From assembly GCA_963733675.1 (NCBI GenBank), contig CAVTET010000006.1:1-64000 (forward strand): 64,000 nucleotides of DNA, read 5' to 3'. This stretch comes from an uncultured Methanosarcinaceae archaeon (GTDB lineage Archaea; Halobacteriota; Methanosarcinia; Methanosarcinales; Methanosarcinaceae). The stretch's first letter is position 1. Each line of letters begins with the position of its first letter. A model generated the notes under the pieces. That model worked only from the letters and a program-made list of their open reading frames with translations. It searched no databases and was not told the origin of the DNA. Positions 1-64,000 of the stretch are shown one piece after another. Made by a program: the position numbers and the translations under genes.

Positions 1-420
1 ATTTATACACTGATCTGACAAATTATCTTAAAACAGTAAGTCAAAAAGGCTTCAATAGACTCGAAGTTAGAACTGAAGCAGGAAGGCTTTTCAAATTTGA
101 TAAACCTTCAGCAGAAACTGAAGAGAAGTACAACGCGCAGAAAGGTAACATTGAGCGTGAATGCAAGAATCTTCCAGTTCAAGGTCTTTGTGCTGATATG
201 CTGAAAATAGCCCATGGGTAACCTTTTCTTAATCCTTGAGCCTAGAGGAGTGAAACTCGTTAATTGTGTCCATGATGAGCTTGTTTTTGAGTGTAAGACG
301 GAAGAAGCTGAAGAAGTAGCAGCAATTGTAATAACTGAAATGAAGCAAGCTGGGGCGCGATTTTTGACAGATCTGCCATGTATCGCAGCAGTCAAAGTAA
401 ATGATACTTGGGAAAAATGA
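1..420 (+). CDS. Family A DNA polymerase, C-terminal part (starts before the window; +1 frameshift at ~211-213)
   Basis: The frame from nt 3 reads ...VRTEAGR...IERECKNLPVQGLCADMLKIA (PolA NxPVQGxxAD motif). It continues in another frame as MGNLF...LVNCVHDELVFE (motif C) to TGA at 420. The shift is an extra C in gccc. Confidence 0.85.
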
Positions 421-893
421 ATTATTATCTATTATTTTTAATTCTTTTTTTCTTGCACCTTATCCGGATAAGATGTGTAGTTCTCATCTAATCCAGTAAA
501 ACACTCTCAATTGACTACTGGATTAGGTAACAAAAATGACTGTATCTACCTAATCTGGTAAACAAACACAACTCTTAGTCTAAATTTCAATGTCTTATAG
601 GAATACACGAAGAAGATAGATAAATATAGATCTTTTATTTTTTGTTAATTAGTCTATGGTTATTGTTTTTATTTTCCTTTTTGCTTATATTACTCGCTTT
701 ATTCTGTTCGATTTCTAAAATTTTCCCAGTTTTAATTTCTTCAATCGAAATCTTCTCCATAGCCAACTATTCAAATATCAAAATGTCATCCTTTACCATT
801 ACCATTATCAAGTGATGATCAATTATAAATAGTAACAAATCGTATATAGTAGCGTAGTTTCTTGAAAATTTACGGGCTAATAGATTGGATAAT

Positions 894-1117
894 ATGAAAG
901 GTGGTAAAACAAGATTTCAACAGCAATTTACAGAAGATATGTTCCTGAATGCTCTGTCAATTGACAGTATTAAGTCCATACAACTATTATCAGTCCAGTA
1001 GGATGCAGCAGGTCCACTGCTAAAATCATGCTTTATAAGCTTGTAAATGAAGGCAAAGTAAAAAAAATAGAAATTGAAGGCGATGGTTATGGTTGGCAGA
1101 AAATTGCAGGTGATTAA
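894..1117 (+). pseudogene. Small winged-helix DNA-binding protein, frameshifted near 980
   Basis: Manual translation: MKGGKTRFQQQFTEDMFLNALS.../...IISPVGCSRSTAKIMLYKLVNEGKVKKIEIEGDGYGW, which fits a wHTH recognition helix plus wing. Confidence 0.55.
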
Positions 1118-1512
1118 ATGAGTTTTATTGACAACAGTAAGCAAGAGTTTGATCCGAAAATCCATTAAAATTAACGCCTGAATTGAAAGAAGATTATCTC
1201 CAAGATCTTCCGTTTAAATTGGAAGAATGTACGGTAGAATCTTGGAAAGTCATAAGTGTACCCAGTGAAAACTGTGACTCATCAATTGAGAAACCGTGTT
1301 TATTATATACTCCGGTACTTCTTGATAAAGAAGGAAACCGTAGATATTTAACGTTCTGCGAAGAAACACTACAAGACCAAACAGCTGCGCTTGATCAACC
1401 AGCTAGTAATATTTATAAATTGGATTGCACTATAGTCGATGAACATGGTAATAGAGAAGTAAAACCTTTGTTTTTGCAGATTGAAACAGATGATCATGGA
1501 GATCAGTTCTAG
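1118..1512 (+). CDS. Hypothetical protein. The true start is probably ATG 1118, with a frameshift at ~1160 into ORF 1183..1512.
   Basis: The ATG directly follows the wHTH stop (taaATG). One missing A in ccgaaaatcc would join MSFIDNSKQEFDP to NPLKLTPELKEDYLQ... Confidence 0.5.
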
Positions 1513-1714
1513 CCATTTAACTAACAAGTTGTTAAATAATTTGTTATAAATTCTCTCTATCCTATTGTGAAAGAACGGAAATCGGTCAACATCCCCCATA
1601 CTATTTTAATATGTTTTTACAGTTTCTATAATAATGGGATAAAAATTCATATTCCGATCTAAAAAGCTACGTGACTATTTTAATAAATATAATTTATATA
1701 ATTTTAAATTAATA

Positions 1715-2000
1715 AAAGTATGTGGAAAATATCTCGGAGATGCCCCCGGTTTTTTGGCAGTAAAATTATGGGATTTAGTTTTTGTCCAAAAAACGACTTA
1801 ATATAGGCTCATTCTGGAGACTTCTATGTGAAATCCTGTGAGAAACCTACCCGACCCAAAAAAATGCATGAGATCGCTCCACAATCGTTCAATTTATGAG
1901 TTAATATCCCAAAACTCGGCTCCGTGCATAATTAAACTAAGTAAATATTTAAGATAAGACCCGCATATATTATTACAAAGAACTGAAAAACGGTGTAACC
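1715..2000 (+). promoter_or_regulatory. Conserved ~280-bp non-coding leader of the TerS-like gene (copy A)
   Basis: Colinear blocks are shared with 6580-6868: AAAATATCTCG, AAATYATGGGA, AAAAACGACT, GGAG.CTT.TAT, AAACTAA...AAGA, AAAAACGGTGT...ATG. Confidence 0.6.
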
Positions 2001-2299
2001 ATGGCTAGACCGACTAAAATGACGCCTAATATAACCAAGAAAATTGGTGACAATATTGCTTTGGGACTTCCATATGCATTTGTTATTGAATCTGTAGAAA
2101 TCATATATCAGACGTTCAACGAATGGATGAACAAGGGAATACAGAGAAATCTGGGAAATATTATCAGTTTTATCAACAAGCTATCAAACAGAATGCTGAT
2201 TGAAAAAAACCCTTATGCAACAGCTGAATAAAGTGACTGAAGCTGGAAACTGCCAGGTGTGCATGTGGATATTGTCCAAAAGGTTTCCCGAAGAATTCG
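2001..2299 (+). pseudogene. Terminase small subunit-like HTH protein, frameshifted and truncated (copy A)
   Basis: MARPTKMTPNITKKIGDNIALGL... and, in another frame, AGNCQVCMWILSKRFPEEF. It is a clear paralog of 6869..7288 and ends at the junction with the sulP remnant. Confidence 0.6.
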
Positions 2300-3090
2300 A
2301 CAGGTCGTTGTCTGTGAAGAGCAGTCATACCTTTGATATCGACAAGGTGCAAACCAATGAGTAATACCACTGATGAAAGTACACATGTGGGTAAATAGGC
2401 TAATGGCTGAGTAAGAAATACCACAACTATCAAAACAGTGAAGACTGTTGTAAGCTGGGTAAGTTAGGTATACCCTCCTACACTTTTAACCATTTCTGTT
2501 TTAGTTGGACTCCCATTAACCACGAAAGTGCCTGATATAACTGCTGCTACATTAGCAAAGCTCAATCCAATGAGATCTAAATTTTCATTATAAGTGTATG
2601 AGAACTTCATAGCATAAGCCCGAGAAGTTGTAGCACTCTGGGCAAGGATGACAATAAAACAAGCTACTGATGTGTTAAGGATCTTCGGAATATCAGACAA
2701 TGGAACTTGGGGAAAAGAAATATGTGACAAACCACCTGGTACTGTGCCAAGTATGGTGATACCATAAGAAGAAAGATCTAATGCCCAGTTTACAGCGATT
2801 GCACCAATCATTGCTAATAGTGCAACTGGAACTTTGCTGTGGATCTTTCCACTAAGAGTAATTATCCCAATCACAGATAAAGAGACCAAGAGTGTGGGAA
2901 TATTTGTAAGATACAGATATTTGAACAAATATGTGATCTTCATAAGTGTTCCATATGAACCACAGGGGAGCCTGAGTACTTCACTAAGCTCTGAGATTGA
3001 GACCTGAATGCTGACCTGTGAGAAATCCTGTTAGAACCGTGTGAGAGAGGAAATCAGCGGGAAAATCGAGTTTTAACCGGCTTCCAAGGA
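2289..3090 (-). pseudogene. SulP-family anion transporter remnant
   Basis: Motifs DFLSHTVLTGFLTG, NLDLIGLSFANVAAVISGTFVVNGSPTKT and LAYLPTCVLSSVV. It has internal stops and frameshifts, and both ends are missing. Confidence 0.85.
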
Positions 3091-3094
3091 GAAT

Positions 3095-3408
3095 ACTGGG
3101 CAAGGAATGACAAATTTAAATATTTTAGCTGCATCAATTATCCAGTCCACGTCAGAGACGACTGCAATTTTTTCAAATGCGGTATAGTACTATATGCCAA
3201 CCTTGGCGTCTTCCCACATAGCCTCATAGGTAAAACCTGTGAAATTCGAGCCTAATTGATAGAGCATACGAATTTTCCCATGCTTTTGTATTTTACTCTC
3301 AATGGCAGGAATTAACACGTTGTCATAGTCTTCACTTGTTATCTTTCCGTTTGCAATTACTGCTACGACGTTTTCAGGTAAACCTTGCATTATTTCGATC
3401 ATTTTCAT
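3095..3408 (-). pseudogene. SpoIIAA-like (STAS/SEC14) protein with in-frame TAG, 3' end fused to the sulP remnant
   Basis: ENVVAVIANGKITSEDY...GKIRMLY...AMWEDAKVGI*YYTAFEKIAVVSDVDWI continues in frame past the TAG at 3190-3192. Confidence 0.8.
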
Positions 3409-3534
3409 TTCCCTGCTTGATGTTTAATAAATTCGGTGTTTCAGTAGGTATTCAGACTGACCTTTCCCACAAATAGTTGCTTGATTATCAATTCAACAAA
3501 AGTTTATTGATGTGGATTAATACCAAGATTAGGA

Positions 3535-3645
3535 ATCTTCTCAAATTATTTGTTAATTTCCTTCCAGTTAACTTTATTTCAGACTGCATCCATGAATTTT
3601 ATTCTCTCACGCTTGATCCAAGTAATGAAGGCTTGTTCCAAGATA
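3535..3645 (-). pseudogene. Possible Fe/Mn superoxide dismutase C-terminal remnant
   Basis: Degenerate EQA/HYLD...RIKFMDAV*NKVNWKEINK*FEK resembles the SOD C-terminus (EHAYYLDY...FW..VNW.EV..RF). The match is short and broken. Confidence 0.3.
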
Positions 3646-4045
3646 ATTTCAGTAACACATGGTTATTTTTGAACAAAATTATTGAAGCTGCTTATGAAAA
3701 GTTATAATCTAAGTACAATAAAATCCTTAAATTATTTTGCAGTGGGTACTAAGCATATCCCCTTACATTTATAGCCACAAAATTGGTGGGTGAAGGTGCA
3801 CTTTCCACTAAGCTTTTTAGCATATATTTAATCCATTTAGTCTGTCAAATCCATTTTTATTAGGATAAAATTTACGCAGCTTAACTGAGGGAACAGTTGT
3901 ATAAAGATCAATTCAATCAATTTGGTTTTTGAGTTCTAGAAATGTCCTTATAATTCGATACAATTTTGAACACTAAATTCTTAAGAACAGAAGATATCTT
4001 TCTAGCACGGTAATACTTATTACAGTCAAAAGTAGATAGTTATAA

Positions 4046-5404
4046 ATGGGTGTTCCAGAGAAAAAATATCTTCGAGGAGCTAATCTTGAAGGAGCTAACC
4101 TTGAAGAGGCTGACTTTCAAGGGGCCAACTTTCAAGGAACTAAACTTGAAGATGCTAATCTTGAAAGAGCTAACCTTCAAGGAGCTAACCTTGAAAGTGT
4201 TAACCTTAAAAAAGCTAATCTTAAAGGAGCCGACCTTATAGGCGCTAATCTTATGGAAGCTAACCTCCAATTGGCTAAACTTCATTTTGCTAACCTTAAA
4301 AATGCTAACCTTCAAGGAGCTGACCTTCAAGGAGCTGATCTTTATGGAGCTGATCTTCAAGGGGCTAACCTTCAGGGAGCTAGTCTATATGGAGCTGACC
4401 TTCGAGAAGCAAACCTTGAAGAAGCTAACCTTCAAGGAACTAAACTTGGAGGGGCTAAACTTGAAAGAACTAAGCTTGATAGGGTTTATCTTATAGAAGC
4501 TAACCTTCAAGAAGCTTATCTTATGAAGGCTAATTTTCAAGGAGCTAATCTTCAAGGAGTTAATCTTAAATTGACTTACTTAATAGAGGCTAATCTTCAA
4601 GGAGCTAACCTTAAAGGCGCTAATCTTGAAAAGGCTGACATTCAAGGGGCTAATCTTCAAGGAACTAACCTTAAAGAAGCTAATCTTGAAAAAGCTAACC
4701 TTCAAGGAGCTAAACTTGAAGAGGCTAATCTTGAAATGGCTAACTTAAAAGGGGCTTCTCTTGAAAGAGCTAATCTTAAAAAAACTAATCTAAGGAGGGT
4801 TAACCTCATAGAGGCTAATCTTAAAGAGGCTAATCTTCAATTGGCTAAACTCCATTTGGCCAACATTAAAGGAGCTAATCTTCAAGGAGCTAACCTTGAA
4901 GGAGCCGATCTTTTTTATGCTAATCTTACAGAGTCTAACCTTGAAGGAGCTGACATCCAAGGAGCTAATCTTCAAGGAGTTGATCTTGATGGAGTTGAAT
5001 TTCGAGGAGCTAATCTTAAAGGAACCAAACTTGGAGGAGCTAAACTTGATAAAGCCAACCTTGAAGGAGCTAATTTAAGAGAAGCTAACCTTGAAGGGGC
5101 TTACCTCATAGAAACTAACCTCAAAAAAGCCAACCTTCAAAGAGCTAATCTTATAGGGGCTAATCTTCAAGGAACGCATCTTGAAGGAGCTAATCTTCAA
5201 GAAGCTAATCTTGAAGAAACTAATCTTGAAGGGGCTGACTTTGAAGGAGCTGATCTTTACGGAGCTAACCTTGAAGGAGCTCAGCATTTATCAATTAACC
5301 AGCTTTCAAAAGTGAAAACACTTTACGATACAAAATTAGACGAAGAGATTCTCACACCATTAAAAAAGAAGTATTCTGCTCTTTTTGAAAAATCTGATGA
5401 ATGA
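4046..5404 (+). CDS. Pentapeptide repeat protein
   Basis: About 80 tandem A(N/D)LxG-type pentapeptides, followed by a short C-terminal cap (LSINQLSKVKTLYDTKLD). Confidence 0.95.
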   Translation: MGVPEKKYLRGANLEGANLEEADFQGANFQGTKLEDANLERANLQGANLESVNLKKANLKGADLIGANLMEANLQLAKLHFANLKNANLQGADLQGADLYGADLQGANLQGASLYGADLREANLEEANLQGTKLGGAKLERTKLDRVYLIEANLQEAYLMKANFQGANLQGVNLKLTYLIEANLQGANLKGANLEKADIQGANLQGTNLKEANLEKANLQGAKLEEANLEMANLKGASLERANLKKTNLRRVNLIEANLKEANLQLAKLHLANIKGANLQGANLEGADLFYANLTESNLEGADIQGANLQGVDLDGVEFRGANLKGTKLGGAKLDKANLEGANLREANLEGAYLIETNLKKANLQRANLIGANLQGTHLEGANLQEANLEETNLEGADFEGADLYGANLEGAQHLSINQLSKVKTLYDTKLDEEILTPLKKKYSALFEKSDE

Positions 5405-6395
5405 ACGGTGATCACCAACTAACAACTCGAGAAATTGACCTATATCAAAATTAATTAGATAACAAAGATAATTATTATGGAACATGCTATAGGTTCTCTA
5501 GCTTAATTGTACACAAATCAGATTGAATTTATTGTTGATATTAGAAGTTTAAAATCTAGACTTAAAAACGGATCATTCCGACGATATTATTATAAACTTA
5601 TCCATTAATAAACTATATGAAAAATAAAAGTCGCACCTTGAATCCGAGCTTCATAGCACAATAAACAGAGATTATGAGCTGATCAGAAAATTTGAAGCAA
5701 CAACTGTCTCACTCCATGGTTCACAAGTAGATTTATCAGAAAAGATGAAGTGGGTTACAGAGACAGATGATAATTTTGAGCAAAATCAAAAGGCTATGAT
5801 GTGAAAATGAAAAGATAAATGAAGAACATTCTCTGGAAATAATAATATATTAAGAAACAATGGGATAAGCTAAAAACAGTATTAAATAAGAACAAGTTTG
5901 TAAAATAACTAAAAAGCTATTCAAAGCAGGAAAAGTTCCTGTCCCTATTGTTCAAATAGTGGATCTGAAGATGTTATGTACAGCTTTTTGTTAAAATCTA
6001 CATCAATTGAGGATATTGAAAATAAAAGAAGTGTCCTAAGGATAAGAGAAAGCTATCTTTACTGTGATATGTGATTAAAAAGTAAATTATTTAGGGATAA
6101 AACACTCCATAAATCTTCTATATTTTTTGCAAAGGTTTTGCAAAGCTGAAAAGCAACTGGAAAATCAAAATCTTCCTTACTTATTTAATATTTTAGTATA
6201 ATTTTCATGATTATGGAATCCAAATTCATATTATTAGCCTAGGTGATCAGGTTGATCTAAAATATCAAAAAAGTTGATCTTATGAACTGCAGTGAGTCAA
6301 TGCCTGCAGTCGGATATATGCCCAAGTAAAGGTTCCAAAAACCTTTAAAATATAACTATATTTTGCCAATATACAGTTTTTGCATATATACTAAA

Positions 6396-6955
6396 AGTTT
6401 AATCAGCGTGCTGTTTCGGGAAAGCAAGGATGGTAGACTCCATATTAACCTGCAAGTAATTGGAGCTTACCTACTCGTTTTAGTAAAATTTTAAATAAAT
6501 AGCATTATTCATATATGGACGATCATCCAAAATCTAAGAAATATACATCCAACCTAAGTTATATATTTATTAGAAAATGAAAATATATGAAAAATATCTC
6601 GAAGGTATTTACCGTGCCACGCCAACAAATCATGGGAAATGAAATTGGTCAAAAACGACTCACTCTGAGGTTAATAGGGAGTCTTTTATTGGAAGTCTAT
6701 TGAACAAATTACATTACTCTACTCAAAATAATAGCCCACAGAGCTGGAAAATTGCTCATTTTTGATTTGAAGCGTATAATCCCCGCTTCTTATGCAGAAC
6801 AAAACTAACTTAATATTAAATACAAGATTCGCTAATATTAATTTTAAAAAATAAAAAACGGTGTTAACATGATTCGTCCTTCGAAGCTCACTAAGGAAAT
6901 ACAACAGAGAATCGGTGATAATATTGCACTCGGTTTGAATTATAGCTTGGCTGCC
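6396..6955 (+). repeat. 560-bp near-identical inverted repeat, copy 1 (partner 11754..12313)
   Basis: The reverse complement matches 11754..12313 with only a few mismatches. The same spurious 61-aa ORF appears at 6719 (-) and 11805 (+). Confidence 0.95.
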
Positions 6956-7288
6956 GAAGCTGCAGGAATCACGTATAAGACGTTCAGTCTCTGGATGGCG
7001 AAAGGAAGAAATTCAACTTTTGGTGAATACTTTGAGTTCTACAAATTTATTCCAAAGTGCAATGCTGATTCCGCTAGAAGGCTTTTAGAACGTCTACATA
7101 AGGCGATTGATGCTGGAAATTGCCAGGTGTGCATGTGGATTTTGGAGAGACGTTTCAGTGAAGACTTCGGCACGAGGGTATATCGGAAAACAAATGTTGT
7201 TTCAGAAAATATAAACACAAATGTTGAGATAACAGTCCAGGGAGCAGATATACTTAGAAAACAGATTCTAGAGAAGTTTGTCCAGTAG
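6869..7288 (+). CDS. Terminase small subunit-like HTH protein (copy B, intact)
   Basis: MIRPSKLT... N-terminus, HTH (SLAAEAAGITYKTFSLWM), ...WILERRF..DFG and a C-terminal beta/coiled segment. This layout is typical of viral TerS, but the call is by pattern only. Confidence 0.6.
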   Translation: MIRPSKLTKEIQQRIGDNIALGLNYSLAAEAAGITYKTFSLWMAKGRNSTFGEYFEFYKFIPKCNADSARRLLERLHKAIDAGNCQVCMWILERRFSEDFGTRVYRKTNVVSENINTNVEITVQGADILRKQILEKFVQ

Positions 7289-7305
7289 TATAATTGCAGC
7301 TGATA

Positions 7306-7460
7306 TTACCAAAATCGCCACCACTGTTTTTTAGCTCCTGGTGCTTCAACTGTCTTTTGATTAATTAGAGTTTGAACTTGAACCATGTAATTATCGAACG
7401 TTTTTTTAAGATCATCCTTATCCTCACGCGCTTAGTCTAAATTTTTTTTAAGATCTCATT
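7306..7460 (-). pseudogene. C-terminal remnant of a coiled-coil protein ending in KKQWWRFW
   Basis: EILKKNLD*AREDKDDLKKTFDNYMVQVQTLINQKTVEAPGAKKQWWRFW*. Such amphipathic KKxWWxFW tails are common on plasmid/mobile-element coiled-coil proteins (DUF536-like). Confidence 0.5.
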
Positions 7461-7934
7461 GTCAGTTCCACACGAAATAAGAAAAAGTTATGGATCTGTG
7501 ACTCATGGAGATTATGCGACTTATAGAACAGATGGAGTTCAGGGAACACCTGAAACTAAATAACCGAATAAACATTCGGATAGAATTAAACAGTTAAGAA
7601 AAAATAAGCTTTAAAGCATCGAGTTGGCCATCTCGCCAACTACACAAACAATATTCTATTGTTGTTAATTTCATGTTGATAGATCTTAACTCCCTGAATA
7701 ATTTCAAATGATTGGTCGCCTAATTCGCTAGGGCAATAATGATATCCCTTCATGTAATCTACCTTATCCTTTTTCTTTGTAAGTCTTCCGCAGAACTTAT
7801 CAGTATATCCTTCATTGAAATTAATGAGAAGCCAATAGTTTACCACCACCAACTGCCTATCTTCACCTTTCAGAGCATTGATCAACGGCCGTATTGCTTC
7901 TTTAGGCTTGATATTTTAAGGTGCCTTGTTGTCT

Positions 7935-8293
7935 TCAACAATTATTAATGAAATTCAATATATTGCAAGATGTCTCATCATAATCACGCAAAAGGATAGT
8001 AGGTACAGTTTTTAAGTAAGAAGGCATTTCACTATATTCAGCATTAATAATTAAAATTTTTTTACCTTTAGACATTCCATACCCAACGTGATAATACACA
8101 TTGGAATTTTTCTCTATCATGAAAGCGATAAGAAGGTCACATATAGCTATAGAATCATGAAAAACACTTTCTTTTATTTCCAAGGAGTTTGCCTAATATA
8201 TTTGTGCACCATGTGATTTTAATTCGTTTTTCAGTAACTGTACATAATCGCTTTCTTTCCCATTAAAAGTATAGGATAGAAAACCGTCTCCAT
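7935..8293 (-). pseudogene. TIR-like / nucleoside-deoxyribosyltransferase-like protein, disrupted
   Basis: METV/FLSYTF...LKNELKSHG..*...SIAICDLLIAFM...SNVYYHVGYGMSKGKKILII. It has a frameshift at ~8282 and an in-frame TAG at 8193-8195. Confidence 0.55.
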
Positions 8294-8749
8294 TTTTGAA
8301 ATCTATCTAAATATTTTTTTATTGAATATATAATAATACAGTTTTATATATATATATATATGTATTTTATTATTATTGTTACAAAGTAAACCCCTTATTT
8401 AGTTTTTTCCGAGTGCCTATCAAGGTCTCTTATCCGAGAATGACCCTGGGTATTATCAAAAATAAACGAATGGAACAACTCAAAAATATTGTGGAATGCT
8501 GAGCAAATGCAAGTTGCGGTTTTTATTAAAAAGAGTCATTTTTTCAGAAAAACATAATAGAAAATTTATAAAGTTCAAAAACAATACTGCTTTGCAGAAC
8601 AGATGAATAAACCTCTTTCAGTAATTGATATACTGTTGATATGTGCATCGTCAACAGTATCCTCTTTCCTATTCAGAACTAATTTTGATTTTCCATAATT
8701 GTTAAGCAAATTCGGCTTCTCTATTATATCTTTTAACCTTGTTTGTATT

Positions 8750-9400
8750 GTATGCTTGTATGCAAAGTCTTCGGCAATTATCGGCAGCTTATCAACGTAT
8801 GTCTAGGAAGTGACAATCACACCTGCAGGAATATACTTATTGTCATAAATTATTACGCCAATAGCTGCTGATTTTGGTTCAAGTACACAGTTGTTTCCTA
8901 CTTTTGCCTTAAAAACAAGAGTTTAAAAGCCAATAAATCTATCGTTACTTACATAAGCTGGGCCATGCACTATAGACGGGTGAGCAAGAGTAACATTTTC
9001 TCCACATAGATAGAGGATTTTTACCATTGACATCAACAAGGTGCTTTTCGACCGGTTTACCTTGTTCGTCAGTTGTCTTAAGGCCATGAATCACAACTCC
9101 ATCTTGGACATTGCTATCCTTACCTATGAAAACAGGCATTCCCTCATCTACACGGGTAGATGCCATGGGAGCAACCATCACATTAGCGTTGATTATCACG
9201 TCTCCAATGACTGAAGCCTGGGGGTGTATATATGCTGTGGAATCAATTACAGAGATGGGGTTATCACCACTGTTTGTCCTATATACCGTTTTTCTTCCAA
9301 CTTGATCACAACTCAATGGCCACTGGTGGGTTGTTTACATTGTGAACATTTTGGGCATTATGCACAGTTCATAGAGGTAGCAGTTCCAGATATTTGCTTC
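8750..9400 (-). pseudogene. cam: Gamma-class carbonic anhydrase (Cam) pseudogene
   Basis: VIDSTAYIHPQASVIGDV...APMASTRVDEGMPVFIGKDSNVQDGVVIHGL, then frameshifted HGPAYV, AKVGNNCVLEPKSAAIGV and LPIIAEDFAYKHT. Confidence 0.9.
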
Positions 9401-9656
9401 AACACCCATTTCACTCTATTTTATTAGCTATACTGCCTAAATATCCACTAATCGAATTCGAAAATTGATATACTCAATCAACTACGTTTTGGATAAAATT
9501 CGTTAGCTTATCATAGACTGATTTAATTAATGTGCAATATTTTTCAGAAAAAAAAATCTAGCCTTTGAAAGGCTACTTGAATAGTTACAGAAATTTACTA
9601 TTTTAGATTATTTATATCACGCCGAAATTAAATTGGTTTTATTTTTAAGTTTCTTT

Positions 9657-9884
9657 TTATTGTTTGAGCATTTCCTGAACTTTTTTAATATCCGCGATGG
9701 CTTCTCTTTTAATCTCGATCATCTTTTCCATACCATATATTTTCATTTCAAAAATTTTTATGAATTTATTCATTCTCATTACTGCAACTTTCTTTTTTTG
9801 TTCTTCAGTCAGAAGCTCCCACATCTCAACCATAGCGGTCTCCATCATAGATCCCTGTCCCATCATAGAATGTTCTTGGCACAT
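9657..9884 (-). CDS. Small Met-rich helical hypothetical protein
   Basis: MCQEHSMMGQGSMM...MWELLTEEQKKKVAVMRM..., with an AGGAG Shine-Dalgarno upstream of ATG 9884. Confidence 0.65.
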   Translation of the reverse strand: MCQEHSMMGQGSMMETAMVEMWELLTEEQKKKVAVMRMNKFIKIFEMKIYGMEKMIEIKREAIADIKKVQEMLKQ

Positions 9885-11578
9885 GTTAAAGATATCTCCT
9901 TCATTGATAATATTTTTTAATTTACATTTCAAAAATGAACCAAAATATTAGTACATTTAAATATTAGTATATTTTTTTATTTCTCGTTCCAACAAATTGC
10001 TTATGATGCTTATATAAGTAATTTATTGCAACTAACATTTATTATTTCCATATGTTATTTTTAATTAATGACATAAAAAATAGTTTTTGAATAAAATTTA
10101 CTTTCGAATAAAATGTTTTAAAACTGTAAAAATCATCATAAATATCAAATTGTTTTTTGATTGTGAAAAATATTGTCAGGCATTGTTTTTCTATCAGAAG
10201 CTATTTTTCATATAATTAATTTAAAATAATCATGGAGAGAATTGTATATTGTAGTGTAGACACCAGTAGATGCTACAAATCAAAAGGATTGGGAAACAAC
10301 CGGTAGGTATGTGGAGAAAGAATTACTTGGAAGATGTTGGGCTTATTTCAAATTAAATCTAGAGTGATCAAAAGAAATCCGAAAGGACTATATTTGGGCA
10401 AATGATAGAAACAACTCTTCCAATATTAATGGTAGATATTTAAAATAAAATTTTAACCGGACTAAAAGCATTTTGATTAAAAATTATATATAATAAATAT
10501 AATCTGAAAATAAAAACGGAGATTCGATTTGGACCAACAATTACTTTTCAATCTCTTAATTCTGAAATCAATAAAACGCAAAATGGAGCTACTGTGTACA
10601 AGCTTTTGGGTGTATACAATCAGAGAACACTATTTTTTTTTGTGTGAAAACCTGGGTGTTTTCTTATTTTTCAGCCTAAATTGTAATATTTTTACTTGAT
10701 TGCATAGGAAATACACCCTTTTTATTAAAAAATACGTTATATTAAAAGCCTAAAAGCTGCAATCTTTATTTCGGGAAGGATAAATATAAATTAAATAATT
10801 AAGTAATTATTTAATTTATTCAGAGCAAGTCCTTTACCGCACTAAACCATTGAATTTTGCGTTCAAATTACATCTCTCGCATTAACTAGGAGCTGAGACT
10901 GGGGAAGAAACAATTTGGTATCCTTCAAAATGGAACTGTGAATGCTTGCACTGTGAAGCAACTAACAAATGTTCCATGCCTCAGAAAGACCTTGTGCGCA
11001 TCGAATGTAGAAAAGGATTTGCTGCTTCTGTAGCGCATACCGAAAAATGATTAGACCGTATATCAAAGAAATTAAATTTGTCATTAGTAGGAATTACTCG
11101 GTGAGATGAGAAATCAATTGTGTTAAACCTATATAAGGCTTAGAGAAAATATAAATCGGTCTGCTAAGGACCTATCCGAGAGTGTTATAATCTACTGTAA
11201 CTTCTATAATTTATAATATGTACTACCGGTGCAGCTACTCGATATCATTGATCTGTTGTAACTTTTAGATATACAAGTATCGGATTTTTGGATAGGGTTA
11301 GAATGTTTGGCTGTAAAATAGATAATCTTGTTTTAAAAAGTCCAGAATAATGGTATATCGGCTTGTGTATAATTAACGAGTTAAGACTTAACGTAACTCC
11401 CAAGTTCATTTTATTTGAACCACAAAATTTAGGCAAATTCAATAAAATCTATCCAGGTTGGAGGATAAGTATTGCATCCTTCGGATCGCGTCTTCGACGC
11501 TAAATGCGAATTACCATACTTGACTTTATATCCTGAAGTTTTCTGCATTTGTAATAATTTGGTTTTGATGCTTTAATT

Positions 11579-11760
11579 TCATATATTTCTCTTTTTAGGT
11601 ACTAATATATCCTTGGTTTCTGGCGATAAAACAGTTTGTAATCTGATCGCTTCTCGCCAACGTGCCCAGAGAACAACCAAACCAACAATACCAACCATGC
11701 CATCAACGATGATCACGTCTAGGCCCAAACCAAAAATGGGGGTAAGGACCTGAGGCAGCC
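11579..11760 (-). pseudogene. C-terminal segment of the interrupted PrsW gene
   Basis: GLPQVLTPIFGLGLDVIIVDGMVGIVGLVVLWARWREAIRLQ...NI*. It is on the same strand as prsW, immediately beyond the duplicated block. Confidence 0.7.
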
Positions 11761-12313
11761 AAGCTATAATTCAAACCGAGTGCAATATTATCACCGATTC
11801 TCTGTTGTATTTCCTTAGTGAGCTTCGAAGGACGAATCATGTTAACACCGTTTTTTATTTTTTAAAATTAATATTAGCGAATCTTGTATTTAATATTAAG
11901 TTAGTTTTGTTCTGCATAAGAAGCGGGGATTATACGCTTCAAATCAAAAATGAGCAATTTTCCAGCTCTGTGGGCTATTATTTTGAGTAGAGTAATGTAA
12001 TTTGTTCAATAGACTTCCAATAAAAGACTCCCTATTAGCCTCAGAGTGAGTCGTTTTTGACCAATTTCATTTCCCATGATTTGTTGGCGTGGCACGGTAA
12101 ATACCTTCGAGATATTTTTCATATATTTTCATTTTCTAATAAATATATAACTTAGGTTGGATGTATATTTCTTAGATTTTGGATGATCGTCCATATATGA
12201 ATAATGCTATTTATTTAAAATTTTACTAAAACGAGTAGGTAAGCTCCAATTACTTAAAGGTTAATATGGAGTCTACCATCCTTGCTTTCCCGAAACAGCA
12301 CGCTGATTAAACT
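11754..12313 (-). repeat. 560-bp inverted repeat, copy 2 (leader plus first 29 codons of the TerS-like gene, copy C)
   Basis: Reverse complement of 6396..6955. Confidence 0.95.
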
Positions 12314-12895
12314 CGCTGTCCATGTTCCTTGGCCCAGTGGGGAAAGCAGACCACGGATCAAGGTCACTATCACTGTGGCTGAAATGCTTCCGTTGCTTAC
12401 CAAGAAGGCAGTAAAGGCATAACCGCTGCTTTCGAGGGCCGCAAACCCCATTCCAGCCGCCGCACCCAAGATCAAACCATCCATTTCCAAGTCACGCCTT
12501 AAGTTGCGTGTAATCAACAGTACTCCTAGAATTTTGACAAATTCTTCTATGAATCCTACTTTTAGAACTGAGACAAGATCCAACTGACGGATAAAAAATG
12601 GTTCTAGTATAGAAGCTGCGATTACCCCTACCAGCCCACCAAATATGAAAGTCTGGGATATTTTTGGCAAGGTTAGTTGGCTGAAATGCCTACGCTCGTA
12701 AAAGAATGCTACATAGGCAAGTGGGACCATAAAGCTGCCGACCATTACCAAGATTGGAAACAGATTCGAATTATGCGTTAGTAGCAAAGCCGCCAGTAAG
12801 ATAATATAGAAATCTACTGCAATGGCTAAAACTTTTAACCAGGCATTTCGCTGGACCACTTGTACAGGTGGCTGGATTTCTGTTGTGTTGTCCAT
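12254..12895 (-). pseudogene. PrsW-family intramembrane glutamic protease, N-terminal part (interrupted)
   Basis: GFIEEFVK, DGLILGAAAGMGFAALES and IRGLLSPLG.GTWT motifs. The final HxxWD motif region is missing. Confidence 0.85.
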
Positions 12896-13261
12896 AATTT
12901 TGTCTTTATGTGATATTTTTATCTTACCCAGTCAATTGAATTTCTCATGATCCATTTACTATATAGTGAGGAAATTGTCTCCCCGATTTTCAGGGTTGAA
13001 GTAGCCCCTAATCGGTACAATGTCCTTAGTGAGTCGATTGATTTAACGTAGTGTTTTCTGACATAGTTGGCTATCGACTGCCACATATTTTGCATCAACT
13101 GTTACATTGCGTAACCAACAATAGAAACATTTACTGTGGGATGGCTAGAATCCAGCAATGGATAACTAGTTCTCTGAATTCTTGTCAATCTATCATGTCT
13201 ATGAATCTGCAATAAAAACAACTACAGAGTTTAGTCATCAAATAGGCAATAAATTGATCTC

Positions 13262-14017
13262 TCAACGAGTTATTGGATTAATATCCCTTAGCAATTTAAT
13301 TTCGCCGCGTCGATAGTTTCGTAATAACCAGAGACCATAAACGAAAAGCGCCAGAGATAGTGGGATCAATACCATATCCCAAATGGAATTTATCAGAAAT
13401 GACAGGCAATCCCACAACCAATGAATTATAATTACCGGAATAATTGTGTTTAGACGGATTCTCAAAGCTACAGCCCAGATGCCAAACGTACCTGCAAAAA
13501 GAGCCTGAATTATACTATCTCTAAAATCTCCGGTGATTAAGCTGTTTAATATATGGACTGAACCAAAAATAATCGCTGTGATCCATACTGCACGCCAAAT
13601 CCCAAATGATGATGAAGCCCCATAGAATAATATGCCACGAAACATCAATTCCTCGTTGATTCCAACCATCAAGGTATTGATGATTACAATCATAAGAACA
13701 CTGAATGAGGGTAGATTGGCATATAAAACAATTATTAACATGAATAGAAGCGATAGAGCTGGTGGCCACAACAAACGTAAATCTCGTAAATTATTTGGGC
13801 TTTTCCACCCAACTTGAGGCCACCATCTCAAATAAGTAATAACTCCAGTCAAAAAGACAATTTCAACTAACTCTCCAAACATGATTTGTTTTTCAACTAA
13901 TCTTTCAAGTTGAATGTGATGTCCCTTAATTTGTAGGAGTCCTCCTATCACTATAAAACTTAGCCAAACTGTAAATATTACAAGTGAAATAGGCCAAAAT
14001 TTTCGTGATACATTCAT
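13262..14017 (-). CDS. CPBP (CAAX protease/Abi) family intramembrane metalloprotease
   Basis: GINEELMFRG, FGSVH and IIHWLWD motifs; multiple TM helices. Confidence 0.9.
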   Translation of the reverse strand: MNVSRKFWPISLVIFTVWLSFIVIGGLLQIKGHHIQLERLVEKQIMFGELVEIVFLTGVITYLRWWPQVGWKSPNNLRDLRLLWPPALSLLFMLIIVLYANLPSFSVLMIVIINTLMVGINEELMFRGILFYGASSSFGIWRAVWITAIIFGSVHILNSLITGDFRDSIIQALFAGTFGIWAVALRIRLNTIIPVIIIHWLWDCLSFLINSIWDMVLIPLSLALFVYGLWLLRNYRRGEIKLLRDINPITR

Positions 14018-14200
14018 TTTTGTTTTCTCCAATCTGATCGTACCACATCCATTTTTGAAAAAAGTTGATTCTAACATTCTGGATTCCAAATTATGATAAC
14101 ACACAAAACTATGCACATTACCTTATTATCAATTCTGAAAAATCTAAATTGGTTTCCAGAAAGTTTACTCTCTGGTAGAAATTGATTTGTTTGGTGGACT

Positions 14201-14690
14201 TTATTCTTCTGCAAAGGTTGCACGCATCTTTTCTTCTTCTTCCTTTGACAGGTTGGTAGCAATGACTTCAAACTTGGATTTTTTCATAGCCTCTACTACC
14301 CTATCTTCTACGGCATCGCTAGTCATAAGGAAAAGAGCTGAAGTTCCTTCAGTCACTTTGCTACGGATAGATTTTATGAAATCTTCATCGATCCCCACAT
14401 GTTTCATTGAACCCACTACTGCACCTAACGCAGCCCCGGCAGCTAGACCAACCAAAGGAATAAAGAATAGAATCCCGAATAATAATCCCCAAAAAGCGCC
14501 GCTCAGCGCACCTATGCGAGTTAAATTGGTCAAATGCGTAGTTTTTGGTTTATTTTTTTCCCTCCGGCCATGTGACGATAGCAGCATCGTGTAGTTTTAT
14601 CATTTGTCGTTTACTTAAGTCCTCAATTACTTCAAGTTCATTTTCTGCACCATCAGCGGTGTTAAACTTAAAAACTGTTAAAGTTGCCAT
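14201..14690 (-). pseudogene. DUF1269 glycine-zipper membrane protein, one frameshift at ~14555
   Basis: MATLTVFKF...HDAAIVTWPEGK / KPKT...GALSGAFWGLLFG...GIDEDFIK...GTSALF. There is one extra A in a homopolymer, possibly a sequencing error. Confidence 0.85.
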
Positions 14691-15327
14691 TACTAAATCT
14701 CCTTTTCTGCATTCGTATTTACTTCTTAATTTATCATACCACACAGCCGATCTTTCTCATCTTTTTGATCGATTCTGTCTACGTTACAATATTTAATTAT
14801 ACACGTAGTTATTTTAAATTAATTATATGAAAAATAGTTTCCTGACAAAAAAAATAATCCTACATAAAATTTTCATCAATAAAAAATTTAAATATTAATA
14901 ATATTTTTAATTATTTCCAATCATGCATAACCTAAATTAGATTTTTCTTAAAAATCAATCTAGATTCATTTTTTAAGATGTTAGTTTTTTTAGGTGGAAA
15001 ATTTATACTATCACTTTCTAAATGACCGTGTATCAAAAACTCTGGTCGAGAAAATCTGATCGACTTTGCACACTTTTTACTTGTCATAAATTATCAAATA
15101 AATACTAAATAAATGTGCTATTTATTGCTTTTTAATTATCTTAATAAAACTTACTCACCTAAACTTCAACATCATCAATTTTGTCAATATGACCTAATTT
15201 TAATTAATTTTTATTGCATCCTTCCAATCAAAACTATTTTAATTTATTTTAGTAGTATTGGGATTTACGCATTTGAAGTACAAAATAAATAGCATTAGAT
15301 CCCTAATTTTCTAAAATTTAATTCTTA

Positions 15328-16029
15328 CTATGATGTTAAAAATGTACCTGAAGAACCCTTATCTTGGGAATCCTTATCATGACAATTCTTGAATCCATCA
15401 ATGTAGCCTCGTTTGTACTCTTGGTTGTACTTTATATTGTACCCATCAGCATATCCCTTATCATAGGGAATATTGCTCCTGGATGCTATACTGATATTTA
15501 TGTTCCCTCCATTATTAGGTAATCCAGTCCTGCAATCTTTATGTCCAGCTGTATTTCCGTCGTTATATCCAACATTTGTTGCTTCAGTTGCTCCAACCGC
15601 GTATCCGTCCGAATAGGTTATAGCTATAGGATTGAGACCTTGAAAACCTTTGCTTTGACAATCTTTGTATCCGTCAATATATCCTTGTTTGTACTCTAGT
15701 TTGTATTTCATATTTTAGCCATCAGCGTATCCGATATCGTAGGCAGCATCGCTCTTGGGTTCCAAGTGGATGTTTATATTGCCCCCATTATTAGCCAATT
15801 CATTCTCACAATCATTAAATCCCGCGGCATTTCCGGCTATGTAGCCAGCGTTATTTGCATCATTTGCTCCGATTGCGTATGCGTAATTATAATTTTGTTT
15901 AGACTCTGATCCCCACCGCAGATTCAACGAAGCGTTTGTAAATGTAGCTGTCAATGATATTACAACAAAAAATACTAACAAAAAGCACACTACTTTTTTT
16001 ACCCCAAAAAACGTTTGCTTATCTCTCAT
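15328..16029 (-). pseudogene. Secreted protein with YxxGYxxG repeats, split by an in-frame TAA at 15715-15717
   Basis: Signal-peptide-like N-terminus. The two ORFs are in the same frame (GYADG*NMKY versus the repeat GYADGYNIKY). Confidence 0.7.
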
Positions 16030-16688
16030 TCCATCACCAGGTGTTTTGCATCAGATATGTTTTTATAACAATTTGCTTGCTGACCGACTGTTAGCTATTA
16101 AGAAAACTTTCTCTGCAGATCTACCGCATGAATGTATATTACCATCAAATCGTGAAGAATGAATGATTTTGGTAGTCATTTATAGAGTTAACAATATTCC
16201 TTAAAACAGTGCTTTTTGATTTGTAATCTATAAGTAGTTAAATATACTATTCTGATTATATCCAATTACTATAAATATTCTCTACTTTATTTCTAATTTT
16301 TGATATGAAAAAAGATATGCAAGCAAAAATTACATTTACAAATTAAATATGATAAATGCTTATAATTCTTGAGATAAGTGCCAATTTACCTATTTATATC
16401 AAAATAGATTCTCAAATAAATAATAATTTTAAGCATAAATTGACAAATAAATCTTAAAATTAATTTAATTGTTCATTTAAAGTGTCAAAATATACTAAAA
16501 TAAATTAAAGAGTAAGTATAATTACATCACTCTTAGCTAAAAATAATCAAATAAATTACAAGGCTAAATATTTCATGGAAATTATCCTGTTCTCTTTCTA
16601 GTCTCGATCTTGATCAAGGTCCAGACCACCGTTTCTTTCAGAACAATTATAACCTCTAAACCATCGTCCAAATATGCACGCTAAAATC

Positions 16689-17466
16689 TCATAGCCAACA
16701 AAACCCAAGGACAAGATAGAGCATCAGTTCTGTATAGGGACTTACTAGCATGTACGAAGATATATGAATAGGTTTTATACCAAAAATAATACTGGAGACA
16801 AGGGTTGCGAAAACTGAGGAGATTACTACCGGAATAAAAGTACTGGTTTCAAGTTCCCCATAAATCACTTCTACAACAAAGACAACGTCAGCAAGCGGAG
16901 CACAAAATGCTACTGCTATATCACTAGCAGCACCGCATCCAAGAAGAACCTGCAGCTGTCTTTCTGGACTTTTTAGAATTCTACGAACCAAAGACCTGTT
17001 CCGGCTAGGACTCCAGGAGCCTCTTTTCCCAGTGAACCCCCATAAATGATAGTGATTATTGACGTGAATGTTCCTAACAAGGTATCAACAAGATTAAGCT
17101 TTGATCCACGTAGAGTTACCGTTTCAATAAGACCTTTAACTCCATACTGCTTTTTTATTAGAAAATAAGAGATTATTCCAACCAACAGCTCTCCCAGGGA
17201 GGTATGAATATTACATAATAATAGGGAAACTCGTGTACCGAAAATCCTCGCTGCATTCCAAAAAAAGCATTACTGTATTGAAGTGCACGATAGTATACTC
17301 CTACCACCAATCCAGTGAGAAGGCCAATTATGATTGCAGTCGAGTCTATTTTTGCGGATTCGATATCAAATCTTCGGGTGATGGATTTAATTATTCTGGA
17401 ATATTCCTGTATAATATTGAATTTAAATTTGGACTCTGTATCAACTTCCAAATACTCGTGCTTCAT
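16689..17466 (-). pseudogene. ClC chloride channel/antiporter remnant
   Basis: GGSLGKEAP, LLGCGAAS.IAVAF.APL...VFVVEV. It is broken into three frameshifted fragments and the C-terminal half is missing. Confidence 0.9.
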
Positions 17467-18150
17467 GGAGACTATTTAAGCTCCAAAGTTTCTTTATATA
17501 TAAATAAAGCCTGTTATTTCCTTTGATATAACTCTGCTCCAATATTTTAATTTTATCATAAAGATTTTGAGCACCTATTTATTCGAATTTTAAGACAGCC
17601 TCTAAGTTCAACCGCATAAATCTTATCCTCTTCTAACAGACTTTCAATTAAAGGAAAACAAGCACAAGCAATAGGTGGTACATATGCTTCATAAACATAA
17701 CATATTCCAAAAGATGCAGGAATATGGGACATACCATCGATAATCCCACGTAAATTCAAAAAATAGTGAAAAAAACATAGGCAAATGCTACTAAATCCTT
17801 ATGATCTCAATTTTTAATTTAGAATAATTCGAGAAAAGTTTTTAATAAAAATCGCATCTTAATCGCATGTCGCTATATATTCCTTTGATGATAATTAAAG
17901 GGGCCGAATTTATTCAATTTCCCTTTATGGCTTTTTTTGGAAAACCCAATAAATTTAATGACCCTAGGATCTATTTCGTAAAGTCTAACATATTTCCCAC
18001 TGTCAACGCATGAGAACATTACATTAAACCAATCAGTGACCTATTCCTCATTTATATCTTACTACTAGATAGTTAACCTACATTTGAATAAGTGGGCATC
18101 ATGCACTGTAATCATGGACAACAGTCAGTATCATAATTAAAAAATTAAAT

Positions 18151-18224
18151 TATATTGTATCATATTGTATTATATTGTATTATATTGTATTATATTATAT
18201 TGCATTATATTATACTATATTATA
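18151..18224. repeat. AT-rich tandem repeat (TATATTGTAT 10-mer / TATWR 5-mer units)
   Basis: tatattgtat catattgtat tatattgtat tatattgtat tatattatat... Confidence 0.85.
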
Positions 18225-19058
18225 CACATAATAAAAAACGTTTGTTTAATATAATAACTCATGTGTTTGTGTAGAGCTTTAAGTCTGTGAGTGGGAAGTG
18301 CTAGTTACAAAATGGTGAACAAAAGGTAATGTATAGAAGCTACTATCAGACTACAATTCTTGCTATGAATTACTTTTTTATGTATTTAAAGTTCAAATAA
18401 ATTCTTTTGATTCTTTTAAACAATATGCATTCGCATTTTTTCGTCAAATTTAATTCTCAAATAAATGCCAATTTTTGACCTAACATGACGAATAAATCCC
18501 AAAGTTAATTTGATTTATTTAGTAGAAATGCCTAATAATACCAAATTAAATCGAGTAATTAGCATAAAAAGCCATAATCAGCGAAAAATCATCAAAAAAA
18601 TCGCAACAGCTAACATATCCACGTAAACCTCATTAGCTGTGTAATGTTCTCTATCATGATCTCTAACATGGTTACCACGGTCACCAAAACCATCTACCAA
18701 ATATGCGGTCTAAGACCCTTTACCCACAAAGCCCATATAACTCACTTTAGAGACTCCGTAATCGATTTTTTGGCGATTAGTTTACTTATCCGTGCCATCG
18801 AATGAGAACTTTACCTTGGGCCATCAGTGGCTTAGCCTTCTTTATATTCACGATTATAATGTTTATGCACCTATCTTTATTAACTCATAATATGCAGAAT
18901 GACTAGGTTAGGTGATTTATGAGATGATTAATCCCCTTATTTTGCCTACATTACTTCAAAAAATTTATATTCACTCAATTTTTCCTTGCGGCTCTATAAG
19001 CTCCCAAAGTCTTATCCAGTAGCAAGCTGTTGGGTATTTGACTAAAATAAAGAAAGTA

Positions 19059-20390
19059 TTAGGTTTTTCTCTTTACTAGAAGTACTTCCTTTTCTTTTCC
19101 AATAATTTCAACTTTTTCTTTAATTCCTATTTCCTCTTCAGATCTAGCTTGCCAGTATTCTCCATTATACCGGACAAATCCTGACTTTCCTTGTCCCAGA
19201 GGATCTATTGTTTGGGCTGTATCACCTATGATTGTTCCTATAACTGGCTTTTTCTTTCGGATTTCGGTTACTTTATAAATTGCGAAGACAAGGAAAAGCC
19301 CGAAGACAATCGTAGGGATGACAACTGTCAAAGTCATAAGCCTCCTGAATTCTGGAGTATAGATATTTTCATCTCCAATAGGTACAAGGAGTACACTTCC
19401 TATTATAAGGCTGATGAAACCGGCAAACCCGATAATTCCGAAGCCTGGAATCTTAATTTCCAGGATCAGAAGCCCGACCCCTATAATTATAAGGAAGATT
19501 GCACCCACATTGATATTAAAACCTGTACCTACTAACCCAAGTACTATCGCAATGATTCCAAAAACTTCTACCCCTGATCCAAGATTTGAAATTCCAAAGA
19601 TGATCCCATAAAGCCCAATGATTAGGAGAAGAGAAGAGAGAATTGGATTTGAGATTAGCTCCAAGAAAGCTAGAGAAAGAGAAGGTTCATAGTTTTCAAT
19701 GCTGAAGCTTTCAGTTCTGAGAATCTTTCCTTTCACAACCTTCCCGTTGATCTGGGTCAACAAATCGGAGATAGAAGAAGCTATATATTCTATTACACCT
19801 GCATCTAGTGCTTCTTGCGCATCAAGATTTTTGTTTTTGGTTATAACTTCTTCTGCAAATGTCTCATTTCTTAGGTGTTTACTGGCAATTGTAACCGAAT
19901 ATTTGACAAGGGCATTTATTATTTTTTCGTCTTCGATGGGTTTTGTTCCCTCTGCAGATATCTGCACTGGCTGCGCTGAACCAATCACAGTGAAAGGAGC
20001 CATTGCAGCAATATCAGTTCCCATCAAAATAAAAGTACCAGCTGACCAAGCTTTCCCACCCTCAGGCACATATCCAATAACAGGAACCCTTGTATTCCCA
20101 ATTCTCTTTATGATTGCCTGTGTTTCTTCCAACCCTCCTCCAGGTGTGTCAAGGCTAATTACAAAAGCTTCAAAGCCTTCATTTTCAGCTTTCGAGATTG
20201 CATTAGCTATGATATCACCTGAAGCCGGGGTGATGGCTCCTGAAATTTTAAGCACAAGCACCTTATTGTCAGATCCTGCCCCAGCAACATGAGCAAAGAC
20301 GGCTATAAGAATGGAGCATAAGAATAAAACAAAGAGTGAACTTATAACCCTTCCCATAAGCATGTTTGTCGGCTCTTTTTTGTTCATCAC
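19059..20390 (-). CDS. nfeD: NfeD membrane-bound serine protease (long form)
   Basis: LDTPGG, AWSAG and IGSAQP ClpP-like motifs, a TM domain and a C-terminal OB fold (GFVRYNGEYWQARS). Confidence 0.92.
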   Translation of the reverse strand: MMNKKEPTNMLMGRVISSLFVLFLCSILIAVFAHVAGAGSDNKVLVLKISGAITPASGDIIANAISKAENEGFEAFVISLDTPGGGLEETQAIIKRIGNTRVPVIGYVPEGGKAWSAGTFILMGTDIAAMAPFTVIGSAQPVQISAEGTKPIEDEKIINALVKYSVTIASKHLRNETFAEEVITKNKNLDAQEALDAGVIEYIASSISDLLTQINGKVVKGKILRTESFSIENYEPSLSLAFLELISNPILSSLLLIIGLYGIIFGISNLGSGVEVFGIIAIVLGLVGTGFNINVGAIFLIIIGVGLLILEIKIPGFGIIGFAGFISLIIGSVLLVPIGDENIYTPEFRRLMTLTVVIPTIVFGLFLVFAIYKVTEIRKKKPVIGTIIGDTAQTIDPLGQGKSGFVRYNGEYWQARSEEEIGIKEKVEIIGKEKEVLLVKRKT

Positions 20391-20415
20391 TTTCCTTCGT
20401 ACTCTTGTTTCACCT

Positions 20416-21195
20416 TTATTGCTCTTTCTTTTTAGAAATAGCCTGAGATAAGGCTGCTATGTTTCCGGTTTCAAGGGCTTGAAACTGAGTAATCACTATT
20501 AGATTCTTTTCCCTAGCAATCTCAGCAAGAGTCTGCAATTCCCTAAGTTTGATCGCTGTAGGTACTCCCTGATAGAAAGCTGCTGCTTCCGACATTTTTT
20601 GGCCAGCTTGAGATTCTCCTTCTGCAAGGATTATTCTTGAACGCTTTTCTCTCTCGGCTTCAGCTTGTTTGGCAATTGCTCTTTTCATTGTATCCGGCAA
20701 GGATACATCCCTAATCGTAACCCCTGTAACTTTAATTCCCCAAGGGTCTGTGTACGCATCCAGAAGTCCCTGAATTCGCTTGTTGATACTTTCTCTCTCT
20801 GAAAGCAGCCCATCAAGTTCCATCTGACCTAGCACATCCCTAAGTGTTGTCTGTGAAAGGGCATATGTTGCGAACTTATAATTCTCAACTTGAGTTATAG
20901 CGGCTCCCGGCTCAACTACCTTATAATAAACAACGGCATCGACATCAACCGTAACGTTGTCCCGCGTGATTACTGCCTGTTTAGGAATATCAACTGTAAC
21001 AACTCTAAGGTCTAGTTTAATCACTTTATCGACAAGTGGGATTATCAGGAAAATGCCAGGTCCTTTTACTCCACTAAGACGACCTAGCCTGAAAATAACT
21101 ACCCTCTCATATTCATTGACCATTTTTATAGATTGAGAGAGTATTAAAAATACAACTATTAATGCAGGAAATAAAGAGGCACTGAAATCAACCAT
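20416..21195 (-). CDS. SPFH/stomatin-like (slipin) protein
   Basis: EYERVVIFRLGR, ITRDNV, QTTLRDVLG and QAEAERE; co-oriented with nfeD. Confidence 0.95.
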   Translation of the reverse strand: MVDFSASLFPALIVVFLILSQSIKMVNEYERVVIFRLGRLSGVKGPGIFLIIPLVDKVIKLDLRVVTVDIPKQAVITRDNVTVDVDAVVYYKVVEPGAAITQVENYKFATYALSQTTLRDVLGQMELDGLLSERESINKRIQGLLDAYTDPWGIKVTGVTIRDVSLPDTMKRAIAKQAEAEREKRSRIILAEGESQAGQKMSEAAAFYQGVPTAIKLRELQTLAEIAREKNLIVITQFQALETGNIAALSQAISKKKEQ

Positions 21196-21228
21196 AATCT
21201 ACCACCTCCAGTTTCACAACCTCAAGTT

Positions 21229-21405
21229 TCATAATACTTGTACGAGATTTAACAATACATTTTCAGCAGTTTCTTTCCTTACAACAAGGACTGCTATTTT
21301 TGAGTATTTCACCACTTTTTCTGCTACGCTTCCGATAAGGAATCTCTGAATTGCGGATTTTCCGTGTGAACCCATAACGATAAGATCAATATCGTTTTTT
21401 TCTGC
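21229..21405 (-). pseudogene. Universal stress protein C-terminal half, fused to the DUF1269 copy
   Basis: FAEKNDIDLIVMGSHGKSAIQRFLIGSVAEKVVKYSKIAVLVVR. Confidence 0.85.
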
Positions 21406-21898
21406 AAAGGTTTCACGCAGCTTTTCTTCTTCTTCCTTGGACAAATTGGTAGCAATTATTTCAAAATTTTAGTGCTTCATAGCTTCTACGCTTCATAGCT
21501 TCTACTACCCTATCTTCAACGGCATCGCTAGTCATCAGAAAAAGAGCTAAAGTTCTTTCAGTCACTGTGTTAAGGATATATTTTATGAAATCTTCCTAGA
21601 TCCCCATATGTTTCATTAAACCCACTGCCGCACCTAACGCAGCTCCGACGGTTAGACTAACCAAAGGAATAAAAACGAGAATACCAAATGATAGCCCCCA
21701 AAAAGCGCCGCTCAGTGCACCTGAACCGGTTAAATTAGTCAAATGTTTTATTTTTGGTTTATTTTTTCCCTCAGGCCAGGTGACCACAGCTGCATCTTGT
21801 AATTTTATCATTTGTTGCTTACTTAAAATCCTCAATTACTTCAAGTTCATTTTCGGCACCACTGCGGTGTTAAACTTAAGAACTGTTAGAATTTTCAT
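21400..21898 (-). pseudogene. Second DUF1269 paralog, degenerate
   Basis: Colinear with 14201..14690. It has a frameshift, an in-frame TAG at 21596 and a 16-bp tandem duplication at 21474-21505. Confidence 0.85.
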
Positions 21899-22959
21899 AC
21901 TCAATCTCTTTTTCTGAATTCATATTTATTTCTCAGTTTATTGTACCTTCCAGCCAATATTTCTCAATGTTTATGATCGGTTCTGTATACATTACAATAT
22001 ACAATTATGCCCATAGTTATTTTAAATTAATTATACGAAAAATAATTTCTCAACAAAAAATAATCCCACATAAGATTTTTCGTAGTCAAAAAACAAATAA
22101 ATATTAATAATTTATTTTTTAGTATTTGTGAAGTCATCATAATCTACTATTAATGTTTTTTCTAAAGAAAAAAAACTTACCTTTCACCTATCAGTGGCCT
22201 ATCCCTTGTTTATATTTATAAGTATAAGGTTGCAGGCCTACACCTGAATTCACGTGCCTGAGAAAATAGTTAGAGATATAGTCCTCACATAGATATAATA
22301 GTGAAATCAATCCTATGGTTTTGTTATAGAAACCGTAACCAAACCGTAAACATTTACATACTGTCAAACAGAAATTCATAAATCAGATAGATATTGAATG
22401 GGTATATTCTACTCGCGGTCTTGCAAAGTCACAGAATAAATATATGTATATTATTTTAGTGAAGAAATATTATTTAATTTTCAAGCAGTAACAAACGAAA
22501 GTTGTAAACAATATAGGTAGTTATGGTAGTTGGTGCTGAACAAAATATTATCCTTCAAGAGGGATGCAGATTAATAGAATGTATCACAGTAAGAAAAATA
22601 TTAAAATAATATTCTGAGATTAAAAAAAATCTTCTGCATGGTGAACTTTGGATTGGTTGAGGGCATTAACTGTGGTTAATTGTACCACTTCCGATTAAAT
22701 TAGAAACTATGCTGAAAATCAGAGAAATCAGGAAGAAAAAGAATCATATGAAGCACATGAAAATATTTGTTTTTGAATAATTCCTTTTTATATTCAAAGC
22801 AATGGCATGAACCTACTCCATTACTTACAGTTGGATACTACACCACAATTGTGATTTATTTATGCAATCATCTAATTTATTCAATAATTTATTCAGTTAG
22901 TTGTTTATTCAGCTGGTAATTTTATTTATTAATGAATTTCATTTTTTATTCGGCAGTTT

Positions 22960-24123
22960 CTTAATTCTATTTTATGTCGGATCTATAGATGCTTTGGAAT
23001 CCTTTTCACAGGCAAACTTTATATTCTTTAATTCTTTGAGATATTTCTAAGATTCCGTAATCAGCCTCTTTAGCTTCTTTTCAGAAGTAACACCCTTTTT
23101 TCTGCATATCTATTGACTTGAGTGACTACACTTTTTTATTTGATACTGTCATTTATAACTAATAGTTTCGTAATATGAATCTCTGGGACCCTTTTTCTAT
23201 TTGAACCAAATATTAAGTGCCAACAAATTTTTTGGAAATATTGAGTGTTTAAGAGATACGAGTTCTCAATTCCATGCCTTTCTTATTGATTTGATGTCCT
23301 TTTCAGGATAAATAGGGCAATACCAACTATGTAGAAAACATCATCATTGGACTTTATATATTACGAAAATATTTTTATAACGGCCATTCTATAACTCCTT
23401 TGCCTGATGCATTGCAGGGTTAAGCCTTTGAAAATAGTTGGGAACATATATATTTGTGATTCTTTTCAAATCAAAGCACTGTCTGTTATCTTTAATGTAT
23501 TTTGCATGACCATAGAGGATTTCGATAAACGTTTGATTTTCACGATTCATATATATATTGTAAAATTTACGGATTTATCAAAATACTCCTTATTTAATTT
23601 CAATAGAGATTTGCCATCGATATTTGTGTAGTCTCCAAAAATGATAAAATCTATTGTGGCACAATGTAGAAGTTGATTCTTGATGTTGATAATTTTCATC
23701 ATTTTCAAGGTAAATTTCATGAAAAGTTGAGTAGAATTTTCTCCATAAATCTAGTTAAGTGTTCGTCCAGGAACAGTATCATTAAGATTGAAGCCCATTC
23801 AAGGATCAACTAGTCTTTCAATTGGGTGGGTTTCAAAATACTGATAATCTATGTAAAGGCTGATGTCAGTGAAACAAAGACAATTGAGAAGCATTTCTTT
23901 TACTACAGTAGAATGGGTTAATTTGTCTGCCAAAATTTGGACATTAATTAATTAATCGCTTTTTCAATTTCAAGTTCATCACAAATGCCAAAAAAGACTC
24001 AGTGATCATCAAAAGAACGTATTGCAGCAAACATAAAAAAATCCGAATCGAAATTCGATACTTTGTATATTAATCTAGTGATAAGAAAATGAATAAATTT
24101 GTTAGAAATTTGTGGAATGTCAG
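22960..24123 (-). mobile_element. IS1634-family element remnant (degenerate transposase)
   Basis: DDH..GICDELEI (DUF4277-like), LNDTVPGRTL, YGHAK and LKNIKFACEKDS. A putative end CTGACATTCC.CA lies at 24111-24123. Confidence 0.7.
23513..23592. repeat. ~90-bp TA-flanked MITE, shortened copy inserted in the IS1634 remnant
   Basis: TAGAGGATTTCGATAAAC...GATTTATCAAAATACTC; it interrupts the frame just before YGHAK. Confidence 0.7.
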
Positions 24124-24295
24124 AGTCAACAGATATAAATATTTACCCTCTAGATAAAGTATGAGATTAAAAATAGAATTATTATCCTGTGTAGCACAAT
24201 ATAGACCATCATAAGAGAATAAATAGATATACATTGTGTAAAAATTCAATAAATCTAACCGATTTCAGAATAAAGGATATTTGACTATCTGGTAC

Positions 24296-25189
24296 TTAAT
24301 TATAATTTCTTCCCTCCTCTGTTCCCATCTTTAGGATTTCTTTCAGGTACTCAATTATGTTTTCTTTCAGATTTTCGTTTTTTAGGGCAAAATTTACTAT
24401 TGCCTTTATGTAGCCTAGTCTATCTCCGGTATCGAATCGTGTTCCTTTGAACTTGCAAGCATATATATTCTGAGATTTATTCAGGAGTCTGATTCCATCT
24501 GTAAGCTGAATTTCATTTTCGAACCCTGTTCCTGCACTCCTTATACAATCAAAGATTTCAGGGGTGAAGACATAACGACCAACTGCCCCTATATTTGAAA
24601 AAGCTGTCAAAGGGGTTGGTTTTTCGATAATATCTTCAAGTACATAAATTGAATCGTCAATGGGTTTTCCTTTTATAATCCCATAACTACTCAGTTTTTC
24701 GTAAGAAACTTCTTCGACTGCGATAATAGATTTTCTATATTTTTCGAAGTTCTCAATGAGTTGGGCAGTGCAGGGTTTGTCGTTTACAATGATATCATCC
24801 CCTAGAAGCACAGCAAAAGGCTCATCTCCAATATGTTTTTCTGCTCTGAGGACTGCATCTCCAAGCCCATTTGGTTCTTTCTGACGGATATAATGGATAT
24901 CCACAAGTGAGGAAACATCCCTGACCAGTTTGAGTAGTTCAGTGTCATTTTTTTTTGTGAGATACATCTCAAGCTCAGGAGAATCGTCGAAATAATCTTC
25001 GATTGCTCTTTTACCCCGACCTGTAATAATTATGATATCTTTGATACCGGAATCAATAGCTTCCTCTACAACATACTGTATCACAGGAGTGTCAATTATT
25101 GGAAGCATTTCCTTAGGCATTGACTTGGTGGCGGGGAGGAATCTGGTTCCAAAGCCAGCTGCTGGAATAATTGCTTTTTTAACTCTCAA
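24296..25189 (-). CDS. galU: UTP--glucose-1-phosphate uridylyltransferase
   Basis: KAIIPAAGFGTRFLPATK..PKEMLPI, RQKEPNGLGDAV and EIQLTD. Confidence 0.95.
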   Translation of the reverse strand: MRVKKAIIPAAGFGTRFLPATKSMPKEMLPIIDTPVIQYVVEEAIDSGIKDIIIITGRGKRAIEDYFDDSPELEMYLTKKNDTELLKLVRDVSSLVDIHYIRQKEPNGLGDAVLRAEKHIGDEPFAVLLGDDIIVNDKPCTAQLIENFEKYRKSIIAVEEVSYEKLSSYGIIKGKPIDDSIYVLEDIIEKPTPLTAFSNIGAVGRYVFTPEIFDCIRSAGTGFENEIQLTDGIRLLNKSQNIYACKFKGTRFDTGDRLGYIKAIVNFALKNENLKENIIEYLKEILKMGTEEGRNYN

Positions 25190-25247
25190 AATGAACCCTC
25201 AGATAAAAAGGAAATTATGTGAAACGATTATTCTTCGAGCTGATTTA

Positions 25248-25457
25248 AGAGAATTTCGATAAACCTTTGATTTACATGAGTCATTAATATACTACTTATA
25301 AGCATATGAATAAATATAGAGATTTATCTAAATTTTCTCAAAGGAATTTTTTATCCTTAACATCTAGAGGATTTAGATAAACCCCTATATTTATTCATAT
25401 GCTTATAAGTAGTATATTAATGACTCATGTAAATCAAAGGTTTATCGAAATTCTCTA
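25248..25457. repeat. Two inverted ~91-bp MITE copies (25248-25338, 25365-25457) forming a ~210-bp hairpin
   Basis: The arms are reverse complements with about 4 mismatches and a ~27-bp spacer. Confidence 0.92.
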
Positions 25458-25459
25458 TC

Positions 25460-26007
25460 GAAAGCCTTTCGCAAAATGTTCGTGATAAAGGTATTCTGAT
25501 AAGATGGACCATGGACTGAAAAATATCTCGAATCACTACATTCAAGCTTCAAATATGTCTTAAATCTATAGATCACCTGGCAATGAAATCGGAGCTTTGG
25601 AGAAATAAAGTTTTAATTATTTTCATGAAAAGTGTAGACTGGAAATGAGTATTTTAATGTCAGTTCCTAGTATTGGATAAATTGGTGCACAACTTTAATT
25701 GCTGAAATAGGCAATAGCAAGAATTCTTCTTCAGGGAATAAGCTTGCTCCTTAGATTGAAATGGTTCCATATGGAGATCAATCTGAGGATAAATTTTACA
25801 ACTGTAAATGTCTAACAAGTGAATCAAAGAAAGCAAGGTGGAGCCTAACCCAAATTACTCATAAATCAGCAGGAAAGAAGAGTAGCAATTTAAAAGAGTT
25901 GTTTAATCGTAAGAAAAAAAATCAATAGACCTGAAAGACAATTAATTGCATCGAAAAGGAGAATTGACACAATAATACAACATATGATTACAGATGACAA
26001 GATCTAC
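25460..26007 (+). mobile_element. IS110-family transposase remnant
   Basis: Fragments LQICLKSIDHL, ILMSVPSIG*IGA, TLIAEIGN...SGNKLA and ARWSLTQ. It has many stops and is interrupted by the IS6 element. Confidence 0.75.
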
Positions 26008-26861
26008 GGTTCCGTTGCAAAAATCCTTTCTAATGATACAATAGAATGAAACGAAAACCAAAGATAGTAATATGCTATCTCATTCCTTTAAATGGAAGCA
26101 TTATGAAGGAGAAATTATCCTCTTGAATGTAAGATGGTACTTAAAATATCCATTGAGCTATAGAAATTTAAAGGAAATGATGATAGAAAGAGGAATTCAA
26201 GTTGATCACAGTACTATAATGAGATGGGTACATCAATATTCCCCTGAACTAGAAAAGAAGATAAGAAGACATTTAAGACTAACAAACTATTCGTGGAAAG
26301 TTGATGAAACCTATATCAAAATTAAAGGTAAATGGAAATATCTTTACCGAGCAGTTGACTCAAATGGAGATACAATTGATTTCATGTTAAGTGCAAAACG
26401 AAATCGAAATGCAGCGAAGAGATTTTTTAAGAAAGCTTTGAGTTCTAATCATAATCAAATTCCAAGAGTAATAACAGTTGATAAGAATCCAGCTTATCCA
26501 CCTGCTATAGGTAAACTGAAAAATGATAAAATACTACCTAAAAACGTAGGCATTCGACAAATCAAGTATTTGAATAACATTATAGAACAAGATCACAGAT
26601 CTATAAAGCGAATCGTTAATCCAATGTTAGGATTTCAGTCTTTTCAATCTGCTAATAAGACTTTAAAAGGAATTGAAGCTATGAATATGATCAAAAAAGA
26701 TAAGTAAATGATTTAAATTACTCTGTTCTTAATGAAGTCAAATACATTAATCAATTGTTTGGTATAGTTTTATAATGTTAGTGCATTTTCTTTGAATATT
26801 CTGATTTTTATTCATTACCTATAGATTTACATATTTTTTTTGAATTTTTTGCAACGGAACC
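26008..26861 (+). mobile_element. IS6-family insertion sequence (854 bp)
   Basis: Terminal inverted repeats GGTTCCGTTGCAAAAA at both ends enclose an IS6 transposase. No target duplication is visible. Confidence 0.95.
26072..26707 (+). CDS. IS6-family DDE transposase (frameshift near the C-terminus; the natural end is at ~26774)
   Basis: FKWKHY..EIILLNVRWYL.YPLSYR, WKVDETY, YLYRAVD, TVDK and NNIIEQDHR. The tail VKYINQLFG is in another frame. Confidence 0.93.
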   Translation: MLSHSFKWKHYEGEIILLNVRWYLKYPLSYRNLKEMMIERGIQVDHSTIMRWVHQYSPELEKKIRRHLRLTNYSWKVDETYIKIKGKWKYLYRAVDSNGDTIDFMLSAKRNRNAAKRFFKKALSSNHNQIPRVITVDKNPAYPPAIGKLKNDKILPKNVGIRQIKYLNNIIEQDHRSIKRIVNPMLGFQSFQSANKTLKGIEAMNMIKKDK

Positions 26862-27042
26862 GAAAAAACTGAAAGAAAGGAGAAAGCTTTTTTTGTGTTT
26901 ATTCTTCCCATGTTTATTCAACGGCAAATGACTTAGATATAAATAATTATATTTATGACTAGATTTTACTATATAAATAAGATTAGTATTGTTTCGATTA
27001 CTATAATTATTATAATATTGGTATTCCCTCATAAGCTTACCG

Positions 27043-27132
27043 AGAGGATTTCGATAAATCTCTGATTTTCGCGAGTCGTTTATATAGCCTTTATATGCCT
27101 ACGACAAAATTTAGGGTCTATCTAAATTTTTT
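27043..27132. repeat. ~90-bp MITE copy upstream of cimA
   Basis: AGAGGATTTCGATAAATC...GGGTCTATCTAAATTTT. Confidence 0.75.
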
Positions 27133-27357
27133 TTGGTCAACTAAAAACCGAAAGCACTATGGTACATATGTTTAAGATGAGTTCTTAAAGATTCCTACAT
27201 AATTTTTCGGAAAAGCTAAGTTTCTGAGAAAAGATATATGTAATATGTGATAATAAAATGGCCTCTGTGGAAGAGGATCAAATACTATATCAAATCAATT
27301 ATATTATTTTTCCATCTTGCATAATAAATTTATCGCAAATAAATTCAAAATTGAGGG

Positions 27358-28845
27358 ATTATATTATTCGAAAACATCCAATTTCTGGATACCACTTTGA
27401 GAGATGGTGAACAAACACCTGGAGTAGCACTTACAAGGGAGAAGAAGCTCTTAATTGCTCGGGCCCTTGATGATATGGGAATATCGGTCATTGAAGCAGG
27501 TTCTGCGATCACTTCCACAGGTGAGAGAGAATCTATTAAGGCTGTCGCAAACGAAGGACTGAATGCCGAAATTTGCAGCTACTGCAGAATTGTAAAGATG
27601 GACGTTGACTATGCTCTGGAATGTGACGTTGACTCCATCCACCTAGTAGTGCCAGTTTCGGATCTACATATAAGGACGAAGATCAAAAAGGATCGAGATG
27701 CGGTAAGGCAGATAGCTGTAGAAGTAACTGAGTATGCCAAAGACCATGGACTTGTTGTGGAACTGAGTGGAGAAGATGCTTCACGAGCAGATCTTAAATT
27801 CTTAAAAGCTCTGTATGAAGACGGGATAGATGCAGGCACCGATAGGTTATGTTTCTGCGATACTGTAGGTCTTCTGGTGCCTGAAAGAACTGGCGAAATT
27901 TTCCGAGACTTGTCTTCTTCGCTTAAAGCGCCTCTAAGCATTCACTGCCACAATGATTTTGGTTTAGCAACTGCAAACACCGTTGCTGCCCTTGCTGCAG
28001 GGGCAAAGCAGGCCCATGTAACGGTAAACGGTATAGGGGAAAGAGCCGGAAATGCATCTATGGAAGAAGTGGTCATGAGTCTGGAATGGCTCTACAAATA
28101 TAATACAGGTATCAAACATGAGATGATCTATAGGACTTCAAGGCTTGTAAGCCGTCTTACAGGAGTTCCTGTGTCTCCTAATAAAGCTCTTGTAGGCGGG
28201 AATGCATTTACACATGAAGCAGGCATTCACGTCCATGGTCTCATCGCCGACAAATCAACCTACGAGCCCATGAACCCCGAATATATCGGACGACAGCGCC
28301 AGATAGTACTCGGAAAACATGCCGGTCGAAGCTCTATTATCCTTGCTTTAAAGGAAATGGGTCTTGAGGCTGATGAAGTACAGATAGAAGAAATTTTCAA
28401 CAGAGTCAAACAGCTGGGTGACCAGGGAAAACACATAACTGATGCTGATTTACAAACTATCGCGGAAATCGTACTTGATATTTATAGGGAGCCCCTTATT
28501 AAATTAGAAGAGTTTACTATTGTATCCGGAAACCAGGTGACTCCAACTGCTTCAATAAAACTTAAAGTAAAGAATAAAATCATTGTAGAGGCTGGAATCG
28601 GGAACGGACCTGTAGACGCTGTAATCAACTCCATACGAAAAGCTGTAAGTTCCTGTGCTGAAGATATTATCCTCGAAGAATATCATGTGGACTCCATCAC
28701 TGGCGGAACCGATGCCCTTGTGGAAGTAAGGGTAAAACTTTCCAAGAATGGGAAGATGATCACTGCAAGCGGAGCCAGAACGGATATAATCATGGCCTCT
28801 GTGGAGGCTGTAATGAATGGCATGAACCGCCTTATCCATGTCTAG
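27358..28845 (+). CDS. cimA: (R)-citramalate synthase / 2-isopropylmalate synthase family (the ORF track starts at 27397; the true start is probably upstream)
   Basis: FLDTTLRDGEQ, HCHNDFG, GIGERAGN, HEAGIH and a C-terminal regulatory domain (GNGPVDA); precedes ilvBHC. Confidence 0.85.
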   Translation: MILFENIQFLDTTLRDGEQTPGVALTREKKLLIARALDDMGISVIEAGSAITSTGERESIKAVANEGLNAEICSYCRIVKMDVDYALECDVDSIHLVVPVSDLHIRTKIKKDRDAVRQIAVEVTEYAKDHGLVVELSGEDASRADLKFLKALYEDGIDAGTDRLCFCDTVGLLVPERTGEIFRDLSSSLKAPLSIHCHNDFGLATANTVAALAAGAKQAHVTVNGIGERAGNASMEEVVMSLEWLYKYNTGIKHEMIYRTSRLVSRLTGVPVSPNKALVGGNAFTHEAGIHVHGLIADKSTYEPMNPEYIGRQRQIVLGKHAGRSSIILALKEMGLEADEVQIEEIFNRVKQLGDQGKHITDADLQTIAEIVLDIYREPLIKLEEFTIVSGNQVTPTASIKLKVKNKIIVEAGIGNGPVDAVINSIRKAVSSCAEDIILEEYHVDSITGGTDALVEVRVKLSKNGKMITASGARTDIIMASVEAVMNGMNRLIHV

Positions 28846-29136
28846 TGAATTGCAGACAAAATGGAGCCTAAAAATTTCTTATGGGGGCTGTTACATTTCC
28901 TCTTTTTCCTGCTATAGAAATTTTTAGAATAATGAACTCATATTTTGTTAGAGCAAGATGGAGCTAGCATTCATATATAACATGATTGATTATGATGTAT
29001 TTGCAAAATTCAAAACAAAAGATAGTGACTGGGAGATAAAAAAGTATTTTTGGTAAATATACCCTCAATTGAAAAGTACTCACTTTCTAGATCATCAAGT
29101 CAAGTTACATTTTAAAAATATACAAAGGAGTTTACA

Positions 29137-30831
29137 ATGACAACCGGGTCAGCAGAAAAAGTTAATGGTGCAAAGGCTCTGATAAAATGCATGGAAAAAG
29201 AAGGGGTTGACATCCTATTTGGATATCCAGGAGGGCAGATAATCCCCTTCTATAATGAACTTTATGATTCAAACATGCGCCACATACTTGTACGACACGA
29301 ACAGGCAGCAGCTCATGCTGCGGATGGGTATGCTCGTGCTACTGGAAAGACCGGGGTTTGCGTTTCAACCTCAGGTCCGGGAGCAACTAATCTGGTAACG
29401 GGCATTGCTACTGCATATATGGACTCAGTACCGATTGTAGCCTTAACAGGCCAGGTTCCAACTTCCATGATCGGTAATGACGCTTTCCAGGAAGCAGACA
29501 TTACGGGAATTACACAGCCTGTTACTAAACACAACTATCTCGTACAGGATGCAAAAGAACTCCCAAGGATCATAAAGGAAGCATTTCATATCGCTTCGAC
29601 CGGAAGGCCTGGTCCGGTATTAATTGATATTCCAAAGGACGTCCAAAACACGGAAATTGATTTTTATTATCCTGAAAAGGTAGAAATGAGAGGATATAAG
29701 CCTACTTACAAGGGAAATATTCAGCAAATCAAACGCGCTGCTGAGGAAATTTTAAATTCCTCAATGCCCATAATTTTCGCAGGTGGGGGAGTGATCAGTT
29801 CCAATTCCAGCTGTGAACTTGTGGAGTTGGCCGAAACTATAAATGCTCCTGTTACGACCACACTTATGGGAATAAGTTCAATCCCAACAGACCATCCTCT
29901 ATATGTCGGGATGCTGGGAATGCACGGAAGCAAATACGCTAACTATGCAATTCAGGAATCCGATCTTATTATTGCTGTGGGTGCAAGATTTGATGACCGG
30001 GTGACTGGTAAGCTCGAATCCTTTGCTCCAAATGCAAGAGTTATCCATATTGATGTTGACCCTGCTGAGATCTCAAAAAACGTGAAGGTTCATATTCCAA
30101 TTGTCGGGGATGCAAAGCAGGTACTAAAGTCACTGAATAAATATGTTAAGCGCTGCAACTCAGGAGCTTGGATTGAAAAGATAAACAAGTGGAAGAAGGA
30201 GTATCCCCTTGCCTATAAGCAGATGTCACCAGACGTTGTGATGCCTCAGTTTGTTATCGAGCAAATATCCAGAGTCTGTAATGATGCAATCATAGTTACT
30301 GAAGTTGGGCAGCACCAGATGTGGGCGGCTCAGTACTTCAATTACAGAAAGCCTCGCACCTTCATTACATCAGGTGGCCTGGGCACAATGGGATATGGAT
30401 TTCCTGCAGCCATGGGGGCCAAAGTTGGCAGGCCTGATAAAACTGTTATTGACATCGCAGGAGACGGCTCTTTTCAGATGAACTCTCAGGAACTTGCAAC
30501 TGTGGTTCAGAATGAAATCCCTGTTGTTGTCGTGATCCTGAATAATGGTTATCTGGGCATGGTCAGGCAGTGGCAGGAACTCTTCTATGAAAGACGGTAT
30601 TCCTGCACTTTCATCAAAGGAAGTGTCGATTTTGTGAAGCTGGCTGAAGCTTACGGAGCCCTTGGATTGCGCGCAGAAAGACCATCAGAAGTTGGGCCTG
30701 CAATTGAGGAAGCAGTCAGGTCAGGTAGGCCTACTGTTGTGGATGTGATAGTTGAGTGCGAGGCAAATGTTTATCCTATGGTACCTGCAGGGGCTGCAAT
30801 AAATGAGATACTTGACCAGGGGGAACACTGA
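29137..30831 (+). CDS. ilvB: Acetolactate synthase large subunit
   Basis: [18 protein letters not shown] and the [11 protein letters not shown]-binding motif. Confidence 0.96.
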
Positions 30832-31316
30832 TGAAACACACACTTGCAGTTCTTGTGGAAAATAAGTCAGGAGTTCTCTCCAGAGTGGCTTCACTTTTCT
30901 CCAGGCGTGGATACAATATTGACAGCCTAGCGGTGGGGGTTACTGAAGACTCCGATATTTCTAGAATAACAATTGTTGTTCATGGAGACGACCATGTCCT
31001 TGAACAGGTTACAAAACAGCTGAATAAGCTAGTAGACGTGATCAAAGTTTTGGATATCGGAGGAGAGGACACTGTCGAAAGGGAACTTGTTCTCATCAAA
31101 GTTACAGCTGATGTAGATACAAGAGCTGAAATTATACAGATTGCAGATATATTCAGGGCAAGGATAGTGGATGTGGCCTCCAAGTCAATGATTGTTGAAG
31201 TAACTGGAGATGAAAGCAAGGTTCAGGCAATCGAAAAACTCCTCCGCCAATTTGGGATAAAAGAAATGGTTAGAACAGGCAAGATTGCCCTTATCCGCAG
31301 CCCAAAGAAAGATTAA
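30831..31316 (+). CDS. ilvH: Acetolactate synthase small subunit
   Basis: ACT domain [26 protein letters not shown]; TGATG overlap with ilvB. Confidence 0.95.
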
Positions 31317-31530
31317 ATATCAAGGGCAAGTAAAGTAGTTAGCTGCACAATTATTTCTCAAAGATTAAGGCAGCCTGAAGCCTTTTAATTCCCTGAAAAT
31401 CTTCACTAATGGCAGGCATGGATTTTCAGGCCTATCTTGAAGCTTCAAAATGCTACCTTTACCAACAGAAAGAAACTTTTAATCAGCTTAAATCAATTTA
31501 ATTTCAGGAAAGTTGATGCGTTATATATGG

Positions 31531-31621
31531 AGAAGATTTCGATAAACTTCTGATTATCACGAATCATTAATATACTATTTATAAGTATATGACAAAATTT
31601 AGAGGTTTATCGAAATTATCT
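31531..31621. repeat. ~90-bp MITE copy upstream of ilvC
   Basis: AGAAGATTTCGATAAACTTC...AGAGGTTTATCGAAATTATCT. Confidence 0.8.
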
Positions 31622-31690
31622 CGAATATATCCCAAAATAATATGAGGACTTCTGTTCAAAAATCAAATAATTTTTCAGGGGAATCAAGCA

Positions 31691-32698
31691 ATGGTAAAGA
31701 TAATTAAAGATAATGAAACCACTTTTGATGCGCTCAAAGATAAACTCATCTCAGTAATAGGTTTTGGAAGCCAGGGCCACGCTCACGCACGAAACCTCCA
31801 AGAGTCCGGCCTCAATGTTCTTGTTGGACTCAGGAAAGGCAGTCCCAGCTGGGTAAAAGCCGAAGGTGATGGCCTTAAGGTAATGACTGTGGCTGAAGCT
31901 GCAAAAGCTGCAGACGTCATCATGATACTGCTCCCGGATGAAAAGCAGGCTTTAGTCTACTACTCCGAAATTGAGCCCAACCTGAAAGCTGGAGACGCAC
32001 TGGCTTTTGCCCACGGCTTCAACATTCACTATAACCAGATCGTGCCCCCTAAAAATGTGGATGTTTTCATGGTTGCTCCCAAAGGTCCAGGTCATATTGT
32101 AAGAAGGACCTACACAGAAGGTATAGGAGTCCCAGGCCTTATTGCAGTCTACCAGGACGCAACCGGAAGAGCGAGGGATCTTGCTCTTTCCTACGCCAAA
32201 GGTATTGGTGCAACCAGGGCAGGCGTTTACGAGACAACCTTCCGTGAGGAAACAGAAACCGATCTTTTTGGAGAACAGGTGGATCTCTGCGGAGGGCTAT
32301 CAGCGCTTATCAAGACAGCTTTTGAAGTGCTTGTAGAAGCAGGCTATCAGCCTGAAATGGCTTATTTTGAGACCTGTCATGAAGTCAAGCTAATAGTAGA
32401 CCTCATCTACGAAGGGGGACTTGAGAGAATGTGGCACTCTGTTTCCAACACTGCAGAATACGGGGGCATGACAGTCGGGCCTAAGATAATCAATGAGCAC
32501 TCACGCGAAGCTATGTGCAAAGCGCTCGAAAGAATTCAGAACGGCAAATTTGCCAAAGAATTCATTCTTGAAGGCATGGTCAATCATCCTGTGCTCAAAG
32601 CTATGGAACGCCAGGAAAAGGAGCACCAGCTCGAAATTGTTGGGAAGCAAGTCCGGGAATGTATCCCCTGGCTCAACAAAAAAATTGACGATGATTGA
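31691..32698 (+). CDS. ilvC: Ketol-acid reductoisomerase
   Basis: [22 protein letters not shown] and ETDLFGEQ. Confidence 0.97.
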
Positions 32699-32768
32699 TC
32701 ATACTCCATTAACCGTCTTTGAACATAAAGTTCATAAACCTAAAATAAAAAAATAACTTAAAGGGAAA

Positions 32769-33314
32769 ATGATGCCAAAAAAGGGAGAAAGTAAAGTTAT
32801 TGACACTATCCTTAATAGACGAAGTGTCCGGGAGTTTATGGATAAACCCATCAGCAAAGAAGATATCAACACAATACTAAATGCAGGGCACTGGGCTCCG
32901 TCCGGGTTGAACAATCAGCCCTGGCGTTTTATTGTTATACGAAACCAGGAAACTATTCAGAGAATCTCGGAATGCACTCATTATTCCGGTATCGTAGCAG
33001 GGGCTCCCCTGCTTATTGCAACTTTTCTGGACACCGAAAATTCCTACAACAGGACAAAGGATATAGAGGCTATAGGGGCTGCAATCCAGAATATGCTCCT
33101 TACGTGCTGTGAATTGGGCCTTGGCGGAGTCTGGCTTGGAGAAATTCTGAATAAAAAAGAGAAAATAAATTTTATTCTTGAATGCCCTTCAAATCTTGAG
33201 CTGATGTCAGCTCTCGCAATCGGAGAACCGATTCCAAAGGAAAGGACTTCAACACGCAAAGCTCTTAATGAAATTGCATTTGATGAAAAGTATGGAACGA
33301 GATGGGAAGAATAA
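32769..33314 (+). CDS. Nitroreductase family protein
   Basis: RRSVREF, APSGLNNQPWRF and QNMLL...LGLGGVW. Confidence 0.92.
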   Translation: MMPKKGESKVIDTILNRRSVREFMDKPISKEDINTILNAGHWAPSGLNNQPWRFIVIRNQETIQRISECTHYSGIVAGAPLLIATFLDTENSYNRTKDIEAIGAAIQNMLLTCCELGLGGVWLGEILNKKEKINFILECPSNLELMSALAIGEPIPKERTSTRKALNEIAFDEKYGTRWEE

Positions 33315-33516
33315 ATCATGCTATAGACGGCTGAAACATATGTGAGTAACTGGGGGAATTCCCAGGCTAAGCTCCGGGAAGATTTTCTGTTTTAACTACA
33401 TTCCATGAAAATACATTATTCCATTAAGGATTAAATTTATAAGCCATTTAACATTATAACCAGCTAATTGAATGCAGCTTGTCTGTCGTTAACTTGTTCG
33501 AACTTTTTCACAATGA

Positions 33517-33588
33517 AGGTCTGTGGTGTAGAGGATATCACTGGAGCTTCCGAAGCTCTGAACCTGGGTTCGATTCCCAGCAGACCTG
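33517..33588 (+). tRNA. tRNA-Arg (CCG)
   Basis: Acceptor AGGTCTG/CAGACCT, anticodon arm GGAGC-TTCCGAA-GCTCT and T arm CTGGG-TTCGATT-CCCAG. Confidence 0.93.
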
Positions 33589-33779
33589 TTACTGGAAACG
33601 GCCAGATTGTGAGACCTAATATAAACTGTATCTTTTGTACTTTAGGCTGCAGTACTTTTATTCTATCTTAATTATAAGCAATTAAGTCACTTTCTATATA
33701 GGCTTTACAAGGCACAAAATAAAAAAGGATATAATTATTGATGGTATCTATAATGTCTCACTGTATGGAAGGTATATAA

Positions 33780-33962
33780 ATGGTTTGTGGATTGGATCGT
33801 CGCTTCCTGTGTGTTGGGAAAAAGAGACTCTCCTTAGTCCAGTTGATTGTTATAGCATTGATACTATACGTCCTAGTACGGATACTTTTACCGCTTTTGT
33901 GGCTGCTCATTTTGATAGCAGCTTTGATTTTGCTACTAAAAGTAGTGATAAAACATATTTAG
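33780..33962 (+). CDS. Small hydrophobic membrane protein
   Basis: 60 aa with two hydrophobic helices and a GGAAGG SD-like sequence upstream. Confidence 0.55.
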   Translation: MVCGLDRRFLCVGKKRLSLVQLIVIALILYVLVRILLPLLWLLILIAALILLLKVVIKHI

Positions 33963-34270
33963 AGGGTTTTGATAAACTCCTAAATTCCGTTCTATTCTTA
34001 TAAATGGTATATTGCACATACAACAGGATGTTTAATTATGGATTCAAAGTGGACATCAAGAGATCTACTGACATTTAGGTATTTTTAAATTCAACCTGAT
34101 AAAATGGAAGACAAAAAAATAAGACTTAAGCACTTAAGGGCCAGAATCAAGCACAACATACTGTGGGGATAAATCATTAGTTTAGAGATTTAAATTTTTA
34201 ATCCTGTTTGTTTCCAGTTCAACCACGTAATTCCAGAGAGATAAACCAAAATTCTCAAAACCGAGATGTT

Positions 34271-34879
34271 ATGTTCGAAATAGAATATGCAAAAGCCCGG
34301 GTCAAGCTCGCGGATACAAATCTTATCTATGAACCAGCAGAAGACTCTTTTTTACTTGCCGATGTAGCCCTTAAGGAAGCAAACCAAGGAATGCGAATCC
34401 TTGAAATCGGAGCAGGTTCAGGCTTTGTATCTGCTGTACTCCTTGCCAACGTAAAGGAGATTATCCTAATTGCAACAGAAATTAATCCACATGCAGCTCT
34501 TTGTGCTAAAATAAATGGCTTGGAGTTGATCCGTACAGACCTTTTCAGAGGGATAAGATCCGAAAGCTCGGAAAATTGCTTTGACCTTATACTTTTTAAT
34601 GCACCCTACCTTCCCACTTCTAAAGAAGAAAAGGTTCCCGGGTGGTTGAACTATGCTTTTGACGGCGGTATCAATGGGAGAGAGACCCTATACCGATTTC
34701 TGGATGAAGTGAGGGGCTATACAAGGCCAGGGGGAAAGATTCTCGTACTAATATCCTCAATTACCGGGTTGGAAGCTGTTAAAAAAAAGATGAAAAATGT
34801 GGGATTCAAGACTGATATCGTAGGGAGGAAAAAGGTCTCTTTCGAAGAGTTGATGGTGGTAAGAGGGAAACTTTTGTGA
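34271..34879 (+). CDS. HemK2/MTQ2-family methyltransferase
   Basis: YEPAEDSFLL, LEIGAGSG, FNAPYLP and DGGING. Confidence 0.92.
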   Translation: MFEIEYAKARVKLADTNLIYEPAEDSFLLADVALKEANQGMRILEIGAGSGFVSAVLLANVKEIILIATEINPHAALCAKINGLELIRTDLFRGIRSESSENCFDLILFNAPYLPTSKEEKVPGWLNYAFDGGINGRETLYRFLDEVRGYTRPGGKILVLISSITGLEAVKKKMKNVGFKTDIVGRKKVSFEELMVVRGKLL

Positions 34880-35638
34880 ATCTCAAGAATACTTTGTTAC
34901 TATCTGATATTTTGAAGATAAATACAGATTTAGATTTTATTTTCTTATTTGCTCACTATTATCCATTGAAAGCTGGACTGATTTTTTAAGGTACTATCAT
35001 ATTGAAAAAATGTATGGTATTCTTGCGTACATCTGTGGAAAGCGGGTACTGTCATTATTTTTAAGAATAAAATACCATTTGATGTTTACTCTAAGGGAGT
35101 TACAATCTCGCTCTCAAGTATTTTTCACCTCAAGTTCTATATTCTATAAAATCAAATATGAAGTTCTTCGAATAAAAGGCTCAAATTACTGAAAGTATTA
35201 ATCCAATTTACTTTTTTGAACACTGATTTCATCGTTACTTTGGGTAGGAAGTCTGTTCTAGTTTGGTTTTCAAAAAAGTCTAAAAAACAGTCAATAGATT
35301 GCTACATAAAGCTAAAATGTGACTTGATTATGGATGTCAAGTTGGTCTTTTAGGCAATTCCACTGCCCAATTAATTGGTGATTCAAATTGGTAGAAGTAG
35401 TGAGCAAGTCTTGTGGTTTTGATACTCACAAAAGTTTTTATTCACTCATACTATTCTCTGAATATCCAGTGAAAAACAGTAGCAAATTTCAGTTAGCGAT
35501 GATTATGGTATCTTAGCCCTAAAAAGGGAGGTCATATAAGAAAATATGATGCTGTTGCTTGCGAGTCAACAAATGATTTTAGGCTTTCTATTTATGGTCC
35601 ATTGATAAAGAATCTATCTATTATAAATGGATACTATA

Positions 35639-36346
35639 TCAATTAATGTGATTTGTATAATTTAGGTTCCTAAATGTTATTTTAGGAAGAAAACTTATAT
35701 TTAGGTCGTGTGGATTCACACAAGTAATGACAGAAAGTATATATTTTTCATTCAAAATATAACTTGAATGGAAGACATTGCTAAGGTCAAGTTCTTTATT
35801 AAGATTGGCTAGCATACTTTTATTCGAAAACTTACTATATGCTTCTTTGAGAGTCCATACAATTAAGAGGTTATGATCATTTTCGAAATTTTTGGTTCTT
35901 AAAATTGGTTTGTACAGGTACTTCGAGATTTTTTTAGGAGAAAACAATTTTTCGAGCTCGATATCTATGCCAACTTTTATTTTAGATATCGCCAAGGAAG
36001 CAATGTTCCCAGTATATGATAGACATATATGTAGTTCTTCATGACCTCGCACATGAACCTTCCCATATTCATCTTTATATGTGCTTACGCTAGAGATGGA
36101 TTGTTCATTAAACAAGCAACATATTATATATTTTAAAACTTTCCTAGAAACTAGATACCTTTTCTTAAAATAGCTAGTTTTAAATATATCCATCTCTTCC
36201 TTTTCGGTTTCATCTAGGTGCTGAGTACTTAAAACATTATAATTATCCAGATCGACCAGCAAGATAATTATATCATTCTGTTCCCATAAATGAGGTATGT
36301 TTTTCAGAGGAATCTGAAATGGTAAATTTAAATATCTAATGAACAT
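35639..36346 (-). CDS. Sfp-type 4'-phosphopantetheinyl transferase
   Basis: YGK, ..LSYTG, VGIDIE and WTLKEAYSK motifs. Confidence 0.85.
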   Translation of the reverse strand: MFIRYLNLPFQIPLKNIPHLWEQNDIIILLVDLDNYNVLSTQHLDETEKEEMDIFKTSYFKKRYLVSRKVLKYIICCLFNEQSISSVSTYKDEYGKVHVRGHEELHICLSYTGNIASLAISKIKVGIDIELEKLFSPKKISKYLYKPILRTKNFENDHNLLIVWTLKEAYSKFSNKSMLANLNKELDLSNVFHSSYILNEKYILSVITCVNPHDLNISFLPKITFRNLNYTNHIN

Positions 36347-36679
36347 TACAACTCACAATATATTTACTACAATCAACTCGTATATAAAATCCAGTTAATA
36401 AAATTTAATAAGTTTTAAAAGCCACAGGTCTTTATTCTAGCAAAATATTTCGTGAAGCTTACGGCCTGGAAGGAATTACAAGATGAATAATTGCTGATAA
36501 TTTTTAGAGTTTTGACGACTGATTTTTCACATTTATCTGACATATCAGTTTTGAACTCCAATATAAATATCTCAAGAAATAATCCTAAAATATATAAACG
36601 ATAAAGATATAGGGTATTCGGTCCTTAGCGACTCTACATGGGAGTAATAATATATTTAGCAATCATAATCATGATATTA

Positions 36680-36773
36680 TAGAGGATTTCGAGAAACCTT
36701 CAATTTTCACAAGTCATTTTACACACCATTTATATGCACATAATGAAATTCAGAGATTTATTGAAATTTTCTA
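36680..36773. repeat. ~90-bp MITE copy
   Basis: TA-GAGGATTTCGAGAAACC...GATTTATTGAAATTTTC-TA. Confidence 0.8.
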
Positions 36774-36828
36774 TGATCTAATACAAGGCATTTATAACTC
36801 AAAATACCGTTAACTGAGGTGTACGAAA

Positions 36829-37131
36829 CTGCAGACTGCGGAAGAAAGGGTAAGAGCGAGATTGATAAAGTATCTCGGAAGGGACGAAGACGGGATACGC
36901 AAGGTTGTGCTCAATCTCTTCCTGACTGGAGACAAGTTTACCACCGGTGAAGTTTATGACTTTCTCGATAAAGGAAATTTTGAGGTAAGTTACCGTGGAG
37001 TTTCTGCCATGGTCGGGCTCATGAATACAAGGCTAGGAATCCTTAGCATAAATGTCACCGGGGATCATAACGTGTATTCCCTTAAAAGGAATTATAGAAG
37101 CATTGTCGGCTCTGTGCTTGAGAATTACTGA
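36829..37131 (+). CDS. DUF2551-like archaeal wHTH protein (probable CTG start)
   Basis: KYLGRDEDGIRK...SYRGVSAMVGLMNTRLGIL. A GAGGTG SD lies 7 nt before an in-frame CTG at 36829. Confidence 0.8.
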   Translation: MQTAEERVRARLIKYLGRDEDGIRKVVLNLFLTGDKFTTGEVYDFLDKGNFEVSYRGVSAMVGLMNTRLGILSINVTGDHNVYSLKRNYRSIVGSVLENY

Positions 37132-37709
37132 TTTTTGATATTTAAGTTTTATCGACTCCTATCGAAAAATGCCTTGTGGACAGGCTATCAGCTTTTTGCT
37201 GATAACTTCGAAAAACAGGCACTATTAATGACCAAGGATACTTGGGTATACTTTCGAGATAATTGTAATAGTAACCGAAGTCCCTAAATATTTAACTCAG
37301 GGGTAGTTCACTATAACTCAAATTGAACACATTTACATTAGCATATTTATATTACTGGTAAATTATGGATATGAATTACCAAAAAATTAAATTTAACAGC
37401 AAATTTTCCATAATAGTTGGGGTGGATAAAAGGAAAATTAATAAAGAAAACTTCAAAAGCGAAATATATCAAGCTGCTTTTTGATCAACCATTCTGTAGA
37501 TGTATATAGATATTGATTTATTTGCTCAATTGTGAAAATTTGTAGAATGTATAAGATATACTCTAGATCTCTTGAACAGAGACTCACAAACATCCATGTT
37601 AGTACTCTCGAGCGAAGCTAGAAGGACAACATACTACAAGAGCTGCAACTTTGCTAATACAATTATATAAGCCAAGGGAATATATACTTAAAAATAAAAG
37701 AGAACGAAA

Positions 37710-38204
37710 ATGACCTATTACATAGTAGATTCAGCAGTCTTTATAATGAGGAACTCTAATTTAAACAGTTCACTGATGATTACTGTCCCTTCTGTTGTGG
37801 ATGAATTAAAAAGCAGGGACTCGATGCTTTGTTATTATCTAGCAAAAGAAGGAGGTTTACGTGTTGAATGGCCAGAACCTGAGATGGTAAAAGAGATTAA
37901 GAGAAAGGCCGAGCATACCAGGGATTCAGAAGAACTCTCAAAAGCAGACCTAGAAATTCTTGCAAAAGCTCTTGAATATAGGGATAGGGGAGTACTTATT
38001 ACAGATGATTATGCAATCCAGAATGTTGCTTTGCAGCTTGGGATTAAGGTTAAACCTGTTGCCCAGAACAAAATTAAGGACATTATTATCTGGCAAAAGA
38101 AGTGTACTGGCTGCAAAAAAACTTTTGATAAGGGGGATGTCTGTACCATCTGCGGTTCTTCTCTAAAAAAAAAAAGGAAAAGGATAATAAGAGAAAAAAG
38201 TTAA
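37710..38204 (+). CDS. nob1: Nob1-like PIN endonuclease with Zn ribbon
   Basis: VDSAVFI, VVDEL, LSKADLEILA, TDDYAIQN and CTGC...CTICG. Confidence 0.9.
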   Translation: MTYYIVDSAVFIMRNSNLNSSLMITVPSVVDELKSRDSMLCYYLAKEGGLRVEWPEPEMVKEIKRKAEHTRDSEELSKADLEILAKALEYRDRGVLITDDYAIQNVALQLGIKVKPVAQNKIKDIIIWQKKCTGCKKTFDKGDVCTICGSSLKKKRKRIIREKS

Positions 38205-38387
38205 TTTTAAGCTTGAAGAAAAAGATATAAAGCTATGATCTCATACTGTCTTAATTGAAAGAATTTATACTTAAACCTAATTTTTTGAGCAGTATTCCAA
38301 GTAATGATTGTGCGTAGAATTAACTACATAACTGCAAAAATAATTTGGAAATACAGCCAGATAAAAACTTCAGGTGGTAATGGAGGC

Positions 38388-39002
38388 ATGAAAAATATAG
38401 AGGATTTAATTCAGAAAGCTTTGGAATTGCAGAGCAATGGCCTTGTAACTGGCCAGATTGCCGATGAACTCAACGTTTCTAGAGAAACCGTTACCTGGCT
38501 ATTAACTCGTTCAAAAAAAGAAGCTGCTGCCCCCGCTCCGAAAGATATTTCTGTAAACTGGAGCAGTATCGGAAAAAGCGCTGCAAGACTCCACTACATC
38601 TCGCTTGCACTCTGCGATATGGTGCATGAGACCCTGGGAAAAACAAACGCTAAAGTGGATGCGGTCGTTGGTGTCGCTGCCAGTGGTATCCCCCTAGCAA
38701 GTATGATGGCAAATGAACTGGGAGCCGATTTAGTCATCTATCATTCAAGTAAAGGACAAGACACAGTACAGCCAGGCCATAAAGGGACTATAAGTAGAAA
38801 CTTCGGTACTGTTGAAGGTAAAAACTGTGTAATCGTGGACGATGTTATCACCACTGGTTCTACTACCATGGAAGTCATTGAGCAGCTAAGAGAAATGGAT
38901 GCAAAACCAAGAGTTGTAGTGGTTCTGGTTGATAAGAAAGGTGCAGATACAATAGCTAATGTTCCGATTCAATCTCTTGTAAGAATTGTGCGCTTGGACT
39001 GA
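38388..39002 (+). CDS. gfcR: Orotate phosphoribosyltransferase-like regulator GfcR
   Basis: N-terminal HTH ([16 protein letters not shown]) plus the PRPP motif [12 protein letters not shown]. Confidence 0.85.
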
Positions 39003-39021
39003 AGAAATAGGTTAAAAACAA

Positions 39022-39171
39022 GGTTCCGTTGCAAAAATAATATTTCTGCATTTTGACATTATAATTTTCACCTTTATGTATCATTTTCTTTATAATGAAA
39101 ATGATTAACTTTCCTAATTGTGAAGGTTTTTTCTGATTTTGCAAGAAAGCCAGATTTTTTGCAACGGAACC
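39022..39171 (-). mobile_element. 150-bp MITE with IS6 ends, copy 1
   Basis: Both ends are GGTTCCGTTGCAAAAA, identical to the TIR of the IS at 26008; no transposase. Confidence 0.95.
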
Positions 39172-39423
39172 ATAATTGCTGCCCAGGGGCTTATGACAAT
39201 GGCGATAATTCTACCTCCTACGGCATGGCCTGAGCTGCCACCTAGAACAGGTATATGAACATCATTATTACAAATGAGACTGCAGCTGATAGTGCTAACA
39301 GTGGTACCTGTTTGGACTTGAGCTATGCGGTCAGCTTCTGTCCTGCATAATACCATATCTGAATCATGATGATCCAAAACGCAATATATGTATGCGGCCT
39401 AAATATCCATCAGGAATGTGCAT
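39172..39423 (-). pseudogene. cbiM: CbiM cobalt ECF transporter 5' remnant, truncated by the MITE
   Basis: MHIPDGYLG.../IPVLGGSSGHAVGG.IIAIVISPWAAI; frameshifted. Confidence 0.85.
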
Positions 39424-39735
39424 TTTTTCTCTTCCCTAACTAATTTTAGAACCATCTCCTAAATGTAGATGCAATCTGCATAATCTGTGAAAAAATTTAT
39501 TGTGAAAAAATCAAATTCTGTTTCAAAATGTATTTCTTTAGCGTGTCACTTTTCAATTGGATAATCTTATTCTGTATCAAGAGTTTTCCTAAGAGATCAT
39601 AGAGTATGTTGCCTACACATTAGGTTACTTCATAAATTTGTACAAAAAAATGGATTTAAACAATGAGGTTAACTTATTTCCACATAAATGTTTAACCTAA
39701 ATAATTGACTGAAATACAATTTTGGCAGCAATTAT

Positions 39736-39885
39736 GGTTCCGTTGCAAAAAATCTGGCTTTCTTGCAAAATCAGAAAAAACCTTCACAATTAGGAAAGTT
39801 AATCATTTTCATTATAAAGAAAATGATACATAAAGGTGAAAATTATAATGTCAAAATGCAGAAATATTATTTTTGCAACGGAACC
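39736..39885 (+). mobile_element. 150-bp IS6 MITE, copy 2 (inverted and identical to copy 1)
   Basis: Same TIRs; reverse complement of 39022..39171. Confidence 0.95.
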
Positions 39886-40486
39886 ATAGATAATTATATA
39901 AGGAAATATACTCACTCCTCATTATTAAAATCATATTTAAATAATTATTTTGGAACCTTTATGAAATAAATATTTGATTTTTTGCAAAACATTTGTTTCA
40001 TTATTCAATTCAGGAGAAAAGTGCAGATAATATGGAGTTAATAATTCATAGATCTGGAATAACGATGTAACCTACTTTTGATAGATTATGCGAATCGATA
40101 TAGAATCTTATTACGGAAGACGCATTTTATCGGTACAATATTTTAGAAAAAATAAAAAAGATCAGGAATAAAAAATGCAAGATATAACTTTGAATTATAA
40201 GAAGAAAACAGAAGTTTGGAGCTTATTTATACATTAAGATGTATATGCTTATTTTAAATTTTGGATAAATGAATTTTCAGTTTGGAAAAATCTTTATTTA
40301 ATACTATTTACTGAACTTCACTTTTCTATATAGTATCGATTTTTGGGAATACATTTTTTAAATAATAGTATAAGAATTATAATTTTCAATTTACAATTTA
40401 GGATTTGCAATTTATATAGTAAACACATCTAAATTACATTATTTGATTGTTGTTAACATTACACATAGGTATATGGAGTAACTAAT

Positions 40487-42866
40487 ATGCGGATCGGAGT
40501 ATATATTTGCCACTGCGGACTGAATGTTGCGGGAGTTATAGACGTTGTGGCCTTGCAGGAAATGGCAACTAAACTGGAAGATGTAGTGATTGCTCGGGAA
40601 ATTCAATTTTTGTGTTCCGATTCAGGACAGGAAGGTATTATCAAGGATATAAAGGAAAACAAAATAGAGAGGGTGGTAATAGCCGCCTGTTCCCCCAGGC
40701 TCACGAAAAGACCTTCAGGCATGTAATGGAAAAGGCAGGTTTGAATCCTTATCTTATGGAAATGGTGAACATAAGGGAACAGTGTTCCTGGGTGCACGCC
40801 GGAGATCCACAGATGGCAACTCAGAAAGCCCTTGATCTAATTAGAATGGGAGTTGCAAAGGCCAGGTTTCTGAAGGAACTGAGCGCGACAAGCTCTAAAG
40901 TCAGCAGAAATGTCCTTATTATAGGTGGAGGTGTTGCCGGAATTGAGGCCGCTCTGAACCTCGCAGAGGCTGGTTTTCCTGTAACCATGGTGGAAAAGGA
41001 TTCTACAATTGGGGGTAAAATGGCCCTTATGAATGAAGTATTTCCCACAAACGATTGTTCAATCTGCGTACTTGCCCCTAAAATGACCGAAGTTCAAAAT
41101 CATCCGAACATCACTCTTTATACCTATTCCGAAATAACCGACATTTCAGGGTCTGTTGGGAAATTTCACGTAAAAATTAAACGCAAACCTAGGTTCGTGC
41201 TCGAAAAAGAATGTAAAGGTTGTGTAGATCTCTGTTCAACTGTCTGTCCTGTGGAAATCGAAAATCCTATGGACTACGGGGTAGGAAAGACCAAGGCAAT
41301 ATATATGCCAATTCCTCAAGCTGTTCCTCAGGTAGTGCTTATTGACCCTGATCATTGTGTGGGCTGTGGACTCTGTTCGCAGGCTTGTCCTGCAGATGCT
41401 GTTGATTATGAGCAAAAAACCGAGGACATTGAGTTAGAAGTCGGAGCTGTCATTGTTGCAACTGGGTATCAGCTCTTTGACGCGTCCAGGAAAAAGGAAT
41501 ACGGGTTCGGGAAGTACCCGGATGTTATAACAAATATGCAGCTTGAGCGCATGCTGAACTCTTCAGGACCTACAGGTGGAAGAGTGCTTGTGCCTTCTAC
41601 TGGCAAGCCTCCGAAAAGAGTGGCATTCATTCAGTGTGTGGGATCTAGGGACAAAACCGTTGGAAACGAATATTGTTCAAGGGTCTGCTGCATGTCAGCA
41701 CTCAAGAACGCCCAAATGATCAAGGAACGCTACCCTGATACGGATATCACAATTCATTATATAGATATCAGGGCTGGGGGGAAATGTATGAAGAATATTA
41801 TGTAAGGACTCAAGAAATGGGCGTGGACTTCATCCGCGGGAAGGTTGCCGAAATTTACGTAGGAGAAGACGGTAAGCCTGTAATCCGTTATGAAAATACC
41901 CTTGAGTGCCGGCCCGAGGAAGAGGCCTATGATCTTGTTGTGCTTTCAACAGGTTCTGAACCAAGCAAATCCGCAGAAGGCATCGGAAGGATGTTAAACC
42001 TTTCACGGCGTCAGGATAGATTCTTTGCGAGTGCACATCCTAAAATGCGTCCTGTTGATGCGCCTGTTAGTGGGGTTTTCTTGGCAGGCTGCGCATCTGG
42101 ACCCAAGGAAATTCAGGTTTCGATTGCTCAAGGCAGTGCATGTGCCTCCAAGGTTATGCAGTTGCTTGGAACAGGCGAACTTGAAGCAGATCCAATGGGA
42201 GCTCATGTTGATTCAGAGAAATGTATCGGCTGCAAGACCTGTTTAGAAGTTTGCAAGTTTGGAAAAATTAGCATTGAAGACAAAAAAGCTATAGTAGACG
42301 AGATCTCATGCCATGGTTGCGGAGATTGCAGTGCCGTTTGTCCTGTCGGGGCAATTCAGATGAGAAACTTCGAAAACGAACAGATTCTAGCCCAGGTTCG
42401 GGAGGCAACTGCGAATAAGTCCCAGAGCCCTTTTATTGTGGCATTTCTATGCAACTGGTGCAGTTATGCTTGTGCAGACCTTGCCGGGATGTCCAGGCTC
42501 AGTTATCCAACAAATATCAGAATAATCCGCACAATGTGTTCCGCAAGGGTAAGTCCGGAATTTGTGCTTGAAGCTTTCAAAGGCGGAGCAGACGGGGTAC
42601 TTGTTGCAGGTTGCAGGTTGGATGAATGCCATTACATCTACGGTAATTTTGATGCAAAGCATCGTTTGGACGTCCTGAAAGAAATTCTTACAGAAATCGG
42701 GCTTGATCCTAGAAGGCTCAGAACCCTCTGGATCTCAGCTGCAGAGGGGGAACGTTTCGCAAGCACTATAACCGAGTTTGTGGAAGAACTCAAAGAAATT
42801 GGGTCAATAGGGACTGAACTCCAGAAGGACGAATCAATATCTACATCTGAGGAAGTGGCACAGTGA
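40487..42866 (+). CDS. hdrA: Heterodisulfide reductase subunit A fused to MvhD (HdrA2-type), with two -1 frameshifts at ~40702 and ~41780
   Basis: RIGVYICHCG, ACSPR, NIREQCSWVH, GGGVAG FAD motif, FPTNDCSIC, QCVGSRD...YCSRVCC and C-terminal MvhD FLCNWCSY...MCSARV...GADGVLVAGC..ECHY. Confidence 0.93.
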
Positions 42867-44398
42867 ACGAAGAATACGACGAACAAAAGACTCACAAACG
42901 TGATGGATGCTGCAGACCCAGAAAAATCGAAACTGAAGAGCCCAAAAAAGAAAAAAATGAAAATGAAAAATCTGAAGCTTGGGGCTACAAACCCGAAGAA
43001 GTTGAAGCAGAGGAGCTTGAATCTGAGGGACTGGAATCTGTAGTGCCCGAAAACAAAGAGGATGAACACCAGGAAAAAATTACTGTCACAAATAGCATGG
43101 ACCTACAGGGTACACATTTTTGCTATAACCAGGCAACAGAAAAGTCCATAAAGACTTTGGATTACGATTACAAGCGATGCAACGGCTGCGGAATCTGCGT
43201 AGAAGTGTGCCCAACAAAAGCCCTTGAACTCGGACCAGTGCATGAAATTGCAACCGGGCTTGATGCTCCTCCGGTGATTATGGACCTAGAGAAGTGCACC
43301 TTTTGCAGGATGTGCGCAAATCTCTGCCCCGTGCATGCCATCACCTTTGATGCTGTAGGAGAGGTTCCGGATGAGAAACAATATCCAAAGTACGATGCAT
43401 ACGTTAATATAAACGAAAAATGCCTTCCATGCGCTCTCTGTGAAGGGGCTTGCCCTCAAAATGCAATCGAAGTCGAGTTTACCTTCCCGAAAAAAGAAGA
43501 AATTGCACCTTTTAAAGAAGGGGCAAAAGGAGAGATAGTAATTGACACTGATAAATGCAATTTCTGCGGAATATGTGCCCGTTTCTGTGACGCTATTATC
43601 ATGCTCGAGCGTGAGCCTACGCCTGAGAACCCTTTGCCTTTCGAACAGATTCTTGTGGATGAGGATAAATGCGACTACTGTGTACTCTGCCAGGAAATCT
43701 GTCCGGAAGAAGCAATAAAAGTCAAAGGGGAGCGTTCCGTTGAGGCCCCTAAAGTTGAAGGAAAAATTAAGGTGGACAAAGCTAAGTGTACACAATGTGG
43801 TCGGTGCAAGGTTGTCTGCCCTTATGATGCAGTAGAGCTGCAAAAACCTATGGAAGGGACACTGAACCTTATATCTGTTAACTTGGATGAATGTGACCCC
43901 CAGGGTTGTCATGGCTGCTTTAATGTCTGCCCCTCTAAACTCTGGTACGTGCCAAAGGACCCCGAAGATCTGCGAAAAATTGCTTTTGTTGAAGATTTCT
44001 GTACTTACTGTGGAGCTTGTGTAAAAGCCTGCCATCTGGCTGCTATCAAAGTGGACAGATCCGATGTTCACCACACAGATATTGCGGATACCCCCTGGGC
44101 TACCCAGTGGAGAGACGCAATTGAGTCCCTTAAAACAGGAGTTAGAAAAGGAGTTGATAGATCAGTATTCCGGAAAATCGATATACTTAAAGGCCAGAAG
44201 TTTATGGGTATAGAATACCCAAGCATTAACGAAGAGATACTTGCAGCCGTGCAGGCAAAAATAGATGCCTTAATACCAGCTCTTAAAAGTGCAAAGGTCA
44301 GAAAACTCTGGGAAACTGAATCCCCTAAAAACGTAGCTGCAGCCGTAAAAAAGAAACTAGAAGGCAGAAAACAAAAAGATTCGAAAATAAAAGTTTGA
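42863..44398 (+). CDS. Polyferredoxin (about 8 CxxCxxC-type clusters) with an acidic N-terminal extension
   Basis: Repeated CxxCxxCxxxCP motifs; GTGA overlap with hdrA. Confidence 0.92.
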   Translation: MNEEYDEQKTHKRDGCCRPRKIETEEPKKEKNENEKSEAWGYKPEEVEAEELESEGLESVVPENKEDEHQEKITVTNSMDLQGTHFCYNQATEKSIKTLDYDYKRCNGCGICVEVCPTKALELGPVHEIATGLDAPPVIMDLEKCTFCRMCANLCPVHAITFDAVGEVPDEKQYPKYDAYVNINEKCLPCALCEGACPQNAIEVEFTFPKKEEIAPFKEGAKGEIVIDTDKCNFCGICARFCDAIIMLEREPTPENPLPFEQILVDEDKCDYCVLCQEICPEEAIKVKGERSVEAPKVEGKIKVDKAKCTQCGRCKVVCPYDAVELQKPMEGTLNLISVNLDECDPQGCHGCFNVCPSKLWYVPKDPEDLRKIAFVEDFCTYCGACVKACHLAAIKVDRSDVHHTDIADTPWATQWRDAIESLKTGVRKGVDRSVFRKIDILKGQKFMGIEYPSINEEILAAVQAKIDALIPALKSAKVRKLWETESPKNVAAAVKKKLEGRKQKDSKIKV

Positions 44399-44439
44399 AG
44401 TACAGAAGCTGAAGATAAAAAAGGGATAATGCAAAATAG

Positions 44440-44589
44440 GGTTCCGTTGCAAAAAATCTGGCTTTCTTGCAAAATCCGAAAAAACCTTCACAATTAGGAA
44501 AGTTAATCATTTTCTTTCTAATGAAAATGATACATAAAGGTGAAAATTATAATATCAAAATGCAGAAATATTATTTTTGCAACGGAACC
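44440..44589 (+). mobile_element. 150-bp IS6 MITE, copy 3
   Basis: Same TIRs and same orientation as copy 2, with about 5 differences. Confidence 0.95.
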
Positions 44590-45174
44590 GGTTTAATTCA
44601 CCCTGCTCTAATTTAAGTTGATATTTTATTCCAGCAAGCTGTGGATCATTTTTACGCCGACTTTTATCTTTTTCAATCTGTATTTGTTCAGGCTCCTCTA
44701 CTCCAAGCTCCTGAGATCTAAGACTTTCACCTATTTCTAATATACGTTCTACCATACGCATTTTTTATTTAAGTTACTATTTTTTGCATCTAGTTTCACT
44801 TTTCATGCAGCGGTTTTTAAGCTTTGTTTTCTTGTAATCTATTTTGCTAACAAAAAATATATTAACGTAGTACCAATGGAAGCATTAAAATTACGACGAA
44901 AATAGAAAAAATTAAAATGGAAAGGTAATTATTATCAAGATGGTCTTAATTTAATTGAAAATAGATTGTTGCACATTCATAAATAAGTTAATTTGACTAT
45001 TTCAATTTAAAATTTCTTCCACATTTTCAGGTATTCTATATGCTAAAAACGCTTGAGCATAGAAATTAGTAAATTTTCTTCAAATGCAATAAATGTACTC
45101 TTTTTGGGATTTATCTATAACTTGTGGACACGAAAAAATGATATATAAATTTAGAATAAAAGTGGAAAAAAGTT

Positions 45175-46014
45175 TCAATCTCCCCTGAGTTCTTTTGAGC
45201 GTTTATTTTCCCTCATTTCTTTTGAGCGTTCACTTGCCCTTATTACTGCGCTCATAAATGCAGCCCTGATTCCGGCTTCTTCAAGAGAATGAATGCCTTG
45301 AATCGTAGTTCCGCCAGGAGAAGTGACCATATCCTTGAGTTCTCCTGGATGTAGACCTGTTTCAAGAACCATTTTTGCAGCTCCAAGCACAGTCTGTGCT
45401 GCCAGTGTCTGGGCACTTTTTCTATCCATTCCTTCCAGAACAGCTCCATCGGCCATTGCCTCGATAACAGGAAAAATGAATGCTGGCCCGCTTCCTGAAA
45501 GGCCAGTAACAGTATCCATTAGAGATTCCGGCACCTGGACTGCTGTACCAACTGCCGAAAATATCTCGAGAGTAATCTTCAGGTCTGCAGGAGTGGCATT
45601 CTTGCCAAGAGCAATTCCTGAAGCAGCTTCCAAAACTGTGGCTGCAATATTCGGCATTACACGTATAATCCTGGTGCCTTTGAGGAGGGCATGCTCATAA
45701 GTGAAAAGAGGCACTCCTGCAGCAATCGAAATCACGAGTTTGTCGGAAGTTATGTAATCCCTTAAATCTGCAAGCACTGATTCGAGTTTATCGGGTTTCA
45801 CTGCAAGAATAAGAATATCCGATTTCTGAACAATAATAACATTGTCCATCGATACCATTATACCCATCTCTGCTTGCAGATCTCTCAGAAAAGGCTCATA
45901 TACATCACTTGCACCAATATTTTCATTTTTTACGATTTCGGCTTTAATAATGCCCTTAATAAGAGCAGATCCCATTTTTCCTGCTCCTATAAATCCTATA
46001 TTTCGGTTTTCCAT
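45175..46014 (-). CDS. proC: Pyrroline-5-carboxylate reductase
   Basis: GFIGAGKMG, RVMPN, SGSGPAF and VTSPGGTT. Confidence 0.96.
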   Translation of the reverse strand: MENRNIGFIGAGKMGSALIKGIIKAEIVKNENIGASDVYEPFLRDLQAEMGIMVSMDNVIIVQKSDILILAVKPDKLESVLADLRDYITSDKLVISIAAGVPLFTYEHALLKGTRIIRVMPNIAATVLEAASGIALGKNATPADLKITLEIFSAVGTAVQVPESLMDTVTGLSGSGPAFIFPVIEAMADGAVLEGMDRKSAQTLAAQTVLGAAKMVLETGLHPGELKDMVTSPGGTTIQGIHSLEEAGIRAAFMSAVIRASERSKEMRENKRSKELRGD

Positions 46015-46047
46015 AAATTATCCTCCTCATTTCCAACGATAAATATG

Positions 46048-46070
46048 ATATAGACAGATACTGTCTATAT
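46048..46070. promoter_or_regulatory. Perfect inverted repeat upstream of proC (possible operator or hairpin)
   Basis: ATATAGACAG-ATA-CTGTCTATAT. Confidence 0.5.
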
Positions 46071-46164
46071 TAATTGTAAAATAATTTCACAGAACATCAT
46101 AGGATCGAGATAAGATTCCAGATGATAAGAAATTTATCTAAACTTTTCAAGCCTATATATGGCT

Positions 46165-47322
46165 TTAATTTAATTCTTCCAATATGCCAATATTTTCTTT
46201 TTTTATTACATTATCATAATTTTTATAGCCTAAGATACTTTCAATTTTGTTTGTATGGGCGCCTTTTATTTTAATAAGTTCTTGAGAGGTGTAATCTGTT
46301 ATTCCCTTTGAAAAAACCCTGCCACCACATTCTATTTTTACTATGTCGCCCCTGTCAAAAATTCCCTCAACCTCTACAACACCTGCTGGAAGAAGGCTTC
46401 TTTTTCCTAGAATCGCAGCCTTTGCACCTGCATCTACATGAATAGTGCCTGAAGCCCTTGAAAGAATGATCCAACGGGAGCGATTTTTCGGTATACACCT
46501 CTCTGCGAGGAAGAAGGTTCCGATATCTTCCCCTGAAATAGCATTCAAAACTACATTCTCAATTTCACTGTTCGCAATTAGCATGTAACAACCTGCCATG
46601 TTACATATCTTTGCAGCTTGTATCTTGGTTTTCATTCCGCCTACACCCTTGAAGCTTGTAGAGTCACCCCCATAACTCTCTATTTCAGGTGTGATCTTTT
46701 CCACAAGTGACAGAAGTCTGGCATTGTTATTCGTCTTGGGGTTCCTGTCAAACAGACCGTCGATGTCCGACAGAATGATCAGGAGATCAGCATCTATTTT
46801 GCTTGCAACCATTGCAGAAAGTTTGTCATTGTCCCCAAATATTGCTTCAATCTCATTTGTGCATATACAGTCGTTTTCATTTATTATTGGAATGACCCCA
46901 TACTCCAGAAGGGTAGATATACTGTTCCTCAAGTTGAGGTAAGATACTCTATCCGAATAGAATTCATAAGTAAGAAGGATCTGAGCGACTTTCAGATCAT
47001 GTTTCAAAAAAGCTTCGCTCCAGTACTGCATCAGAATACTCTGCCCAACAGCTGCCGCTGCCTGCCTGATAGGTATTTCACGAGGCTTGGGAGCAATACC
47101 TAGTTCTTGAAGTCCTACGGTTATTGCTCCTGAACTTACTATAATTATTTCCTTCCCCTGCTTTCGAAGCTCGAAAACCTGGGCTACAATACTTTCCATA
47201 AATATGGGATCAATACTACAATTTTCCTTTGTATCGGCACAATTTTTTTTTGTAATAGAGGAAGTACCTATTTTGATGACGATTTTATTCACATCATTAA
47301 GAAATTGTTTTCTATCTGCCAC
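46165..47322 (-). CDS. proB: Glutamate 5-kinase
   Basis: IVIKIGTSS, VSSGAI, INEND, FGDNDKLSA, GGMKTK and a PUA domain. Confidence 0.96.
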   Translation of the reverse strand: MADRKQFLNDVNKIVIKIGTSSITKKNCADTKENCSIDPIFMESIVAQVFELRKQGKEIIIVSSGAITVGLQELGIAPKPREIPIRQAAAAVGQSILMQYWSEAFLKHDLKVAQILLTYEFYSDRVSYLNLRNSISTLLEYGVIPIINENDCICTNEIEAIFGDNDKLSAMVASKIDADLLIILSDIDGLFDRNPKTNNNARLLSLVEKITPEIESYGGDSTSFKGVGGMKTKIQAAKICNMAGCYMLIANSEIENVVLNAISGEDIGTFFLAERCIPKNRSRWIILSRASGTIHVDAGAKAAILGKRSLLPAGVVEVEGIFDRGDIVKIECGGRVFSKGITDYTSQELIKIKGAHTNKIESILGYKNYDNVIKKENIGILEELN

Positions 47323-47462
47323 TCATAAAGCCTCATAGGGTATTTTGAAAATACGGCTGAGATAAATTTTTAACCGCAATCTAAGTTTATATTACTTTTA
47401 ACAAATTTCAATTAAGTTTTCAATTAAGATATTATACTCTCATTGCAAATATTAAAGGACTT

Positions 47463-48806
47463 TCAATTAACATCTCTAAATTTAATGTCAAGTTTTCGAT
47501 GGGTATAGGCCTGTGCATTATTACCTACATAATTCGCAACGATGTGCCCCTTTCCCAAAAGTATATATTTATATATCAGCAGTCCTTCCATCCCCACAGG
47601 TCCGCGGGAATGGATCTTGTTTGTACTGATTCCGACTTCAGCTCCTTTCCCGTAACGATAGCCGTCTGCAAAACGAGTTGAGGCATTTACCATAACACTT
47701 GAAGAGTCAACAAGTCCTATGAACTCTTTTCTACTTGAGGCATTTTCAGTTATTATTCCATCAGTGTGATGGGAACCGAATTTGTTTATGTGATCAATGG
47801 CTTCTTTTATGGAATCAACGAGTTTTATCGAAAGGATTAGATCATTGTACTCTAGACTCCAGTCCTCTTCAGTTGCCTTTTCAAGCGGAGAAAGCCCTCT
47901 ACTTGCAAGTAGAGTGTAACTTTCATTATCACAGCGCAGTTCAACACCTGCCTCAAGATATATTTTTGCCATTTTAAGTAAAAATGCATCTGCAATCCTA
48001 CGGTTTACCAGGAGAGTTTCGATGGCATTGCATGCAGCAGGGTATTGCAATTTGGCGTCAAAGCATACCTTAAAAGCCGTATCGAGATTCGCATATTCAT
48101 CCACATATATGTGGCATACTCCGCTAGTGTGTCCAAGTACAGGTATTTTTGTATTGTTCTGTATAAACTTAACAAACTCATTGGAACCTCTTGGGATAAG
48201 GAGGTCAATATAGGTATCAAGATTCAAAAGGTCCATCACTTCTTCTCTAGTTTCCATGAGCTGGAAAGCACCTTCTGGCATACCACTAGTAGATTCGATA
48301 GCGTTTAAAAGAATTTTGAAAATAGTGCGATTTGACTCTCCTGCTTCGCTTCCACCTTTAAAAATCGTTGCATTCCCACTCTTCAAGCAAAGCGACATTA
48401 CCTGAGGTACTACATCAGGTCTAGATTCAAAGATAACTCCTATCAAACCTATGGGGCAACTTACTTGGTAGAGATTTAGATCCCTGTCAAGTTCAATAGT
48501 AGAGATAGTATCTCCTACAGGATCTTTGAGCTTTATGACGTCTCTTATCCCTGCTATCATTTCATCAATCTTCGAGTTATTTACTTTGAGTCTGTCTACA
48601 AGGGCCTGAGTAAGCTTCCCTTTATTTTTCAGCTCCCTTGCATATTTAAGATCCTTTGAATTTGCGTCTAGAATAGCCTGTCTCTCTTTATCGATGGCTT
48701 CAGCCATAGACTCTAAAGCTATATTTTTGATCCTCTCGCTTAAATTGGCAAGTTCGATTGACGCTTTTTTTGCAATTACTACTTTGTTTATAATATCTTT
48801 AGCCAT
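47463..48806 (-). CDS. proA: Gamma-glutamyl phosphate reductase
   Basis: IFESRPDV, KGGSEA, ACNAIETLL, NASTRFADG and HSRGPVG. Confidence 0.96.
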   Translation of the reverse strand: MAKDIINKVVIAKKASIELANLSERIKNIALESMAEAIDKERQAILDANSKDLKYARELKNKGKLTQALVDRLKVNNSKIDEMIAGIRDVIKLKDPVGDTISTIELDRDLNLYQVSCPIGLIGVIFESRPDVVPQVMSLCLKSGNATIFKGGSEAGESNRTIFKILLNAIESTSGMPEGAFQLMETREEVMDLLNLDTYIDLLIPRGSNEFVKFIQNNTKIPVLGHTSGVCHIYVDEYANLDTAFKVCFDAKLQYPAACNAIETLLVNRRIADAFLLKMAKIYLEAGVELRCDNESYTLLASRGLSPLEKATEEDWSLEYNDLILSIKLVDSIKEAIDHINKFGSHHTDGIITENASSRKEFIGLVDSSSVMVNASTRFADGYRYGKGAEVGISTNKIHSRGPVGMEGLLIYKYILLGKGHIVANYVGNNAQAYTHRKLDIKFRDVN

Positions 48807-48979
48807 ATAATCACCATCTTTATCTGAAAAAGCCTTAGGTCTCAGTTATGTAGCTAGGAAACTGAACTCTTTAAGCGTGTCATTAATTTAAAGAATATTG
48901 GGCGTTATCAGTATCTTGATGCAGAGTTCATATTTTTCGGCAAATTCTATTATATACTCCTTAATTTTCTTTTTTGATT

Positions 48980-49690
48980 ACTGTGCCATTAATATACTTG
49001 TTTCCTATTTTCCAGTCTTCAGTTGTATCAATGAGTATTGAGCCTGTTCATCTCAATATTGATCTCTTGTTAGGTGATGCCTCTATAACTCTACTTCTTG
49101 TTTTGAGTTCCTTGTTAGACCTTTCCATCATATTTATTGTTCTTATTTTTTTCCAGTGATTCTTTGGAAACTACATATAATTCATCATATTTTACTGGAA
49201 GCTTTCAAGCGTGTTAACTGCACTTTTATACCCATAATATCAAGTTCCAGAACAAGATCGTACCGTTTCTGATGATCTATCAAATGCTTCCTTCAATTTC
49301 TCAATCACTTATTTTTGCTTCTTTTTTGGCACCGTCTCGAGTACTTGTCTTATTAGATGACGCGATATATCTGAAAGCTTAATCCAAGAAAGATTTTCCG
49401 ATTTCTTTATGTATCACTTTAAGCCCATCAGAAACTATTAACTTTACACCTCTTAAACATCTTTCTTTCAGATCATCAAAAAAACCTTGAAAAAACAAAG
49501 AATATTCAAAGTCTACTAATCTTGCTTCAAGGATTTTACGGTAACCATTATCTTTTATCCAAACAACTGAGGATGGCCAAGCCCCTGCGCTGGATATCAA
49601 AAAAGTTATACAAAGTCAAATATATTCATTTGTTTAGATTCTTCTTTTTTCCTGGTCCCTTGAATTCCAAAATAGCTTTTAATTACATAG
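48980..49690 (-). mobile_element. IS256-family transposase remnant
   Basis: DLKERCLRGVKLIVSDG, HLIRQVL and FPKNHWKKIRTINMMERSNKELK.R, with many stops. Confidence 0.85.
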
Positions 49691-49809
49691 GAAGTTGTAC
49701 AATAATTCATAGTTCAATGTTACCTATATCTATCCAAAATTTATAATTCCCTAATTATGTTTTACTCTCATACTATTTTTAAAGATTGTTCATGCTTTGA
49801 TACTTTTTA

Positions 49810-50150
49810 TAATCCGCAGCAATCCTTAAGGGAGTGTTTTGTCTCAGCACCAACAAAAAATATACGTTCTCTCGATCATTACTGATTGCATCAAACTCAA
49901 AAAATATATTTTCCCAATTTGAAGGAATATATTTTTGAATTGTTGATGATGTAATTGTCTAAATAAAAATCTTTTAGATATTTCTCACAAAAAAGGTGTT
50001 AATCCGTTTTATTGACATAAATTTTTGCATTACTTACTTCTATTTTATAGTGAAAATGTAGATTAAAATATAAATAAGTTAGTTAATAAAGGTTATCAGA
50101 GAAGTTTCCGCCCCCGTAACAAGCTGAGGGGTATTCGAATGGAATAAAAT
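49810..50150 (-). mobile_element. IS200/IS605 TnpA remnant and adjacent GC-rich hairpin end
   Basis: EFDAISNDRENVYFFVGAETKHS resembles a degenerate D.DHVH.FVGA.PK.SP. The hairpin-like CCCCGTAACAAGCTGAGGGGTATTCG is at 50112-50137. Confidence 0.55.
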
Positions 50151-50370
50151 TATTTAAAAATTCTAAAGTATTTAAGGGTAAGTACAGGACGAATTTGACA
50201 GTGTAGCCAAAGTTCTATCAAAAATGAATGACTCGTTATCCTTTTCTTTCACTGCAAAAAGTATGATGCAAATCCAATAGCTTTACTGACAAAGTTTTTG
50301 TTTCCATTGTTTTCATTGATGTATAGGTTTATAAAGTAAAACTATGCATCTTGTATTAGTTGATGTTTGT

Positions 50371-51132
50371 TTATTTTTCTATTACTGTGAACCTCATAGT
50401 GAATTTCATACCATTGTCCCTTTTTAAGACAAATTCCCCATCTAATTGATCTACTAGGGAAGCTATTAGCTGAAATCCAAGACTATTAAGACTTTCAATT
50501 TCAAAGTTCTCAGGAATGCCAACGCCGTTGTCTGATACGTCCACGGTAAAACTTGTGCTCTTAAAGCGATCTTTTTTGTGCCCTTCTCTACGAAGTTTGA
50601 TTTGAATTTCCCCCTTAGCTCTACCGGAAAATGCATGTTTGAGAGAGTTGGAAAATAGTTCATTAATAATCATTCCCAATGGGACTGCAGTATTCATATC
50701 AAAGAAAAAGTTTTCTTCCAGATCCATATTTAAACTGATATCGGTATTTCCAAGTCTGTATGTCATAAAAATATTCTCAACGAGTTTCCCAAGGTATGAT
50801 GAGAAACCAACTGTATCGCCTCCATTCCCTTCATGCAGTTCCTCATGAATAAGAGCCATAGATATTACTCTGTGCTGGATTTCCCTGAAGGCATCTAGGA
50901 CTTCTGAGTCCATTATATTCTTTCGGTCTTTGAACTTTTCAGCCTGAAGGTCAAGAAGGGAAGAGATAACCTGAAGATTATTCTTGATCCTATGATGAAT
51001 TTCCTTTCTCCGGACATTTTCAATATTTGTTAGAGATTTTCCTGCCTTTCTAGTCTTCGTAATATCCTGAACTGTTGCTCCCATTTGAATAGGGATATTT
51101 TTTTTCATTAAAAATAACTTCACTTTGCTCAT
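50371..51132 (-). pseudogene. HisKA_2-type sensor histidine kinase, N-terminally eroded
   Basis: EIHHRIKNNLQVISSLL, MALIHEEL, INELFSNSLKHAF and DNGVG. The PAS/PAC region upstream is frameshifted. Confidence 0.85.
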
Positions 51133-51419
51133 TGACTAAACATTCTCCCCATTGGCTAAAATAATCCTATAATCCATGTTATATTGCATTTTTTTTAAAG
51201 TTATTTTAATTGCATTTCTCGAATATATACTGAGATAATTTTATGGAATAGGTCGTTGCTATGTAGTAACAGATGAAAACATAAACTAGAGTAGGGTCTT
51301 AATATATATAATATTTTTAGCGTATAACATTATTCTATCTTCTGATTTTTTTACTCAATAGATTATTGAGTAGAGAAATCTCACATCTAAAGAAACCAGT
51401 AAGGTAGGTAGGTAAAGCA

Positions 51420-52170
51420 CCAGCCTTTCCACAACTACACATTGAGACAGTCGATTCATGAAGGTTTCATCTTGGACATGCTCAGCTATTACACGCCTTA
51501 AAAAGCTACTAGAAACTGATTAAGACAATCGAAAATCATCCGGAATTCGGCATCAAAGAGCGAAGAAGAAACTTACAAGTATGCCGAAAGCCACGATTAT
51601 GCTATCCAGCTTAAGGCCGAGATCATGATAGTTCACTTCCACGAACAAGTGATCGCACTTAGAAAAATTTAGGATCAGGAACGGACAATGATAGTTACGG
51701 ACAGGGACGAATGCACCATTCAGTATTATCACTCTATCCGCAACTATCTCATCGAGGAGAAGTCCCTATCAGGCAATTGTCACCTTTTCGGAAGAGCACG
51801 AATACTGCGGAGTGAAAGTCACCGAAGCTTCGCCAATGGCTTCCCGTCAAGTAAGATTGAAGATCAGATCAAAGAAAACCCATAAGGTTCCTTATCTGTA
51901 CCGATAGATTCCAGACCTGTTATGATGAACTGCTTCTGACACGATGTACGCAGATAAGGTACTGTCTGACATTAAAGCTTTCCAGACATTCTCGCGGTTG
52001 AATCGGGCACATCCACAGAAGCACGAGGTTTTTGTACTTGACTTCATGAACGATACAGATACCATTCAGGTTACTTTTTCTGATTATTACCGTACTACAA
52101 TCCTGAGTGAGGAAAACGATCCTAATAAACTTCATTATCTGAAATCAGACCTCGATAGTTATCAGGTATT
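51420..52170 (+). pseudogene. hsdR: Type I restriction enzyme R subunit internal remnant
   Basis: PFHNY..RQSIHEGFILD, KAEIM..HF and FQT.YDE.LL..MYADK.L..IKAFQTFSRLNR.HP.K...FVLDF. Confidence 0.8.
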
Positions 52171-52756
52171 CCCCGGAAGATATAGAGCAATTAATTTACC
52201 TCTATCTATCGTGTGCTTAAGGTTAAGAACATGATTTAATATCAATGGAAATCCATGCGTCTAAAAAGGCAAACTCAGAATACAGATATTTATGAAATCG
52301 TGGATTAAAGGATGGGTTTATCATGATAAATAAGACTGGGGGAAGGCTAGCGATCATTGATTGGCTTTTAAACCAAGAGAATGAAAATATGTTTAAAGAA
52401 AAATTACCTATAAATAGAAGAATTAGATGAGCTTGAAGATGCTTTTGACAATTCATTAATACAAGAACAAGAAGTTATTACAAAACCTAACGTTTCCTCA
52501 AGGAAATGATATTTGATATCTCTAATGTTACTGGAAAAACACCAACTTGAAACTAAAAATTAATAAGTTAAATGAATAATATGCAGAACATAATGGTGTA
52601 CAAAAAAAAATCTGGAAATGATTGAATGCGGACAGAGGTCAAGATAAGAATTTTTGGATAGGAGCATGTAATTAAGGAGTTGAACTTATTAATAAAGTAA
52701 AAGAGCAAAAACTCGATGTTCAATTAATTCAGAAAAACGAAGAAAATATAGAGACA

Positions 52757-53173
52757 ATGCTTAAAATCGATTATGAAGCTTTCAATGAGAATTTGCTCAG
52801 TAACTGGTCGTTAGTACCTTATATTAGATATGGACAGGTTTTCGGTCTCTTTGCTCGCAATACCCTGAAAGGTTTTGCTATATTTGTGAGAGCCTGGGAA
52901 AATCCAAAACTTGCTTATCTAGTGGAGATAGCAATAGAGAGAGAAAGTCAAGGAAAAGGATATGGATATTATCTCTTATTACAATCACTACTTCATCTAA
53001 AAAAGAACGAATTATCTATTGTTGTTTTAACAGTTGACCCAAACAATTCACGGGCTCAGCATATTTATTGTGATAAATTTGGATTTGAATTTGTAGAATA
53101 TCGAGAGAATGAATATGGGCAAGGACATGACAGAATGTTCCTAAGATTAGACTTGGAGAATTGGGCCCATTAG
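52757..53173 (+). CDS. GNAT-family N-acetyltransferase (RimI-like)
   Basis: EIAIERESQGKGYG acetyl-CoA motif and LTVDPNNSRA..IY..FGF. Confidence 0.88.
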   Translation: MLKIDYEAFNENLLSNWSLVPYIRYGQVFGLFARNTLKGFAIFVRAWENPKLAYLVEIAIERESQGKGYGYYLLLQSLLHLKKNELSIVVLTVDPNNSRAQHIYCDKFGFEFVEYRENEYGQGHDRMFLRLDLENWAH

Positions 53174-53446
53174 CCCTCATTTTGGCATCGGTTAACGAAT
53201 TTATGCATAACTTCGAATACCATATATATCGATTTTTCGACTTTGATGTTGGATATTTAGCTTAAATAGTAACACTTTTTAGATTTCTGCGCCTCAACCA
53301 AATACAAATGAATTACTTTCAACCCTAAAACTTGATTATTATTCAAAATACGAAATTCAAAAAAGAGAATTTTGAGTTTTGGGATAAGCTTATCAAGTAT
53401 TAAATAGGACAAAATAGAAAAAAATTACTTTGAACAAAAGTTTAGA

Positions 53447-53557
53447 TGCCCGGAGCGTGACTCGAACACGCGACCTCCAGATATCTCAGGAGATTAAAGA
53501 CGCCTTATCTAAAAGTCCCTATGAGTCTGGCGCCCCAACCGACTAGGCTATCCGGGC
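53447..53557 (-). tRNA. tRNA-Met (CAT, elongator type) with a 37-nt intron (53483-53519) at position 37/38
   Basis: GCCCGGA acceptor, CCAGA-CTCATA|intron|A-TCTGG and T arm GCGTG-TTCGAGT-CACGC. Confidence 0.93.
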
Positions 53558-54149
53558 CTTCAATCAACACACAAATGTACGAAGCTATATTAAAGGATAG
53601 CGATTGGAGGAGTAAAACGAGATTTTTATTAAATCGTTATTCAAGGCGAATACCCCGCAGCTTTCTGAGGAGATGGGAACTTTCAAGAACCATTATAATC
53701 TAGCAGATTTATATTTTGATCTACCTTTGCACTATAAAATGGAACTACTTCATGCAATCCGTTGTGCCTATAAAACAAGATATCAAATGTTTTTTTTAGA
53801 CAATGACAGAATCAATTATTCCAAAATTATATGCTTTTAGATTGGTTTAAAACCCTAAAAAGATGATTAAGAATTTTTTTTAATTTCGTCTAAGATTGCC
53901 TAAATTTTACCATTAATTATACTAATAATTGACTACAATAAATTAAAAACTTCGAAAAAAATAAAAAATCTCCGAATTGGAAATGCTAACTGCGAATCAA
54001 AAATTTTATAAAACTGCATCCTAAAAGCAGCACTAAATCATGGATTACAATGTGATAGGAGACTAAAAAAATTTAGAGTCGGTAATCTACAGTGAAGTTC
54101 TCCAGATAAGACATTTAAGTAGCATTATCTAAAGGGTAAAAGGAAAAAA

Positions 54150-54512
54150 TCAAGCAGAAGAAAGTTCTACGATGGCTTCTGCCAGATTCCCGTTTGACTT
54201 TATTAGAGCTTCACGTGCCTCTTTTTCAGAAACACCTGTCTGTTCTATTACGAGTTTTATATCATCTGCGGGAATTTCCAGTTCTTTCGGGATTTCCTTT
54301 GCATCACCTACAATCTGGTATGTTTCTGAGCCCTGAACATTCATGATAGTGACATTTGCATTTTCGATAACGATATTTAAGTCTGCAGTCTTTATTATTA
54401 CTTCCTGAACATCCTTAAGCTCTTTGACATTAATCCCCATCTGCTTCATCATTTGCTTCATTTTAGCCGGGTTCACACCTCGGCCCCCCACTCCTCCAAT
54501 TCCTGGAAACAT
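54150..54512 (-). CDS. nac: Nascent polypeptide-associated complex protein
   Basis: MKQMMKQMGI...EVII...QGSETYQI plus a UBA-like C-terminus. Confidence 0.95.
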   Translation of the reverse strand: MFPGIGGVGGRGVNPAKMKQMMKQMGINVKELKDVQEVIIKTADLNIVIENANVTIMNVQGSETYQIVGDAKEIPKELEIPADDIKLVIEQTGVSEKEAREALIKSNGNLAEAIVELSSA

Positions 54513-54593
54513 AGATTTGCTTCTCCTTTGTTGATGGTTTTTGTTTGCTCTTTTAGGTTCTAATTCGCATGCTCATCAATATTTTATTTACCT

Positions 54594-54914
54594 TTAATGA
54601 CATCCTCCTCCACATGTGCCGCATCCACCGGCTGTGGGGTTACTAATAAGGAATCCTTTCCCATTTTCATCTTCAATAAAGTCAATGCTGCCCTGAGAAA
54701 AGTTTCTTTCAATATCTTTTGCCATCACGAGTTTGATCCGATTGCTTTCCATCGTTACATCTTCTTCCTTTACTTCACCATCAAAGGAAAGTCCATATTG
54801 AATTCCACTGCATGAAACCCCGGCAACAAATATTCGGAGAGCAATTTCGGGATTTCCTTCCTGTTCAATGAGTGTTTTAAGTTCTGAAGCAGCTTTATCT
54901 GTTACTTCTATCAT
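54594..54914 (-). CDS. HesB/IscA family Fe-S assembly protein
   Basis: VTDKAA, LRIFVAGVSCSGIQYGL, IDF and a C-terminal CGTCGGGCH. Confidence 0.9.
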   Translation of the reverse strand: MIEVTDKAASELKTLIEQEGNPEIALRIFVAGVSCSGIQYGLSFDGEVKEEDVTMESNRIKLVMAKDIERNFSQGSIDFIEDENGKGFLISNPTAGGCGTCGGGCH

Positions 54915-55210
54915 TTATATACCTCTTTTTATTTTGAAAGTTTCCTAAATGGATGTCTCCTTTAATTTTGATACTATTTATCCGTTACAGCTTACAGATA
55001 ATTTCCAAATGGTATATGTTCTTGCATCTGAGACATATAACGTTTATTTAGAATTGAGGCTTTTATTCTTCAGAAAGATATTTTTAGAGAAAATATATGG
55101 GAGAGCAGGACACTATTCCTTCTGAATAAATGTCATTATTTTACGAATATACAAATATAGTATATATATTGATTACATACTTTTCCGGATAGTTTTCCAT
55201 AACTTTTAAT

Positions 55211-56371
55211 TCACAGAAATTCGGCATCCTCATCCATAGGCTGTTCCAGAACCTTTGCATTATAAGCATTTATTTCCAGAGAGTTACGCTTTCCCCTCAC
55301 TTCCCAGATAGGAATATACACAAGCTCCATGTCGAGCTCTATATCTTCAGCTCTTGGACCGATGTTCCTATGTTCATATATAATTGCTTGCCCGTCCATA
55401 TTGTTAAAGCGTATTTCACGTGTATTTTCCTCAATAATTAAATCTAGAATGATCTTCTCAGCCTGTTTCCTGTTAACATTTTGCCTTCTGATCTCATGTT
55501 GTACTGCTGGGATTCTTGTCGGCATTCTAAGACCTTCAATTTCCATATCCTCATTTGATTTATTTAACGCGTTAAGAAAACCTTTCCCTTTGCCGGCAAT
55601 GCTTAAAACTTTTGATCGAAATCGCTTTTCTACCTCAACATTATATATGTATTTCCAAAAAGGTACAAATTTCAAAATTGCATCCTCAGGATTGCTGAGA
55701 TAGGACTTTGCAATGTCTATCGCCTGATTTTTAGAAATATTTGGTTCCACTGACAGTATATTAAGCATTCCGTATGAATCAACTTTAGGAATCTCAACAT
55801 GTGCCAGTTTGTTTGGATTATTCATCTTCTCATAAGGTCTTAGCAGAGATTTGGCTTCAAAAAAGGTATTATCTGCTCCCAATGACTGGCTCTGGAGTGG
55901 TAAGAGCTCTCTGCTAGAGTCAGATTCCTGCCTGAATATATCTTCTTTCCAACCTTCTGAATGCAATTCAAAAGTTATTCCGGTGGATGAATCCAGTGTC
56001 TTATTTGTTGATGAAGCTTCTGGTCCAAAATGCGAATTTTTTATTTTCCTTTCTATATTTATGAGAACCATCCTCCCTATCTGAAGGGCCAAATCGTCTC
56101 TGTCCCACAAATGGATCCCGAATTCAGCTGCATAGTTACTTAATTCTCCAGAAGTTTTCTGGGTCATCACATATATTCCTTTACAGCCTCTTAACTTTTC
56201 GTAAAAGGCTTTTATTTCTTCATAATCTGGCCTTGAGGCATACCTGACATAAGCATGATGCCGGTTTTTCTCCACAATGATATCACACTGACTGGATATT
56301 GTAACATTGTATCCAGATGATTTGAAGATATCCACAAGAATTTTTAAAAGGTCTTGCTCCATTATTCTCAC
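55211..56371 (-). CDS. Hypothetical protein, possibly with an N-terminal restriction-endonuclease-like fold
   Basis: 386-aa intact ORF; the IFKSSGYNV...DIIVEK...GIHLWDRDDL pattern resembles Mrr-type domains. Confidence 0.7.
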   Translation of the reverse strand: MRIMEQDLLKILVDIFKSSGYNVTISSQCDIIVEKNRHHAYVRYASRPDYEEIKAFYEKLRGCKGIYVMTQKTSGELSNYAAEFGIHLWDRDDLALQIGRMVLINIERKIKNSHFGPEASSTNKTLDSSTGITFELHSEGWKEDIFRQESDSSRELLPLQSQSLGADNTFFEAKSLLRPYEKMNNPNKLAHVEIPKVDSYGMLNILSVEPNISKNQAIDIAKSYLSNPEDAILKFVPFWKYIYNVEVEKRFRSKVLSIAGKGKGFLNALNKSNEDMEIEGLRMPTRIPAVQHEIRRQNVNRKQAEKIILDLIIEENTREIRFNNMDGQAIIYEHRNIGPRAEDIELDMELVYIPIWEVRGKRNSLEINAYNAKVLEQPMDEDAEFL

Positions 56372-56423
56372 TCTTCTATATTCTGCACAGCTAAAATAGT
56401 TTATGTTTTACACTTAATAAATA

Positions 56424-56516
56424 TAGAAGACTTTGACAAACCCCTGAATTTCGTCATATGTCCATAAATTGTATATGAATGACTCGCAAAAACCAGAAAT
56501 TTATCAAAATCCTCTA
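56424..56516. repeat. ~90-bp MITE copy (reverse orientation)
   Basis: TA-GAAGACTTTGACAAACCCC...AATTTATCAAAATCCTC-TA. Confidence 0.75.
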
Positions 56517-56627
56517 TAATAATTTTATAGTCTATTAATATACGTCAAGTTTATCTCTTTTAATGCTTTTTTATTATTTTTCTAAGCATACAACTATTTA
56601 AGAAATCGAATCATAATCAATTACATT

Positions 56628-58607
56628 ATGAGTGGGATCAAGCTTGGAGCAGACTCGTTTTCAACATATGAAGAAGGAATAAAGAGAGAATGGATAATAG
56701 GAAATGGGCTTGGAGGATATGCTTCCTCTACAGTTATTGGGGTAGGAACAAGGACTTACCACGGACTACTTGTAGCAGCTCCAGAAAATTTACCGGGAAG
56801 GTTTTTGCTCCTCTCATCCCTTGATGAAGAAGTTTCTTCCAATAAAGAAATTTATCGACTTGCAACTCATAAGTATCAGGATACCATTTTCCCAATGGGC
56901 TTCAATTATCTTTCCAAATTCATTCTTGCCCCATTTCCACTATGGGTTTATCAATCAGACATTTTTACCGTAAAAAAAAAGGTATTTATGATTCATAACA
57001 GTAATACAACCTGTATTCTCTATGATATAAATTCCAGAACAGAGGGAACTGTGCTAAGAATTTTTCCTCTGGTAAACTCCAGAAATTTCCATTACACTAC
57101 TCACTCAGGAGACATCTCCTTTTCCCAGAAGGCTGATTCTACAGGAGTAAAACTAGAAAGCTCTAATGGTTTAACTTTATCGCTATCATCCAATCTTCAG
57201 TATCATCCTGATCCTAAGTGGTACTACAATTTTGTTTATGACACTGAAAAACAAAGAAAATGCAACTTCCTGGAAGATAATTTCAATCCCGGCTATTTTG
57301 AAAGCAAAATCAAAATGGGAACTTCAAGATTTTTTATTGCTGCTTCAACCGGCGATATTTCCTTATTTACTCTCGAAAAAGTTGATGAACTTTATAGTAA
57401 AGAAACACATCGACATAAGCATCTCAATTTTAATTCAAAACTTAATGAAACCTTTGCTCTCAAGCTTCTGAGAGCAACAGACTCTTTTATAATAAAAAAG
57501 ACCTCCTCAGGTGAGAGTACAGTGATTGCGGGATATCACTGGTACTCTGATTGGGGGAGAGATACCATGATTTCTTTGCCTGGCCTACTTTTAATTACTC
57601 ACCGCTTTGATGAAGCCAAGTACATTCTCCAAAACTTTTCCAGACATTGTAGAAAAGGCTTGATCCAGAACGCTTTTCTGACTCTTGGAGGAGAACCAAT
57701 CTACAATACAGTAGATGCTTCTCTCTGGTTTATTCATGCCATTGAACGCTATTTCGCATATACAAAGGATTTTCTGCTTCTAGAAGATCTCTGGAATACC
57801 ATAGATAGTATCATAGATAATTACCTTAACGGCACAGACTTTGGAATTGGCATGGATTCTGATTACCTTATCCGTCAAGGGCCTCAACTAACCTGGATGG
57901 ATGCCAAAATAGGAGAACTAGCAGTAACCCCAAGAGCAGGTAAAACCTGTGAAATCAATGCACTCTGGTATAATGCCCTGAAAACTGCCTCCAATCTGGG
58001 AACTCTTCTCGCCAAAGACATTTCTTCATATGAGGCTCTTGCAGCTGGGGTAGCTTCGAATTTTGAGGATTTATTCTGGAACTTAGAAACTAACTGCCTA
58101 TTTGATTTAGTATATAAGGACGAAGGAGGAAAACAGGTTAAAGATCCTGCTATCCGGCCTAATCAGATCTTTGCTGTAGCGCTTCCTTACACTATGCTTT
58201 CTCCGGATAAAGAAAAAGCTATTGTGGACAGAGTCGAAAAAGATCTTTTGACACCTTTTGGGCTCAGAACTCTTTCGAGTGATCACCCATCTTATGTAGG
58301 ACACTATAACGGAGATGCCATAACTAGAGATACAGCCTACCACAACGGGACCGTCTGGCCTTGGCTCCTAGGCGCCTATGTGAAAGCCTATAGGAAAGTA
58401 CACAATTACTCAAAAAATAGTTTTGAAGATATGCGGACTCTTCTACAGGGATTTGAGATACACCTTGAAATCGCCGGCATCGGTACCATTTCCGAGGTTT
58501 TAGACGGGGACTATCCTTACTCTCCAGGTGGCTGCATTTCCCAAGCCTGGAGCGTTGCAGAGATTTTAAGGGCATATGTAGAGGATGTACTTGGGATCAA
58601 ACCTTGA
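56628..58607 (+). CDS. Glycogen debranching enzyme (amylo-alpha-1,6-glucosidase)
   Basis: REWIIGNGLGGYASS, IAGYHWY.DWGRD, LTWMDAK, RPNQ, YHNGTVWPWL and QAWSVAE. Confidence 0.95.
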   Translation: MSGIKLGADSFSTYEEGIKREWIIGNGLGGYASSTVIGVGTRTYHGLLVAAPENLPGRFLLLSSLDEEVSSNKEIYRLATHKYQDTIFPMGFNYLSKFILAPFPLWVYQSDIFTVKKKVFMIHNSNTTCILYDINSRTEGTVLRIFPLVNSRNFHYTTHSGDISFSQKADSTGVKLESSNGLTLSLSSNLQYHPDPKWYYNFVYDTEKQRKCNFLEDNFNPGYFESKIKMGTSRFFIAASTGDISLFTLEKVDELYSKETHRHKHLNFNSKLNETFALKLLRATDSFIIKKTSSGESTVIAGYHWYSDWGRDTMISLPGLLLITHRFDEAKYILQNFSRHCRKGLIQNAFLTLGGEPIYNTVDASLWFIHAIERYFAYTKDFLLLEDLWNTIDSIIDNYLNGTDFGIGMDSDYLIRQGPQLTWMDAKIGELAVTPRAGKTCEINALWYNALKTASNLGTLLAKDISSYEALAAGVASNFEDLFWNLETNCLFDLVYKDEGGKQVKDPAIRPNQIFAVALPYTMLSPDKEKAIVDRVEKDLLTPFGLRTLSSDHPSYVGHYNGDAITRDTAYHNGTVWPWLLGAYVKAYRKVHNYSKNSFEDMRTLLQGFEIHLEIAGIGTISEVLDGDYPYSPGGCISQAWSVAEILRAYVEDVLGIKP

Positions 58608-59264
58608 AAGCTGAATTCGGAGTAATGCTCCTTATTTTTAAAAATTAAATACTGAGTTTTATGGAAAAAGCAAACACTAATGACTTACTTAAAGTCTCTA
58701 CAATCCCATAAAAAGGTAAATTGACTATAATTTCCCATATGCTGCCAGAGGACCAAAAAATTAAGCAGATCTTTCAAAACAACAAATATTTGATTTTCAT
58801 CCTGTTTTTCAAACCCGCTCTTACATATATTATTGTAAAAAGATTGATTGTTGAGGGGACGAATTCAAAGGAACTAATGAGTGAGCTGAAGGTGAGTTAA
58901 AGTAAGTTACAGAAAGTGAGTTGTGAAAAGAAGCTATAGGAAATAAGGCCTAGTAATCAAGGTCATGTATGCACTTTGTTGACCAAAATTAAAAAAGTAC
59001 TTCTCAAATGTTTGAAAAAAAAGATCTATATTTTTGTGCTCATAGTCTTCAATAACTAATCCGCAAATCCATAATTCAGGAAATTATATACTCGTAATTT
59101 TTTTATTCCGGATTTTAAAGGCAAAGACTATTTAACAGCTTTATTTATATATTGCTCCAATCTCTTATTTATCAGCATATTCTTAATCTTGCTGCTTTAA
59201 AACGAATATAAATACCCTCTAAAGTATTCTAAATTCATCTGTCTTAACCAATATTATAAAGGAG

Positions 59265-60642
59265 ATGGTAGGCATAAAATCAATAGTTCTTGCAGGTGGC
59301 TCAGGAGTGCGACTTTGGCCTCTCAGCAGGGAAAGGCATCCCAAACAATTTTTAAAATTGGGTAAATTTTCTCTTTTCCAGGAGACTGTGCTTCGCTGTC
59401 TTGAAATTTCCGATATATCGGAAATTTTTGTTGTGACCAATGAAGATCAAAAATTTTTCGTTATTGACCAAATTAAAGAAATCGGATATTCGATTCCTTA
59501 TGAAAATATCTTAATAGAACCTGAAAGCAAGAATACACTTCCTGCAATCTTCTTCGGAATGAGAGAAATTGAGAAAAAATTTGGGAATTCCATAGTAGGA
59601 GTCTTTTCTTCAGATCATGTCCTTGACAGATCTGCGATGAAAGTAATTTCTTCAGCTGAAAATCTGACTTCTGATTATCTTGTTACCTTTGGAGTTGTTC
59701 CCGTTTTCCCTCATACGGGATATGGCTATATTAAAACATCAGAGTTTTGTGAACCGGGATATAAGGTTTCAGAATTCAGAGAAAAGCCAGATTTAGAAAC
59801 TGCCAAGAAATATATTAAAGAAGGTTGTCTCTGGAATAGTGGAATGTTCCTTTTCAAGACTGTAGCTTTTCTTTGAAGAAGTTAAAAAACATGCGCCATC
59901 TGTATTCGCCTGTTTTGACAAATATGATAACATTAATGAAATTTATGAAAATGTGGAGAAAATCTCCATTGATTATGGAATAATGGAAAAATCCGATCGA
60001 GTAGTAGTTGTAAAGCTAGACCAAAAATGGAGCGACCTTGGGAATTTTTCGGCAATTTATGATGAGCTCGAGAAAGACTCTGTAGGAAACGTTATCTATG
60101 AATGTGATCCTTTGCTGCTTAATTCTGATGGGAACTTTATATATTCAAAATGCGGTAAGATTGTTTCACTAATCGATATTAAAGACATGATTATCGTCGA
60201 TACCAGTGATGCTCTATTGATTTGTCCCAAATCTAGTTGCGAAAAGGTGAAGGAAATTGTCTCTGAGCTTAAGAACAAGAATGATGAGAGGGCATATATC
60301 GGGCAGACAGTCTACCGGCCCTGGGGTTCTTACACCTTACTAGAAGAAAATCAAGGGCATAAAATAAAGAACATTACTGTACTTCCTGATCAGAAGTTAA
60401 GTCTCCAACTTCATTATCATAGAAATGAGCACTGGGTAATTGTAAAAGGTATGGCTTGGGTTGAAGTTAATAACCAGCAATTTTTCCTGAGACCTGGAGA
60501 AAGTACTTTTATAAAAGCCGGTGAAAAACACAGGTTGTCTAATCCTGGCAAGATATCGCTTGAGATTATTGAGGTGCAGTTCGGAGAATTTTTGGAAGAA
60601 GCGGATATTATTAGGTTTGATGACTTGTATGGGAGGGACTGA
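59265..60642 (+). CDS. manC: Mannose-1-phosphate guanylyltransferase / mannose-6-phosphate isomerase, +1 frameshift at ~59870
   Basis: LAGGSGVRLWPLSR..PKQF, FREKP, WNSGMF / SIDYGIMEK, WSDLG and cupin RPWG...SLQLH..R.EHW. Confidence 0.92.
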
Positions 60643-61340
60643 TGCGAAGCTCATGATCCAGCAACATTAGACTGAAAATGTTTGTTTCGCATATTCTTCA
60701 TAAGGAGAACCCTGTTATGTATATTGCTGGGAAACCAACTATAAGTCATAATTTATGTTGAATAATCGATATTAAACCTGAATAAATTATATTTGTAGGA
60801 GGCCACAAGGAGCAAAGAATATTATACACTAGCATATATTATAAAGAGAAAATAAAATTCAAGTAGTCTTGTGGATAACTAAATAAATTTATTTATTAAT
60901 AACAAAAATTTGTGTAATGACTCAAACAACTACACAAGAAAATTTATTCAAAATTCTATGTATTTAAGCATTAGGAAGCTTTAATCTTTTAATGATAATT
61001 TTAACTCGTGAAAACTTTTACTGATTTGCTCTTCAAGATGAATATTACACTTATCCTGTCTGAAGCAGACCTGAAGCTGAAGTAATCACCATGTTTAAAC
61101 TGATTTTTTTTATAGCAAGGAAAATTACCACAATAGTATGGAATTTTGCTACAAATAACGAGATATACTAAGATGAAATCGGATATCAAAAGGGCGAAAT
61201 TTGGAAAAAAGATTGTTGAGACTGAGACATTCTCAATTGATACACGTATAAAAATAATTGATGGAATAACCGCAATCGTGGACAACTGGAATGGAGAGAG
61301 TACTTTAGGAGCCAGTTTAGTCACTTACTTACATTTTAAA

Positions 61341-62051
61341 TCAGGAGTGAGATATCAATAAAGCTCTTGCAGGCGCGCCGTCACAATCTTCAATTTTCAG
61401 AGGCAAGCACAGGAAGAAATAAATCCCTACCTCCACTAAACTGAACTCTAGGCATTCCACTATGTTTACGTTTCCTGAAAGAAGTATTCTGTGAGCAGGC
61501 AGAATTTTGGAATGAACACTATCTATGGAAAAGTTATCTACTCCAATAGTTTTAAACTTCTTTTCAACAATCCATGATGCTGCACTTTCATCAAGATATG
61601 TGGAACCAAACTTTTTTTCTCCGGAGTCCTTATTTTGATAACTTATATCTTCGGAACCTTTTTGTTTACGGAATGAACTTTTTGTTTTCAGAAGTAGAAT
61701 TGAGATATCTTCAGAAACCCCTGCATTCTGGAAAGCTTTTTCAAGAATATCGGCGGTTAATGAACCTTCCATTGGAGAACAATCGATAATTAACGCCATT
61801 CCCATCAGGCTCTCAAGTTTCAATTTATCAACAGGTATACCATTACTCAGGACATGAGAAGGAGCATCTACATGCGTGCCTGTATGACTCCCAAAACTCA
61901 ACCTAGATACCATACAGCCTTTGTTTTCAAGAGTACAGATACTCTCAATTATAGGTTCTGGGTCTCCTGGGAAAATTTTCATAAAAGGAGAAATTGGGGT
62001 TGAAATGTCTATGACTTTTCTCTTCACCAGAATTTTCTCCACGATAAGCAC
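61341..62051 (-). CDS. Cyclase family (kynurenine formamidase-like) protein
   Basis: FPGDP, HTGTHVDAPSH, IGVD..S.D and DGAPARA. Confidence 0.92.
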   Translation of the reverse strand: MLIVEKILVKRKVIDISTPISPFMKIFPGDPEPIIESICTLENKGCMVSRLSFGSHTGTHVDAPSHVLSNGIPVDKLKLESLMGMALIIDCSPMEGSLTADILEKAFQNAGVSEDISILLLKTKSSFRKQKGSEDISYQNKDSGEKKFGSTYLDESAASWIVEKKFKTIGVDNFSIDSVHSKILPAHRILLSGNVNIVECLEFSLVEVGIYFFLCLPLKIEDCDGAPARALLISHS

Positions 62052-62223
62052 CTTTTTCCATATGGATGATGTATTTGTTCATGCACTCATCATTATATTC
62101 CATGCATGGAGTGAATTTTTTGTCGATTTTTGCAAGCTCTTTTTCCTCATTAATTGCGCTCACAGTACAGATAATCTTGTATTTTCCACACCCTTTACAA
62201 CCAAAAACAGATATACATATCAT
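61945..62223 (-). CDS. Small Cys-containing hypothetical protein overlapping the cyclase start
   Basis: CKGC...C...C spacing suggests metal binding; the ORF is the only evidence. Confidence 0.4.
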   Translation of the reverse strand: MICISVFGCKGCGKYKIICTVSAINEEKELAKIDKKFTPCMEYNDECMNKYIIHMEKGAYRGENSGEEKSHRHFNPNFSFYENFPRRPRTYN

Positions 62224-62568
62224 ATCTTTTCTGACATTAATAAATCTTTGATACCTAATTGATACCTAATTATATGTTTCTGAGATATATGGTTTCTTTA
62301 ATTAAATTTTCCCCATCCAGGTATATATAACCAAAAAAAGCTGATTTTCCACTACCATTTAGTTGATTTTATTCCCGAAATACACTTAGTAGCATTTTGC
62401 GATTTTTTTTGTTCTGCGCTTCAATTATGTTAGTTAGAGAATATCTGCTTCAGTGAATGAAAACGCAAACTTTCGTTACATTGGATATCTAATTATGAGA
62501 ACATCAACCACTTAATAGTAGAAAACCAACAAATCTTATATATAAAAAAAGAATATGGAGACTCAGGT

Positions 62569-63630
62569 ATGGAAAAGCGCAATGAATACGAGACTGGCTC
62601 TTTTAGTAGCTACCTTTCCAAAGGCTGCAGGCTATGCCAGGAGGGGGCGACGATGGTACTCTTTGTAACAGGTCTTTGCCCAAAAAGCTGTTTTTACTGC
62701 CCACTTTCCGACGAAAAACGTGGAAAAGATCTTGTTTTTGCAAACGAGAGACCCATAAAAAGAGACGAAGACATACTTAAGGAAGCTGAGCTCATGGATG
62801 CCCTTGGGACTGGAATTACTGGTGGCGAACCACTTCTGAAAATAGAAAAAGTCCTACACTACATTCGAATTCTGAAATCTTCTTTCGGACAGGATCATCA
62901 TATTCACCTATACACTTCTCTGAGTCCTGACAAACAGATAATTAAAAAACTTGCTGATGCTGGTCTTGATGAAATTCGTTTACATCCACCACAAGCAATC
63001 TGGGGAGATCTAAAACACAGTCCTTATGTGGATAGCTTACAAAATGCAAAAAACTTGGGTATAGAAACTGGAATTGAGGTTCCTTCCATTGAAGGAGCAG
63101 AAAAAGTTGCAGCTTTTGCAGAATACATGGGAGTTTTCCTTAACCTAAATGAATTGGAGTTTTCCGACAATAATTCAAAAGCTCTCCTAAAAAACGGTTT
63201 TTCCCTTGAATCAGACACATCCAACGCAGTTGCAGGTTCCGATAAATATGCTGGGACTACTCTCTTCATATGCAAAAAAGTACATTTTTGTTCTTCAACC
63301 CATAAGGATGCAGTCCAGTTACGTAAAAGGTTTCAGCGAATTGCAAAGAACATAGCACGAAAGTTTGATGAAATCACAGAAGACGGTACTCTAGTATATG
63401 GGATTATTGAATACGTAGATCAAAAACTTACAGAAAAAATTCTTGAGGACATCAAAATTCCATTAGAATTGTTTGAAGTAAAAAAAGGGAGAATAGAAAT
63501 AGCTTGGTGGGTTCTTGAAGAGCTAAAGGAAGAGATTAAAGAAAAATTAAAATCACTTGGGGCCAAGATTCTCATTGTTGAAAGATATCCATTTGAAGAT
63601 GGATTACTTGTAGAAATGACTCCTCTTTAA
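62569..63630 (+). CDS. Radical SAM protein (archaeal, PFL-activating-enzyme-like)
   Basis: CPKSCFYC motif, ITGGEPL, HIHLYT, GLDEIRLHP and NLNELE. Confidence 0.92.
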   Translation: MEKRNEYETGSFSSYLSKGCRLCQEGATMVLFVTGLCPKSCFYCPLSDEKRGKDLVFANERPIKRDEDILKEAELMDALGTGITGGEPLLKIEKVLHYIRILKSSFGQDHHIHLYTSLSPDKQIIKKLADAGLDEIRLHPPQAIWGDLKHSPYVDSLQNAKNLGIETGIEVPSIEGAEKVAAFAEYMGVFLNLNELEFSDNNSKALLKNGFSLESDTSNAVAGSDKYAGTTLFICKKVHFCSSTHKDAVQLRKRFQRIAKNIARKFDEITEDGTLVYGIIEYVDQKLTEKILEDIKIPLELFEVKKGRIEIAWWVLEELKEEIKEKLKSLGAKILIVERYPFEDGLLVEMTPL

Positions 63631-64000
63631 GGATTGCGTACCTGGAAAATTCCGAATTAAATAAACTTGCATGGGTATATATTCGTAGTGACTTTATGAG
63701 GATATCAGTAAACACAAATCTTCAAGGCTTTCCTTCAATCTTTTTTAATGCGCTTGATTTGGGAGCGTGCATAACTTTGTGCAAAATCTGCACTCTATCT
63801 CCTAATATTCTTTTTTGATTGTCGTTCCATAATTATTAATATTTATTTTCTGTTATTTAATCGATTTTTCTGTCCTGCAATTTAATGGTTATAGTCTAAT
63901 TGCTCCAATGCATGAGAATGCAATCATTTCTAATTGGAAACTTAATACTGGAAATATCAACTAGCTAATATGCCACTACTGAATAACGAATATTATATAA

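Follow-up and report, generated by a model that had tools for sequence, protein, structure and literature searches.

The window, the whole stretch of 64,000 nucleotides analysed here, begins with the broken and decayed right arm of a tyrosine-integrase element of about 30 kb that is inserted in an IS200 transposase gene (positions 1..22541). Position 1 is also the start of the contig, and the upstream part of the element is reconstructed from its relatives, which give the layout integrase, divergent regulator, NrS-1 primase, DUF3987, PolA, terS and cargo. The initial annotation had placed the element at 1..12313, but its right end is found at 22541. The features of this arm and its flank are listed below.

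3..420, + strand: family A DNA polymerase of apicoplast/Aquificae-like type, C-terminal end (PF00476 in two frames)
481..565, no strand: candidate replication origin, three repeats of ~11-19 bp in alternating orientation, then AT-rich DNA (inverted pairs I7, I8)
894..1117, + strand: 74-aa winged-helix-like gene, frameshift near 978 in the window copy (intact in C8, C5, C11)
1118..1512, + strand: conserved 131-aa hypothetical gene, frameshift near 1160 (copies at C1, C5, C8, C11)
1650..2000, + strand: non-coding terS leader, conserved over ~330 bp, candidate promoter and packaging-start region (alignment of 32 leaders)
2001..2300, + strand: terS, broken, a chimera between a young copy and pseudogene C1:582509, 3' end lost (PHROG 4102, E 5.7e-6)
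2173..5404, no strand: cargo with SulP fragments, SpoIIAA-like fragment and intact 452-aa pentapeptide-repeat gene (Pfam)
6396..6868, + strand: leader of the second terS (duplicate comparison, leader alignment)
6869..7288, + strand: terminase small subunit, intact, 139 aa (PHROG 4102, E 2.1e-19)
7306..7560, - strand: remnant of a convergent coiled-coil gene, end KKQWWRFW (intact relatives in C7, C13, C2)
7935..8306, - strand: broken ORF with internal stop, formerly called TIR-like (weak DUF5770 and nucleoside deoxyribosyltransferase matches)
11754..12313, - strand: 560-bp inverted copy of 6396-6955 with the leader and 87 bp of terS (99.5% identity)
12254..21835, - strand: PrsW, CAAX protease, two DUF1269 genes, NfeD and SPFH pair (Pfam)
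within 12254..21835, - strand: Tyr-Gly-repeat secreted protein fragments and CLC fragment (same cargo block)
22173..22531, + strand: right end of the element, conserved (85% to the end of the C1 element; profile score 43.8)
22502-22531, + strand: terminal inverted repeat, the last 30 bp of the right end
22529..22541, + strand: attR core GTT-N7-AAC (empty orthologous site in G165)
22542..22830, + strand: 3' half of the interrupted target, an IS200-type tnpA, outside the element (76.5% to an empty copy; translation)

The ends of the family are inverted repeats of about 27 bp adjoining GTT-N7-AAC, and the end profile gives 29 matches versus 0 in shuffled DNA. The integrase belongs to PF00589; attL, attR and the empty site have all been identified in the family, and the relative G165 has the orthologous site without an insertion. 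The IS200 site is used by 11 of 28 ends. No integration into tRNA genes is observed in this subtype; IS200 tnpA is its target. The 7-bp spacers are equal at both ends of C1, G168:C18 and G168:C21. Those of G169:C36 differ from each other, and its flanks map to different places in the source genome. The one-base difference between the spacers of C4 and the window is unreliable because sister copies appear to be mixed into the C4 end. No attP or excised circle is present among the joints listed for four runs, whose assembled contigs drop rare forms, and no attP in 17 metagenome loci; the right-end motif has no match in IMG/VR.

The polymerase end, the winged-helix gene and the hypothetical gene initially annotated ahead of the first terS are all present. 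The polymerase end is 97% identical to C8:7783-9842. Its frameshift near 211-214 may stem from an erroneous consensus at the end of the contig; the extra base is absent from contigs of 4/4 runs, which may themselves stem from sister copies. An intact PolA relative, L210, has both exo and pol motifs, with the apicoplast Prex as its best PDB match (E 2e-56). An intact copy of the winged-helix-like gene has a sub-threshold match to PF22168 (E 7.6e-5), and the 131-aa hypothetical gene has no match in Pfam or PHROG.

Three terS copies had been noted, as remnants of at least two insertions, whereas the whole genome holds 40 terS loci. The gene at 2001 is TerS-like as described, but it is not intact: its 5' end resembles the young copies and is followed by about 190 bp identical to the C1:582509 pseudogene, including two 1-bp deletions, which makes it a frameshifted chimera. 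The second gene, at 6869, is indeed intact, and the coiled-coil remnant with the KKQWWRFW tail lies convergent with it as reported. This gene and its leader are what is left of an older member of the family, now nested within the element. The third, partial copy exists but belongs to the inverted duplicate of the second and is not a separate insertion. The duplicate is real because contigs assembled from the short reads of run X2 span its junctions at 11754 and 12313, and an assembly artefact is ruled out at these two positions; the PrsW reading frame extends into it. Nested remnants are present, but within one element with one local duplicate. Three independent insertions are ruled out, one copy being the duplicate and one the chimera. 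The window copy is probably dead in terS and perhaps also in its replication genes.

The cargo first described as pentapeptide-repeat and TIR-like genes is confirmed for the former only. The ORF at 7935-8306, read through with X, has no TIR match in Pfam, and its C-terminal 82 residues have no PADLOC match. The cargo at 12254..21835 is partly common to the element at C1:607-621 kb (81-91%). Arsenic resistance genes are among the cargo of one family copy.

The protein encoded at 6869 is a terminase small subunit by its profile, its fold and the context of its relatives. The PHROG 4102 match covers residues 3-121; there is no match in Pfam, and a sequence search of the PDB gives nothing. The predicted structure consists of an N-terminal HTH and long helices. 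Its top structural match is the TerS of Sf6, with Z 7.7, moderate as a value below 8, and an rmsd of 5.2 over 88 residues, while the next match has Z 5.2; Foldseek also ranks Sf6 TerS first, but with E 0.33. Neither profile nor fold points to a non-terminase HTH family. The virus PhiF3 has a relative immediately ahead of its TerL and portal genes. TerL is encoded by the next large ORF at 37/58 IMG/VR loci (E<=1e-5), or 41/58 above the Pfam cut-off, and it is the next gene in 8/8 loci of two sister genera (4 Pfam-confirmed). The best viral matches are at most 39% identical. The full TerS architecture, beyond the HTH alone, is kept in the family, and the median dN/dS of 0.23 (85/91 pairs of 14 intact copies) shows that terS is under purifying selection.

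Six genomes of the genus contain 14-57 terS copies each, and single-copy members occur in closed genomes such as G104, G112 and G116. Element sizes in the family range from 13 to 48 kb; complete elements with both ends are 13-26 kb long, with cargo behind terS and no structural gene. Near-identical young copies are found at different insertion sites and the layout is the same across the genus, while most copies are pseudogenes. The PICI-like arrangement proposed initially is borne out by the intact relatives, which have integrase, divergent regulator, primase/helicase, terS and cargo; four of the five PICI core components are found in C8 and in C1:607248-621564. The divergent regulator gene of about 400 aa has a winged-helix-like start and no family match, its Atlas leads being under 0.9.

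Five exchangeable replication modules occur in the family: PolA is one of them, C8 has NrS-1 HBD with DUF3987, and DnaG/D5, PrimPol/D5 or UvrD/PriL-like genes are found in others. It is important to note that terS is retained while these modules swap, even behind one 92-94% identical integrase. PolA is not the defining partner first assumed: an own PolA lies upstream at only 10/40 terS loci (terS 6869 not counted), and PolA islands without a family terS exist. At 11 PolA loci in 8 other genomes there is no match to the TerS profile (4 are cut by contig ends). The linkage of polA and terS, although not universal, does recur in G173 and in five further high-copy genomes.

Queries for portal, capsid, TerL, MuF and protease reveal no intact TerL, portal or capsid in the source genome, in agreement with the lone terS described for the window, and the elements intact at both ends lack them too. 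Neither the TerL, portal and capsid of a head-tailed provirus nor the own capsid, portal and TerL of a cf-PICI are found, and the conserved hypothetical genes, checked for the optional capsid-morphogenesis gene that SaPIs lack, have no match. TerL is the next gene at 0/10 single-copy loci of the genus. Homologs are thus not always accompanied by TerL or portal, since lone loci occur across the genus. No array emerged from a simple scan for CRISPR.

These data lead us to lean, by a little, towards the view that this capsid-less family likely uses its lone TerS to divert the packaging motor of a head-tailed virus to element DNA, as bacterial SaPI-type islands do. The elements likely travel in hijacked archaeal virus particles because they have their own replication genes and a lone packaging gene, with no shell genes. 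The divergent winged-helix protein would keep the element silent until induction, when the integrase would excise it at GTT-N7-AAC. The primase, the DUF3987 protein and PolA could then amplify it, starting at the repeats downstream of polA, and TerS would bind the element near its own leader and recruit a helper TerL. Packaging would be of the headful type, compatible with sizes from 13 to 48 kb. The high copy number may be explained by a target gene that belongs to a transposon and has ~65 empty copies, and by an integrase that accepts other GTT-N7-AAC-like sites. Against this reading, PICIs number at most five per bacterial genome (PMC10085698), and the 14-57 copies lie far above this and point to spread inside the genome. 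The capsid-less state of the nearest TerL-linked relatives, the low identity of the viral matches, the missing attP among the joints and loci listed, the unmatched TerS of the four proviruses and the PolA islands without a family terS speak against it as well.

The very high copy number, the relaxed GTT-N7-AAC targeting and the lack of a helper in six genomes would also suit virion-free tyrosine-recombinase transposons moving within and between genomes, with TerS repurposed as a DNA-binding regulator or a replication/resolution cofactor; a capsid-less TerS+TerL island in Thaumarchaeota has been termed enigmatic (PMC6563490). We regard this as unlikely, as the whole TerS architecture is kept, terS stands behind replication genes in a PICI-like manner, and no relaxase or conjugation gene is found among 39 scanned element proteins. 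The closest TerL-linked relatives bear on a two-tier system, in which TerL would come in trans from capsid-less TerS+TerL sister islands and a virus would give the procapsid only. L134, L246 and L249 carry family TerS and TerL but show neither portal nor capsid, L246 has the convergent coiled-coil gene as well, and L247 shares the UvrD/PriL module at 66-74%. These islands branch as sister to the lone genes (support 91-93; trees by a quick method with SH-aLRT only, broken copies excluded and 14/40 own loci used), and three decayed TerL scraps remain in the source genome. However, no intact TerL (Terminase_6N) is present in the six high-copy genomes, which are 73-92% complete, and TerS 6869 is just 35% identical to that of L246, which makes such an arrangement rather improbable. 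Among 77 IMG/VR relatives of the sister-island TerL, the two closest TerS have only capsid-less contexts. The four full proviruses of the genus, searched as possible helpers, carry TerS of other families unmatched by the family profile.

A lone TerS under purifying selection could also be an anti-virus decoy that poisons the packaging motor of an invader, the element itself staying unpackaged, and 24/40 copies have no replication genes within 9.5 kb. Such copies are mostly broken, however, and intact elements couple terS to an integrase and a replicon, so this role seems quite improbable. Decay of ordinary proviruses with loss of the structural genes would account for the TerL scraps, for the many pseudogenes and for the position of the gene in provirus remnants of sister genera, but it is contradicted by the complete elements without structural genes and with cargo behind terS, by the young copies at different sites and by the layout common to the genus, and it has very little probability.

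It is useful to compare the preferred reading, TerS-dependent satellites, with known systems. SaPI-type (Type B) PICIs are described as having no capsid-morphogenesis gene, no structural genes and none for lysis, and the median PICI length is 9.5 kb (de Sousa et al. 2023, PMC10085698). The present elements resemble them in the tyrosine integrase, divergent regulator, primase-replicase, small terminase and cargo behind terS, and in the lack of structural genes among the queries used. They differ in the archaeal host, in an own PolA in several variants, in a regulator without match to AlpA, MerR or Stl, in a target that is an IS200 gene and not a housekeeping site, in terS loci far more numerous than the five PICIs and in sizes up to ~48 kb. 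The PICI-like tycheposons of Prochlorococcus (10.1101/2020.12.28.424599) similarly combine an integrase, exchangeable replication modules and a lone terS, and many decayed fragments build islands there. However, tycheposons target tRNAs and the PICI-like ones are described without cargo, while the methanogen elements have cargo and PolA. In Archaea, pSSVx, pSSVi and SRCE likewise join a replicon to a piece of viral packaging machinery, but they depend on spindle-shaped viruses and use an ATPase or capsid protein, with no terminase described (10.1101/2025.02.15.638363). NitKor-E1 of Thaumarchaeota is an integrase island with TerS and TerL and no capsid, as in L134, L246 and L249, but it is a single element with TerL, and a viral relic according to its authors (PMC6563490).

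PICIs were listed among the bacterial element classes undetected in archaea as of 2019 (PMC6563490), the available text of a 2025 preprint names satellites of spindle-shaped viruses only (10.1101/2025.02.15.638363), and our literature search found no TerS-based satellite in Archaea. We tentatively propose that the family represents the first archaeal satellites of PICI type that depend on head-tailed viruses, equipped with their own family A polymerase and using IS200 as a landing pad present in many copies. A soil/peat methanogen lineage may have been seeded in this way with dozens of packaging-start sites linked to terS, each helper infection could move 5-40 kb of cargo and flanking chromosome, and the capsid-less TerS+TerL islands could be ancestors or TerL donors. 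If true, capsid hijacking by TerS satellites would extend to archaeal head-tailed viruses, and a gene-transfer route would exist among methane-producing soil archaea. Since some closed genomes of the genus hold single-copy members, induction and packaging are testable. A genetic tool might be made from the integrase, which targets an abundant IS and has inverted ends of 27 bp and a spacer of 7 bp.

The PolA genes of Methanomicrobia, so far unexplained, are also placed in context by this family. Two PolA clusters, 8 (Hot Spring 1) and 15 (CHEAP), are reported from this group, and the accessible part of that study reports no prophage context and describes no element (PMC10201439). The PolA type of the window is closest to the apicoplast Prex, a cluster assignment made by PDB search only.

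The 139-residue product of the gene at 6869..7288 is, by its sequence profile, predicted fold and the context of its relatives, a terminase small subunit (TerS). A profile search matched it to PHROG 4102 (E 2.1e-19). The predicted model (pLDDT 77.7) has three N-terminal helices, a pair of long helices and a flexible tail. Sf6 TerS came first in both structure searches, in agreement with the initial annotation: of 48,161 solved chains it scored highest (Z 7.7, runner-up 5.2), and it was Foldseek rank 1, but there with E 0.33. In Methanobacterium virus PhiF3 a relative of this TerS directly precedes TerL and portal, and TerL follows the relative at all eight loci in two sister genera. The IMG/VR set comprised 80 loci, 79 with a next large ORF; of 58 scanned, near-duplicates excluded, the next large ORF is TerL in 37 at E<=1e-5, and in 41 it is TerL above the Pfam cut-off once 13 loci had been scanned again. 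A protein search with TerS gave 523 relatives, the best 120 of which have no Pfam domains.

The other genes noted in the window were found at their positions (Pfam, PHROG, tblastn), and the TIR-like frame has no TIR or PADLOC match. The terS-like gene at 2001 is present, but it is broken and chimeric and has two deletions in common with a pseudogene on contig C1. The third terS, read initially as a separate insertion, is part of a 560-bp inverted duplicate (11754-12313) of 6396-6955, 99.5% identical; contigs of short-read run X2 span its two junctions. In the whole genome (3.92 Mb, 15 contigs, 92% complete) tblastn gives 40 terS loci, and 14 of these are full-length and free of stops and frameshifts. 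An independent inverted duplication, C5:67487-68178/60379-61069 (99.9%), adjoins an element right end; both duplications take in the terS leader and 5' end, with repeats 5-6 kb apart. Further short pairs occur at C1:1089059, C1:804691 and C5:175148.

The window (C6:1-64000) starts where its contig starts, and the part of the element upstream of it was sought on other contigs. The PolA N-terminus, primase, integrase and att site expected there were found in relatives, on C8 and at left ends borne by tnpA. Window positions 3-2062 are 97% identical to the end of C8, whose genes have the following order.

Gene order on C8
integrase
regulator-like gene of about 400 residues, opposite strand
NrS-1 primase
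DUF3987
hypothetical
PolA with exonuclease
small wHTH
hypothetical
terS

C1, C3 and C4 each finish in a near-identical left end, and C5 and C6 each open with a right arm; these young copies broke the assembly. Every left end starts at one common 13-bp core inside a tnpA that we take to be IS200-type from an HVHL motif in its translation. The window element ends at 22529-22541, followed by the remainder of tnpA. In genome G165 the C4 and window flanks are continuous over an uninterrupted IS copy, an empty site, which pairs C4 with C6 as one element of about 30 kb if its interior is C8-like. The window copy is decayed.

Copies of the element
C1:607248-621564, complete, 14.3 kb
C1 end to C5:39992, about 47.5 kb, inside an IS that interrupted an acr3 gene
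relatives, both ends present, 13.4, 17.1 and 26.4 kb, possibly 22.8 kb

The 47.5-kb copy has arsenic-resistance-like genes; its cargo at C5:2400-39992, some 37 kb, includes arsD/arsA/acr3/arsC-like, thioredoxin-like and permease genes (all named from sequence starts).

The ends are inverted repeats of about 27 bp adjoining GTT-N7-AAC. Scanning with a profile made from 21 ends gave 29 sites in the genome and none in shuffled DNA. The tnpA site holds 11 of 28 ends (C8 duplicate excluded), against a chance expectation of 7% (of 958 perfect GTT-N7-AAC sites, 65 are in uninterrupted IS matches); the binomial p of 1e-6 is overstated since the copies are related. It also holds 7 of 17 metagenome loci found by the end motif alone, some of which repeat one locus. 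Ends elsewhere have varied spacers. An attP junction appeared neither among the assembled-contig joints listed nor in the 17 metagenome loci. A second recurrent target lies within the left end of this IS200, in reverse orientation (C1:119305, C11:13770, L173, L180), and at C12:80898 an end occupies the main site in opposite orientation. The flanks of one G168:C18 element map to C4:179413 and C4:190991, two IS200 copies that face opposite ways and are separated by 11.6 kb; this sequence arrangement suggests an IS-mediated inversion.

Five replication modules lie behind one terS clade in the genome.

Replication modules
NrS-1/DUF3987/PolA
DnaG/D5/PolA
SSB-like/divergent PolA
PrimPol/D5
UvrD/PriL-like

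A single integrase type (92-94% identical) carries three modules in relatives, in stretches picked by their PolA or terS matches. The proposed polA-terS linkage recurs, but PolA is upstream of only 10 of 40 terS loci and any replication gene of 15 (6869 left out). Genome G173 has an intact integrase-regulator-PrimPol-PolA-terS island adjoining pyrF. The window TerS profile had no match at 11 PolA loci of eight other genomes, four of them cut by contig ends. The link is obligatory in neither direction; with modules swapped and each gene occurring without the other, terS and not PolA marks the family. Loci L136, L142, L019 and L235 have different replication/terminase modules and one integrase type, and three adjoin pyrF. 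Primase, helicase-like and PolA domains are fused in one long frame in L201-L202 (G169:C36; 1391 residues, one stop) and L239 (G098:C76; 1589 residues, open), which echoes the apicoplast Prex polyprotein.

The lone state of TerS holds for the whole genome, where a domain search gave no match to Terminase_6N, Terminase_6C or Phage_portal. A set of 17 queries for provirus proteins (TerL, portal, capsid, MuF, protease, TerS) found nothing beyond three decayed TerL scraps of 51-58 residues. Decay of an ordinary provirus is a very improbable origin. The terS gene occurs in 20 of 59 genomes of the genus, six of them with 14-57 matches; Terminase_6N was found in none of these six, four of which are less than 90% complete. 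Ten single-copy loci of the genus are small islands, most of which have an integrase or primase/helicase gene; TerL is the next gene in none of the ten. The 14 intact copies form a single branch (support 99) with a median dN/dS of 0.23. That TerS is repurposed for a role other than packaging is unlikely, and that it acts as a decoy in defence is less probable still.

Supply of TerL by sister islands is only slightly more credible than the decoy. The nearest TerL-linked relatives, L134, L246 and L249, are islands whose available DNA has neither portal nor capsid. They group with the lone terS genes (support 91), and every capsid-bearing virus in the tree falls outside this group. Full proviruses of the genus have TerS of other families, and the search identified no helper virus. 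We slightly favor a cycle like that of SaPIs: the element would be held silent by repression, then excised and replicated by its own genes, and TerS would direct headful packaging of its DNA by a helper TerL. Landing in IS200 and a relaxed core may together account for the high copy number, which suggests much spread within the genome. We infer every step after integration. The gene anatomy is PICI-like, as initially proposed, and makes the islands candidate PICIs. Capsid-less TerS+TerL islands (L134 in G154:C342, L142 in G007:C15, L146, L246-L249) have two TerS families, and their TerLs are about 72% identical; they have regulator, replication and coiled-coil genes in common with the lone-terS elements.

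The PICI-like islands are a real and apparently unpublished family. In the portions covered of the published literature (10.1101/2025.02.15.638363, PMC9796341, PMC13573593, PMC12934983, 10.1101/2020.12.28.424599, PMC6563490, PMC4104785, PMC10085698, PMC10201439) neither an archaeal TerS satellite nor an integrase aimed at IS200 was found, although a 2023 methanogen virus compendium could mention such islands. A methanogen's integrated prim-pol element, which has no terminase, is proposed as a satellite in PMC4158269.

By a loose motif search, as many as 16 of the 40 loci have a convergent gene 3' of terS. Its product has a small DNA-binding-like domain, a coiled coil, a KKxWWRFW tail and a weak DUF536 match, and by analogy it could be a single-protein partitioning factor. 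The proteins encoded by C12:342400-346154, at a contig end, look GC-rich, unlike the remainder of the genome, and contamination is possible. An 855-bp IS at 26010-26861, which we take to be IS6-like by its sequence, has many dozens of near-identical copies genome-wide.
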